From Nemertoderma westbladi (lineage: Eukaryota > Animalia > Xenacoelomorpha), in the NCBI GenBank assembly GCA_032718475.1, contig JAUCBJ010000434.1, positions 55,298 through 119,297 of the forward strand: a stretch of 64,000 nt of DNA, written 5' to 3'. Positions 1-64,000 of the stretch are shown here, piece after piece (position 1 is the first letter of the stretch; every line of letters begins with the position of its first letter). The notes below the pieces were generated by a model that worked only from the letters and a program-made list of their open reading frames with translations, made no database searches and was not told where the DNA came from. The position numbers and the translations under genes are program-made.

Positions 1-674
1 TTAAAACCAAGTTGTAGCTTGGTGTGTTGGTACCATGTGGTATTTAATTCTCCCTAAACCTTTATTTTTAGATAAATATTCAAGAATATTTGGGTAACTG
101 CTGCATGACAAACTTGTCAGACAATACATAAATTACAATGTATAATTCCCACACTATTAAATTTGTTTTTTTTCCTTGAATTGTCCCTTAATTTATAGTA
201 ATTTTGAATTGTTTTAGTAATAATGTAATTATTTCTAGCCGTATTGTATTAGACCCTATTGTAATCACTAGACGGATCCTATAGCATGTCTAATTAATTA
301 ACAGAGGACACCTTCGGGGATACTGTAGTAGGCCCTATGCCTAGAATAATAATTTTGGTCTATAATTCTGTGCTGACGGATTTATTTTGTTATGTTATTA
401 ATTTCAGCCATGTGATGATTTAACTTTGTAGTTTAGCCTACCGGCACTGTAGGTAGATATCTGTATAGTGTATTTATTGAATAGGCTTAATGGTGGAAGA
501 TTGCAATCCATCCGGTATACAGGATGTACCGTATATTAATTACACTACTGTAGGTTCTGGTATATGCCGGCCTTATTCCGGCTAGCCATTGTGATATTGG
601 GGTCTGTAGGTTGTTGAATGAAAAATCTAGTCTTTATATTAAAATAAATACAATAAATGGTATCGTATAAAATT

Positions 675-782
675 GGTATCCGGACAATTGCGATCCGGAC
701 AATTGTAACCCGGACAATTGCGACACATGATTTTAGAAAAATTTGTTGGGTCTCAATTGTCCGGGTCGCAATTGTCCTAACT
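675..782. repeat. Small foldback/MITE-like element of ~15-bp units (CCGGACAATTGCGA) in opposite orientations
   Basis: Three direct copies at 678-725 face inverted copies (CAATTGTCCGG) at ~752-780. It ends ~60 bp upstream of the receptor ATG. Confidence 0.55.
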
Positions 783-841
783 TCGGTACAAATGTGCTGT
801 GTAGCGAGCATCCTTTGAAACTGAAACTCTTCTGTCGAATA

Positions 842-1987
842 ATGTATAATTTATGGCTAAATGTTTATTCTATGTCGGTGATATTATTAATAGTCATTGT
901 ATCATCTGATTCTCCCAATAACATGAAATATCTCACAGATAAAGTGGCCAGCCCTGATTATAACAAACTTATAAGACCAGATGTAGAAGGGCCACCGATG
1001 TTAGTTAATATTAGTGTTGGCATATATTCCATAGAGAGTATCGACATATCCAAACAATCATACGAAATAGACTTATTCTTGAGAATGGAATGGATTGATA
1101 GTCGCCTCTCTTACAATCTTACCAACAAGCGAACTAGCATGATTTTCAGTGGAGCTTTTTCCGATGTCATATGGAAACCTGACTTATATTTTATCAACAC
1201 TGTTGAGATGGAGGTCTTTAAGGAGCCAATGGCCAATATATTTGTATCAGTAAGTTCTATCGGCTCCATTTACCATTCACAACGAATAAAGGCGAGGTGT
1301 AAATGCAATGTTGATTTTAAGTTTTACCCTATGGACACGCAAATGTGTCCCTTGATAATTGAAAGTTATTCATATCCTAATACTGAAGTGATTTATCAAT
1401 TTAACGAAACAAATTCTGTTCAAATATATAGTGAAGAAAGTGGTCTACTCATGAGCGAACATCAAAGCTTAACCATGGCAGATATCAGCTGGAAAACCAC
1501 ATCTACTACTTACCCCACGGGATATTTCTCTACACTTTCCATTATGATTCCATTCAGGCGTTTGTCATCAGCTTACATTGTAACAGTGTACTTCCCTTTC
1601 AACCTGGTCATTATAATTTCATGGGTTCAATTTTGGGTTGATCCGAAATCTGTGCCTGCCCGTTCTTCGCTGGCAATTATAACAATACTTACACTAACAA
1701 CTGTTGTTTTCAATACATACTCGCGCATGCCATCCGTATCCTATATACGATATATTGATATCACATTCGCATTGGGCTATGCTTACCTGTTTTGCACAGT
1801 GGTAGAATTTACTTTAGTATGTTATTTCAGCACTATTAAGAAGAAACAACTTCCTAACAATAAGTCAACTGACACTGCTGTTGATATTTCTTACAAGATT
1901 GACAAGTGGTCACGGATTTTGTTTCCATTTGTTTACATTGTTATAGTTTGCTTTAGCTTCACTCTGTATTATGTCCTTATTAAATGA
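842..1987 (+). CDS. Cys-loop ligand-gated ion channel subunit, GABA-A/glycine-receptor-like (anion-selective type), single exon
   Basis: Hydrophobic signal peptide after ATG 842 or 872. Contains YNKLIRP, IWKPDLYF, the Cys loop CNVDFKFYPMDTQMC, IESYSY, four TM helices, the M2 PAR motif (SVPARSSLAIITILT) and IDKWSRILFP before M4. The ORF-track start at 743 is a TTG inside a repeat. Confidence 0.93.
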   Translation: MYNLWLNVYSMSVILLIVIVSSDSPNNMKYLTDKVASPDYNKLIRPDVEGPPMLVNISVGIYSIESIDISKQSYEIDLFLRMEWIDSRLSYNLTNKRTSMIFSGAFSDVIWKPDLYFINTVEMEVFKEPMANIFVSVSSIGSIYHSQRIKARCKCNVDFKFYPMDTQMCPLIIESYSYPNTEVIYQFNETNSVQIYSEESGLLMSEHQSLTMADISWKTTSTTYPTGYFSTLSIMIPFRRLSSAYIVTVYFPFNLVIIISWVQFWVDPKSVPARSSLAIITILTLTTVVFNTYSRMPSVSYIRYIDITFALGYAYLFCTVVEFTLVCYFSTIKKKQLPNNKSTDTAVDISYKIDKWSRILFPFVYIVIVCFSFTLYYVLIK

Positions 1988-2152
1988 GGAAAGTCAGTGA
2001 GGCTTATCAACCAGAACCTGGAACTGAAAATATGGTGGTGGAACAGCTGCTATATATAAATAATAATATAAATATATAAATATATATGGCTTTTGTCATT
2101 TTCAACATTAGTTTGGAATGGAGTGGCGCCCATTTCGACTAAAAACAAATGT

Positions 2153-3086
2153 TTGCCACGACTAAATAATAGTCCCAGTGTGGCTCACTCATATGCCACG
2201 ACGATAGTGCCAGTGTGGCTCACTCACATGACACGACTATAGTCCCAGTGTGGCTCACTCATATGCCACGACGATAGTGCCAGTGTGGCTCACTCACATG
2301 ACACGACTATAGTCCCAGTGTGGCTCACTCATATACCACGACTATAGACCCTGTGTCGCTCACTCACATGACACGACTATAGTCCCAGTGTGGCTCACTC
2401 ATATACCACGACTATAGACCCTGTGTGGCTCACTCATATGCCACGACTATAGTCCCAGTGTGGCTCACTCATATGCCACGACTATAGTCCCAGTGTGGCT
2501 CACTCACATGACACGATTATAGTCCCAGTATGGCTCACTCACATGACACGACTATAGACCCTGTGTGGCTCACTCATATGCCACGACTATAGTCCCAGTG
2601 TGGTGTGGCTCACTCATATGCCACGACTATAGTCCCAGTGTGGCTCACTCATATACCACGACTATAGACCCTGTGTGGCTCACTCATATGCCACGACGAT
2701 AGTACCAGTGTGGCTCACTCATATGCCACAACTATAGTCCCAGTGTGGCTCACTCACATGACACGACTATAGTCCCAGTGGGGGTCACTCACATGACACG
2801 ACTATAGTCCCAGTGTGGCTCACTCATATGCCCCAACTATAGTCCCAGTGTGGCTCATTGATATGCCACGAAGATAGACCCAGGGAGGGGGCTTGCTCAT
2901 CAGCCACGACGATAGTCCCAGTGTGGCTTGCTTATATGCCACGACGATAGTCCCAGTGTGGCTCGCTTGTATGCCACGACGATAGTCCCAGTGTGGCTTG
3001 CTCATATGCCACGACGATAGTCCCAGTGTGGCTTGCTTGTATGCCACGACGATAGTCCCAGTGTGGCTCGCTTGTATGCCACTACT
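2153..3086. repeat. Tandem array of a 35-bp unit (GCCACGACTATAGTCCCAGTGTGGCTCACTCATAT), ~26 copies
   Basis: Head-to-tail copies with no unique spacers. The unit contains the palindrome GACTATAGTC. Confidence 0.95.
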
Positions 3087-3217
3087 ATTATATGAAGCGA
3101 GTTTGAAAGATGTCGTTCGCGGCGAATACATATTAAAATCAAGTTATATTGGTATACGTTAGTATATGTTAACCTCCTACCGCGTCATTAAACGGGCTAT
3201 TAACACCTCACTGTACA

Positions 3218-4245
3218 GTGTACACGCCATATTACTTCAGGACCTTAGTAGACGACAGCCTTGGAATATTTAACTTCTGGATGACGGACGCAGAATTGAA
3301 CAATGTAGAAACCGCTTTCAATACAGCTTGTAGCCACCTGTATGGCTGCAATGCTATACAATTTACATTTAATTCATCACGAAAATCGATCAATTACTTA
3401 GACATTACTATCCATATCCAAGCCAAAGGGCGTGACATTTCCACTCACCTATACCGAAAACCTATGTATAACAAACTCCCGATAGCATACGCCAGCTTCC
3501 ACCATAAACCGGCCCTTCTGGCTATTGTGAAATCCGAAGTACTTCGAATTCGGCGTTTGTCTGACTCGCATTCAGTTTTTAGGATCTACAGGCACCAATA
3601 CTTGGACAAATGTAAATTGCGTGGCTACCCCCTTAACTGCCTTCTAACTATGTACGCTTGGGACCCATCACCAGCCCTCCCGCCAATAAAACGGCATAAA
3701 ATAGTACCTGCGCCACCTAGCAAACAAATCGTGTATTTACCAACCACGCCACAATTCCTCCCCACACTCAACGCGGTTACCAGTAGGCATAACAAACGCC
3801 TTCACGCCCACGGGCTTTCGATAAAACTGTACCACGTAACGAACCTAGTTTGGGTAAATTACTTATACGCAAACGAGAACCAACCCTAGCACTTGGCAAC
3901 CACCCGTGTTGTCAATCTCGGTGTCTAACATGCCCAGTGATTAACGGCCTCTCACACACACCATGGGGAGACCGTATTCGAGGCCGGTTCAACTGTAAGT
4001 CCCATAATGTTTTATATATAATAACGTGTAATGAACACCCGACCCAGCACTACCTCGGCCAATCTGAGCAGCACCTCCACAAACGACTCAACAAGCACCG
4101 GGAGAATATCCAAGAATATCGGAAGTCCCTATCTGCCCCTCCTAACCCTAACAAACCGAACGTGGTGACCAGCAACCCAGAAGTCATCCTTCTGGAACAC
4201 TTCGCCCAGTGTCGGAAATATACTGTTACGTGCGTACAGCAATTT
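3218..4245 (+). mobile_element. Penelope-like retroelement (Neptune-like), 5'-truncated: RT C-terminus, Cys-rich linker and GIY-YIG endonuclease, interrupted by a BEL insertion
   Basis: Motifs YFRTLVDD, INYLDITI, THLYRKP, CCQSRCLTC and NVLYIITC..HYLGQS..LHKRLNKH. Frameshift near 3840-3850. Confidence 0.88.
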
Positions 4246-5476
4246 TGTTCGCGCTTTCAGACCTTTGGCAGTTTAACCCGCCAAATTAGGATGTCTGTTA
4301 GATAATAAATCACTTTAGCCGATGACAAATATTTGATTCACTACACTAGTCGAAACCAATCTGTGCGCGATCATTCACCCGCTGGATAATTCCCGGGAGA
4401 TTGGGTTCGACGGCTTAATTTTATTGCTATGTAAGCTTAATGTATTATTCGACTGACAGTATTATATAATCTCTGACAATATTATTCACCTTCGGGAATA
4501 TTAACAGTTCCTTTAGGACGTGGCGCTTTATTTATATAAACAGAGTTATGACTTAAACTACTCACAACGATATGGCTTAATTATAATTCACATATATGGC
4601 GCATTCTTTAGGAAATGCTTCGTTATCAGTATCACTCGCACACAATGCTGCACAATACTGCACACTGATCTGCCGATCTTCACTGATTTTAGTTACATAT
4701 AAAAGGAACACGGACTGACTCATGTAGGGGCTATCAAATAACATTAGATTCACTTCAAACCACTTTAACATAAGTCACAATCGTTATGTATAACCTTTCT
4801 CTCTTACCTTCAGTATATCAAGAATATTGGGTTTTCGGGGTTATTTATCGTTATTCCAAATATAATAATTCATCAACCAAATTATGAAGTACAGACAGCA
4901 AATAGCAGTATAACAATATAAAGTATGCACAGTGTTACACAGTATGCAGTGTATGCAGTACTGCAGTATGCATTGATTGCATTGAGTTAGGTTAGTCAAG
5001 ATAACGGATATATGTCCTTATGATTAAGCCTACTAGTGTACGGCTAAAACAGTAAAGCACAAAATACTTCCAAGCCGTTCTTTCTTTGGCTCAGGACTGA
5101 ATGTAAACACTGCACATAGGCATTGCGTCATTTCTCGGAAATTTTCTGTACAAGGAGCCACAAAAACGCTCTAATTGGCTGACTGAACTGAGAGACGCCG
5201 TAGAACAAAGGAAATCAACACGTATGAATGTCAGCTGTTAACCGTAGTCATAGTAACTACTGTTCAAGAGTAGCTATCACCCCTTTGCGTCACGAATTGC
5301 CATAGAATCATAAAATATGCCTTTCACAGTACACATACGGAGGAAATAGGTCTTAGATCCTCTAAAAACACCGATACAGCAATAATACGGTCTCTTACAC
5401 TTATTAAATCAACTACAGAGTATTTTAATGTAAAAGATAATAAAAATAACGGGGCAATTCAGCAAAGGCTTTTACA
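4246..5476 (-). repeat. 3' LTR of BEL element 1
   Basis: Direct repeat of 18690-19920 (offset 14444). I found only two substitutions by eye (4569/19013 and 5119/19563). Confidence 0.97.
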
Positions 5477-5484
5477 CCGCTCCC
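5477..5484 (-). other. Polypurine tract of BEL element 1 (GGGAGCGG)
   Basis: Purine-rich run on the sense strand directly abutting the TG of the 3' LTR. Confidence 0.65.
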
Positions 5485-8439
5485 AGAAAATGGGATTTTC
5501 AGTCTATAAAATATAAAAATCACAGTTTCTAAAACCTAAAGATACTCTAAACAGTTAGTCTTTCTTGCGCGGACGGCGTTTACGCAGTTTTTTAAAGCTA
5601 GCAAGAGTCCTTTTCTCTTTGGGGGGGAACCACTTTACTAGGAGGGCCATAACTCCTGGGTGAAGGGTGCAATATGATTGCATTAGAAGGTTTGGGTTTA
5701 CTGTCGGTGTCTCGTCCATTTCGATATGCTTCTCCTCGAGCTGATTTTCCTCCGCTTGTCATGGGATATGTTCGTCCAAAACTCTCGCAGAGAATAGGGT
5801 TTTCTAAGCTTGATATCTTCTTAGAGATTCGAGATTTCCCAATCGAACCGAGATAAGGCCAATTCGTTTATCGATTGGACTTACTGTTATAACTTACGTT
5901 TATCTGAACAAACGCATGTTTCCTTTTTGATCTTTATAGAATCACGTTTAACTCGTTTCGTACAAAGCTCTCCTTCACCTTGATGAAGGGTTGTATCGCG
6001 TTAAACGGGGACGACCATACGGTAGGATAGTGATATTAGGTGTCCGCATCACAATCCGGCTAGGTAAGATGGGCGGCTAGCTAGAAATCACTGTCGGAGT
6101 GTTACCGATTAATTGTTAGGGTAGCACTAGATCTTTGAACAGTGAATACAGTCCACGAGGATCCGCGACACCACCAGGATCGCAGGTCTGAGGTCCAACT
6201 AAGGAATGAGGAGGTTTGACCGAGTATTCCGGGACTCTGATCGTAGGTTTACTCCAGGATCGTTCGAGCCGAGTGAGCATAGGTGGTACGTCAAACAAGT
6301 TTCGCTCGAAACTCCAGTAAATATGACGAGCACAACTGTGTTTAACACAACGTTTCCGTGGATGTTTATGTCTTTCCGTTTATTGGCTGGATCTAGGGCA
6401 TTTATCGTAATAATACCAAAGACGCACGTCTGGTAGGGGTAACGCGGATGATATTTATTTGTTGTTACAATGCTTCTATCAAGAATTCCAAATATATGTT
6501 GGAGTTACCGCGTTTATTTGTTTCTTTAATGTCTTTTCTTTCGAGCCAATTTCGAATAGAATTTTCGCATTCGAATTTCAGTTTATGGTTCCGACTCCGC
6601 TGGGCAGGATATATAGTCGACATAGTCCGTATTGTGTAAATTGATAGAATGACCAGTAGTTAAGAAGCCCATATACGTACCATTACGCTGCGTATATGTC
6701 GCCGCGTATTAAGCTATCAACAAACGCCCGTAAAAGTAGAGTACATCGCTCCCCGATACCAAGACCATCCTCCATCAACTCCGTCATCTCTGCTATATAT
6801 GAGTTTATCCACATTATAAGGAGTTTATATCTAGGCGAGCGGGCGTCGCTGCCTACCCCAATCAACCCCCGGACAGGACGAGATCCTCAGCGCCGCTGTG
6901 TCGTCGCCGCCGTACTTTCGCCAACGACGTAGCCGCACAACGACAACGACAACCGGCACAAGTCACTCGACTGTCCGTCCCAAAGGCTTAGATGTACTTC
7001 AGGTATTCCTTGGAGAGTTAGGTTACTTTACGATTGCGACTGGCTACTGTAAACACACCTTAGCAGTAACATTCACCTATAAACTCACAAATACCACACA
7101 CACAACTTGTCACAAATTACACACATTCGGGCCATTTGTCCGTTAGTCAATGCCTTCCAGAATGTCACTGTATTATTATGTATCCTTGGATACTAGTAGT
7201 GCGCTATTTATTCCCTATGCTATTCAATGGTACAAGCTTTCTATTGTTCTTTTAACTCAATTCTAATTCTAGCGTGGTTGTTGCTATGGTGACATTATGC
7301 AAAGCTAGCGGTAGAATTAGAGTAATTCCAATGCATACAGATCTGGGATGTTATTTAATAGTATTCTTTAATAGTCAATGTTCTGTTTTATACATGACTT
7401 TATGAATTTTATCGGCTATTGACTATGTTTGGGAGACTTTCACACTCTCATACGCATGATAAGATAAATCTCCGCTCCCTTGATCTATTAATTAATGGAA
7501 TTTTGGGAACTTTATAAATTGCGTAAAATGGCAATTTATTAAATTCATTAAAAGGCATGAATTTAAATTTATTCCCTGAAATTTTATTATTTGATAATTA
7601 AATGGACATATTTTGATTCTAGAACATGTCTAGGGACACAAGATCCTTAATTCTATGACAATTGTCTTTTTTAAGAATATCGGTAAATGCTACGATATCT
7701 TAATTGACTAGAATTGTTGAAGGATCTGAATTTTACAGATTTTGATTTATTAGATTTGCAAATATTAAATAATTAATATTTGAGATGGGCACCGATTTAT
7801 TCCAGAACTTGTCTGGGGACGTTAACCACTGATTCTAGAATTTGTCTTTCAAGTATATCGGTGGGTGCCGCGATATCTTAATCGACTAGAATTACAGAAG
7901 GTCAAAGGGTTTAACAGATTTATTCTGCGTTATACGCTACTGTTAAAGGGACATCACGCTACTATATGTATTATTTAATATACGGTATGAGAGCAATATC
8001 GCACGAAGCAATGTCAGTGTGAAGAGGCAAGTCGTTTCCAAGGTCTACCCAGAGCTTGGTTTAGCCGAGACACGAGGATCTGAACTTTGCATTCCTAATA
8101 CTCTGCCTACCAATAATACTTAAATATAGTAGTGGCTTTATTGTACTTTTAATAAGTACGAACATTTCATCTTACTGTAGTTACGTATTTATAATATAAT
8201 ACGGACAGTAAGGAAAGAGAAAAATAATTATTTCTTCGCCGTCTCACTAAATATAATATAAGGAATTACGTACGTAATAAACACGAATATATTGCACTAT
8301 TCTACAAAATAATCGCTAAATAATATTCTACTAAATTAAATAAAACGATTATAATAAAATTACATAGTAATACATACATAAATATAAAAATAATAAAATA
8401 ATATAAAATAATAGAGTCACACGCCCACTCCGAACGATA

Positions 8440-11400
8440 TTAAGTTGGGGAGTCCCTAGATGTCGGTTGGATTAGAGAAGTGGTCGTGGGAAGAGTTTCT
8501 TGCCTTCCATAGTTTCCGGAGAGTTCTCTGTCTCTTTCCAGTAAACATAAACGTCCCACTGGGCGATTGAGCTGTTGAGTCTCAAAGACTATCCCTGGTT
8601 TCTTAAAGTTCCGCCGCATGACGACGAGCTCTACTGATCGCACCAAACCATCGCTCGAGATATAAGTCTCGATGATACGTCCTGTTTGCCATCGCTTACG
8701 TGGGAGATCGGGGTCCACAATAAGCACCATGTCTCCAGCGCTGACGTTTTCTTGCTGCGCAAACCACTTAGTTCGAAGTTGTAGAGTGGGCAGGTAATGT
8801 TTCTCGAAATGGTCAGCGAAACGACGGGATAGCAACTGCATAAGTTGCCAGGTTCGACGGCAGTACTCGTCTCCGTCTGTGATCTCCGATCGTGGGAGCA
8901 TGGCTACGGGTTTCTTCAGTAGAAAGTGCGCGGGTGTTAGCGCTTCCAGGGAATCAGGATTTGAAGAGACTGGCATAAGCGGTCTTTCGTTGAGATAGGC
9001 GGCGATTTCCTCCATTAACGTCCGCAATAGTTCGTCGGTGAGATAAGCGCGACAAGGCACAATAAAGTGGAACGCAGTCTTCACGCTCCTAATCAATCTC
9101 TCCCAACTTCCTCCCCACCAAGGGGCGTCGGCGGCGTTGAAGGTCCAGCTAGACGCTGTTATCCTTAGCTGATCGTCCACCTGTCTTTTGTTCCAGTCCT
9201 TTACGTAAGCTTGAATTTCGTTGTTGGCGCCAATGAAGTTCGTTCCCTTATCCGATCTCATCGTGTTACTGGTTCCGAAGCGAGCGATCTGTCGTCGTAA
9301 ACTCAACACGAAGCTGTTGGTGGATAGATCGTTTACCATATCGAGATGGATAGCTCTACAAGTCATACAAACGAAGATGACACACCATCTCTTGACTATA
9401 GTCCGGGCACGATATACTTCAATAGGGCCAAATAAATCCACACCGGTATTAGTAAAGGGTGGTTCATAGAAGCTTACTCTTTCCCTAGGTAATTCTGCCT
9501 CTCGCTGTGTTAAAGGCCTACTGAATGCTTTCTTACAGGGTATGCAGTTCCTAAGAACTTGGTTCAGAGCCCTACGGGGTTTATAAAAATAGTAGCGAGT
9601 TCGAATTTCGCTCAGAACTCGTTCTCTTCCAGCATGGTACAGTTTGCTATGGACATCTACAATCATCTTGATTTGTATATCAAGATTTCTAATGAGTATG
9701 GGAAACTTAGTGTCAAAGGATAATGGGGCGTTGGTCAGCCTACCTCCAACACGTATTAACCCATCTATCATGGTACTAGAGAAGCGATCCCTTAAGCGCA
9801 TCTGCGGATTTCTTAACAACAGGAAATACTTATCGGAATCCTCATAGCATTGTAGGAGTCTCAGCATCTGTTTGTTGGTTTCATCATGCTCCTGGTAACT
9901 GATCTTCTCCTTTAGAAACCTGTTGGATACCTTGTATTGGGGAAGATCTTTAACAACATGGACTCGTGCAGATGTTGATGGAGCATCATCACTATGGGTC
10001 TTTGTCCCGGAGTAACGATGATGAAAACATCGTTTTAAATAGGTGACGGCTTTACAGAGCCGATTCCAGGAACTGTAGTGACGTATCGCTCTCTGCAAGA
10101 GAGGTGAGAGTCCTTGCGCGATATCTGGTATTCCAGATTTCCAATCCTTGTCACGGATTTCCAAGACTTCTTTCGTCGTGGCGGTGGGTTTCTGATCCAA
10201 AGCATCATCTCCGGAAGTAAATAATACAGATAGATCAACCGCAGGTTTAAACAACTTCGATTTACTCGCTCGAGTTTTGGGTTTAACTTTCTCCGCTCCC
10301 TTGGCCTGTCTGATCTCTGCTGTTGTGAGATGAGGAGGCCATTCTTCTTCTTCTCTGTAGAGAAAGTCGGGTCCTCCTAACCATTCGGGAGTATTTACCA
10401 ATTCCTTTGGAGTCGCTCCTCGGGACGCGATGTCTGCTGGATTAATCATTCCGGGGCAATGTCTCCATTGGTCCATCGTCGTGCGACTAAGTATGATGGC
10501 TACCCTGTTGGTAACGAAGACGCTGAACTGACAGACTTCATTGGTTATATACTCTAACACGAGTAAAGCGTCGGTCCAATAGACAGTTTTCTCTAATGTA
10601 TAGTCAATCTGTTCGGTTACATTCCGGCCGATGGCTGTAGCGTATAGAGCCGCTTTTAACTCCGCTCGAGGAACTTTCAACTTGTTGTTGATTAATGCCT
10701 TAGAAGTAACCAAGGCGACTTTGATTCCATCCGGAGTTTCCACTCTTAGGTAGGCTACTATACCGATTCCCATATCGCTGGCGTCTCCAAACACATGGAG
10801 TTGATAGGAATACGTAGGGAGAACATGACCAAAATATGAACGGGAAATTATAAAATCCTCGATCGCTGGCAGCGAATCTTCCCACTTCATCCACTGCTTC
10901 AATAATTCCCCCTTAAGTGGATCGTCCCATGAGTGGTTTTCAAGCCACATTTGTTGTACCAAACTACGAGCAATCAATATAACTGGGCTAATAAATCCCA
11001 ATGGATCGAAATAAGTGCTCAGTATACTTAAGCAAATCCGTTTGGTTCGAACAGGATTATCTCGCTGTTTTAGTTGGAAAAACAGGATATCTCTCTCTGT
11101 GTCCCATTTCAAGCCGAGTGTCTTGGTTTCTGGCAGATCATCTTTGATCAAATCGAGATCTTTCGCTCCGCGATCTTCCGCAGGAATCGACTCCAGAAAC
11201 TCACGGGAGTTGCTGGTGAATTTTGTTAATCGAAACCCACCTCTTTTTAAGCACTCTACCGTTCCCTTAGCGACCTCAATGGCTTCCTCAACTGATGGAA
11301 GGGACTTCAGATTGTCGTCCATGTATATGTCTCTCTTGATGTTGTCGATCACTTCCTTAGAGAAGGCCTCTCTGTTGTCCTCTGCAGTAGTACGCACTAC

Positions 11401-14400
11401 CGAACAGGCGTTGGAAGGGCTTGAGATTATCCCAAAGGCCTGGATGGTCATCCAGTACTCCACCGGTTGCTGGTTGAGATCTCCTTCGGGCCACCATAGA
11501 AATCGTAGGCTATCTCGATCCCTATCCAACACTTTGACTTGCAAGAACATGCCTTCTATATCGGAGGCGAAAGCAATCGAATATTGTCTCAATCTTAAAA
11601 GAATTCCCAACAAAGATTGAAGCAAGTTGGGTCCGGGTAACAATTCAGAGTTAAGGGATTGACCCATGTAAAGAGCGGAGCCATCAAACACTACTCTCAC
11701 TTCATTAGGTTTACCGGGTTTAGGAACGTAATGGTGAGTTAAATAATACGTTCTTTCAGTCACAGGTGTTTCTTCCGGTACTCTCTCCGCATATCCCTTA
11801 TTAATGAATTTTTCCAGCTGTGTTTGATACATTGCTTTAGCTGATGAATTAGCCGTAAGGCGTCGATGGAGTTGCGCGATTCTTTTTTCCGCCAAAGGTC
11901 TGTTATTGATGAACTTCGGTTCTTTCTTGCGGAAAGGTAAACCGACTTCATACCTACCTTGATCTTTGAGGAAACATGTAGTTGTCTCTTGGATCTGCTT
12001 GGCCCTTTCCTCTTCCACCGACAAGGCTTTATCGTAGGAATTGGGCTCTACCGCCTCTTGCGTAAAGAATCGTACAGCATGTTCATCCCGAATCTTGGCA
12101 TTATGACGCTCAATGACGTCATTTAACTCGTCGTTATAAGCTTCTCGTTCAGATGGATAGAGAAGTTGACATAAGTTCACTTGGTTTTGCCAAGCCTCGT
12201 TTTCCTTAAGGAGATCGATGGTATTCTCCTCATCAAAAAGCTGGTGAACGTCGTCGTTATCTGAGGAGTATGGAATTCCCTCAGTTGAATCGTCTCCCTC
12301 ACTAGCATCCTCTTCCCATTCACTCACTTGGCAGACTCTCTCTTGCGGTAGTCTTTCTTTGAGTGTTCTACGGGAAGGGCCAGTAAAATACCATCCTACT
12401 CTAGTTCTTACCGCATAGGTCTGTAGGGGCTGCGGTTGAGCAGGCCGTTTCTCTAATGTCTCCAGCGCCTCATGCGCGTTTTGGCCGATGAGTATTTGCA
12501 CTCCAGGATAATCAGTCTGGAATCGAGGTATGTTAAGATGTTGGATGCTCTCATCCTCGTCCCAATTATAAAGGTCTGCTTGAGTAGTAGCGAAGTTCTT
12601 TATAGCCACCATTTTCACTGACCTTATGCTGTGTTCTCCTAGTTCGTCTTGTGGGGTGGACAACGCGCCTACATAATAATCAGCTGTTATTGTAGATTTC
12701 CAAACTTGCATAATGCCAGACATGTTGAGCTTAGTTTGGAACTTGGGCTGTCCAGCAAATATATCTTCGGCTAGCTCTTTATCGATGAATGTTCCTGTGC
12801 TGCCGGAGTCCAGGAGGGCGTTCACTACATAACTCCGTTTGGGTCCGTGCACCCTTACTTGCACCACAGGAAACTCTCGGATCCCTACATTGGAAGATGG
12901 TGCTTTCCACGATGGTTGTCGCTCAGAAGTAGTTAGAATGAAGTCGCTGTCTGTATCTTTTTCATATGTAAGTGCTCGATACACTGCGGTATTTATCATG
13001 TAACAGGATTCGTTTTCGTCGGAGAACTCATCCGTATAGAATCCTTCCATCTCAGATAGATCAGTGTCGTTCACATCACTGAATTGGACATGTAGTTCGG
13101 AATCACTTACCTGATTAGGACTATTTCGATCGAATTCAGCGTGCAACAAGATATGATGTTTCGCACCACACTTTGCACACCTTATGTCTGAGTAACAGGT
13201 TCGCCGTTGATGTCCTTGTCTGAGGCAGTTATAACACAACCGCTTGTCCCACATGACTTCACGTCTATCCTTTAGTGATTTCCTCAGGAATTTATCACAC
13301 GCATTTAAACGGTGGGGCCCGTCGCACAGCACACATTTGGGCTTGATGTTACTTACTTTAACATGTGCTGTGTGGTGCACACTTGTTCTTTCCTCGGGCT
13401 TTCTCACCTGAATTCTTTTAGGAGACGTAGGAGGGGTTTTTTGTACCGGTTCCCTTCTGTCATTGGGTCGAGACTTGGATTTACTTACCTGATCTTTAGG
13501 CATTTTATTGACATAAGATCTGTCAGTGTCTTTCCCGCTGTCCTCTCCTTGAGAAGTTTGGCTTTCACCGTCGTCGGTATAACATACTGGTATTACCCTT
13601 CTCCTAGAAACGGGTTTCTCACTTACCTTACTTTCCGCTGTCTTCTCTCTGGACTGCTTTATGAGCTGTAATTTCACCTCGCTATCCAGGAATGACATGA
13701 GATCAGCCATGGTAGGGTCTCGTTGTTGTTGTTCCATCATATATAACACCTTCTTGTCCCAGCGTGTACCTACTCCACCCTTGGGCAAAGTAGATGCTAA
13801 GGCTCCTACAACCATAGAATTCTGGTATTCATGAGACTTACCTAACCAATCTAGTTGTCTACAGATCTCCTGAATCTCATCGGAAAACTCTATAATCCCG
13901 CTGCTAAGAAACTTTCGGGGCGCCATTAATTTCGCATATAAATACCTAGCTATGTTAGTCTTATTACCATACCTGATGTTTAGTGTATCCCAAACTTGTC
14001 TTAATCCATCTGGATGTCCAATAAATTTTAACGCCATTGACTTGGGAGGTCCTTCCAAACACTCGATGAGGTATCTAAGTTTTTCTCCATTAGATAGTAC
14101 AGAGTTCTGTATGTTATCTTTGTAATATTCATTAAAAGGTAACCATTTCATCTCATCTCCATTGAACTTGACGATCTCTCCCACCTTTACCGCTTGCCGG
14201 GCTTCGGTTCTAGCCATTTGACGCGTAAAACTTTCTTGGGCCATCGTGTTATTTAATATCGAGTTATCGGTATATAAATTTCTCGGATTATGATCCGGTC
14301 TATAGGGAATATCATTATCAACAGGTCTATAATTACCCTTAATAGGGTTCACTATAGGAGTTTCTACTTCGCTAGCAGTATAGATGCGTGTAGGCTCCAC

Positions 14401-16536
14401 ACCTTGCGCATGCGATACTTCAGACCTAACAGGTTGACACATTGTTACAGAGGGTGGTGGTATACCCTTTTGGGTGTTTACTAATTTATCGCGTTCAAGC
14501 GCGATACTTTGCTGCACTTCTTGCAACTCTAACCTACTTTCCCTTACTGTGCCCTTGAATTGTTGGACAGTCTCCTGCATCTGCCCGAGCAGGAGATCCA
14601 TCCCCCGTCGTCTCTCGTCCACCCATTCGACCGCCGAAGCGGGAGTCGCCAACGTTGTAGCGGGCGGACGAGGGACAACGGGCGACAAATCCGGAATATT
14701 TCGCTCGGGGTCCAGGACCTGAACTGTCGCCTGGGCAGTTCTACTGGGCACAGGTAGCTTAGTGCTATGTAGAGGGAATTTAAAAGTAGCTTCAGGGAGC
14801 ACAGGTGTGTCTATCACCGAAGGGGTGATTTCAAGAACAGGCCTAATTATTTCAGGCTCATCTACTATAGTAGGGAGTCTTTCTATTGTAATTATTTGGT
14901 CTGTGGGCTCTGTACTACCTAAGTTGGTGTTATTTAGTTGCCTTCTAACAGCTGGAGGCAAATCAGGCAATTTCTGACGGTGGAATGTTCTTTTACGTCT
15001 GCTTAGGCGAGGTCGATTTCCTCCGCCTTCAGTGTCGGTGGTATCGCCTTCCTCAGATGATGTATACCCCTGTCTCTTGGGAGTAGATCGACTCATCATC
15101 TGCATATTGCTCGCTGTTAACTGTTTATTGAAGTTGTCTTGCTTCTCTTGAAGAATTTCCAACTCTAGTTGGGTTGCCTCTTCAGATGCCCTCCATTCTG
15201 CTTCTACCACTGCCTCTGCTGTTGCCAGTGCCGCCTTTCTTTCTGCTTCGGCCGCTGCCTTTGCTGCTGCTACTGCCGCTTTTGCCTCTGCCGCTGCCAC
15301 TGCCGCTGCCGCTTTTGTTTCTGCTTCTGCAGCTGCCACTGCTGCTGCTACTGCCGCTGCCTTTCTGTCTTCTATACGTTTTTTCTTTACTTGTTCTTCC
15401 TGGACCTTAACGACGCGGAGTTGTTCATCGAATTTAGCTTGATTAGCCGCTAACCTATCCACGTCGATGGCGTCAAGCACACGCTGTGCTCCTTCACTAT
15501 TAGGGCTAAGTCCCTCTAGTCTTCTCCGCAACTCTTCATCACCTACAAAACGTTGATAGTCTGACAGATAGATGTCAATGGCATCCCTCTTATGCGGTTT
15601 CTCTGCCGTCGCTTCACTTTCCACTTGGGAAAAAGTAGCGTCTGTTGATTCTCCATGGGTTGATCGCTCCTCTAGCTGAGCTTTCCACTGAGCAGTTCCT
15701 TGAACCTGGAGATTCACCCTTTGAAACCAAGTCTTGACGGCGACTTGCAACGACGTGTCTTGTCTTCGTTTAGAAGCCTCCTCAAAGGCCGATAATATTA
15801 GCCTGATTCGTAGAGTTCTTTCTCTAACTTGATAAAGCAGCAATCCCTGCTCTTGAGGTCCTTGCGATTGTTGAAAAAGTTGCTTTTCTACTCGCTCCAT
15901 AGAGCTGAAGAATCCCTGTGCATATCCGGCTGCGGACCTCTTCCACACAGCTGGATCGATGGTTTCCTTGGCTACTCCCATCCGGTGTATGTCTTCCCAG
16001 GCAGCTTCTGATAAATCAAACGGGAGTCCGGGTCCGGGGAAGTTCCATTGCGACTCGACAATAGACTTCAGTTCTTCACTCGTGTATCCCGCGTAACTAT
16101 CTCTAGTTGACCGTTGACTTCTCGCCCAATCGATCTGGTGTTCTTCCACCGCGATCAATAACCCAGCGAGCACGGCTGCAGGAAGGATGAGAAGGGGATC
16201 CGTATAAACCGCATCCGTCATCTCTGCTCCGCGCTCGGGTGTCAGCTCTACAGTATCCTCACTACTGGAGCTGCTGGGCCGCTGAGGAATAAGTTCTTGA
16301 CTAGCGGGTTGTTGTTGTTCCGCTGCTTGTTGGTCCCGCTTGACCTGAGCTCGGGTGCCTATGGTAGACCTACGATGTTGGACTAGCCTAGGTTCTGTTA
16401 TTACTACTGGAGGGATGACCTTCCTCACAGTGGGGGGTGAACTGAACTTACGACCAGACGGTTGTACGTCTCTATCTGAGTCGCAGATAGTTACATCTAA
16501 TAAACTGTCTGACAGGTTCTGCTTAGTATCAGACAT
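8440..16536 (-). CDS. BEL/Pao Gag-Pol polyprotein (2698 aa)
   Basis: Gag DUF1759-like segment (KFNGDEMKW..EKLRYL), three Zn knuckles (CVLCDGPHRLNAC, CYNCLRQGHQRRTC, CAKCGAKHHILLH), protease ALLDSGS, RT YMDD, RNase H HVFGDAS, integrase H..H..CIPC / GVDLFGP / SDKGTNF / GGSWER. Domain order PR-RT-RH-IN. Confidence 0.97.
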   Translation of the reverse strand: MSDTKQNLSDSLLDVTICDSDRDVQPSGRKFSSPPTVRKVIPPVVITEPRLVQHRRSTIGTRAQVKRDQQAAEQQQPASQELIPQRPSSSSSEDTVELTPERGAEMTDAVYTDPLLILPAAVLAGLLIAVEEHQIDWARSQRSTRDSYAGYTSEELKSIVESQWNFPGPGLPFDLSEAAWEDIHRMGVAKETIDPAVWKRSAAGYAQGFFSSMERVEKQLFQQSQGPQEQGLLLYQVRERTLRIRLILSAFEEASKRRQDTSLQVAVKTWFQRVNLQVQGTAQWKAQLEERSTHGESTDATFSQVESEATAEKPHKRDAIDIYLSDYQRFVGDEELRRRLEGLSPNSEGAQRVLDAIDVDRLAANQAKFDEQLRVVKVQEEQVKKKRIEDRKAAAVAAAVAAAEAETKAAAAVAAAEAKAAVAAAKAAAEAERKAALATAEAVVEAEWRASEEATQLELEILQEKQDNFNKQLTASNMQMMSRSTPKRQGYTSSEEGDTTDTEGGGNRPRLSRRKRTFHRQKLPDLPPAVRRQLNNTNLGSTEPTDQIITIERLPTIVDEPEIIRPVLEITPSVIDTPVLPEATFKFPLHSTKLPVPSRTAQATVQVLDPERNIPDLSPVVPRPPATTLATPASAVEWVDERRRGMDLLLGQMQETVQQFKGTVRESRLELQEVQQSIALERDKLVNTQKGIPPPSVTMCQPVRSEVSHAQGVEPTRIYTASEVETPIVNPIKGNYRPVDNDIPYRPDHNPRNLYTDNSILNNTMAQESFTRQMARTEARQAVKVGEIVKFNGDEMKWLPFNEYYKDNIQNSVLSNGEKLRYLIECLEGPPKSMALKFIGHPDGLRQVWDTLNIRYGNKTNIARYLYAKLMAPRKFLSSGIIEFSDEIQEICRQLDWLGKSHEYQNSMVVGALASTLPKGGVGTRWDKKVLYMMEQQQRDPTMADLMSFLDSEVKLQLIKQSREKTAESKVSEKPVSRRRVIPVCYTDDGESQTSQGEDSGKDTDRSYVNKMPKDQVSKSKSRPNDRREPVQKTPPTSPKRIQVRKPEERTSVHHTAHVKVSNIKPKCVLCDGPHRLNACDKFLRKSLKDRREVMWDKRLCYNCLRQGHQRRTCYSDIRCAKCGAKHHILLHAEFDRNSPNQVSDSELHVQFSDVNDTDLSEMEGFYTDEFSDENESCYMINTAVYRALTYEKDTDSDFILTTSERQPSWKAPSSNVGIREFPVVQVRVHGPKRSYVVNALLDSGSTGTFIDKELAEDIFAGQPKFQTKLNMSGIMQVWKSTITADYYVGALSTPQDELGEHSIRSVKMVAIKNFATTQADLYNWDEDESIQHLNIPRFQTDYPGVQILIGQNAHEALETLEKRPAQPQPLQTYAVRTRVGWYFTGPSRRTLKERLPQERVCQVSEWEEDASEGDDSTEGIPYSSDNDDVHQLFDEENTIDLLKENEAWQNQVNLCQLLYPSEREAYNDELNDVIERHNAKIRDEHAVRFFTQEAVEPNSYDKALSVEEERAKQIQETTTCFLKDQGRYEVGLPFRKKEPKFINNRPLAEKRIAQLHRRLTANSSAKAMYQTQLEKFINKGYAERVPEETPVTERTYYLTHHYVPKPGKPNEVRVVFDGSALYMGQSLNSELLPGPNLLQSLLGILLRLRQYSIAFASDIEGMFLQVKVLDRDRDSLRFLWWPEGDLNQQPVEYWMTIQAFGIISSPSNACSVVRTTAEDNREAFSKEVIDNIKRDIYMDDNLKSLPSVEEAIEVAKGTVECLKRGGFRLTKFTSNSREFLESIPAEDRGAKDLDLIKDDLPETKTLGLKWDTERDILFFQLKQRDNPVRTKRICLSILSTYFDPLGFISPVILIARSLVQQMWLENHSWDDPLKGELLKQWMKWEDSLPAIEDFIISRSYFGHVLPTYSYQLHVFGDASDMGIGIVAYLRVETPDGIKVALVTSKALINNKLKVPRAELKAALYATAIGRNVTEQIDYTLEKTVYWTDALLVLEYITNEVCQFSVFVTNRVAIILSRTTMDQWRHCPGMINPADIASRGATPKELVNTPEWLGGPDFLYREEEEWPPHLTTAEIRQAKGAEKVKPKTRASKSKLFKPAVDLSVLFTSGDDALDQKPTATTKEVLEIRDKDWKSGIPDIAQGLSPLLQRAIRHYSSWNRLCKAVTYLKRCFHHRYSGTKTHSDDAPSTSARVHVVKDLPQYKVSNRFLKEKISYQEHDETNKQMLRLLQCYEDSDKYFLLLRNPQMRLRDRFSSTMIDGLIRVGGRLTNAPLSFDTKFPILIRNLDIQIKMIVDVHSKLYHAGRERVLSEIRTRYYFYKPRRALNQVLRNCIPCKKAFSRPLTQREAELPRERVSFYEPPFTNTGVDLFGPIEVYRARTIVKRWCVIFVCMTCRAIHLDMVNDLSTNSFVLSLRRQIARFGTSNTMRSDKGTNFIGANNEIQAYVKDWNKRQVDDQLRITASSWTFNAADAPWWGGSWERLIRSVKTAFHFIVPCRAYLTDELLRTLMEEIAAYLNERPLMPVSSNPDSLEALTPAHFLLKKPVAMLPRSEITDGDEYCRRTWQLMQLLSRRFADHFEKHYLPTLQLRTKWFAQQENVSAGDMVLIVDPDLPRKRWQTGRIIETYISSDGLVRSVELVVMRRNFKKPGIVFETQQLNRPVGRLCLLERDRELSGNYGRQETLPTTTSLIQPTSRDSPT

Positions 16537-17859
16537 GACTATGTATGTACAGTTGAATGCCTACTGCTATATTACAGTCTAAGCAAGTCTAGTAACTCAG
16601 TATTAACTGCTAGCCTAGTAATTAATTACCGGTACTGCTACTCAGTGTAGCGTGATATATAATATATTATAATACCGGTATGCTTATAGTATATATAACT
16701 ATTATTACAGACTAGGTTTATCACCGAATACCGGTATAATTTTAGCACAAATATATATAAATATATAATAGGCCTATCGTAAATACCGGTATACAGCTGA
16801 CAGTTTGTAGTGTATATATAAGTATAGTTATTAACTGAATTAATTACAGAATACCGGTATGCTTTCAGCACAAATATAAATATTATAATAGCCTATCGTA
16901 AATACCGGTATATCAATTATTTTAGAATAATTGAATTTCTGAACTTTTAGGGTTACTTGGTTACTTTAACTTACTTTATTACCGTTATTTAAGCAGTAGT
17001 CTAACTGATATTGAGACCTAATTGTTGGATGGTAGGCCTACTATTTATAAATCGTTGGAGTTGATTTATAATATATATATACCCGTTTTAATGGGTTTTG
17101 TCAATTTTGAAATAAATGTTATTATTTCTGGGGAGTAATCACTACACAAAGCGGTGCGCTTTCAGTGAAGTGTTACTTATAAGACACTAAAACAAATAAT
17201 ACTAATTTACCTAAGTTACTTAATACTACAAATTACTTACAATTCGGGTGAGATTACAATCTCTAAATAAACACAAAAATTTACAAAAACACAAAATACG
17301 AATTTTTAGGGTAATTTTACAAGAAGTCTACAAACCAGCCTAACAAAGGGTTAGATAACCGATTATTACACGGACAGGGTACTACGGTATTTGAAATAAT
17401 AAGTAGTAGTAAATACACTGCGTTGTCTAGATAGGAAAATACCACCGCCTGACGACCTATAGCCGTATCGCTATAGGTTCTACGTTATGTATCACGGAGT
17501 GTTCCTACCTAGAAGTTAATAGAGCTAATCGAATGTGCCTATCAACCACTTTACAACACAGATATAATGTCTACACTAATTACTTCGGAAAGTACTGTAC
17601 ACTAAACCCTAAATTAGGTACGAGTACTTGTATAACATATAATCAGTAGTTAAATATACTTGAACAGCTAAAAGAACCACAGCATCTGCTGGAGTGACCG
17701 ATGCACAAAATCACCAGTCTTTACCTACGCCAAGCAGCCCGTGTAGTACCGGGGTTAATTTAACTATAGCGGTATGTATAACAAACACAATTACTGTAGG
17801 AACAAACTTGGGGAATGAATGTTGCGAATAATCGCATAAACTCTGAATAATAAATATTA

Positions 17860-18430
17860 CGCTACGCGTACAAACTACTCAAACAAAATGCAGACCGAAC
17901 ACTGACAGACTACTATCAAGCCTAAACAAATACGGTATATGCAGACTCCGAAATAATTAGGTAGTATGCGTTCTAACCCAGTAGTACGACTTATTCTTTA
18001 ATTGGGGGTTTACCTTATAGCTTTGGCTGCCCCAACTTCCCAACCGTTCTTTATCGGACAAGGGCTCTACACAGACTGCAATCCGTTCAGACCTAATAAC
18101 AGCCAGACAATTATCCAGCCTACAAATTATCTAAATAATATTATACGCTACCTGTACCGACTACACAAACAAAGTACAGACCAAACGATGGCAGACTACT
18201 CTCAAGCCTAAATAAACTACAGGACATGCAGACTCCGAAATAGTTAGGTAGTATGCGTTCTAAACCCAGTAGTACGACTTATTCTTTAATTGGGGGTTTA
18301 CTTTACAGCAATGGCTACCCCAACTTCCCAACCGTTCTTTATCGGACAGGTGACCTACACACACTGCAATCCGTTCAGACTTAACAGCAATCAGACAACA
18401 GCTCAGCCTACAACTTGTCTGTACAATATG
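17860..18430. repeat. Diverged ~288-bp tandem duplication in the 5' leader of BEL element 1
   Basis: GCAGACTCCGAAATA..GGTAGTATGCGTTC..CAACTTCCCAACCGTTCTTTATCGGACA occurs at ~17941 and ~18228. Confidence 0.85.
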
Positions 18431-18678
18431 ATCAGGCTTACACGCCTTCTGTTCAATACTGGCCTACAAACAAATAAAACTTGACAGAAATAAGTAAAAG
18501 TCTCAATAAAAAACCAGGGCGGGCCCTCCCTGATTAATTATTAAGGCCTACCGGTATATAATTATCAAAATCGAATAATACTGCTGTAGGTACCGGTCCG
18601 GATGATCAGGCAGTCAGGCCTACTGGTTACCGGTCGACCAGTACTTTCGACTTTATTGCTTACTGCAATAAAGAAGCA

Positions 18679-18689
18679 ATATCCGTTAT
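18679..18689 (-). other. Non-tRNA primer-binding site of BEL element 1 (sense ATAACGGATAT)
   Basis: Directly follows the 5' LTR end, has no TGG, and is the exact complement of LTR positions 19445-19455. Confidence 0.75.
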
Positions 18690-19920
18690 TGTTCGCGCTT
18701 TCAGACCTTTGGCAGTTTAACCCGCCAAATTAGGATGTCTGTTAGATAATAAATCACTTTAGCCGATGACAAATATTTGATTCACTACACTAGTCGAAAC
18801 CAATCTGTGCGCGATCATTCACCCGCTGGATAATTCCCGGGAGATTGGGTTCGACGGCTTAATTTTATTGCTATGTAAGCTTAATGTATTATTCGACTGA
18901 CAGTATTATATAATCTCTGACAATATTATTCACCTTCGGGAATATTAACAGTTCCTTTAGGACGTGGCGCTTTATTTATATAAACAGAGTTATGACTTAA
19001 ACTACTCACAACAATATGGCTTAATTATAATTCACATATATGGCGCATTCTTTAGGAAATGCTTCGTTATCAGTATCACTCGCACACAATGCTGCACAAT
19101 ACTGCACACTGATCTGCCGATCTTCACTGATTTTAGTTACATATAAAAGGAACACGGACTGACTCATGTAGGGGCTATCAAATAACATTAGATTCACTTC
19201 AAACCACTTTAACATAAGTCACAATCGTTATGTATAACCTTTCTCTCTTACCTTCAGTATATCAAGAATATTGGGTTTTCGGGGTTATTTATCGTTATTC
19301 CAAATATAATAATTCATCAACCAAATTATGAAGTACAGACAGCAAATAGCAGTATAACAATATAAAGTATGCACAGTGTTACACAGTATGCAGTGTATGC
19401 AGTACTGCAGTATGCATTGATTGCATTGAGTTAGGTTAGTCAAGATAACGGATATATGTCCTTATGATTAAGCCTACTAGTGTACGGCTAAAACAGTAAA
19501 GCACAAAATACTTCCAAGCCGTTCTTTCTTTGGCTCAGGACTGAATGTAAACACTGCACATAAGCATTGCGTCATTTCTCGGAAATTTTCTGTACAAGGA
19601 GCCACAAAAACGCTCTAATTGGCTGACTGAACTGAGAGACGCCGTAGAACAAAGGAAATCAACACGTATGAATGTCAGCTGTTAACCGTAGTCATAGTAA
19701 CTACTGTTCAAGAGTAGCTATCACCCCTTTGCGTCACGAATTGCCATAGAATCATAAAATATGCCTTTCACAGTACACATACGGAGGAAATAGGTCTTAG
19801 ATCCTCTAAAAACACCGATACAGCAATAATACGGTCTCTTACACTTATTAAATCAACTACAGAGTATTTTAATGTAAAAGATAATAAAAATAACGGGGCA
19901 ATTCAGCAAAGGCTTTTACA
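18690..19920 (-). repeat. 5' LTR of BEL element 1
   Basis: Direct repeat of 4246-5476. Sense strand reads TGTAAAAGCC...GCGCGAACA. Confidence 0.97.
19445..19455 (-). other. Candidate self-primer / transcript 5' end of BEL element 1 (sense ATATCCGTTAT; second copy at 5001-5011)
   Basis: Perfect 11-nt complement of the PBS. Pairing stops at both flanking positions. Confidence 0.65.
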
Positions 19921-19925
19921 AATTT

Positions 19926-20015
19926 CGTAATCACCACCGGCGTATCCACACCGAAGCCATCCTTATTAATTTACACCGCCCTCCCCTCAACAAAGTTATT
20001 CCACCATTATACTAA
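19926..20015 (+). mobile_element. Displaced C-terminus of the same Penelope-like GIY-YIG ORF
   Basis: Removing 4246-19925 restores the frame: TCVQQF|RNHHRRIHTEAILINLHRPPLNKVIPPLY*, the typical GIY-YIG E...P.LN ending. Confidence 0.88.
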
Positions 20016-22359
20016 ATTATTCTGCTTTTTGTAACTCGATTCACTTTGTATAACAATAGGTAACTTCAATGGTGGTGTTATATTATATATTTTATTATTG
20101 TTTGCGTCTTGTTTCAACAGCTGCTAGACCTGCAGTCATTTATTCCAGCATTGTGGTGTCATCTATCAACTTTATATCATTTTATGAATTTTATCGATTA
20201 TCTGCTCATGTTTTAAATAATTTAATTTAATTTCACTTTATTTAATTTTATTTAATTGTGTCTTCCTAGCCAGCCATACCTAAATCGCCGTATATCTTTT
20301 CATTTATTTTTACTTATTTTAACTTAATTACTTGTATCTACCTAGCCTTAGCCACACTTCGCATTTTATCGATTTTTCATCCGAAAAGTCGAGTCAACAA
20401 TTAAGTCAAAACAAAAGTCAAGACAAAGTCGACAATTATATTTTTATCTTTATTTTACTTACCTATTTTAATTTAATTTATCCTCCATCTCAGCCTAATC
20501 TCTCTTTTTACCACTGCTCATATTTTTATTTATTTTAATTATTTAATATCACCCTCGTAACCAGGCATATACTGTACGATAGCCTCGTATAAATTAGTAT
20601 CTTTTACAGTATATTATTCAATTAAATTTAACCGCGTACGTACTTATTTTAATATGTAAATTGTGGAAACATTTTAATGTATATTTATAGGATTTTAAGA
20701 TTACGTATTACTTGAACCTTCTCCGTTATGACCATTTTTCGTATAAACCGGAAAGTAAGCTTACATTAGGGGGAGCTCCCCCCCCCCCCCCCCCCCCCCC
20801 CCAACCCCCTCATTTTTTCAAATTCCAACCAAATGCTACAAAATTTGGTATGAATATACTGTACATATACAGTAGTTATTATTTAGCTACAAGGCATCGC
20901 CTATTTAGCAATACCTAACCATACACACAGGGTATTATATGATGCAGCCCATATTGTCAATCAGTTTTTAAAGAATGTTATTTTATGTACTGCGTAGGTT
21001 ATTGCTTAGGTGACCCTTATTCATGTCATGTCTGGATCCTCAAACAAATATAAATATTTAAACTAGTAATTGGCTAATTTATATTTTTTGGTGGTGGTTA
21101 TTTCATCGGATCGATTATTACAATTAAACGAATGTAATCCATATCAAAATCAATATTATGTTATATATTTCACCTTCTCTAGTGTATATTGGATGAGAGT
21201 TACAGTATATTCCACATCACTCTCAGATAACATCTCAAGGAAAAAGTACAGACAGTACTTTACACTGGAGCTGGGGGTAAGAACGCGCAAGAAAAGGGGG
21301 AAGATATGGGGTATGGATCTATTAATGATAATCCCACCCAATACAAAGCCTCTACTGTATTTCACGACAGTTCTACAGTATACGGCTGGTAATCTTGAGC
21401 GGTGGTGATACTACTGTACTGAATAGTTGGTATAAACTTACCTGCATCCACCCACACCAACCGTTAGAGACCCTTGCACGCACCCGTCCCTATATACCAT
21501 AACATACAGTATAACACCACCTACTAACAGTACTCACCCGAGTCAATGGCATAAAATAATCGCATAACAAAAATATGTGTTTAGTGGGTTTGAAAAATTA
21601 AGGGAATGTAGCAGGTTACAATGAGAGTGTTTTTTAACCAAAACAATAAACGAGACTTTATTTTCCTGCGGTCAATATGAGCTTAAGATCACAATTTTCA
21701 CTGGCAGTCAATGTGCGCCACTATCTGACTTTCCCACACCCTCACCCATCCCTTATACACCTACAGTACTTAAATGAATTGTATTTGAGCTGTTAATGCA
21801 ACTTTAATGAATACACTACTGTACAGTACTTACAACACCACACCGCTAGTTAATTTTACTTCTACCTAAATTACCCACCCACATACGTATCTCACTTATC
21901 ACATTTATCCGCACCAACTTATCCACCCCAACTTATCCGCACCAACCCATCCACCCATACCCAACACCCCTTACCCGCAACCATCCACCCACACCAATTG
22001 ATTTGGTTAGAAAACCTTTCAAATTATATTTTGCTGAGTGATACTGTTGCCTAGCTTGTATTGTTTTGGTTAGAAATTCCTGCCTCTGTAATCTGCTTCT
22101 TTCTCTCAATTATTGGTAATAAGCCTCGTGTTTATTTATTATTATTCGTGAAACGGGACCTTCTGCCGCTGATGAAATATAATAAATAGACACTGCTTGA
22201 TACTACTACTGTATACTTTATAGGTAACCATCATACAGTATCTTTATTTAGTGGTCTACAGGTGTCCTTTGATAGATTAACCCTACTGTAGGCCCTACCC
22301 TTTCATGGGTCATATTAATTTATTTAATGTTCTGACTTTCTGAGTCTCACTAATACAAT

Positions 22360-22732
22360 GGGTGAGTACAAAACAAAGATCAAAGACCAAATTAAGTAAC
22401 CTGCATAATATCTTGTAACATGTGTTAACTTTGGTTTATTGTTTTGGTTCCACAAACACGCCTCTTGTAACCTGTTCCTTTACTAACACGTTCCTTTAAA
22501 TATCAATGGGACCTAACGCTCTTATTTGTGACCTGTATAAGAAAAAGAAGTAAAGATGCCTAAGGTCCCAAAGAGCGTTTAGGTCCCATTGCCGTTTAAA
22601 GGAACCGGTTTAGTAAAGGAGCAGGTTACAGCGGCGTGTTGGGGGAATCAAAACAATAAACGTAAAGTTAACACATGTGTTTTTACAGGTCTTTAGTCTT
22701 TGATCTTTGTTTTGTACTATTGTACTCACCCC
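22360..22732. mobile_element. ~370-bp palindromic MITE
   Basis: Termini GGGTGAGTACA...TGTACTCACCC with long imperfect inverted arms (CATGTGTTAACTTT..GGGACCTAACGCTCTT vs AAGAGCGTTTAGGTCCC..AAAGTTAACACATG). Arm fragments recur near 21610, 22060, 28860, 57450-57710 and 62330. Confidence 0.8.
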
Positions 22733-23696
22733 TAAGGCCTAGGATTGATCAGAGGATTTGATGATTCAATTGTGGTAATTGTGATAATTACAGAATGAAT
22801 TATGATCAGGCTGGCTACACTGCGCTACATGCTGACGCATGTTATTTTTAAACATTTATAGGCTACTGTATCATGCAATCTACTAATTGTAATTTGTAAA
22901 TTATCGTACTACAGTAGCCTAACATGTGTCCCTTTCTTCAGATTTAGTTGAATTTGAGTTATTTAAAAATAAATTAAATTAAAAACTATAACCAAATAAT
23001 CTAAAAATATACTGTATAAACATTGACATACTGTATAACTGTATAATAAGGAATCTACTGTATTTCTATAGGCCTAGTTAGTTAGTTATGTACCAAATTC
23101 ATTTTTAAAGTGCATACAGTATACTCCGCAGTCGGCACTCGGCTATACATGTAATATGGTCATAATAATTAACTTTGACATTTCCTATATTGTTTTTGAT
23201 ATTGAAAATAATAAATTTGATATTGATATTACAACAATTAGTAAAACATTAATAATGGCATTTGGGTCGAATGGACTTGGAATGTGGGGCCAATCGGTTA
23301 ACTGTCAAAGTCGATTCGCCCCAAGGGCATATGCCCCTAAAATCTGCAGGGGCGAATAGACTTAGTGGGAATAGGTCGAGGGGCGAATCAAACCGTAGGC
23401 CTACCCCCCTTTCTTACATTTTATGATTTGGAGAATCTTTTAGCTTTAGGCTCATTTAGCCAAGGAATGGCTGTTCACCACCATTGGTGATCTACCACTG
23501 TAAACCCTTCCAGTGTTACTTTATCCTATCCTAACACAGTACAGCAGTAATACAGTAATACATAGGTAACTACTGGTTACTGTTGACTGTTGGCTGACTA
23601 CAGCAGTACAGTACTACTGTATTAATGCAGTAGGCCCTTATGCAGTAATGCGCCTACTAACTACTAGCTGACTAGTTCTACAGTTTGGTTGAAGTG

Positions 23697-24626
23697 ATGA
23701 CTAATTCAGGCAGGGGTGATTTGGATTTACCTTCTCTGTCTGATATGTTTCGAGAAAAAGCTGCTTCTGATTCTACTGGTGGCACAACCACTGTTGGCGA
23801 CCTTCAATTCTCTCTGGATCAAATACTTCTGGAAACACAAGTTTCCACATCTCAAAATCGCCAATATCGGTCTACAGATGACGAGAACGTTCGTTCCAAT
23901 GCTGCTGGTGGTGCATCAGTTGAAGGTGTACCGGTATGCTCTCATAAAAAATATAATGCAGTTTCTTGCAATCATTTACTTCACAAAAATTTCGGACATT
24001 GTACAAATTCACCGATCTCTATTACTGGTACCTGTACTACTTCCAATCTACAATATGGACATGATGTGATCATAGATCTTTCGAATGCTATTACAAATAA
24101 ATACTCCAATAATAATATTTCATTAACGATACCGGAACTGGAGCCGAAAACAGTACATCAGACACACTCTGAAAAATATGGTAAACCTACGGAGAAATTA
24201 GTTTCTCTTTATAATAACAATAGTGAAACCCAGTCTAATATTCATGATTCTCAAACTAACTTTGTCGGTCAGGTTACAAACATGTTATCACCAATTATCG
24301 ATAGGCCTACGGCTGAACCGGCATTCCGAAATATTGCCAACCGTCTACCTATTAGTTTGGCCGAGCCGTCAGCATTCGCCAAGTCGTTTATTGTTGGGGA
24401 AACGGGATTCTCTGTAAATTATTCCTATTCTCAGTCGCAGAAATGGAAGCGTAGACGACTTAAGAGGTCTTACAACCCCTTTAGTTACCCCTTCCAATGT
24501 AAACAGTTGGGAATTGTTGCCGATAAATCGATCCGTTTAGATAAGGAAATTAAAACCTTCAATTTTTCAACCCCATCGCCGGATGACATTATTTTTAGTA
24601 AACAGAAATTCCAAACGAGAAAATGA
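23697..24626 (+). CDS. SKI7-like / HBS1L short-isoform-like protein (exosome-SKI adaptor motifs, no GTPase domain)
   Basis: The C-terminus AEPSAFAKSF...KRRRLKRSYNPFSYPFQ...IKTFNFSTPSPDDIIFSKQK resembles, from memory, the PSAFA and PFDFxxxSPDDIV motifs of the vertebrate HBS1L short isoform. In-frame ATG at 23697. TACTAAC at 23655-23661 and CAG at 23681-23683 lie upstream. Confidence 0.78.
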   Translation: MTNSGRGDLDLPSLSDMFREKAASDSTGGTTTVGDLQFSLDQILLETQVSTSQNRQYRSTDDENVRSNAAGGASVEGVPVCSHKKYNAVSCNHLLHKNFGHCTNSPISITGTCTTSNLQYGHDVIIDLSNAITNKYSNNNISLTIPELEPKTVHQTHSEKYGKPTEKLVSLYNNNSETQSNIHDSQTNFVGQVTNMLSPIIDRPTAEPAFRNIANRLPISLAEPSAFAKSFIVGETGFSVNYSYSQSQKWKRRRLKRSYNPFSYPFQCKQLGIVADKSIRLDKEIKTFNFSTPSPDDIIFSKQKFQTRK

Positions 24627-25922
24627 AGGTTTTGGTATTTATTTTTAATTAAAGTTTTGGTTTTAATTAAAGAAAATCGCTAATTATTTACCGGTACAGT
24701 AGATATTTATTAATATTGATTAGGTCTTCTGTATATAATTTATATATACGTAAATTTTTATTTTTTGATTATATAACAAAACAGACATCGCTTTACTACG
24801 TTACTGGTATGATTTGATTACGAATTTTTTTATATTTTTATATTTTCTGTCGTAAAATACAACTCAATGTGTGGGCCTGTGGGTGGGGTTTATCCTAGCT
24901 CGAGCTGGTGAATAATAACAAGGTATTCATTACATTATAACTTATCTGGTGGACAAATACGTAGTTAATATTATCGTATGTGTTTGACTTGACCATTATT
25001 ATATTGTTTTGTACATGGTGTACGTGGCTTTGGTGTATTCATTATATGGGCCTACTGTACTGTAATATTTATTTACTACATTTTAAATAAAAAATTTACT
25101 TAATGTTACCGTTTCTTTACGTTTTTTACATACATTTTACAGTCTTTTATGTTAGGCTAATCTATACAAAAAAGGTTTAAGGTCCATTTATAAAGCTAAC
25201 TACCGTCCTAGTCCCACTGTAGTTATTTTTTTTAGAAATATAAAAATAAATGAGAATATTAATAGTGTTGTATTTTTTATCGCTCAAATGAAAAGGGCTA
25301 ATATTTTGTTAAAAGTTATAATTATAAAGCTATAAAAATACTTACCGGTCTACTTGTTTATCAACTAATCTATGATGTACTGTATGTAGGCCTAGTGTTA
25401 CCAATGTGTAACGTACTATAATTTCATGACCCCAATAATTGCCATTTTGGTAACAATAGGTTTCCCATATTAACGAAATCCCGCCTCCTGTTTTCCTATT
25501 AATTTGCAACTAGTCACATATATTGACTTCGGGTTGTTATAAATTATATTACAAAGTTACAACTTTATATTATTAAAATTGATATAGTGTCACTACAGCA
25601 TCCTGCCTTGTGGATATGTGTGAATGTTATGTTTTAAGCAGTAAATGTAATATAGTGCAGGTAGTAGTGTAGTTTAAACGTTAGTATACAGTAAACAATG
25701 TATACCTTTACGATAATATTTAATAAACATAATTCTGGAACATTTTATTTATTCCATAAGTTGCGGTACAACAATGCAATATAATACACCATGAACCGTA
25801 ATATAGAGTCAGAGTCATTTTCTGTTGACACGGACCCCCCTACACCATACTTCTACACATCTTTATCATAATTGTTTGAAATTTGAAACACAACTAGTTC
25901 AACTCACCGTGGTTGTTACCAT

Positions 25923-26015
25923 TAGGGATGTCCCGGAATTCCGGCGGTATTTGCCCAATTCCGGTTCCGGCCCGAATGGGGTCAATTCCGGCCGGAATTT
26001 TACCGGAATTGCCAG
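25923..26015 (+). mobile_element. hAT-like terminus (TAGGGATG) with CCGGAATT subterminal repeats
   Basis: TAGGGATG followed by clustered AATTCCGG/CCGGAATT motifs. A similar end lies at 41061. No partner end was found. Confidence 0.45.
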
Positions 26016-26249
26016 GTACGTAACTATTTTGATAGTTGCAATTAGTTTGTTAAATTATTATCAACATTTGTATATTTTTTAAACATTATTTCTAATAATT
26101 AGTTTAAGATACTTTTCAACACTTGTAAAAAAGTATAGAAATGAAGTTTTCTTCGGCCGTTAGAGCTAACATTTAAGGATGCAAGGCATAGATGCCCCTT
26201 GAGTATCCCCTTCAAGCTTCAAACAATTCGTGCTGAATCGAAAACTGCC

Positions 26250-26324
26250 TTGGCCAACATGCTGGGATCGAACCCACGACTTCCAGATAGATTGGAAATC
26301 AATGCAACCAGTACACCAAGGCGG
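26250..26324 (-). mobile_element. tRNA-derived SINE head or tRNA pseudogene
   Basis: The minus strand has an A-box-like TGGTGTACTGG and a B-box GGTTCGATCCC at tRNA-like spacing. No clean cloverleaf. Confidence 0.5.
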
Positions 26325-27303
26325 AACCTAATTAACCTATCTAATGAGGGAAAATTCACAGCCACCCTGTTTAGTTTATTAAAGTGAATTCAGTCTTGAT
26401 GGGTATATGTAACACATTTCCAAAAACATTTCACCTGGTAAACAAACTAAAATGGTCCCACCATATGTTACAGTACACCACGAAATGCATCAATAGGCCC
26501 GTGGCTCACTGGTCAGAATGTCAAAATGAATGCCTCCTTGCTCCATTGGTAACACAAGTCATTTGATAAAAAATATAAGATGCGTCTCACATTTACTGCA
26601 TATTTAAACCCAAAGGAACCAATCACAGACCTCTTGCCGGATATAACACATGAGCCATGTGTCAAAAGATGGAACATGGGACATAATCACTTGCCACTCA
26701 TAGGTCGTAACTTACGATTTGCCAGTGGAGACGCCCCCATTGAAACCAATGTGTTCCATAATTTATTCTGACTAAGACTTTATAAGACTTACCAGTGGAG
26801 CACGGGCCTTAAATAGTGGTTTTTCCAACTTGCTTATTACAATTTGCTTATAAAATTGCGCTTTTAGATTGATTTTACATTATTTTACATTGAATTTAAA
26901 TTATTTTACACTGAATTTAAATTATTTTACATTGATTTTATATTATTTTTACTTTGAATTAATTATTAAATAATATGATAATATTATGATTTGTATTGTC
27001 CAACGTAACATATAGGATTGCCAGTAAAGATTTGCAGCTTATTTCCTTGGGGGTCCTTTATGTTACTTGTACTGTACTTGGTCACAAATACAGTATTACA
27101 CAATTACAATTACTACTCTAACCTAAAACTAATATAAAACGTTATTACAACACGTACAGGTCCTGCGAGTGGTCGTTAGTTCAGTTCTGCGTCGTAGGTG
27201 CTGCATACTATAGTAGTTTTGTTTCTATTTACAGCAAATCCATTTCTTAACCATAAATCTATTTATTCCCAGCAATAATTAAACTGTAACATGTACTTAC
27301 TTT

Positions 27304-27358
27304 GCATGGCCCCTGCGCAAGGATGACACGCAAAATCGTGAAGCGTTCACTCATTTTT
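27304..27358 (+). pseudogene. U6: U6 snRNA 3' half (fragment)
   Basis: GCATGGCCCCTGCGCAAGGATGACACGCAAAATCGTGAAGCGTTC..TTTTT matches the U6 ISL and 3' end. The 5' half with the ACAGAGA box is absent. Confidence 0.88.
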
Positions 27359-27436
27359 CTTTGTTTGAGGGGTGGGCAGAGGTCGTGGCGGCCAATAGGG
27401 CTTGACGATGGCGCAGGGATGTGGGCGGTGCGTTTA

Positions 27437-27552
27437 GAAGAGGGAGAATTCAGCGAGGCTCGAGAGGATCTCGCTGCCTGGAGAAGAATTACGAGGAGGT
27501 TGGAGTTGATAGTGGTGGAGCCGAAGATGAGGAGGGAGAGGAGGAATATTAG
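27437..27552 (+). pseudogene. Alpha-tubulin C-terminal fragment with a 1-nt frameshift, followed by a 3'UTR-like stretch
   Basis: Reads EEGEFSEAREDLAA / EKNYEEVGVDSGGAEDEEGEEEY*. AATAAA signals follow at ~27610 and ~27652. Confidence 0.9.
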
Positions 27553-28543
27553 ATGTACACTTTACAAACTCTATTCATTCAGCCGTCACTACTAGAAATA
27601 TGCTCTTAAAATAAATAACACGTTCTAGAATTTTGTGTATTTATTAAATAGAATAAATGGCTTGTAGCGAACAATAATTCTTGCAATCTTTGAATGCCTA
27701 TTTCTCAGCCGTTTCTCAACAAAATTTCTTTGTTACTTTTTTTAAGTTAATATATCCAGATATCAGTATATTGTTTATTCAGTGTAAATTCAGTCAGTAC
27801 CAGTCAATTATTTTATTAAGATAAATTATTATTTCGTAATTTTGCACATAATTAAAAGTTTAATAAAATTACAAGCCAATTATTTTACTAAGTGTAATAC
27901 GTAATAATTCCATTGTTTTGCACACATTATGATAATATCTGAGGGATAATACTGTAGTTTGTCTTATCGAACTTTGTAATCTTATAGATTTAGTTAGGCC
28001 TATTACTGTATTATGTTATGTAGCAGTTTAGAGAGACTGTTTGACAGTTTGACAGTGATGGTGCAGTGCCGTTACTGTATAATAAATATTAATGTTTTAT
28101 CTCGCTGTCAATAAATAAATAGGCCTAAATAATAATAAATATATTTATCTGACTACCGGTTGACTGGTAGGCAGTAGGCCTACCTACCCGTACTACTGGT
28201 ACTGCAGTATACAGTATTATATAGCGATGCCTGTCCATTGCTGCATTGCCTGATTCCTGCATTGCAGCATTGAGTATAATCACTGCTGCACTGGTCTGCT
28301 GGTACTGGGTACCGGTACGCAAACCGATTAGAGCGAAATCCGCTAGCAGATCCGGTCCGGGGGGGGGATTCTTCGGGGGACTGAATCCGCTGTTACACCC
28401 TGCTGCCCTGACACCTGTACACCGGGCGTTCCGACTGTCCGAGGCAGATCGGCAACCCTGAAGTACCCCGACAGCCCGAGCCCGAAGGCATAGCAATACC
28501 GGTACCGGTATACCAGTATACGGTAGCGGGGTAAAGTCTGAAA

Positions 28544-29112
28544 GTAGCGTTAGGTCCAAATCGGTATACTTTAGGTCCTGTAGCGTTAGGTCCCGCAGCT
28601 TTAGGTCCCAGGTCCTGCTGGCGCGTTAGGTCCTGTCTGCCTGTGTAGCGTTAGGTTGTAGGTCTGTAGGTCCTGCTGCATTAAGTCATTCTGTCATTCA
28701 TGTACATAATATACATCACACATACATACATAGCATTACACATTCTGACATTAGGTCCTATCACCTAGGCCTATACCTTACTACAATAGCACTGTAGCAT
28801 ATATATATGACTGTTACTGTTGATTCTCTATTAATCTATTCCACAATATCCCTAACTCTCGTTTATTGTTTTGGTTCCTTTCAACTCGCCTCTGTAACCT
28901 GCTCCTTTACTAACCCTGTAACCTGCCTGGTATCAGGTATGTATTGCTGTATTGGAGGCAGACTGGACCTACTGGCCCACAATCTGACAATCAGACAATG
29001 GCACGGCCCTAACGCCAGAACGCTACCCTGACCTAACGCCACGGACCTAATGCTGTAATGCTACCAGGACCTAATGCCACGGACCTAACGCTACCAGCAC
29101 CAGGTGACCTAA
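28544..29112. mobile_element. Foldback-type element with GTAGCGTTAGGTCC subterminal arrays
   Basis: Repeated TTAGGTCC units at 28544-28680 mirrored by GGACCTAA(CGC) units at 28965-29112. Confidence 0.6.
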
Positions 29113-29552
29113 AGAAGAGTATTCTGATTATTATTACTGTATAAGGCCTAGATTCTGAGATTATAGACCTGCTGTACTACTGACTACTGTACTAACAGAC
29201 TAAAAGTAATCTAATTCAAGGCATCTTGATCATCATCTTGACACTACCGCCAGACTGCAGTGCGCGGTCAGGCGGTAGGCGTACTGACCGACTTTACTAT
29301 TTGACCTAACCCTAATCCTCGCATTTAAATATCGTAATCACTGCACTGTAAGGCTTAGGGCAGTAGGGGCTTAGCAGCCTTCAGCCTAGGCCTACTACAG
29401 TACTAACGTAAAGCATAAATCTAGCTAGCTATCGTAAAGCTAGATCTGTAGATAAGTAGATTGCCAAAATTGAAGTAAATTGTTGATATTTTTATAGGCC
29501 CTTCCTTTGACCTGTTCACTGTTGACTGTTTGAAGTAAATGCTGAAATGTAA

Positions 29553-31196
29553 ATGATGAATAGAGACGGGGAATCTGCAGTCAGGCGCAGAGTTATTACC
29601 GGTATTGGGGAGGCCTCTGAGAAAGAAGATGCCCCCATTATCGATGACCCCACCGATGGTAATCACGTTAACAACATCACCGCCACCGGATTAGATAAAT
29701 TTCCGTTTAATGTGCTTAATTATTTACCGGAAAGTCAACTCTTCCTAATTATCTGCCTGTATAGAGTGTCGATTAATCTTAGTTTTGTTAACACATGGTT
29801 CGTACCTGATGAATACTGGCAGTCCTTGGAAGTTGCCCATTACCATGCATATGGCTATGGATATTTGACGTGGGAATGGAAATACAAGATCCGCAGTCAC
29901 TTACACCCCATGATTTTCCACGCCGTGTATAGTTTGCTGCAAGCTATGGGGTTAAACGACAGACAAGTCGTTCTTGAGGGACCTAGAATAGTTCAATGTT
30001 TCCTTTCATCGATTGGGGACTTATATGTTTATAAATTGAGCTACAAGTTGACTAGTAACAGAATTTTAGCCTATTATTCCTTATTATTTCATTTATCATC
30101 CTGGTTTATATTTTACACGGCGCCTCGCACTTTGGTGAACTGTATGGAAGCAACATTAACAACGATGGGGTTGTATTACTACCCCTGGAAGTCTCCAGAA
30201 GTTTCCCCAATTGTGTATCTATTGATTAGCGGCATGACTGTTCTAATGAGACCAACAGCAGCCATTGTTTGGACCCCGTTCCTAATTTGGCATGTATTCA
30301 GGGCGAAATTTTCACCTTTGCTAATAACTCGGCTTGTTGGATGCGGGATAGTTTGTTTATCATTTAATTTAATAGTAGATAGAAGTTATTATGGGGTGTG
30401 GGAGTTTCCAGCTTGGAACTTCCTAAAGTTTAACTTCCTGCAAAATCAGAGCGGGTTCTATGGTACCCACCCGTGGTACTGGTACATATCTCAGGGTCTC
30501 CCAACTGTTTTGGGACCTGATTTACTTTTATTTTTAATAGGTTTTTTTAACTGCGAAAAGAAGGGGTTACTCCCCTTACAATTTGCCATAGTGTGGACCG
30601 TGGGTGTGTACAGCATTCTTCCGCACAAGGAGTTTCGATTTCTTCTATGTATTCTACCCCAAGCAATGATTATGTGCGGTTCTGCTATTTACGACGTTAC
30701 ATTGATATGTTCTACATTTGGTAGAAAGGTTATTTTATCTGCTGTATTTATCGGGCTACTGACTGCCAAAATTGGCATGGCATATTATTTTGGAGTGGTC
30801 CATCAAGTAGGTGCCATCGGCGTTATGAAAGTTCTTCATGATTTAACGCCCACCAATTCTAGTGGCATTCTCTTCCTAATGCCTTGCCATTCAACCCCTT
30901 TTTATGCCCACATGCACAAAAACATTCCAATGCGTTTCCTTACGTGCGAGCCTTTCCTTGGTCAAACCAACTACACTGATGAGGCTGATGATTTCTATAA
31001 AGACCCCGCGGGCTGGTTGTTTGATAACTACCACCTGGACCGATATATGCCCCAACATGTTGTTATGTTTGATGTTTTAAAACCACGTATTGAAATCTTC
31101 TTAAAGACACACTGGTATAAATTGTGCGCAAAGATTTTTCATACTGATTTACCGGAGGGTCGTATTGGAAATTTTATACTTATATATTGTAGATAA
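29553..31196 (+). CDS. PIGB: GPI mannosyltransferase 3 (GT22/Alg9-like), single exon
   Basis: Motifs FVPDEYWQSLEVAH, GYGYLTWEW, RPT, FYGTHPWYWY, PHKEFRF, LMPCHSTP and FLTCEP. Multi-pass hydrophobic protein. AATAAA at ~31264. Confidence 0.95.
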   Translation: MMNRDGESAVRRRVITGIGEASEKEDAPIIDDPTDGNHVNNITATGLDKFPFNVLNYLPESQLFLIICLYRVSINLSFVNTWFVPDEYWQSLEVAHYHAYGYGYLTWEWKYKIRSHLHPMIFHAVYSLLQAMGLNDRQVVLEGPRIVQCFLSSIGDLYVYKLSYKLTSNRILAYYSLLFHLSSWFIFYTAPRTLVNCMEATLTTMGLYYYPWKSPEVSPIVYLLISGMTVLMRPTAAIVWTPFLIWHVFRAKFSPLLITRLVGCGIVCLSFNLIVDRSYYGVWEFPAWNFLKFNFLQNQSGFYGTHPWYWYISQGLPTVLGPDLLLFLIGFFNCEKKGLLPLQFAIVWTVGVYSILPHKEFRFLLCILPQAMIMCGSAIYDVTLICSTFGRKVILSAVFIGLLTAKIGMAYYFGVVHQVGAIGVMKVLHDLTPTNSSGILFLMPCHSTPFYAHMHKNIPMRFLTCEPFLGQTNYTDEADDFYKDPAGWLFDNYHLDRYMPQHVVMFDVLKPRIEIFLKTHWYKLCAKIFHTDLPEGRIGNFILIYCR

Positions 31197-31551
31197 TCAA
31201 GCAATCTAAACAAACAATCTATATCATATGATATGTATCTACAAATATGAAAGAAAACTTTGCAATAAAACACAGACAATCAATATTCATACATATTATT
31301 CACGTTTTTCAGTATACTGTATGTGGCTGGTCACGAGAAAAGGAACCTTATACCGCCAGAGGTAGATTTTGAGTTATTTGGCCTATTAGATGCACAATTT
31401 TCCTGAGATTTTAACAAAAAACGGTGTCTCCAAATCTATTTCTAATAAAAAGTTATAGACGAATTTACGTGAAGGTGAATCGGGTACCGGTAGTTCTTTT
31501 CAAAATAATTTTGTTTTTGAATGGGAGAATCTTTTAGGCTCGTTAAGCCAA

Positions 31552-31785
31552 TGAATACCTGTCCGTCCACCACCATTGGTGATCTTCCACAGTAAACCCT
31601 TCCACTCTGTTTCCTAAAGGAATGCCTGTTCACCACCACGGGTGATCTTCCACAGTAAACCCTTCTACTGTTTCCTAAAGGAATGCCTGTTCACCACCAC
31701 GGGTGATCTTCCACAGTAAACCCTTCCACTCTGTTTCCCAAAGGAATACCTGTTCACCATCATGGGTGATCTACCACAGTAAACC
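31552..31785. repeat. ~62-bp tandem repeat, ~4 copies
   Basis: Unit GAATGCCTGTTCACCACCACGGGTGATCTTCCACAGTAAACCCTTCC... A single related copy with the same upstream flank lies at ~23430-23515. Confidence 0.85.
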
Positions 31786-32099
31786 CCTAACCCCTTCATA
31801 ATTATTTATTATATGGGAAAAAAGTAGAACTTTTTCACTATTCTCGAGGCATTTTATTTACCGAGCGTAAGCTAGGTTAATAAAGGGTCGAGAGAATATT
31901 GAAAAAAATGATCTACGTTTTTTTTCCACAAATGTTATTACAAATGAAATTGAACTGTTGTATTTAACTATATTGCTTCCATAGTTACTGCGATTAAAAT
32001 TATTGCACTCTTCAACTCTCGATGTTGCCACTCAATGTTACAATAATTTAGTGTTCTCGAATATTTATTACGTAACTAGAGAGCCTCTTAACTACCTGA

Positions 32100-32520
32100 A
32101 CCAATATTGGATATTGAGTTCCATTTTCTAACCGTATGTCGGTCTGTCTGATCAAAATTATTATAAAGCACCTGTCGGTTTGCCTGACGTAGTCTAAGAA
32201 AGCACTCCATATACTACTATAACTATAGCTACTATAACTTTTGTTACCGTGTTTTAATTCGGTAACTTAATTTCCCGAGTCAGTTCTAATATTTTGCAGA
32301 ATCTAGACTGCTATATGTATGTCTGTACATTTGTCTGTCTGTCGGTCAGTCTGTCGAAATGTAAGCAAGCACACAACCCAGCTAAAATTTTAGTTCTAAG
32401 GGTTTTCTTGTTCGGAGATTTCATTTCTGAAGTCAGTTTTTACATTTGACGACGTCGTGTCTGTCTTTGTGGATGTCGGTCTGTCAGTCAGTCTGTCAAA
32501 ATATTACTGACAGTCGGATA
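32100..32520. repeat. Dispersed repeat family of ~120-bp units with CTGT microsatellite and GATTTCATTTC core
   Basis: Related units at ~37450-37700 (inverted) and 41960-42830. Confidence 0.6.
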
Positions 32521-33521
32521 ACCAAACATACAGTTTGGCTGTCATCAAACGAAAAAACTGTCATTGGAAATGAAATCACCATCCAGAAATACCCTAACAG
32601 AAAAATTGTTGTCTGAGTGAAAACTTGTGAATATTGTGAAAAATTGTGAAAACTAAAATATGAAAAGTATAAATAAGGCTTCACTTAATTTCTCGTGCTG
32701 CGCGAAGGCTTTCTTTCATCCTGCTAAATATTGTTAAAATCAATTTTGTTATGTTGCCAATTTGGTTTTGTTTGTTACTTTTTATTAGGTACAAAATTTG
32801 CACCAAAGATTGATTCGAAAAATACTACAAAGGAAAAGGGAAAAAAATCCATATTACTAAAAATGGCGGGAAGGTTTGAATTTTGAATTATTATAACCGA
32901 ACTTTAAAGCGATTTCACTCAAAACTATTTTTTGAACATATTCAAAAATGGGAAACACGTTTTCTGTTTTTCTGATCTGTTTTTTGTTGTTTTGGAATGC
33001 CCAGAAACTGTGCAATAAAATGAACGAACATAATTTTGAAAAAAAAAATTAGAAAGAAAGTTATGGTGACTTTTTCCCATTAGTAGGGTTTTCCCGTTAG
33101 TATAATTCTCATTAAAACAAAAAAAGAATTTTAAAAATCCATTGAGAACTAAATGAGAAATCGTGTTTCCACTGTTTCGTAATTTGTCATCATTAATTAT
33201 GTTAATTTATGCCTAATTAAGCTAATTACGTTAATTATTGTGGATTTTTTTTGTTAAGTTAATGACCCATCTTTTAGCTTTGAAATGGGACTATATTCAA
33301 GAAAAATCATTCATATCTTCAAAATTTACACGCTGAATACATAAACCCACCAAATCGTTGTAAAATGACTACACCCCCCCCCACCCCCCCCTTAAGTGTG
33401 TGAATGGATTTTGCTCAAATTAGTTACAAACCTTTTCTACGTCGATGCTCTTTCAATATATGTAATAAAATTTAAGAAATTCCACCAAAAATATTTTAAT
33501 TTACTTTTTTCGCCGGGAAAA

Positions 33522-33667
33522 AAAGTAAAATCAATACAATCCTATGGGATAAAGTAAAATCAATGCAATCCTATGGGATAAAGTAAAATCAATGCAATCC
33601 TATGGGTTAAAGTAAAATCAATGCAATCCTATGGGTTAAAGTAAAATCAATGCAATCCTATGGGTTA
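33522..33667. repeat. 29-bp tandem repeat, 5 copies
   Basis: Unit AAAGTAAAATCAATGCAATCCTATGGG(A/T)T. Confidence 0.9.
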
Positions 33668-34387
33668 TCTTAGATATATCTAAAGCTAAGAAACCTTTTC
33701 TCCCGATTTTGGGGTATATTCGAGCGAAAAAGTAACAATTTAAGAATAAAAATTTTTATCCAATTTTTTTTTATAAAATTATTTGTATTTTGAATCAATT
33801 ATTCAAAGATTGAAAAAATTACGTTCGCTGAAGGCCATTTATCCTATAATAAATACACAATTTCTAGAACGCGACATTTTCTATCGATGGTATGTTTCTA
33901 ACAATGGTATGTCTATACATTGTATCAATTGCAAGACAAACCAAATGTTCCCGAAGATTATGTATAAATTAATTAATTATAATAATTGGCCTCCAGAAGA
34001 TGCAAGCTCTCTAGAGATGGTAGGCCTATTGAGGCTAATGTGAATAATACCAGTAGCTGCTTTGGATATGAAATGTGAGATTTCACAAAAGACAATTTTC
34101 TAATTCTGACTCCGTACGATAATCGACGGCGAGTAGAACTACTACTATACACTATTATTACTTGTATTTTTTTTATTTTCAAAACACATTTCAACCAGGT
34201 TAACAATAAACAGAATAGTTATCCATTTATGAGTCTGGGGTTCGGAGTCATTGGGTGTTACGTTGTTATTGGTATAACTTTTCGCCGTATCCGTATGCAT
34301 TTGCCATATCCGTATGCACATACGCGTATGTGCGTATGTAATGGATTCCTATGGAGAATAATCCGTATGTGATTTTAGAGATTAGGC

Positions 34388-35840
34388 ATACTACTAGTAT
34401 CGGCATGCTACAGTGCAGCTGCATTTTTAAGAATGCTGTGCCGGCTTGTCGACAAAATTGCGCCGCCACAACTCCCTATCACCCATGACATTTGCTAGAT
34501 CATCCGCATCTTCAAGGCCAGTGTCCTTTAAGATGCGTCTCTAGAAAGTCATGGGCTGTCCACCATGCTTATTCACTCCATGAGGCTGCCAAAGTACAAG
34601 ATTATGCACTGGCTGGTCCTCACGGCGAAAGCAATGTCCTGCAAAGCGGAGGCGATTTTGTTCTAGTGTCAAGCTTGGGGGAACCAATGAGACACCTCCA
34701 ATGTTATATAGTGTCTGGTTGGAGATGTGTGCATTGTACTTGACACAATGAACCCGGCGTAGCATTCTTGTGAATGTGCCATCCAGAGATTTGGTGTCCT
34801 CAGCAGTTAGAGCCCAGCATGGACTCCCATAGAGGAGTACTGGAACTACTGCTGCTCTAAATAATCGGACCTTAAGTTTCCGAATAATTCTCGGTGACTT
34901 CCAAATCCTGGAAAGCCTATTCAAGGCTGCCCATGCCTTTCCCTTACGTATTCGAAGGTCCTCACCTGACTTTCGGATCCATGATCCCAGGTAACAGAAG
35001 TCGTCCACATGCTCAAGCATACCATCCTTTGAGCTTATGCTCATCCGATCAGAGACTTGCTGAGAACTTTCAAAGTTAACTGTCAAAATTTTGGTCTTTC
35101 TGGAGTTAATAAAAAGACCAACACTAGAAGCAGCATGTTCTAATGAGCTGAGGAGCCGTTGGGCTCCCTCTAGTGATTCTGAGAGTACTCCTAAGTCATC
35201 AGCAAAGTCTAGATCAGTTAGGTACTTGGCAGGATTTCCTCGACTTCTGGAGCCAGTAGGTGGAGTTATCATCACCCCATCATCATTATGATGATCTAAG
35301 GACATGCGTAGAACATAGTCAACCACAATTACGGACAAGAATGGTGCAAGTGTGTCTCCCTGGAGGACGCCCCATAACACTTCAAATGGTTCTGTGTCAC
35401 CATCAACAGTAGACACAAATGTTGTCAAACCATCGTATACTGATCTGATTGCTGCAATAATTTCATCAGGAATCCCATATAATGAAAGTATGCTGAACAT
35501 ACGTGAGCGGGAGACTGAATCAAAGGCCTTGAATAAGTCAACAAAGATAACAGCCAGATGCCTGTCTTTCTTTTTTGATAACTCTTCAATTATCCTTCTA
35601 AGTGCCAAAATGGGTTCCATGGTCGCACGACCTTTACGGAACCCATTCTGATTTCCACGGAGCAGTCTCTCAATGGGATCCCTGATGCGATTTAATATAA
35701 TTCTATTGTATAGCTTTGCAGCAATCGAGATCAATGAGATTCCCCGAAAAGAACCATAGAGTGTTAGGTTGCCCTTCTTGGGAACTGGCACCAACTTATT
35801 TGTTTTCATATCTTGTGGGACTCTTGTTGTCACTGGTGAG
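34388..35840 (-). mobile_element. 5'-truncated non-LTR retrotransposon (RTE-like), RT domain and C-terminus
   Basis: Motifs FRGISLIS, QNGFRKGR, FVDLFKAFDSV, GVLQGDTLAP, LDFADD, FCYLGS and VLLYGSPCW. Ends in a short TAG-rich tail. Confidence 0.92.
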
Positions 35841-36193
35841 ACATAGGGATGGGGAAAGTTGACGCAAATCTCGATAAATTAATAATAATATATCTTCAGA
35901 TGAATTACAAATATTCGAATTTATCATTTGAATTCAGCATTGAGGGGGGTCCCCTCCCCTGTAGTGCCCGTTATTTTAACGAAAGCAAAACTATAAACGA
36001 ATTTAATACAGTAATAATAGGCTACAGTTTAATACAGTAATATGTTCTTAAATAATTCGGCTGTTATTTGCTTCGATTTTCCCCATGGAGAGTGACATAT
36101 TTTATATCTTTTAGGGCCACCTGTACAGTTGTAGGTCTTAGACAGTTAGGCCTATCATACTATACAATACATGATTACATTAGTTAATTAATA

Positions 36194-37156
36194 ATGGGGA
36201 TGTTTTGTGGAAGTAGCCAATCACGTAATTGGATGTTTTCGTCTAAAGGAGAATTAGACCAGGTACGTGAGGAAACAAACACGCGATTCCATACGGCGAA
36301 CAACCCGGACGGTACCAGAATCGATTTCTTAGACGAACTGGAGGAACAAATGATAATACAGTTCTATTTGCGGGAGGTGCAGGGATTGTGCAGTTCGTTT
36401 AGGCCTGCCGTCCCCAAGGCTGTTATCGGCACTGCCTGCTCTTATATGAAGCGAATAGCCTTAGGAAACAGCGCGATGGATTACCATCCCAAGGACTTCT
36501 ACCTCCCGTGTTTATACCTAGCGACAAAGGTGGAAGAGTTTAACGTGTCCATCGTGGAGTTCGTTAGAAACATCCCCGGCCCCGGGGATAAACGTCGTCT
36601 CGCTGAAAGAATAACGACCCTAGAACCCAAAGTTATTCATCTACTAAACTACCAACTCATAGTTCACAACCCATTTCGAGCCATCGAGGGATTTATTATC
36701 GATTTGAAAAGAATCGGTTCTCTTCAGAACGTCGATAAACTAATAAAAAAAGCTGACGAATTCATCCTGTGGTCGCTCTACACGGACGCTAGTTTGCTGT
36801 ACTCTCCGTCGCAAATCGCTTTAGCCGCTTTATCTTACAGCAGTAATAAAAATAAATGCTCGCTGGATCCGTATATGCACGATGTTTTATTTCCGGGAGG
36901 ATCTGTCGACGCGATAACGGCTGTTATTAAATCGATAATTAAATTGGTTCGCTCTGTTCGTATTCCCGAGGAAGGGATGATCGTTAGGTTGTTAGAACGG
37001 CTCGAACGTTGTCGAAACGCAGAGCTCAATCCCGACTCTGAGGTTTATAAGGAGAGGGAGAAGCGATTATGGGAGGAAGAAGAAGGGATTCAGGCTGAAA
37101 AACAAGCCGTTATTTACGCGAAAATACGCCAGGAAGAGGAACTTATTTTGGGTTGA
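36194..37156 (+). CDS. CCNH: Cyclin H (CAK/TFIIH subunit), single exon
   Basis: Motifs MFCGSSQSRNWMF, VIGTACSYMKR, MDYHPK..CLYLATKVEEFNVS, LNYQLIVHNPFRAIEGFIIDLK and LLYSPSQIALAA. AATAAA follows the stop. Confidence 0.95.
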   Translation: MGMFCGSSQSRNWMFSSKGELDQVREETNTRFHTANNPDGTRIDFLDELEEQMIIQFYLREVQGLCSSFRPAVPKAVIGTACSYMKRIALGNSAMDYHPKDFYLPCLYLATKVEEFNVSIVEFVRNIPGPGDKRRLAERITTLEPKVIHLLNYQLIVHNPFRAIEGFIIDLKRIGSLQNVDKLIKKADEFILWSLYTDASLLYSPSQIALAALSYSSNKNKCSLDPYMHDVLFPGGSVDAITAVIKSIIKLVRSVRIPEEGMIVRLLERLERCRNAELNPDSEVYKEREKRLWEEEEGIQAEKQAVIYAKIRQEEELILG

Positions 37157-38729
37157 TAGAATAACGTTTATTTTTTATATAATAATAAAAGCTAAAATAA
37201 TTGACTCATTTGATTCGTTTGTGCAATAAAATTATCAATTTGGTACAATATTGTTAAGTTAACAGCAAATCCAAGCTTATAATGTTTTCTGTGGAGTATA
37301 AAAAAAACACTGCATAACTCAAGTTCACTTAAGGGGGGGGGGGAGGGGGGGGGGGGGGTAATACCCCCCCTCAGGTAAAATTTTCAAATTGTTGTTTCTT
37401 TATTTCATCTGGAGCAGAATTTAATGAGGAATACAAATCTGAAAACCGCTTAGTGAGACCTCTTTCAGTTCTCGAGTTATCACTGTTTTTCCGTATGACG
37501 GTCTGTCCGTCAAATTGTAAGAAAGACAGAAGACCGACAGACAGACAGATGACTAGATTCCACCAAAAATTAAAACTGACATCGGAAATGAAATCAGCGA
37601 CCGCGAAAACCCCCGTAATGAACATTTTAGCTCGTTGGTATGCACCCTTCGTGCCAGAAATAATTAACCAACCAAAACACAGACAGCCAATTTTGGCGGG
37701 ACGGTTTAAACTTTGAAGGGCATTTTCTCGGAATGACATTTTTCATTTTCAAATTGCTACGCCTCCGTCATTTTTTAACCAATTTTCTTCGTTTATGGCT
37801 CGTTCGAACGAGCTTTGGAAGCTCTTTAAAAGTTATTCTATGGAATTTTGATAAATATTACCATTTTTTCTAATTAGCCAATTTTAATTAAAAATATGAT
37901 AATTAATTAATTAAATTAATTAATTAAAATAAAAGTGGCTAATTAAAAATTCTATAAGATAACTTTTGTAGAGTCGATCACGCTGAGTCCAAAAAAGTTG
38001 GTTTCAAGAAATTTGGACCAAAATTGAGGGACTAGTAGCAATTTTAGTGAAATCTTTAATTCCGCTGCCAGCCGCTAGGGGGAGGCTATAAATTTTCCAA
38101 TTTTACTATAAAGGCTATTTGGCCTTCCATACAGTGGTTGACCATGACAAAATAGCAATATTATCATTTAACACTAATTGGCAGCCATTTTAAAAAAAGG
38201 TTCATATAAGGTTCATATAAAAAGGTTCATAAGAAGGTTATTTTAATACCATTTGAAAGAGCGTTTTTTATTGGCTTAGTCAGTATCCAATCAAATCACC
38301 TCAGCCTACAATATGACGTTGTTAACCAGCTGATTTCAAGTTGTTATTATTTTGGCTGGTGGAGGATTCCAACCACAGTATTTCCCAACCATGAATTATA
38401 TTGGTTGCTTCGAATTCACCGTAGTGTCTCAATTCCCTGAACACTAAAGTGGCAATACTCTTTCCAACACAAATGGTCTCATTGTTTCATTCCAAACAGT
38501 TCGCTCAATACAGCAGCGTGTTTAATTTTTACCCACCTAAAATGTATGTGTGGGGTAAAAAAGAACAGGGTGCTTCCAACCGTTTGACACTGTTAAACAA
38601 TACAAGACTGTACTCAGCATGCGTGAGGTGGCTAAACGTATAATAATCTGTAAATACCTTATATATACGAGGTTACAGGTTTCAAAGGTTCGTGTGATAG
38701 AACACCAAGGCCTTCGCGCAGCATGAGTC

Positions 38730-39185
38730 AGACACTATATACCGTTGGAGGTGTCTCATTAGTATCCCCTAGCTTGACAATTCAACGGCGCCGCCTCCAC
38801 ATTATAGGACATTGCTTTCAGAGTGAGATTGCTTTCAGCGTGAGGACCATCCATTGCACAAACTTGTGCTTTGGTGGCCTCATGGAGAAAATAAGCATGG
38901 TGGACAGTCCATGACTTTCGTGAGATGCATCTTAAAGAAAACACACTGGCCTTGAGGATGCCGATAATCTCGCCATGTGTCATGGGTGAGTCATGGGGGA
39001 TAGGGAGTTGTGGTGGTGCAACTTTGTTGATAAGGCGGCATGGGCGCATAGCATTGCACGCTGCGTTGGGCTTGTCAATTGTGGATTGCATGGTGGTGAA
39101 AAAAATGTTTTTGATAAGCTGGCATAGCATCTCAATTCTCAATGTTCAGTTTCAATGCAGCAGGTCTACTATAGTACTGTAGTAG
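38730..39185 (+). mobile_element. Degenerate 3' fragment of the same RTE-like LINE family
   Basis: QTLYTVGGVSLVSPSLT and the downstream nucleotide sequence match the 3' end of the 34.4-35.8 kb element. Confidence 0.8.
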
Positions 39186-39353
39186 TGATGTGGCAAATTC
39201 GCCTTAGAAGATTTTGCCCAGGGGGGCACTACGGACTAGGCGATTATGGATTATGCCCAGTGAAGGGGGCATAATGCCCTAGGCGATTATGACCGGGGTG
39301 GAGGCATATATTACATTTGAGAAATTTCGACTGGGACACCGGTAAGTACAGTA

Positions 39354-39764
39354 CAGTCATTGGTCCATATAAGAGACAGGTTTTGAACTTCGTTGGGTTC
39401 TGTGTAAAAATGTAAACACTGGACTTCCTCAGAAATTATGTAATAAGGGGTTTCCCGGGGCGTAGAATCCATTTTTCCGGGTCTCGAAAGTTGATTTCGC
39501 CTAGCAGTTGCTGATTTTTGAAGAAATGTTGCATGTCTCAAATTTGGCATCGATTCCCTAATGTGAGACAAGAAATTCAATTGTAATTTTTTTTAATAAC
39601 TAACATGAAATAACCTCATAAATATTACGGAGAATCTTGTTAGGTTCTTACAGCCTTTATTTGAGACAAAAGATCTGTAATTATTTGGCTATAGGAGCCC
39701 CTTGAAGTTGATATTGAATTTGTCTCACGTTTGGGTCCATGTCTCAAATTAGGCAGAATGACTG
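39354..39764. mobile_element. Tc1/mariner-type MITE
   Basis: TA|CAGTCATT...AATGACTG|TA with GAGACA subterminal motifs. The last ~90 bp recur identically at ~40283-40371. Confidence 0.7.
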
Positions 39765-41959
39765 TACTATATATGATTTAAGCTTGATGTAACTGATACA
39801 TTCAGTAGGCCTACCGGTACTGTAGTGTGACTTTCGGAAAGAAGTCAGATGCAATTATAATGTATGTGTATAGGGGGCCTATGGTTTCTATACTTCAGAT
39901 ACTTAGATACAAAGGCCTAGCCTACATTTGTCTCTTGTTATGGTTATAATTTCCTTGTCTCAAATTAGGGGAAATTCATGGAAACCGATACCATATTAAA
40001 GACAGTAGTCAAATGTAAAACTATGAAATCTTTACCACATAAAAATAGTTTTATATAAAAATATAGCCTTTTTACTATAAAATGTCATAATTTCGAGAAT
40101 CAGGTCAAAGTGGAATGCAAAAATCTCATATCGATTTTAAAACCTTAAAATTTATGAAAAAAAGCTTCGATTTTTGACGGGCCGCTAGAATATTATAAGT
40201 ATATCCAATCCGGTTGAATTATACCTAACGATGTACAGGAATGGTTACAGATCATTATTCGAATTAGTTTTAAGTAGGTTTCTGTAATTATTTGGCTATA
40301 GGAGCCCCTTGAAGTTGATATTGAATTTGTCTCACGTTTGGGTCCATGTCTCAAATTAGGCAGAATGACTGTACTTTACAATTGTCACCGTCAGACTTTT
40401 CCTAAATGTATAATTTATTTATTGTATTGAATATTTTAGGTTAAAAATCTCATAATATTAACATTGTGACGTGATATTGGCCTTTCCGGAATCACTAATG
40501 CCTCTCAGCAACAAATAATATATTAATCTAATAGTAATGGATACTTCCTGGTGAACGGACATTAAACTTGACAAAACGTCCTATGTTTTACTTCCGTAAT
40601 TAGTTTTGTTTGACTTAGGACAACTTACCACCATAAGTAAAAAGTTAGGACGTTTTACCATCCGTGTAGCCTTAACTTAGGACAACTAAAATTTGCAAAT
40701 AACTCTTTTACACTCTTATTTTATCACTAATCCTTTGGTACAGTAGAAAGGAGGGAAATTCAATTTTATACCCGATTCACTCAAAACATGAATTTTGAGA
40801 AAATTTGACTTAGAACGTTTTACCACCAGCCCCCACGATTTAGTTAGTATATTACAGTAGTAGGGCTTCTTACTGTTAGGGAATTAAATACTATTTTTCA
40901 GGTTGGTTCTTTTTTTTAAATTACATTGAATGAAATACGAATTTTGGGGCGAGCCACGAAGTTGGCGGAACCTTAACGAACTGACATTGTTGGGAGATGG
41001 GTTAGTATTAAAACCGTTAGTATTTGGGAGGGGTGGGGGGGGGGGGGGGGGTGGGGGGTGTAGGGATGCAACAAAGCACCGGCTCGGAAATCCGGAGCTC
41101 TGGGCCAATTTTCTGGCTCCGGCTCTTGTTCCGGCTCCGGCCAAATTAATCCGTAGCTAATCCAGAGCTTATGTTGTTGACATTCGATAATATTATTATA
41201 TTTATTATATTATTCTTATATTGTTACGTTTTCACTCCAATATACCTCAAAATTGAGAGAAATAGTGAGTACTTTTTCCCATGGAAAAAAAGTAATCAAT
41301 AGGATTGCATTGATTTTTCTTTTTTTCCCGGCGAAAAAGTCAAATGAAATATTTTTGGTGGAATTTCTTAAATACAGTATGTGTTTTGAGCAAAATCCAT
41401 TCACACGCTCAAAAGTTATTGCAACTTTAGTATCTGCAAGGCGAACTCCAAAATTGGTTTATGTTGTTAAGTTGTTGGTAATGGGAGATGGTACCCCAGG
41501 CTATCCCCATACAATTTACTATTTTAACTCATATGTACCCATTACACTGGTTCTACAAGATGGAATTTCATGAAAATTTCCAGAAGGGCGGATTAACTAT
41601 CGAGACACACTTGGAACCTAAAAAAAATTTGAAATTTTTTTGTGTCTATGTTTGAGGGTCACTTAATTGCACTAAAAAATGACACATTTTCGAAGTTTAT
41701 ATTAGAAATACATTTGATAATTGTTTTAAACATATGTTTTTGGACACAATTGTGTCTCCGAACAACAAACCTGCTGCGAAAATTTCAGCCAATTCCATCA
41801 AGTCGTTCTCGAGAAAAAGGTACATTTATCTCTAAATTTCACGAAAAAATAAATCCGGAGAAAATGCATTTAAAGTTTTCAAACCTTCCCGCTAATTTTA
41901 TGTAAATCGCGGGAAATTTCAAAAATAAGCCAAAACATAATAAACTACTCCAGCGAACC

Positions 41960-42830
41960 AAAATTTACGATTTAGGGGTATTCGTAGTCGCTGGGTTCAT
42001 TTCTGATATCTGTTTTAATGTTTGATGGCATCTGGACTGTCTGTCTGACTGTCAATCTCACAGACAGTAAGTAAGTAAGCACACCACTTTACTATAATTT
42101 ATGATATGGGGTTTTCCAAGTGCGGCTGATTCCATTTCCGATGTCAATTTTAATATTTGACTGAACCTAGAATGTCTGTTTTTATGACTGTCTGTCTGTC
42201 AGTCAAAATATAAGGAGGCATATCACCTGAACATAATTTCTGATATGGGGGTTTTCCTAGTCGCTGATTTCATTTCTAATACCTGTTTTAATGTTTGATG
42301 ACATCTGGACTGTCTATCTGTCTGTCGGACTGTCGGTCTCACAGACAAAATATAAGTAAAGACATCACTTTACTATAATTTCTGATATGGGTTTTTTTTA
42401 GTCGCTAATTTCATTTCCTATGTCTTTTTTAATAATTTAATGAACCTAGACTGTCTGTTTAAGTCTGTCTGTATGTCTTTCTTGACAGACAGATCGACTG
42501 TCAGACAAATATACAGGCATAATAGATTCCTCCAAACTGGAAAGATAACACCAGAAATGAAATCACCGATCTTAAAAACCCCCACAGGGAAAAGTTTAGT
42601 TAGGTAGTGTGTTTCGTTATGTTTTTGACAGACAGACCGACAGACGGACAAACAGACAGACAAACTAGATTACGCCAAATTTGAAAACTGACCCCGGAAA
42701 TGAAATCCTCAACCACGAAAACCCATGTAGCAATAATTTTAGTTAGGTGGTGTACATTTTTATATCCATAATTAGTTGACAAACAGAAAAACAGATCATT
42801 AGACAGACAAACAGAAAAACAGACAACTTA
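41960..42830. repeat. Array of ~120-bp CTGT/GATTTCATTTC units with an orientation switch near 42480-42520
   Basis: About four forward units followed by two inverted units. Confidence 0.65.
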
Positions 42831-43609
42831 ATCTTATGATATGATGTTAGGATTTCGATTTTTGAAATCTACGTTAATAAATTCTGATTTAGAATTAATA
42901 AAAAAAAATCGAAAATTTTTAATTTTTTGAAAAGTTCTGGGGTACCATCTCCCACAGTTAATGAAAACCAATAGTACGGCTGTAAGAGGGTAAATCTTTG
43001 TCCAAAATGAATAATTTTTGGTATAAGTCGATCGATAACTGAAGATTGTTAAAAATTTTTTTTTTATAATATTGTTATAATAATTTAGTGCTATTTAGTG
43101 GCATAAAATTATTACTATTACTAAAAACACTACTCTTCGTACAAACATAAGTTATATATATTATATATCTAGTTATTTCGTATTTATAATTAGGATATAT
43201 GGTTGAATAAAAAAAGTATTGGTCAACATTTTTAGATATTGATTATTTCCAATTTTATTACCTTATTAATTAATTATTTTCATATTTTTTTAAAAAAAAG
43301 TAGTATTTTTCACATTTCGAAGCCAATAAAATGAGTTAGGATCAAAATTTTAAAATTCTGTAATAATAGTAGAATCTGAAGTAATAATACTGTAGCTGTA
43401 GTTTTTTTATACTCTCTGAGTTAAATGGGATTTACTAGAATTTCTAAATTGCCGTCGAATAAACTGGTCATTCACGGCGGTAAGCTTAATCTCAATTTAT
43501 AACAATAATTGAAGTAGAAGCTTGAAAATCCAATAAATACAACCAATAAATAAAATACAATTAACTCTTTATGAGTAAATTGTATTTTATTTATTGGTTG
43601 TCGTATTAC

Positions 43610-44530
43610 TAGATCACAATGGCAACTACGTCTGTCAGAAAGATGGTGTCTCTATGGGGTCTCCATTGGGCCCCATACTCGCCAATATCTTTCTGTCACA
43701 GTTCGACGAGTTCGACAGTTCGTTCGATCGCTGCGGGCACCAAGCTCAGTGATAGGTACGTCGATGACGTATTTAGTGTTGGCAGTAACAACCCCACTGA
43801 GAAGTTGAGAGAGGTCAATGCCCCCCATCCCAATCTTAGGTTTACCCTTGAGATGGAGGAGGAGGGGGGGGGGGGGGGGGGGGGCGCTTGTCCTTTCTTG
43901 ATTTGGTTGACACTCGGGTTGACTATGCTCTTTCAACAGCTTGGTTCCGCAAGCCTACAGATACTGGGCTCGTTCTCAATGCCACTGCGTGTGCCCCTCA
44001 GTCTTACAAACACGGTGTAGTACGTATTTCATCGCATATTTAATGCCAGTAAGGGTGGGGATGGTTCCCAACTCTATACCGCTATTGGGGATGCTAAGAA
44101 TATTCTTAGCAATAACCAATATAAGCAATGATACGATGGTCGAGCATGAGCTAGCCGTAGTGCAAGCCGCTAGGAGGCGTGCAGGCAGTGGTTCTGGGGG
44201 CGAGGCACCAACAGCTGTCCGCACCAAGGTCATTGACTCGGTCGACCAGACAGCTGCTGATGACTCCAAGCCTATTATCTGTAAGTTCGAGTACCGAGGT
44301 CGGGCAACTGATCTGTTTGTTCGAAAGTTACGTGGTCTTATAACCCCGGTCTTGCACACGGCCAGTTCGGTTTGTTTTTACAACATCTAAACTGCGCCAG
44401 TAGTCACTCCCATCTCTCAAACACCCCATCCCGGAAATCCTTGCGTCTAACGTCTTTTACTCTTTCTCTTGTCCCTCTTGTAAGGGAGAATATGTTGGAA
44501 ACACCATCCTACACTTGTTTGAACGGTTAT
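43610..44530 (+). mobile_element. Degenerate Penelope-like element (Penelope/Poseidon-like): RT and start of GIY-YIG
   Basis: Across frames: QKDGVSMGSPLGPILANIF, RYVDDVF, HPNLRFTLEME, WFRKPTDTG, and NVFYSFSCPSCKGEYVGNT. Several frameshifts. Confidence 0.85.
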
Positions 44531-44534
44531 ATTG

Positions 44535-44878
44535 AAAAATATCGAGACATGAAAAATATCGACAGTAAAAATAACGCGAGTAAAAACATCGAGTGTTGAA
44601 AAATAACGATAATATCAAAAATATCGAGTGTTGAAAAATATCGAGAGTAAAAATATCGAGAGTAAAAATATCGAGTGTTGAAAAATATCGAGAGTAAAAA
44701 TATCGAGAGTAAAAATATCGAGAGTAAAAATATCGAGTGTTGAAAATATCGAGTGTTGAAAAATATCGAGAGTAAAAATAACGAGTGTTGAAAATATCAA
44801 GTGTTGAAAAATATCGAGAGTAAAAATATTGAGTGTTGAAATATATCGAGTGTTGAAAAATATCGGAGTAAAAATATT
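44535..44878. repeat. 15-17-bp minisatellite (AAAAATATCGAGAGT / AAAAATATCGAGTGTTG)
   Basis: About 20 head-to-tail copies of two variants. Confidence 0.92.
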
Positions 44879-44989
44879 GCATTTTGCTTGAGCATTTTAT
44901 TTAGAATTATGGAACAATATTACAGTGCATGGGTTACAAAAGTGCAAGTGCAAGTGAATGGCATTATGTAATACACCTTGGGTACCCAT

Positions 44990-45780
44990 TTACCGTGGTT
45001 GGTTGATAATAAGCTATCCATTCACTACGGTAAGACTGAAAGTATTTTGTTTGGTTCCAAAAGAAAGTTAAAGAAGGTAACTAAGTTTGAAGTCACTAGT
45101 AATGGACATAAGATTGAAAATAAAAAGGAAGTTAAATATTTAGGCGCCACATTGGATAACTGCTTATCAGGAGAAAGTACAGTGAAAAATATTTTCCCGA
45201 AAGTTAACAGTAGGCTTAGGTTTCTATACAGAAATAATTATAGTTTGAACACCGACTCTCGCAAGTTACTTTGCTCTTCTTTAATACAGTGTCACATCGA
45301 CTATGCGTGCCCTTCTTGGTATGAAGGCTTAACCAAACAGCTTAAATGTAAATTACAAGTAGCTCAGAATAAAGTAGTACGATTTATTAAAGACTACAAA
45401 CCTAGACACCACCTAACTCCAGATGACTTTTCTGAATCTGGACTACTTAACTTAGATAGTAGAGTTAAGCAGCTACGCCTTAACCATGTGCATAAAGTGT
45501 ATAATGGTAAATATCCCAATTACCTAAAACAAAATTTCAACTGAGTACGCGATACACACTCTTACAGTACCAGAGCTAGTGCTTCAAACTTCTAGCTCCA
45601 GAATTGTAAATCCTTTGAATCTGATAGTTTATTTTTTAACGGCATTAAAAATTGGAACGCTCTGCCTAATGAAATTAAAAACCTAAATAATTAACATTCT
45701 TTTAAATCTGCAGTTAAATCTCATCCCCGTGTGCAATGTAAAAATAGGTACAATAGTCCTACAGTAAGTTATTAGTTTAT
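44990..45780 (+). mobile_element. 3' fragment of an L2/CR1-group (Crack-like) LINE
   Basis: Motifs WLVDNKLSIHYGKTESILFGS, VKYLGATLD, SLIQCHIDYACPSWY and KLQVAQNKVVRFI, then a stop-interrupted HSYSTR...WNALP tail. Confidence 0.85.
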
Positions 45781-46216
45781 TAAATAGGCCGAGATTGGGT
45801 TAAGAAAGTGGAGAGTTCCAGAGAAATAAACTTTCAAAGATTAGACCGACCGACAGACATACACGAGGTTGAGAAGTGTACCTGTATGCTTACAATCGCT
45901 TACTTTCGTGGCTCACCCCACATTTTTTCGTTATGATATTTTCGTTAATACCAAATTTGCTTCCTTTCGTTTCTTTTCGTTATGCCATCCCTGTGGGTGG
46001 TAGCAATATTTTAATTTTTCTGTGAAATAATAATGACCATAATGTAACATAATATTGTATATGTAATTGAATGATTATATCTCTTGGCAGTTACCTAAAA
46101 GGTCGCCACCCTTAAACTACATTCAATATGCAAATAGAATATAAACATATAAACATTTACAAACATTATTACAAACGCAATTTTCGAAGTAAATATATAT
46201 ATTATTTAAGGAACCT

Positions 46217-47370
46217 TTAAAAAGGTTTCAATATTTCGTTCAATTTCAAGTATAAATCAATAGCTTTATTGAGAAATTTTGGAGGTCGAGGGCAGTTTCC
46301 ATCACCAAATAGTGTCTCAAGCAACTGAATGAAGTCTGTAGAACAACCATGATCATAGAATGGTTTAGTAAATTCTTTGGCTAAGGAACTTAGTTCTTCA
46401 TCAGTCACTGGCAAGGGCTATCCACAGTCTTGCTTTCCAAAACGTTCGGGCGAGCAGTAAAGCATATCTGGTATACTACCTAAAAAGTGTATTTTCCGAT
46501 TACGTCTGATTGTATGAGTATTCCAGTTATACACAAAACATCGAGCTGTATTTGTGTAACAATTTAAAGAAACAGTACCGTAAGCCTAAGCACTGTTGTT
46601 GCAGTTCCTTCATTGGGGAAATAAGTTCCATTATTAATCATTAAATTGAAGTTTTCTATCTAAAATTGAGAAAAATTCCACCTAAGATCTCTCCAAAATC
46701 GTTCAACTCTGGTGTTGTAAACTGAACTTCCAACTATTACTGGGTTCTCATTTCTAGTATCACTACAGTAACTCCTTAGCGTACGATGAACTCGATCGAT
46801 TGTCCCATTCTCTGTTCCCGCGTCTACACGTATCAAGAATGGCTGCCGGTTCTCTTTTTGCAGAAAGTCGAAATAGAGAGTTGACACAACATCAGGATCA
46901 TTATTGGATGGTAAAAGATACAGCCATATAATTTTCCTGGAAAACCTGCAGCATGTATAGGGAAACCGTAGGGTTTCAATTTGGCTTACCCATCTATATG
47001 TAAGCAGTACATGGGTCCACCTGAGCCATATGCACCACGACGTTGCAACAAGTTCTTTATCCTCATGTCGACACCTTCTGGATTAACAGTATCATGTGAA
47101 TATTAATTCCATACCGACTTCTCACCCGTTTGCGAATCGCCTTGTAGCCACAATTCATACCATGTTTACAAGTTCATCGACTACGGCAGCTACAACTTCT
47201 TCCCCAAACTCGTGATATGATCGATTTCTCAGGTTTAATCGCACCTTATAACGCTTCAATTTCCACTCTCCAATGACCTTATGGCGAAATTTAAGTACAT
47301 CCAAAATCTCTAGCAGTTGAAAGCCAGCAATAAAGTATATGGTTAAAAGCTGATTGATACCGTACTCATT
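46217..47370 (-). pseudogene. Degenerate DDE integrase/transposase of the IS3EU-like (Clr5-rve) type
   Basis: Across frames: GPMYCLHIDG, KLKPYGFP, FSRKIIWL..SNNDP, PFLIRVDAGTEN and GSSVYNTRVERFWRDLR. Stops and frameshifts are present. Confidence 0.75.
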
Positions 47371-47453
47371 ATTATTAAACAGACATGTAACAATAAATAC
47401 TACAGTAGTAAATCAAATAGGCCTATACATACATAGCCTATGGGTCTATACTA

Positions 47454-47953
47454 TGTTACAGATTGTACATGACCAGTAAAAAAATACCCCTTATTTCGTG
47501 CAATGCTTGTAACAAGTCAGCTCGAGCATATTAGCCCAGCTTCAATATAATATAATATTTATAATTTCAGCTGATATCTACTACTATACATTCTTGGCCG
47601 GGTAATCTAATTGCTACATTCACTATTCAACTCTCACCAGTTATCACCACCTCTAATACCGCATACAATGACAATAAGACACATTGACCTATGACAGCTC
47701 TCCTTTACAACTTCCCTGTCCCTTCGTATCTCAACCTATTTAATCAACTAACAACCACGATGAAATTCATTCTGTTATTAGGGAATCCGAAGTCTATCTT
47801 TTTACCGAACATATTTTGATGATATTAAATTCTAACATTCTTCAATAAACATTCCTGTTATTACTATTATTTTATCACAATGTTTTTCGGTCATTAAGAT
47901 TAAATCACGCATAACTGACAGAATCAGAGCAATTAAAGTAAAAAACGCTCACA
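47454..47953 (+). repeat. 5' LTR of BEL element 2
   Basis: Direct repeat of 55364-55862 with about 9 substitutions and 1 indel counted by eye. AATAAA at 47844-47849. Confidence 0.95.
47795..47805 (+). other. Candidate self-primer / transcript 5' end of BEL element 2 (TATCTTTTTAC; second copy at 55704-55714)
   Basis: Perfect 11-nt complement of the sequence following the LTR. It starts ~50 nt upstream of the LTR poly(A) signal, as expected for the start of R. Confidence 0.65.
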
Positions 47954-47964
47954 GTAAAAAGATA
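47954..47964 (+). other. Non-tRNA primer-binding site of BEL element 2 (GTAAAAAGATA)
   Basis: Abuts the 5' LTR, has no TGG, and is complementary to 47795-47805. Confidence 0.75.
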
Positions 47965-48614
47965 CACCAGTCTTTTTAATACCGTCTTTACGGTTGATCA
48001 GAATATAACCATATTATATTTGGTTACTAGGCATTGTTAAATACATATTGTAGATACAGTAGCAGTTGTAAGTGGTGGATCCGACGATAAACTACAGCTT
48101 ACAAATCGAGTTTCAAGAGGATAATCGAGCTGCTCGAGTTCAGGATGGATAAAACACTGACGACTGTGAAGTCGACGGAAATGAAGGTGAGTTTATTGAC
48201 GCTCCCCGTACATCAACGGTACTAGTTGCCCAACATAACACGTACGAACCCACTGGGACTGAAGGTATGTCCAATGCTTCTGCACCTGGACAAGCCAGTA
48301 ACCACACTCTACGTCGTGATAGAAATGACGCAGGTGCCAGGGCTCGAAACTAAGGGACCACGTGTGTACAAAACCCTCCAGACTTAGAAGTATTTAACCG
48401 TTCTATTGCAGGACATAAAGGATATTTTTCCAAGAAAAGAAACATTTTCTTTCAGGATATACGAATACCGGGAGGTTTAGACTTAGTGCCTCCAACCTAT
48501 AAGGAGTGTGTAACTTCTTACAACAGGATATGCGAAGCATACCAAGTATTTATAGAAAAATTATATGACAATAATTTTTCTAATGAAGCGAATAAGCTTC
48601 AGGGATAATTCGAA

Positions 48615-51600
48615 GTGCTAGCAGTAGCTCTCCAGGGGGATCTACAAGAAATGTCTCACCTTATATCCTCAGGTTCAACTGCAGCCGTTGTGGATAATAA
48701 TAATTTTATTACAGATAATGGTTTACATAAGCCCACTATTAGCGTTACTGATCAATTTTCATCGGCGCAACTTCCATTGAAAAATCCAAAGCGCCCCACA
48801 CATGACCGAGCGTCTGTAAATAATAGTAGGCCGGGCTCAGTTACGTCTACTGCTACCAAATTAAGAGCTCAAGAAAAATTAGAAAGCTTAAAATTAGAAC
48901 AATTAATTCGAGACCAAGAATGTGAGAAACAAATTAGAGATCTAGAGAATGAGCGAAAGCTGTGTCAACAGAGAGACAAATTAAACGCGCTAAAATTAGC
49001 TACATAATTGGCAGAAGAGGAAAATAATGGTGGTACACAGGATGCTAGTGTAAATTATAAATTAACAGATAATATAGATATTGAACCAAGCCACAATCCA
49101 GTTACTACAAAACAAGACATCGTCGGTAAATCTCAGAAAACATCTTATGTCGTCAATAATCTACACACAGAGTGCACCTCGCAATATGGCACCCGGCGAA
49201 AATATAGGAATATCTCCTATACATACGATGATGAATAGCTTTAGTTATCATCCTGCACGTAATCCAACCCCCTTTATAAATAGTAGGCCTAGTACACATG
49301 CGGGAGGGTTAACTAGAACTACAGATATAAATGCCTATGTTAGCCCAACAAATAGGCCTTTAAATGCGCACTGTCCTGCGTATATACCATCTGTTTCGAT
49401 CACCACTGCGGGTGGGCAAGTTACCTCATGCCATATGATCCAATCTGTTGGTTCTAACCCATGTAACTTTACAAACACCGAAAGCAATACAAATATACCT
49501 ACAGCAGGAGACCCATCTTGCATTAACAGCACGGGCTATCATTCTGGCTATAGACAACCATATCAAAACTACAGTAATTGCTCCATTGTACGTCGTAATT
49601 GTACCATTTGCTCCTGCAGAGACATACGTGTCTACACCATCACAGTTCACTCAATTGAACAACTCTGCTGCTGAGATAACATTTTCCGCCTTAGACAAAC
49701 TAAACACAAGATTGACCTTACCTCAACTTGAACCCATTAAATTTAGTGGTGACCCCGGGCAATACATATCCTTCACATCAACCTTTAGAGCTCAAGTGGA
49801 CCTGAAACCCTTTACAGAAATGGAGAAATTTTCATATTTATTGAATTATTTAACAGGTGAACCTCTGCACTTAATATCTAGAAGTCTAGATGGTCCGCAA
49901 ACCCAAGAAATACAGCATCTAGAAGATGCTGCAATTTGCAATATCGAAAATGTAGAGCCAGTGAGTACTACGCCTAATGTGTGGCTGTCTGTTGTACCAG
50001 TAAGGATCAAGGTAGAAGGTAAGTCACTAACAACATATGCGCTACTCGATGGAGGCTCCACCAGCTCAGTAATAGACACACTAATTATAGACACATTACA
50101 AATTACAGTTCCTGAACAAGTCGAAATAAAGGCCAAGGTGGTATTCGACCCCTGTAAGTTAGTTCAAGTTGGTAAACTATCATTCCAGGTAACCCCTGTA
50201 GATGGCAAAATACAGACCAAACGTGGATTTTTCTTAGACATGAAACATGTTTACGTAGTTTCCCAGTACACCCATAAGTATCGTAACGACCACACTAAAT
50301 TAAATTTAAACAACTGGCCACATCTACAGAATCTAAGCCCACTACTAGAAAACCCCGACATAGATGTACCGCAGGTTATTATTCTAATTGGGCAGAATTA
50401 CCCTCAAGTACATAGAAATGACAAGATCCTAGAGGTCGATGACCCAGAAGCACCCATAGCTATCCGAACACCATTTGGATGGTGTGTTGTTGGACCAGTA
50501 AACCAGGAAGAAGACCCAATAATGAGTAATAATTATTTCATTCAAGAAGATATGGAATTCCAACAAGGGACAAACGCACTAATTTTACAATCCCTAGGAC
50601 TAGAGCAATATGGCCAAGCAGAGAAGAGTACTTATACTTCAGAATTAAAGGAGGAGGAACTTAGTATGTCAAGGAACGACAAAAAGGCGCTAAAAATACT
50701 ACAAGACACTACTAGTTTCATAAATGGGCATTATTGCGTAGGAATGCTCGGGAAAGAGCGACCACCAGTATTGCATAATAATTATCCCTTAGCTAAGGTA
50801 AGGTTGCAAGGGTTTAAAGAGATTAACAGGTAAACTGGATAAATATCTGCTTTATGATAATATGATAAAGGAATATGAAACTAAAGGCAACGCGAGAAAG
50901 CTAGATTTAAGTGAGCAACAACATGTAAGCAATCAAACGTACTACTTGCCGCACCATTATGTGGAGCGCGCAGCAAAACCTGGCACATTACGCATTGTAA
51001 AAGATGCCGCCGCCAGATACAAGGGGGAATGTCTTAATTACTGCCTCTTACAGGGTCCTAACTTGACAAATAAAATTATAGGAATTCTATTGCGTTTCCG
51101 CAAGGGAAGCATTGCCTTCATAGCAGACATAGAAGGCATGTATCATCAGGTGAAAGTCACCGATGAGGATAGCGACAGCTTAAGATTTTTATGGAAGCCA
51201 ATAGGTAGTAACCAAATAGAAACTTACAAAATGCTTGTACATATATTTGGTGCTACAGATTCGTCGTGCATTGCCCACCCACACTCTAAGGAGAACCGGG
51301 TTGGATAATGCAGACGAATTTGATGAAAATGTAATAAACAGTGTACTAACATCATTTTATGTAGATGATATCTTTGAATCCTTAGATACAGTTCCAGAAG
51401 CAATAGACCTGGCTCAACAACTCATTGCTTGCCTTTCCAAAGGTGGGTTTAGATTACACAAATTCATGTCTAATTCTAGAAAGTTTTTAGAGGCATTGAA
51501 TGTCTCACACTTAGGTAAACAATACATAAACTTAGACCTGGACAACGTCCCAGCCACAAGAGTGTTGGGTGTCATTTGGGACACCCAATTGGATAATTTT

Positions 51601-54066
51601 AACTTTAATTTCCAGAAAAAGGATGCCCCTCTAACTAAGCGAGGATGTATAAGCGTTGTAAACTCAATATTTGACCCTCTGAACTTTTTATCCCCCTTTG
51701 TAGTGAAGGGAAGATTAAATGTACGAGATATATGGCATTCCGGTATTGGTTGGGACGAACCAATACCACAGGAATACATCAAAAAATGGACCAAATGGTC
51801 TCAACAGATTGCCGAACTGTCTGTCATACAGATACCCAGAGTGTACCATAGCTTTACTCAGGCATTAGAAAATATTAAGTACCAATTACATCACTTTTGT
51901 GACGCCTCCGAAGTAGCATGCGGTTGCGTTTCATATCTTAGAGTTGAAATGGATGGCCATATAACAGTATCATATTTATTTTCCAAGGTTGAAATTTCCT
52001 CAGTTTCTAGCGGGTCGTCAATGCCCCGGCGGGAGTTGCAGGCGGCAGTAATAGTCGCTGACGTTGGCCGAACTCTCAAGGAAGAACTCAACCTTAAAAT
52101 CGTTGGTCTGACTCCAAAGTAGTTCTAGGATACATAAACAATGAGGACAAAGAGTTTAAAAGGTATGTAACTAACAGAGTAAATCATATTCTAGAACAAT
52201 CCGAATGTAACCAATGGCTTTTCATTCAAGGTGAACTAAAACCAGCCGATGACATTAGCAGGGGACTCAGTACTAAAAGATTGAAGGATTGTCATCAATG
52301 GTAGTATGGGCCCACTTTCCTTTCTCAAGACGAATCCCAATGGCCCGGAATCCAAAACAAATCAGAATGGACCGACGCCATTAGAGATGATCCTCATGTG
52401 AAAATTCAATATACGGGCGAAATATCAGAGGTCGATAATGATAGTGAAGTTTCTGATGACGTCACGGAGGGGACAGAGGATTTCTGGTATAGTATTCTGG
52501 AAGAACTTCACACCAAAAAGGTAAGATTTAAGGACAGTTGTGAATCAGACATGAACGACAGCACAATAGAAGCTATCACTAAAATTATAGAGGGGAATTC
52601 ATCCTGGAATAAGGTAAGAATATTATTTGCCTGGTTGATAAGGTTATGTAAGTACTCTATCGATCCGTGCAAGACTATCATGTTAAAAAAACACCGTGGT
52701 AAGTGCTCAGGAGCTAGAAAAATCCGGCAAAAGGCTTCTGTTCTTTACACAAACGCAAACATTCAAAGAAGAATATAAATGTCCATCTAATAAATCCCCA
52801 GTGCCTAGAAATAGCCCTATTGCAAAGCTTAGCCCCCACCTAGGTAATGACGGATTAATCAGAGTAGGTAGTCGTATCAGTAAGGCACCCATATCATATG
52901 ACGCCGCATACCCAATTATACTACCAAAGAAACATTCAATAACATGGGCGTTGATATGGGACGTACATACAAAATTAGGTCACGCAGAATACTCACACGT
53001 TGTATGTAAGCTTAGAGAAAAATATTGGATACTGAGCGTACAAGCAATAACTAAAGCCATGACTGGAAAATACTTCATCTGCCGCTGGATTAAATCAAGG
53101 CAAATGGAGCAATTAATGTCACCATTACCAGCATCGAGACTAACACCATACGAGCCCCCATTCACTTATTCCACAGTGGATATGTGGGGACCCCTATACA
53201 CTTTAAGAGGTTGCAGTACCACTAATAAAAGATACGGAATATTATTCACATGCCAAAACTGCAGAGCAGTTCATCTTGACATCGCAATGAATGCATAGCT
53301 GACGCATTCATCAACGTGTATCATCAGTTTATATCCCGATGGGGCCCCCCAAAGAGGGTCGACTCTGATAACGGCTCAAACTTTATCGGGGCCGAGTCAG
53401 AACTTAGAAGTAACTTACAAACCTGGGAAGATGAGTTAGTTGAATTCTCAAGGCCGAATGGGACTGAATGGCACTTCTTGGCACCACTAGCGCCCCACAC
53501 GGGTGGAGTATGAAAGGTTAATACAGATAGCTAAAAGGACCATTCTAGCCATAATTAATAAAAATTTAGTAACCGATGACACATTACTCACAAGTATAAC
53601 AGAGGTGGAATCAATAATGAACAGTTGGCCGCTTAGTATCGTAAATAACAACATCACAGGTGAGGAACCACTCACACCTAACCACTTCCTTCTACAGCGT
53701 CCTGCCTACAACGTACACATAGGGCCAGTTTACGATAGTGACTCTTATTCTACTCGTACTTGGCGTCAATCCCAGCTAATAGCCACTAACTATTGGGAGA
53801 GGTGGCTCAGGGAGTACGTAGTGACTTTACAAACCAGAAACAAATGGAACCGTGAACGTGATAACCTGCGGGTAGACAACGCAGTACTGAGCTATGACGA
53901 TCATCAGCCTAGATCACAGTGGCAATGGGGACGTATCATCCAAGTGTTCCCAGATGCCGACGGAATTGTCCGCCATGCTTCAGTTAAAACTCCAGCAGGG
54001 GTTTATAAGCGTCATGTAGATAAGCTTTGCTTATTAGAATCTGATGTTATATCCATTGAAAAATAG
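48615..54066 (+). pseudogene. Frameshifted BEL/Pao gag-pol (true start probably further upstream, ~48150-48270)
   Basis: Motifs IKFSGDP..EKFSYLLNYLTGEP, ALLDGGS, YYLPHH..LRIVKDAA, FYVDD, HHFCDASE, VDMWGP, SDNGSNF and LTPNHFLL, spread over several ORFs. Confidence 0.92.
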
Positions 54067-54656
54067 AAATGTTTACATTATATTACCTTAATTATTTTCG
54101 GCATTCATACAGTACTCTTGGAAACTCCCAGCAATGTAGATGCAATCAGAGGCATGTACCGTACCTCAGATGAGACAACGGACAACCACAAAGGGCAACC
54201 AATAGAAGATAATAAAGAACATTAATTATTCATATGAACCATAAATGACGGTGAAGGGACTTTTACAATAATATATTTCTCTATGTTGTGCATTTTATAT
54301 ATAGTATTATACGCACTGTTTGTATGTAGTTCAATGTTTATTGCATTTATATATTTAGTATTATAGTTTGTGCGATATGATTTCTCACTAACACTCACTA
54401 ATATTTATCTCATTTCTCTCATTTAACATTTCTCTCAAACATTATTATCAGACTATATTGACAAGACTAGTTTCGACCACAGAGACAGAACGAAATAATC
54501 TAAAATCGTCACTCTAGTCTATGCTATATACTATATACTAGCTATGTTATACTGTACTATACAATCTCTATAATAATCGATATTAAAATAAAATAAATAA
54601 ATAGATAAATAATAAAATTTAAAATTAAAAACAAATTAATAATAATAGACCCTTAT

Positions 54657-55310
54657 AAGTAGACGCGGGCAAACAGTCTATTAGCGCCCTTCCCCCACAA
54701 AAAAAGGAAAGTAGACAGGGGCAAACAGTCTACTAGCGCCCTTCCCCCACAAAAAAAGGAAAGTAGACAGGGGCAAACAGTCTACTAGCGCCCTTCCCCC
54801 ACAAAAAAAAGGAAAGTAGACTAGGGCAAACAGTCTACTAGCGCCCTTCCCCCACAAAAAAAAAGGAAAGTAGACTAGGGCAAACAGTCTATTAGCGCCC
54901 TTCCCCCACAAAAAAAGGAAAGTAGACACGGGCAAACAGTCTATTAGCGCCCTTCCCCCACAAAAAAAGGAAAGTAGACAGGGGCAAACAGTCTACTAGC
55001 GCCCTTCCCCCACAAAAAAAGGAAAGTAGACAGGGGCAAACAGTCTACTAGCGCCCTTCCCCCACAAAAAAAAAGGAAAGTAGACTAGGGCAAACAGTCT
55101 ACTAGCGCCCTTCCCCCACAAAAAAAAAGGAAAGTAGACTAGGGCAAACAGTCTACTAGCGCCCTTCCCCCACAAAAAAAAGGAAAGTAGACACGGGCAA
55201 ACAGTCTATTAGCGCCCTTCCCCCAGTAGACAAGGGCAAACAGTCTACTAGCGCCCTTCCCCCAGTAGACATGGGCAAACAGTCTACTAGCGCCCTTCCC
55301 CCACAAAAAA
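54657..55310. repeat. 52-54-bp tandem array (~13 copies, two shortened to 39 bp) in the 3' UTR of BEL element 2
   Basis: Unit AAGTAGACAGGGGCAAACAGTCTACTAGCGCCCTTCCCCCACAAAAAAAGGA. Confidence 0.95.
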
Positions 55311-55363
55311 AAAATAAATAAAATTTTTTGAGATTTTGGCTTCGCAATATCTCAAGGGGGGAC

Positions 55364-55862
55364 TGTTACAGATTGTACATGACCAGTAAAAAAATACCCC
55401 TTATTTCGTACAATGCTTGTAACAAGTCAGCTCGAGCATATTAGCCCAGCTTCAATATAATATAATGTTTATAATATCAGCTGATATCTACTACTATACA
55501 TTCTTGGCCGGGTAATCTAATTGCTACATTCACTATTCAACTCTCACCAATTATCACCACTCTAATACCGCATACAATGACAATAAGACACATTGACCTA
55601 TGACAGCTCTCCTTTACAACTTCCCTGTCCCTTCGTATCTCAACCTTTTTAATCAACTAACAGCCACGATGAAATTCATTCTGTTATTAGGGAATCCGAA
55701 GTCTATCTTTTTACCGAACATATTTTGATGATATTAAATTCTAACATTCTTTAATAAACATTCCTGTTATTACTATTATGTTATCACAATGTTTTTCGGT
55801 CATTAAGATTAAATCACGCATAACTGACAGAATCAGAGCGATTAAAGTAAAAAACGCTCACA
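55364..55862 (+). repeat. 3' LTR of BEL element 2
   Basis: Direct repeat of 47454-47953, preceded by the PPT and followed by the TSD. Confidence 0.95.
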
Positions 55863-55968
55863 TACTATACCATGTTGCATTAGTCCACTGTCACAAACTC
55901 AGCCAGTTGTACTCTTAAAGTGACAGCATACAATTTGAATTTCCCTCTACCCAATTCATCCAATCCAA

Positions 55969-56330
55969 ATGGTCTTAATTTTCGTATTACGAAGTTTAAG
56001 ACTTTTTTTTGGTCTTAAGTTCGTAATGTGAAGTTTAAGATTTTTTATTGGGTTTTAGAGTTCGTAATACGAAGTTTAAGACCTTATTTGGTCTTAAAGT
56101 TTGTAATATGAAGTATAAGACTTTTTTGGTCTTAAAGTTCGTAATACGAAGTTTAAGACATTTTTTTTGGTCTTAAAGTTCGTAATACAAAGTTTAAGAC
56201 TTGTTTTATGGTCTTAAAGTTCGTAATACAAAGTTTAAGACTTTTTATATCGTCTTAAAGTTCGTATTACGAAGTTTAAGGCTTTTTTGGTCTTAAAGTT
56301 CGTAATACGAAGTTTAACACCTTTTTTGAT
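55969..56330. repeat. ~38-40-bp tandem repeat, ~9 copies (GGTCTTAAAGTTCGTAATACGAAGTTTAAGACTTTTTT)
   Basis: Each unit is quasi-palindromic: GTCTTAAA-GTTCGTA-A-TACGAA-G-TTTAAGAC. Confidence 0.9.
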
Positions 56331-56730
56331 ATTAATATTCGTTTTAAGTAAAATATAAAAAAATATTCCGAAGTGGCCCTTCAGTGCCCCTATAGATTGT
56401 TGACTAAGTAGTGTGTATATTATTCTGGCTCAATTGTTGATTTAGATCATATACGATACTACAACAATAATGGGGGGTTTGTATGTACATGTATGTATCG
56501 TATACATATCGCATAAAACAAGACCCTGTCACAAAATGCCAAAGTAAATAGCCAATAAAACGAGCGCAACATATTGTATTTCTGGTATGAACCAAGTTTG
56601 TACTGATTCTGTTGTTCAAGATGTATATGGGTTATGTAGTTTTAGAGTTGCTGGTGTAGTACAGCTACAGTACTGTAGTTGTGGAGGCATAGGTCTACTG
56701 GTTCATCATTCTTCTATGATGTTGACTCAC

Positions 56731-56897
56731 CGTTATGTAGCTACCATGTTCATCATCATATCCACCATTGTTTGGTAATCCTTTGACGCAGTGAATTTTA
56801 CTCGATGCGTGTTGTCCTAGATACCACACTACCATGTATTCCATTATCTCTGCTTGTTCATAGGCTGTCAACCGGTCCTCGAATTGCTCCATTGCCT
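56731..56897 (-). CDS. Class-2 DYRK kinase (DYRK2/3/4-like) internal exon: NAPA region and DH box
   Basis: Encodes EAMEQFEDRLTAYEQAEIMEYMVVWYLG...PNNGGYDDEHGSYIT. Acceptor TACTACAG, donor GTGAGT, 167 nt. Confidence 0.88.
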
Positions 56898-58129
56898 CTG
56901 TAGTATTAAATAGCAAACATTAATTTCTTAAATGTATTTATAAGCTAAAGTAGAATGGGGTTCTAACAGGAAGAACATTTATCGATACTTGGCTGTGTTA
57001 CCATACTGTCGTCGGTTTGGTTTTGGAGGATTATCGCCTGCTAATTCTCATGAGAGACAAACTGGACATCATCTGCGGGTAGACCTAAAATTATTTAGAA
57101 AAAATAATTATATCATCTGCGTCAATGCCAATTAATGCCCGAGACTAAACCTGGTGAGAAGTGTATGAAATAGACAGTTCCCAGTGGGGCATGTCACTCT
57201 GACGGTAACGCCACACCTGAGTCTTGTGATATGAAGCAGGGGATATAATAAGAGAATAACATCATCTAAGCAGATAAAGGAGATACAGGAGAAAATGCCC
57301 CCCAGACGAGATTACCCGGGAGGGTGGGGGCATTTTCGCCTTGTGCCATATGCCCACTTAGGACATTTTGGCCTAGCGCCATATGCCCCCCCCCCCCCCC
57401 CCCCGGCAGAATGCCAATCCCCAAAAAAAATTACGGTTTAAACTAAGTAATCAAAACAATACCAAAACTGGAAAAAATCAAGTTACAGAGGGCTTCAGAC
57501 ATTCAGACAACAGAGATTTTCCAACCCAAAACAATAAACGAAGTTTTTAACAATAATGCAGGGGGGGGGGGAGGTTACAGAAACAGGGTTTTCTAACCAA
57601 AACAACAAGCATTTATGATAACAATATATGAAAAGAAAGAGTTTACAAGGGCAGGCTTTTCTAACGACAAACAATCTAGTTTCAGATTGAAGGAAAGGAA
57701 CATGTTACAGAGTAGGTAGTATAAATGGTAGGCTACATAGAAACAAAATTCTGAAATTTGTTAATTAATTGCAATCTTTTTTACAGGAGGCAATTTCGAC
57801 TCGGCCATCGGCGTCACATATGTGCAATGTATAGGAAATACTTTATATTACACTTCATAAAAAGTAAATCAATACGGTCGCTATGTCTATGTAAACAATA
57901 TAACATTACCCATAACTGTTACGGAATATTGCAGCACTTAATACTATTTAATAGTAACCAAAATTTAAGGATCAAATAATTCTAAGAATGATAAATTATT
58001 GTTATGACGGAAAATTATTAATTATTAAATTCGAAGTTAGTAATTTTATCTTATTAATTGTAATTATTGATTTTACAAATTTAATTCGATTGTTCTATGT
58101 TTCTAGGGGATCGTTGAAGGGGAATGGAA

Positions 58130-59730
58130 GTGGCCGAAAACGAGATGAGCCAGAGAAAATCCCCTGAACGGGGGATGTTGTGGAAATTTAGAAGTCCAGT
58201 GTTAAATTCTGAATTATCAATTTCAATCCATTTGTGCTAGTTCATATTATAAGGGCATTCATTAATTTTACTGCACTCTTTTCTAATCCGTTTGAATCCG
58301 GATGATATGGGATGGAGAGGAGATTGTCTGAGGAAAATGAAATGTTTCCACTTTAAAAACTGGAGTCCACTATCCATTTGTATTTGGCGTGGAATGTCAA
58401 GATCGGCCATTTTGATAGAATATTTATGAGGCCGTAGGGTCGGATCGCCATGTGCGGATACAAAATAATCCCCATTAATAATTTTATATACAATATAAGC
58501 TCCCAGCATTTGAAAACAGATTTATGCTGATGTATCAATGAATGTGTGGGTGGTTATGTGTGGGAACTTATCACGTTCCAGTCATTCCTTCCCACAACAT
58601 GAGATTGTTGGGATTCCTGACAATGAGAATCGGTTTCCATGGAGGATGAAATGTCCTCCCTCACTGATTCCTGGCCATTAAACACATTGTTTGGCGCTTT
58701 GTTTTGTTGATTTTGTGATGAGGTGGGACTCTTGGAGGAGAGAAAGGACTTTCTTTTTTTCATCTAGAGGGATGACAACATACAATTGAGGTGGAATAAG
58801 TCTGAGGTTATCCGGGAGTTATCCTTGAATTTTCCAGAAGTCTGGAATAGCTTTTCCGTTATCAGTAACAAGTTTATTCGGAATTCTAATGAAATGGCAG
58901 AGTAGGTTTGTAGGAGGGTTTGATAATGTGTATCCGCAGAGCTGATTTCCAGAAGATGAGTAAGATTTGTCTCCTCAGATGATTATCTTCCCTGGTAAGT
59001 TGATATTTAGATGGATCGAACATGAGCAGAAATTTCCATCTATGCACTGCACATTGGTTTTCTTTAATAGGGTCATTAACTACAGATCTTACAAGAGCAT
59101 TATGAATGTAATGTTCCAATCCTTTCTATTAAGTTGCTTGAAATATATACGATGATAGTGTTTCAACTTAACATTGGAGACACATATTGTAATAGCGATC
59201 GAATGTAGAGTCATTTAGCATCAGAATGAGCGATTTATGGTGAGTAATTATTTCGAATTGTGAAAGATCGCCAAGATAAACCATTTGTGGAAAGATTACA
59301 CAATAATGGTGAGAATTTGGACAGGATTTCAACAGGTTTTCATAATCATGTTCTGACAAAATATGCACCTGAGGCTGAGACCCTTGAGTTATGATGCACC
59401 TGTTTGTATCATCAACTTCATTGATGGATCGAAACGTTCAAGAATTGGTTGAGATATTGATGCTGCTTTAGTCTGGTTGAATGCTTTACCATGTTATCCT
59501 GTTGTAATGTTCAATCCTGAAGTGGAGCATATTCGGTGATATCTTTAGAAAAAGAAATGGGTTTAGCCATCCCTAAGAATGAGCGAAGTTTAGAGATATT
59601 CTTTGGGGTTTGAAGCTTCTCTACTGCAGAAACTTTAGTTGAATTTACCCGGATGTTTTCCGAATTTATGATGTATCCAACATAATAATATATTTATGAT
59701 TTTAAAATCTCAAATTTATTGGGATGCAAA
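58130..59730 (-). mobile_element. Highly degenerate Ty3/Gypsy pol relic inside the DYRK intron
   Basis: Fragments YVGYIIN..VNSTKVSAVEKLQTPKNISKLRSFLGM (RT end) and YLGDLSQFEIITHHKSL (RNase H-like). Many stops. Confidence 0.6.
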
Positions 59731-59734
59731 GTTC

Positions 59735-60820
59735 TCTGATGTATTTATCATCAATCGAGAAGTGACGCACTTAGAAGGCTAATTGTAATTGAAGAGTTAT
59801 CAAAAAAGAAAGACAAACATATGGATGGCTGTTATCTTTGTTGACTTCTTCAATGCCTTTGATTTCGACATTCAGCATATTTGAATTTTATGAGATTCCT
59901 GAGGAAATTATTTCGGCAATCAGATCAGTCAGTATATGATGGTTCGATGACATTTGTGTCTACCATTGATGGTGTCACAGATCCATTTGAAGTTTTATGG
60001 AGAGTCCTCCAGGGTGATAAACTTGCACCATTCTTAGTCAAAATTTTTTGTGTGATAGACTACAGTATGTTCTAAGATTCATCATAATGAAGATGAGATG
60101 ATGGTAACACCACCTTCTGTCTCCAGAACTTGAGGAAATCCATCCAAGCCACTCATATAGACTTTACTGATGACTTAGGAGTACTCTCAGAATCACTAAA
60201 TGGATTTCAGTGGTCCCACAGCTCATTAGAAAATGTTATATCTAGTATTGGTCAATTTGTTAATTCTGAGAAGACCAAAAGTTTAATAGTTATCTTTGAC
60301 ACTCCTTGTGTCTGATTGTATGAGCATAAATTCTTAGGATGGTGCAGTAGTACCAGTACTCCTTTATGGGAGACCATGCTGGGGACACCAAATCTCTGGA
60401 TGGCACATACACAAGAATGCTATGTCAGGTTCACTGTGCCAAGTACAATGCACACATCTCCAACCACACACTATATAACATTGGAGGTGACTCATTGGTT
60501 CCCCCAAGCTTGACACTAGAACAGACACATACGACACACTGACACACAAGCTTGCCACCCCTGCTTTGCAGACACAGTTTTCGCTAAACGAGATGCTTCC
60601 CAAAGGACAATGGCCTTGAAGATGTGGATAATCTCGTGAAAGTCATGGTGGATATGAAGTTGTTGGTGGTGCATCTTTGTTGATAGCATTCTTAATGCAC
60701 GCTGCATTAGGCTTGCCAATTACATCTTGTATGGTGGTGACAAAATGTTTTTGTTAACCTGCCGTAGCATCTCAATGCGCAGCTTCAATGCACCAGGCCG
60801 ATTATAGTAGTAATAGTAGT
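59735..60820 (+). mobile_element. Degenerate copy of the RTE-like LINE family
   Basis: VYDGSMTFVSTIDGVTDPFEVLWRVLQGDKLAPF and IDFTDDLGVLSESL match the 34.5-35.8 kb copy. Ends in a TAG-rich tail. Confidence 0.85.
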
Positions 60821-61295
60821 ATGAGCAAACTCCGACGACTTATTTCCAATACGGTCCCCAGAACTATACTTTACAGAGGAAACTGGTACTGTCTCCATTG
60901 TCTGTAATGTCTGTGTCCATTTAAGATTACAAGGCAGACATTGATCCTAGCTCCCATTAAAGCATTCATGATGAAACAAAAACTACCCTGGCCCCATTAC
61001 CGGACCACAGGAACAAAAAGAATCACATTACATTTGTGGTCTAATGCAGGGGATACCCAGAAACAAAGCCGCCCCCAGCTCTCTTGACCAGCCAAACACT
61101 TTCTAAGTTTGACAGTTTGGCAAGATCTGAGGTTCCACATACAGGTTCAACCATTTGTCCTAAAAGACAGTAAATTTTTGACTGGAAACGGTTTCCATAC
61201 AGTTTTATACCACTTCAGATGAAGCCCATTATTTTCTCATAATAATTAAATATTTTTGGTTTCTAATAACAATGCTGCGCCGATTGATTACCAAC

Positions 61296-61490
61296 CTTCA
61301 GGTGTTATTGGAAATATATTCTGTTTGTTTCCAGATTTTTCTCTTTTGTTGTTCTGTAATGCATGGTCGTTGTTTCCATCGCGACTGCTTGGGTTTCTAC
61401 TCAGAGTCGGCATTCGACAAGCTTTATTCATTTGGATATTTTCTTTGTTTTTACTATCATCTTTTTCTCTTAGTGCTGGTGGTATCATAT
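61296..61490 (-). CDS. Upstream exon of the class-2 DYRK gene
   Basis: Acceptor TCTTTTAG, donor GTTGGT, 195 nt open. A phase-1 splice to 56897 gives NIFPITPE-E-AMEQF, matching the DYRK2-type TPEQAMKQY motif. Confidence 0.75.
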
Positions 61491-62781
61491 CTAAAAGAAA
61501 GATGGTATGTATTACAATACATTAACACTATAAATCATAAACAACCACACAACTTTGGTATTTATAGAGTGGCGTAGTTGAAAGCTTGACTGAAAGACTT
61601 ATTATATTGACTAAAGACATTTATAGCAACCCTCGCGATCTCCCAAGTTTTTTAATATTACAGACAATCATGGACTCAGTATAATTTAACGGAATCCATA
61701 TTGTGTCCGGACAGGTGTACGGACGAACACTTAATGATTCATTATGTAAGCTTCCATCTGACGGTACCGGTTAATCGAATTGTGTTCTGTTGCTAAAATC
61801 CTAATAATAATAGAAGAAGAGGTTACCCTGGTAACATATTGGTATTATTTTTAATAGGTATACACAAACATAATCCCACAATAATTATTGATTAATTATT
61901 CCTTAGCTCATTCAAGTATTTCCTCCGCAGCATACATAGCCTATATGACTTTGTATGTCTGCAGGTGGATGTGGACGAGTGAATGAATGCCTTCTAATAG
62001 TTTGAGTTCCATTTATGGCATAATGTTAAACAAAATGTGGAAACTACCCACCACTAATAGGCATAATGTTAAACAAAATGTGGAAACTACCCACCACTAA
62101 TATAAAGTTCAATCACCAGTAACAGAAACAACTTAATACATTATATATATGAATTATTAGTGCCGTGACACAAATAGCTTCTCCACCTGAGGTAATAGCA
62201 GTAGTAATCATTATCATCCATAAGCATTTCTATCGTAATGCTTAAATGTGGTTTATTAAAATTCATGAGCGAAGGCGTATAAATTATTCAGATGAGGGGG
62301 GGGGGGGGGGGGGGGGGGGGGGAATTTTGACCCAAACAAAACTTGAGATCAGAAAAACGTGCCACTGTAACCTGCTCCTTTCCCTAAATTTATAACTTAA
62401 CAAAGGCGAACTATTATTTCGCCGGGACGGTATTTGTGTCCAGCCCCCCCCCCCCCCCATCACATGTACCAAAGTATGGCCTGTCACAAATCGATGCAAC
62501 TTCTCAAAATGATGCTCATCTATTTCATGTTTCTGGCTTTGCGTGGCGCCTCTTACCCATATCTTGTTCAGATTATTATCCCTTAAATGTTACATTTGAT
62601 TGTGGATTGTGTGCATCTCCCTTTATTGGGCGTAAGTCAATAAAATTCATATTACAACCTCTAAATTTCGTTTACTAATTGTTCGCTTTGTGAGGTATAA
62701 TAAAGTGAATGACGTGGCTGTCTTTGGTTACCCGAAAGAGGATGGTGATTGGGAGTAAACACCATGACAATATGGTGGAAT

Positions 62782-62822
<41 letters not shown>

Positions 62823-62968
62823 TTGTTAATAATTCCAAACGCGGGATATTGAGAACCATTCATTTATTTATCCCAGACAGACGTCCAATATAATTTATTT
62901 CAATTTCAATCCTAATTGCCAATAATGTTGATTTGGGTTGCCTAAATCATGTCAATTCCAGAGATTGG

Positions 62969-63961
62969 GGGACGTTAGTGCCCGCGAGCACTTGTGCCCG
63001 CGGGCACTAATGTCTCAGGACTTTAGTGCCCGCGAGTCATTAGTGCCATGGAACCATGTCTGCAAGTGAGACGTTAGTGCCCGCGAGTCATTAGTGCCCG
63101 AGGACCATGTCTGCAAGTGAGACGTTAGTGCCCGAGGACCTTGTCTGCAAGTGAGACGTTAGTGCCCCAGCATTGTCCCCATTTGGAAGGAAGTTAGTAT
63201 AAGGCAATCCGTATTTCTTCTTACTTATACCCCATTCAACCAAAGTTCGTCCATTAACATACACTAATTACATTAATTCTAATTAATTCCCTAATTTAAT
63301 TAACTAAAAGTACTACTTTACTTTTAAATCGTCGACAAAATGTCAGACAGTCGACAGAGTATTTTCTTGAAATCATAATTAATTACTAAAATATATTGGT
63401 TAGTGCGTCCTCCGACGATTATACTGTAGTACTGCACCTTGTTTTTTTATTACACACTGTCTCCAGTAAAGTTCAACAAATTAAGTATACTCAATCAAAA
63501 GTAGGTTACTTATAAACAATCAAACGCTGTTGCTTAATCCTCATTCCTTGAAAACTTTACCGCAAAACCAAATAATATAAATGCTACCATGTCTAACTGA
63601 GGTTAATATATTTTTTAATCATAAAAGATCCAAGTTGAAATTAAAATGTTAAATAACGAGATGCGGGAACTAAAGACTGGAAATTACCTTAGAAGTTTGA
63701 AGAAAGTAACGACTCGTTTGCATCAGCAGGAACTAAAGAAGCGGGAAATGTCTTCCTGGCCTGTTGTATTTATTACATATACTAACTAAGTCGCTAGGCG
63801 GGCCGCGGGCACTAATGTCTCGCGGGCACTAATGTCTCGCGGGCACTAACGTCTCGCTGGCACTAACGTCCCATGGGACATTAGTGCCCGCGATAATGCG
63901 ACTAAGTGACCGCGGGCACTAAAGGTACTGAGACATTAGTGCCCGCGGGCACTAACGTCCC
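62969..63961. mobile_element. ~1-kb foldback/non-autonomous DNA transposon with TTAGTGCCCGCG subterminal arrays
   Basis: Left end GGGACGTTAGTGCCCGCG, right end CGCGGGCACTAACGTCCC. Arrays at 62969-63170 and 63800-63961 are in opposite orientation. Confidence 0.75.
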
Positions 63962-64000
63962 AAGACCATTCCAGATAGGTGATTATACTCTCAAATAAAA

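Follow-up and report, generated by a model that had tools for sequence, protein, structure and literature searches.

In the cited portions of the respective reports, the LTR retrotransposon Tf1 self-primes with the first 11 bases of its RNA, which is cut between bases 11 and 12 (PMC7175516), self-priming has been proposed for Tj1 (PMC4600332), and it has also been proposed for other Tf1/sushi elements together with a fold of three duplexes termed the 'pretzel' (bioRxiv 10.1101/2022.12.06.519325). Self-priming was further predicted for the plant elements Tcn1 (gypsy) and TAR, Houba and Osr-1 (copia), for which the cited part of the study gives a complement of at least 10 bp starting 0–5 bp after the LTR (PMC6317226). 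The Belpaoviridae, to which BEL/Pao elements belong, are described by the ICTV as 4.2–10 kb in size and as primed by host tRNA-Arg or tRNA-Gly via an 18-nt complementary site (PMC8742986).

Two BEL/Pao elements, here called elements 1 and 2, lie in the window, by which we mean the whole 64-kb stretch of DNA that was analysed (Table 1). Elsewhere in the window, a 35-nt tandem array at 2038–3171 lies outside both elements, and host genes apparently without introns were seen for a ligand-gated ion channel, an ALG9-like mannosyltransferase and a cyclin (737–1987, 29553–31196, 36188–37156). A reverse-transcriptase fragment on the minus strand (34541–35878; PF00078, weak DUF6451) probably comes from a non-LTR element.

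Table 1. Features of the two BEL/Pao elements in the window and LTR ends of the junction-type relatives (positions in the window, except for the relatives, where they are those of each contig).
Feature	Position	Strand	Remarks
Element 1	19920-4246	minus	LTR retrotransposon, BEL/Pao, 15.7 kb
Element 1 5' LTR	18690-19920	minus	1231 nt, TG...CA ends
Element 1 candidate self-primer	19445-19455	minus	LTR nt 466-476; 3' copy 5011-5001
Intron candidate in element 1 LTR	19175-19251	minus	77 nt, GT-AG; donor, branch and acceptor motifs
Nearest AATAAA past element 1 primer	18971-18976	minus	LTR nt 945
U5 hairpin (predicted)	18708-18729	minus	just before element 1 LTR end
Element 1 primer-binding site (candidate)	18679-18689	minus	no TGG, no spacer after LTR
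Leader hairpin (predicted)	18651-18673	minus	just past element 1 primer-binding site
Element 1 gag-pol	8440-16560	minus	single open frame, 2706 aa, BEL/Pao type
Element 1 3' LTR	4246-5476	minus	short purine tract directly ahead
Element 2	47454-55862	plus	BEL/Pao; target duplication TACTA
Element 2 5' LTR	47454-47953	plus	500 nt
Element 2 candidate self-primer	47795-47805	plus	LTR nt 342-352; 3' copy starts 55704
Element 2 primer-binding site (candidate)	47954-47964	plus	no TGG, no spacer after LTR
Element 2 gag-pol	49601-54045	plus	broken BEL/Pao frame: frameshifts and stops
Element 2 3' LTR	55364-55862	plus	10 differences from 5' LTR
Junction-type relatives, LTR end	L004 55; L007 1077; L008 124; L018 55; L031 1516; L065 55; L080 125

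Both ends of element 1 are fixed by a 5-bp target duplication, AAATT. A domain search of its polyprotein identified PF03564 (aa 799–927), PF05380 (aa 1839–1997), the integrase zinc finger PF17921 (aa 2298–2345) and PF18701 (aa 2570–2672), with a weak hit under the cut-off to PF13650 (aa 1233–1270) and no match to a chromodomain. The translated sequence also shows acidic motifs that we take to be those of RT, RNase H and integrase. The gag-pol is thus of the Pao type, with the order PR-RT-RH-IN, and both elements have TG...CA ends, a purine tract and a target duplication. The elements agree with the Belpaoviridae (Semotivirus) in domain set and order, single gag-pol frame, TG...CA LTRs of approximately 0.5–1.2 kb, purine tract and 5-bp duplication, but they differ from the ICTV description in that neither has a tRNA site and that element 1, at 15.7 kb, exceeds the size range. 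They also differ from the Tf1/sushi elements, which are Ty3/gypsy chromoviruses (Metaviridae); membership in that group is ruled out by the Pao-specific domains (PF05380, PF03564, PF18701) and the lack of a chromodomain match.

The open frame of 2706 aa and the LTR pair, with 2 mismatches in 1231 nt (at 19013 and 19563 only), bear out an earlier description of element 1, made from the letters of the window, as intact and recently active. Element 1 is a young and apparently intact BEL/Pao element, and its primer site is therefore expected to be functional. A comparison of its RT-RNase H with 1.84 billion representatives gave nearest relatives that were mostly about 40–44% identical, and a tunicate sequence was among the ten that were looked up. 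The 2.1-kb leader (16561–18689) contains a 288-nt tandem duplication (17842–18432). The 3-kb 3' region (5477–8439) contains no frame longer than 103 aa and thus no env gene.

It is established that the 3' end of the primer sets the right end of the LTR, so a primer must anneal within a few nucleotides of that end. In element 1, the first 11 nt of the leader directly adjoin the terminal CA of the LTR with neither spacer nor TGG, and their exact complement lies in the LTR itself, as the sequence-only reading had pointed out; no further exact complement of this 11-mer occurs anywhere in the 64-kb window. The first TGG of the leader stands 49 nt past the LTR end, with none in the preceding 48 nt, and was discounted as a primer site on account of this distance. 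The 18-nt site for a tRNA 3' end that the ICTV describes for the family was found in neither element. The two hairpins said to flank the site were recovered as predicted folds. A pairing of exactly 11 nt was confirmed for the copy in the window, where it breaks on both sides, and gave way to 12 nt for most copies of the family. The match is rare, as had been claimed, but the chance estimate of 3e-4 was about threefold too low, since the 11-mer turned up in 18 shuffles when the LTR was shuffled 20,000 times with its dinucleotides preserved (9e-4). Across the internal region of element 1, only 5 of 13,203 positions begin an 11-mer complementary to the LTR, and the primer site is one of these five.

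Element 2, which was not picked for the pairing trait, provides an independent look at the same arrangement. The first 11 nt of its leader are an exact complement of a segment of its own LTR, a match reproduced in 22 of 20,000 shuffles, and no TGG occurs within 66 nt of its LTR end. The LTRs of the two elements are unalignable (best E value, 0.074) and their RT-RNase H regions are 38–45% identical; the pairing is the same in position and in length (11 nt), while its letters are different. Like Tf1, Tf2 and Tj1, elements 1 and 2 lack a tRNA site and carry, directly after the LTR CA, an 11-nt site that pairs with the 5' LTR. Both also show what was used to recognize Tcn1 and TAR, namely a complement of at least 10 nt beginning 0–5 nt after the LTR and no tRNA site, although Tcn1 and TAR/Houba/Osr-1 belong to other superfamilies and to plant hosts. 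Two further observations concern element 2. GT follows its 5' LTR (47954–47955) and AC precedes its 3' LTR (55362–55363), which is not so in element 1, and linear DNA could therefore carry symmetric 2-nt extensions. Its 3' region contains a 52-nt tandem array (54635–55325).

A scan of metagenome contigs confirmed 561 BEL loci, of which the best 80 were kept as relatives; viral contigs were scanned twice and yielded none. A direct repeat around the RT was present in 29 of the 80 loci, 13 of which were examined, and at nine of these 13, each on its own branch, the LTR end was clean, that is, fixed by two copies. Eight of the nine carry a self-complement of 10–13 nt at offset 0–3, compared with 10 of 440 control positions put through the same best-of-five-offsets test with a threshold of 10 nt. 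In seven of the nine, the pairing over 10–13 nt exists only across a GT-AG junction within the element's own LTR; the donor is GTAAG in six of these seven, the acceptors are mostly pyrimidine-rich, and the introns whose removal would build the primer are mostly 77–97 nt long. The site of one junction-type locus (L065) can alternatively be read as T-TGG. One locus (L015) pairs contiguously over 10 nt, in the 5' copy only, and the sole TGG case among the nine is L029. Two loci with old, diverged LTRs showed 11 contiguous nt at offset 3 (L034) and 13 nt at offset 8, confined to the 3' copy (L044), and two whose contigs end inside the 3' LTR (L048, L069) gave no match of at least 10 nt. Matches end at 10–14 nt in all families, and the primer ends in AC in nine of the ten self-type elements (eight relatives plus elements 1 and 2), the one in element 1 ending in AT. 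The pairing had at first been presented as a trait of a single element, a view that did not survive, since it is common to element 2 and most sampled relatives, often in the splice-built form.

These counts bear on the explanation by chance, in which a short complementarity arose in AT-rich DNA and the tRNA site decayed or was displaced. An 11-mer is indeed short, and an undirected leader scan of all 80 loci, which includes chance matches and is not counted as support, gave matches of 11–14 nt at positions other than LTR ends as well. Against this stand two elements at about 1e-3 each, the eight of nine relatives versus 10 of 440 controls, and the youth and integrity of element 1, whose site should work. 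Chance is already largely refuted, and we give it next to no weight.

Within the pairs L039 (627) and L051 (198) and L010 (1140) and L011 (137), whose LTR ends were located by scan rather than fixed by two copies, the site and its LTR partner differ by matched changes. A separate TGG lineage comprises L029 (405), L066 (260) and L028 (71), and L053 (127) may hold another TGG site. The TGG site of this lineage presumably resembles initiator tRNA-Met, which is not among the tRNA-Arg and tRNA-Gly primers given by the ICTV for the Belpaoviridae. In a midpoint-rooted RT-RNase H tree of 80 rows, from which L033 and L052 were excluded for low coverage, elements 1 and 2, both on long branches, form a sister pair (0.98) whose grouping with the TGG-type lineage of L029 is weak (0.78–0.96), and contiguous types are scattered among junction types.

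Variation within the family of element 1 was followed in four public runs (X1, X3, X4, X5), which contain many diverged copies as short contigs. In a 121-nt stretch, whose edges are under-reported, six of the seven variant places listed fall on the 12 primer-site positions 18678–18689. The change 18678 A>T, carried by most of the family depth in X1, X3 and X5, lengthens the pairing to 12 nt, reaching 19456. X1 and X3 also contain an LTR-side variant, a C-to-T change in the middle of the 11-mer, from which the compensating change, plus-strand 18684 C>T, was foretold before looking. It was found in 37 contigs of X1, 31 of X3 and 2 of X5, X4 having no coverage there; the compensatory pair is known from separate contigs, which are too short to link both sites. 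Four further site variants (18689, 18685, 18682, 18681) had no LTR-side partner among the 40 of 269 rows listed, which is attributable to that share of the rows and to a depth near 19450 that is several-fold lower. The primer site of this family thus varies, unlike a site set by a tRNA, which should stay constant; in L029, L066 and L028, the flanks of the TGG-type site have diverged and the site itself has not changed. In several family variants, other sequence takes the place of the LTR segment that directly follows the candidate primer (19357–19444), with joints at 19442–19446.

The same variation weighs on a different interpretation, in which the pairing serves as a structural switch in translation, packaging or dimer formation, and a host RNA, for example an internal tRNA fragment, is the primer. 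Half-tRNA primers without TGG are known in copia elements, according to the part of the study cited (PMC6317226), and competing hairpins cover the primer site in element 2. Elements 1 and 2 and the eight relative families, however, have wholly different sites, and the site also varies within a family, so that one host RNA cannot match all versions, whereas each element's own LTR does; it is also the sole partner that was found for every version of the site. The paired segment, moreover, begins 0–3 nt from the LTR end in every case. No tRNA genes were found in the 64-kb window by ARAGORN, and a search of the LTR-leader regions against Rfam gave one chance-level match for element 1 (E value, 0.87) and none for element 2, hence no sign of a tRNA-like primer encoded by the elements. 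We regard a host-RNA primer as quite improbable.

Comparison with element 2, the family variation and eight of the nine relatives therefore lend good support to the original proposal that element 1 would prime itself without a tRNA. Our preferred reading, to which we assign a probability of about 0.7, is that elements 1 and 2 self-prime in the Tf1 manner, by fold-back of the front end of the RNA, an RNase H cut and extension through U5 and R. For element 1, the RNA would start at or slightly before 19455–19456 and its front end would fold back onto the primer-binding site. By analogy with Tf1, the RNase H of the element would then cut just past the paired segment, after 19445, and the new RNA 3' end would prime minus-strand DNA through U5 and R. 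The paired segment is contiguous in elements 1 and 2 and would need no splicing; in most of the sampled relatives, it would arise only once the LTR intron is spliced out. The AT end of the element 1 primer, the four site variants without a partner and the compensatory pair known from separate contigs speak against the preferred reading.

In RNA folding predictions, the primer helix of element 1 was in the minimum-energy fold for six of seven RNA lengths, with a probability near 1, which speaks for the preferred reading; its loss at the longest length counts against that reading. The helix of element 2 was in the minimum-energy fold for only two of seven lengths, which also counts against it; at the others it loses to competing hairpins by 1.6–6.2 kcal/mol at 37 °C. 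With respect to the RNA start, the element 1 helix formed when the RNA began at LTR nt 456–466 (4/4) and did not when it began at nt 1–441 (0/4), so that it is predicted only for a start within about 10 nt of the 11-mer. As for the other duplexes of a pretzel, an 11-bp U5-leader helix (18797–18787 with 18644–18634) and a 10-bp R-leader helix (19412–19403 with 18670–18661) could form in element 1, but local hairpins are preferred to them in the minimum-energy fold. A Tf1-like pretzel is thus possible in element 1 and not favoured by the folding model. In this the element may differ from Tf1, and its start and cut are here predicted from sequence.

The position of the start is also the point at which a variant of self-priming has to be considered, in which the RNA starts upstream and is cut internally, or the partner is the 3' LTR copy, perhaps on a second packaged RNA. 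The 200 nt upstream of the element 1 match contain no TATAWAW, and hence no TATA box at -30, and have initiator-like motifs at -89, -175 and -180, all of which would suit an upstream start. A start downstream of the 11-mer might be indicated by the strong splice donor at 19251, and, were the match start the RNA start, the first exon of the junction-type relatives would have to be as short as 5–8 nt. On the other hand, the helix leaves the minimum-energy fold once the RNA starts at least 25 nt upstream, and the end of the matches at 10–14 nt in all families likewise speaks against this variant. TATAWAW lies at -31 and -32 of the match start in L004 and L010, two of five hits in 18 upstream regions, a placement that also argues against this variant and gives a weak hint that the match start may be the RNA start.

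Poly(A) signals point in the same direction. Nine of the ten self-type elements have an A(A/T)TAAA downstream of the primer, and none has one in the 40 nt upstream; it lies 11–124 nt past the primer in seven of the eight relatives and 18 and 38 nt past it in element 2. In element 1, the nearest AATAAA comes 468 nt after the primer, which counts against the preferred reading. Signals downstream of the primer fit a primer derived from the 5' end of the RNA, and a natural poly(A) end was rejected as the primer because the signals lie beyond it. With this evidence on both sides, we consider an upstream start or a 3' LTR partner unlikely.

The LTR of element 1 also contains an intron candidate of its own, which at 77 nt matches most of the introns that would build the primer in relatives in size. 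It lies within the predicted R, between the primer and the AATAAA, so a spliced genomic RNA would lose the segment and the genomic RNA would need to retain the intron, which counts against the preferred reading. Its junction has no pairing to the primer site, and no family contig in the public runs skips 19251–19175. A splice-built primer was rejected for element 1, as the sole junction match has poor splice signals and is no longer than the contiguous match; for element 2, no junction match was found.

With regard to novelty, no report of self-priming in BEL/Pao was found in a full-text literature search covering titles and the beginnings of abstracts, with Repbase and subscription papers outside its scope. 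By term count, the main text of a survey of metazoan BEL/Pao elements contains no mention of primer, tRNA, priming or PBS (PMC3118150), and neither tRNA nor priming occurs in the Sinbad paper (PMC554778); the accessible parts of five further papers hold nothing on BEL/Pao self-priming (PMC3601003, PMC8220671, PMC5443660, PMC13524379, PMC3286476). A search for splice-junction primers returned nothing, and a primer spanning a splice junction, as most relatives would have, is not described for Tf1 in the portion of its literature cited here. Tf1-like self-priming is thus a known mechanism that would be new in the BEL/Pao superfamily, and at the priming step these elements likely work like Tf1.

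The wider proposal, which we hold with somewhat less assurance and still consider reasonably probable, is that a large part of BEL/Pao does without tRNA priming, using in most sampled lineages primers pieced together when an LTR intron is spliced out behind a tiny first exon and in others, elements 1 and 2 among them, contiguous segments of 11–12 nt that co-evolve with their sites. Self-priming would account for the failure of tRNA-based annotation to locate a primer site in such elements. In the junction-type relatives, the host would have to splice the 5' LTR copy and leave the 3' copy unspliced. From the sequence of each element, the positions of its start and its cut can be predicted with a margin of one or two nucleotides. 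Silencing by tRNA fragments aimed at primer sites is known in mammals, and a self-primed element would have its primer site freed from the host tRNA sequence and, by extension, perhaps from such silencing. If the reading is true, the Tf1 mechanism is present in a third LTR superfamily, which would suggest that it originated repeatedly.

Follow-up and report, generated by a model that had tools for sequence, protein, structure and literature searches.

Self-complementary PBSs in a BEL/Pao retrotransposon lineage point to likely Tf1-like self-priming, with a primer predicted to be built by splicing in most families

In the 64-kb stretch of DNA analysed here (the window), two BEL/Pao elements carry, directly beside the 5' LTR, a PBS whose 11-nt complement lies in their own LTR, and this self-complementarity, judged from sequence, is a lineage trait of BEL/Pao. 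We consider it likely that these elements prime reverse transcription with their own RNA in a Tf1-like manner, that this was reached by convergence, and that splicing builds the primer in most families. With somewhat less confidence, and still favouring it on balance, we propose that a major aquatic BEL/Pao lineage swapped tRNA priming for a self-primer assembled by the spliceosome from two LTR exons. Splicing would then gate reverse transcription, the unspliced 3' LTR copy would be unable to compete for the PBS, and intron-less LTRs would be processed derivatives that arose repeatedly.

Table 1. Features of the two BEL/Pao elements, in positions of the window.
Feature	Position	Strand	Remarks
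5' LTR, element 1	18690..19920	-	1231 nt; 3' LTR 4246-5476; TSD AATTT
Predicted self-primer, element 1	19445..19455	-	contiguous, 11 nt; 3' LTR copy 5001-5011
PBS, element 1	18679..18689	-	offset 0, no TGG
gag-pol, element 1	8440..16560	-	single open frame, 2706 aa; DUF1759, Peptidase_A17, Integrase_H2C2, DUF5641
5' LTR, element 2	47454..47953	+	500 nt, TG...CA; without GTRAG splice donor
3' LTR, element 2	55364..55862	+	LTR pair
TSD, element 2	left 47449..47453, right 55863-55867	+	5 bp, TACTA; empty-site joints in runs X1-X3
Polypurine tract, element 2	55354..55362	+	purine run preceding 3' LTR
Predicted self-primer (anti-PBS), element 2	47795..47805	+	contiguous form; 3' end AC; predicted cut after 47805
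3' LTR copy of self-primer sequence, element 2	55704..55714	+	exact sequence match
PBS, element 2	47954..47964	+	offset 0 from LTR end, no TGG
AATAAA poly(A) signal, element 2	47844..47849	+	38 nt downstream of primer end; kept in 3' LTR
gag-pol, element 2	49078..54066	+	broken into several frames; Peptidase_A17 in 51220-52122, DUF5641 in 53491-54066
Predicted local stem-loop competing with primer-PBS pairing	47796..47900	+	minimum-energy fold, z -1.88
Predicted hairpin competing for PBS	PBS with about 47970-47978	+	minimum-energy fold

Element 2 belongs to BEL/Pao by its LTRs, TSD and polypurine tract and by its Pol domains (Pfam: Peptidase_A17, E 5e-39; DUF5641, E 8e-29), with the integrase downstream of RT-RNase H. 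It shares with the Belpaoviridae the TG...CA LTRs, the 5-bp TSD, the polypurine tract, the pair of Peptidase_A17 and DUF5641, and the place of the integrase. Its RT-RNase H is 44% identical to BEL/Pao loci, and the top BEL/Pao relatives come from sea urchins, corals, fish and a nemertean. There are 10 differences between its 5' and 3' LTRs. The original prediction had held the two elements to be unrelated; this is true of their LTRs, between which blastn found no significant match (best E 0.21), and not of their RT-RNase H, which is 39-44% identical. Element 1 has a 2.1-kb leader (16561-18689) and a Gag with a stretch rich in alanine; the 755 nt that separate its primer from the LTR end far exceed the distance in any other of the 32 families described below. 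A tandem array of a repeat of about 52 bp occupies 54605-55325 in the 3' untranslated region of element 2, upstream of the polypurine tract.

According to the ICTV profile of the Belpaoviridae, LTRs of 0.2-1.2 kb flank gag-pol, an 18-nt PBS serves a host tRNA-Arg or tRNA-Gly, and replication is poorly understood (PMC8742986). Such an 18-nt tRNA PBS is absent from element 2, where we found no tRNA-type PBS and where the first TGG comes only 67 nt past the LTR. Element 2 is BEL/Pao by its proteins, yet it departs from the priming described for BEL/Pao. A motif starting with TGG at 48073-48087, some 120 nt past the LTR end, resembles a tRNA site, and we take it to be too distant to define the LTR end. 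ARAGORN found no tRNA in the 64-kb window, and a search of the window with Rfam gave a single match at E=1, which is chance.

The PBS of element 2 reads GTAAAAAGATA. As originally predicted, its perfect reverse complement occurs in the 5' LTR and is conserved in the 3' LTR, at exactly the predicted positions, and the AATAAA at 47844 does lie downstream of it; no further reverse complement exists on either strand of the 64 kb. In dinucleotide shuffles of the LTR the 11-mer was present in 16 of 20,000 (35 of 20,000 if offsets of 0-3 are allowed), and a match of 11 nt was reached at 3 of about 7,350 other internal positions of the element. The 11-mer of element 1 occurred in 18 of 20,000 shuffles. 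From the position of the AATAAA, the R available to strand transfer is predicted to measure about 60 nt.

Other copies of element 2 were read from contigs of three public DNA runs (X1-X3; two samples), in which the contig depth of the family is several times the flank depth. The empty site is present in these runs as well, which shows the insertion to be polymorphic. The high-depth contigs have a different base at 47794/55703, which extends the match to 14 nt (to 47792), and pairing spans 14 nt in most other copies. Having exactly 11 nt is therefore a property of the window copy; the prediction of exactly 11 nt with no spacer and no TGG describes this copy well and fails as a rule, both for the other copies and between families, whose offsets range from 0 to 5 nt. 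Because the high-depth contigs run ungapped across the primer region, the common LTR of the family is intron-less. The 11-nt form stands in both LTRs of the window copy, so its template RNA probably also had no more than the 11-bp core. No variant falls within 47954-47967, the PBS region, among 40 listed of the 173 rows. Low-depth contigs of all three runs hold an LTR form without 109 nt (55616-55724), the predicted primer included, with joints from 55615 or 47706 to 55725; the ends of this gap are not GT-AG, and the form is likely a deleted or non-autonomous derivative. At 49878-49884 other copies hold about 970 extra bases, the window copy being internally deleted.

We then collected relatives through a 42-protein alignment, which gave 80 metagenome and 21 genome-collection loci, with more loci from individual genomes; 121 loci clustered into 89 families. 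The LTR end could be fixed by two LTR copies in 20 families other than those of the window (16 non-TGG, 4 TGG), and adding the window elements gave 18 non-TGG families with a fixed end. Dropped were L067 (its repeat is not a clear LTR), L093 and L159 (LTR pair of another element; inverted-repeat matches) and same-family duplicates, including L085, L007, L038 and L099. A search of viral contigs found no relative. As the families are related, family counts are not independent events.

An own LTR/PBS complement of 10-15 nt was found in 17 of the 18 non-TGG fixed-end families, against none of 7 TGG families. Seven of the 18, the window elements included, have a contiguous complement of at least 10 nt (10-11 nt). 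In other families, by eye, the LTR has only a 4-8-nt piece of the complement, placed right after a pyrimidine tract and AG, and the missing piece precedes a GTAAGT-like site upstream. A test for two-piece complements that made no demand on splice motifs found complements of at least 11 nt, joined exactly at GT..AG, in 10 of the 11 remaining families. Among 462 cross-family pairs the same test was positive in 6, and in none of these was a GTAAGT-like donor combined with a pyrimidine-rich acceptor. It was negative in all four TGG families tested, and in three additional TGG families the contiguous complement reached only 4-7 nt. With strict splice motifs, which were picked after the sequences had been seen, no cross-family pair reached 11 nt, and 2 of the 462 reached 10 nt. 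The sole fixed-end non-TGG family to fail is L090, where we see one mismatch by eye.

A held-out set was searched at a threshold of 11 nt. Of its 82 candidates 50 were dropped for lacking a gag match or having less than 400 nt upstream of gag, leaving 32 regions in 27 families, with the LTR end not fixed. Nine of the 27 families had a split complement and two a contiguous one, one had matches that came from an unrelated inverted repeat, and 15 had none, while 640 shuffles gave 3 split and 7 contiguous matches. Post hoc and by eye, 3 of the 15 misses could be explained (a 10-nt match, an AAG acceptor and a 1-kb intron), and one further contiguous family was noticed in the same way.

Together, 32 families are self-complementary, 22 with a split primer and 10, both window elements among them, with a contiguous one. 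In the split families the intron measures 76-1022 nt, donors are GTAAGT-like and acceptors pyrimidine-rich. Two LTRs, those of L011 and L043, have two GTAAGT sites upstream of the acceptor, of which the nearer alone builds the primer; alternative splicing at the other could yield a non-priming RNA. The perfect helix has 11 nt in 23 of the 32 families, 10 in three, 12 in three, and 13, 14 and 15 once each; since the held-out set was thresholded at 11, we note that 11 nt also prevails in 11 of the 17 self-complementary fixed-end families. A fixed rule of exactly 11 nt without spacer was rejected, given helices of 10-15 nt and offsets of 0-5 nt. There are 30 distinct 11-mers across the 32 families, and this, with the cross-family counts given above, upholds the claim that primer and PBS have co-varied between families, 11 nt being the modal length.

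The 3' end of the primer is uniform, with A at position 10 and C or T at position 11 in 32 of 32 families, and the base after the primer is unable to pair in 30 of 32. Such an invariant end and sharp stop of pairing are expected of a cut site. Downstream of the primer, 23 families have an AATAAA or ATTAAA poly(A) signal and nine lack one. Beyond a bulge of 1-3 nt on the 5' side of the primer, a second helix of at least 4 bp is present in nine of the 32 families; among 992 cross pairs, 32 have one. None of 10,000 permutations reached the observed sum, in a test devised after the data had been seen; the score of the window copies is just 2. Since pairing sets in again on the 5' side of the 11-mer, and since other copies of element 2 pair over 14 nt, the RNA probably starts upstream of the 11-mer, in contrast to Tf1. 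The original prediction had placed the start of R, and of the transcript, at the 11-mer itself (47795), which these two observations do not support. No consistent TATA box lies at about -30 of the primer in the 32 families (L040 alone has one, 31 nt upstream), and by eye there is no common pyrimidine/purine step at its first base. L079 has two LTR forms whose similarity begins at the predicted junction, where one has an acceptor and the other the contiguous primer; two subfamilies may be joined in this contig, which does not reach the donor.

A tree of 37 labelled RT-RNase H rows (LG+G4; L090, L091, L094, L101 and L169 left out for low coverage) places 27 of the self-complementary families in one clade with 100/99 support and no tRNA-type member. 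A larger clade, also with 100/99 support, takes in that clade together with the window elements, L040 and two TGG families; the window elements, which have long branches, join with weak support (86/53). Of five more distant TGG rows, three were chosen to carry the root. A single origin of self-complementarity (30 rows) was not rejected (p-AU 0.31), a result that does not establish monophyly. Contiguous and split primers require 7 changes on the tree and are found in sisters in three starred pairs, and the change count gives no direction; we infer that introns were lost through reverse transcription of spliced RNA. The original prediction spoke of a conserved mechanism of a BEL/Pao clade and no coincidence: the complement is indeed not due to chance and marks a large lineage, in which self-priming is likely. 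Between convergence with Tf1 and deep shared ancestry, which had been left side by side, convergence is likelier because tRNA-type BEL/Pao elements lie around, and possibly inside, the group, and we reject shared ancestry as the default.

Self-priming has been described for Tf1 and Tj1 (excerpts of PMC7175516 and PMC4600332); in Tf1, an 11-nt stretch of the element's own RNA pairs with the PBS and is then cut by RNase H (PMC7175516, in part). The elements described here resemble Tf1/Tf2 of Schizosaccharomyces pombe and, as far as the excerpted sources go, the Tf1/sushi group, Tcn1 and Tj1, in that the PBS beside the 5' LTR complements the own LTR over an 11-nt helix and there is no tRNA site. 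Unlike Tf1/sushi-type elements, whose Pol is of the Ty3/gypsy (chromovirus) kind, they have a BEL/Pao Pol by Pfam and by homologues, and are Tf1-like in working and not members of that group. The Tf1 RNA begins with the 11 nt; here some of the families show further pairing upstream, beyond a bulge, and in 22 of 32 families, unlike in Tf1, an intron splits the primer. Self-priming has also been predicted in Tcn1 and in the plant Ty1/copia TAR lineage (Houba, Osr-1) from an LTR complement of at least 10 nt to the region 0-5 bp past the 5' LTR (excerpts of PMC6317226), and element 2 has a complement of this kind. The TAR elements are Copia elements of plants, and the same excerpts mention no intron-split primer. 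The parts covered of PMC554778, PMC3118150 and PMC6238403 lack the terms PBS and primer, and those of PMC3601003, PMC8220671 and PMC3286476 hold nothing on BEL/Pao self-priming. In searches of open full texts we found no paper on BEL/Pao self-priming or on splice-built primers.

We envisage the following course of events. Transcription would start upstream in the LTR and, in the split families, host splicing would remove a cap-proximal GT-AG intron, joining the primer halves. The leader would fold back on the PBS, and the element's RNase H is predicted to cut just after the paired stretch (AC/AU), a cleavage that has been demonstrated for Tf1 and is only predicted for BEL/Pao here. The cut would yield a 3'-OH from which, by analogy with Tf1, minus-strand DNA would copy U5 along with the short R, which runs from the cut to the poly(A) site; all sequence upstream of the cut, intron included, would be copied from the 3' LTR. 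For the intron to be inherited, the 3' LTR copy would have to escape splicing, and a possible reason is that the exon ending at its donor is 6 kb long and not cap-proximal; occasional splicing of that copy would give intron-less LTRs such as those of both window elements. The primer may itself be copied into plus-strand DNA, in which case primer and PBS would readily co-vary; the Tf1 primer, as Atwood-Moore reportedly found in 2006, is not removed.

Folding bears on whether priming occurs in cis. The median pair probability of the helix is at least 0.5 in 15 of 22 spliced leaders as against 2 of 22 unspliced ones (the folded windows differ), and it is at most 0.01 in 7 of the 22 split families and in L165. 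In element 2 it is 0.23, and the minimum-energy fold puts primer and PBS into two separate local hairpins (Table 1), which makes simple folding in cis less probable for this copy, or would imply chaperoned refolding. The low helix probability in some families, the failure of L090, the 15 held-out families with no match, the nine families with no poly(A) signal after the primer, the broken window copy and the two tRNA-type families within the clade of the window elements count against self-priming. It is possible, and we think unlikely, that priming takes place in trans, with a short spliced LTR RNA or a second packaged RNA copy priming the unspliced genomic RNA. Priming in trans would account for introns persisting in both LTRs; promoter, intron and, in the 23 families with a signal after the primer, poly(A) site all lie within the LTR, and in several families, among them element 2 of the window, the helix is not folded in cis. 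However, most spliced leaders do fold it in cis, Tf1 primes from its own 5' end (PMC7175516, in part), and intron-less families need no such division between two RNAs.

The helix might instead be structural, acting in translation, packaging or PBS shielding, while a tRNA fragment or other cellular RNA is the real primer, as could be expected from the description of belpaovirids as tRNA-primed (PMC8742986) and from the half-tRNA primers of Copia elements (PMC6317226, in part). We find this rather improbable, since it is hard to square with a different PBS 11-mer in nearly every family, each matched by the own LTR, with pairing that starts at the spacing of TGG sites in relatives, and with the invariant 3' end that stops as sharply as a cut site. 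A chance match of A/T-rich, low-complexity sequence, which the T-rich primers in general and the five-A run in the 11-mer of element 2 might suggest, has a negligible probability and is rejected by the shuffle, cross-family (17 of 18 families positive versus 0 of 462 pairs at 11 nt or more) and held-out controls.

Self-priming is so far known or predicted, in the partly covered literature that we found, in some Gypsy and Copia lineages only. If Tf1-like self-priming holds for BEL/Pao, a third superfamily has independently reached the same 11-bp solution, which would point to a constraint set by RT/RNase H, and a splice-built primer would tie reverse transcription to RNA processing. Self-priming would also explain why such elements escape finders that rely on the PBS, and it makes base-exact predictions of the junction, the cut site and the R boundary.

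The survey of relatives yielded several further observations. A record of 1.44 Mb whose title names a Wolbachia chromosome contains, at L098:7608-13210, a BEL/Pao element that has an LTR pair and a TGG site and is either a host insertion or a mis-assembly. Several bacterial MAGs contain animal BEL/Pao contigs (L081-L101, G001-G010; 62 matches in G002), which represent host contamination. TGG-type BEL/Pao elements of 13 kb (L171-L174) have some 5-6 kb between the integrase and the 3' LTR, with room for a possible extra gene. At L093:1434-6153 a 331-nt LTR pair of another element adjoins the BEL/Pao element; from its PBS type we take this neighbour to be probably Copia-like and in reverse orientation.

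Within the window itself, a reverse-transcriptase frame with RVT_1 and DUF6451 lies at 34541-35878 on the reverse strand, with a diverged inverted second copy at 59786-60523. Domains of a ligand-gated ion channel (737-1987), an ALG9-like protein (29553-31196) and a cyclin (36188-37156) are encoded in one open frame each, and these host genes look intron-poor, like the primers of both elements.
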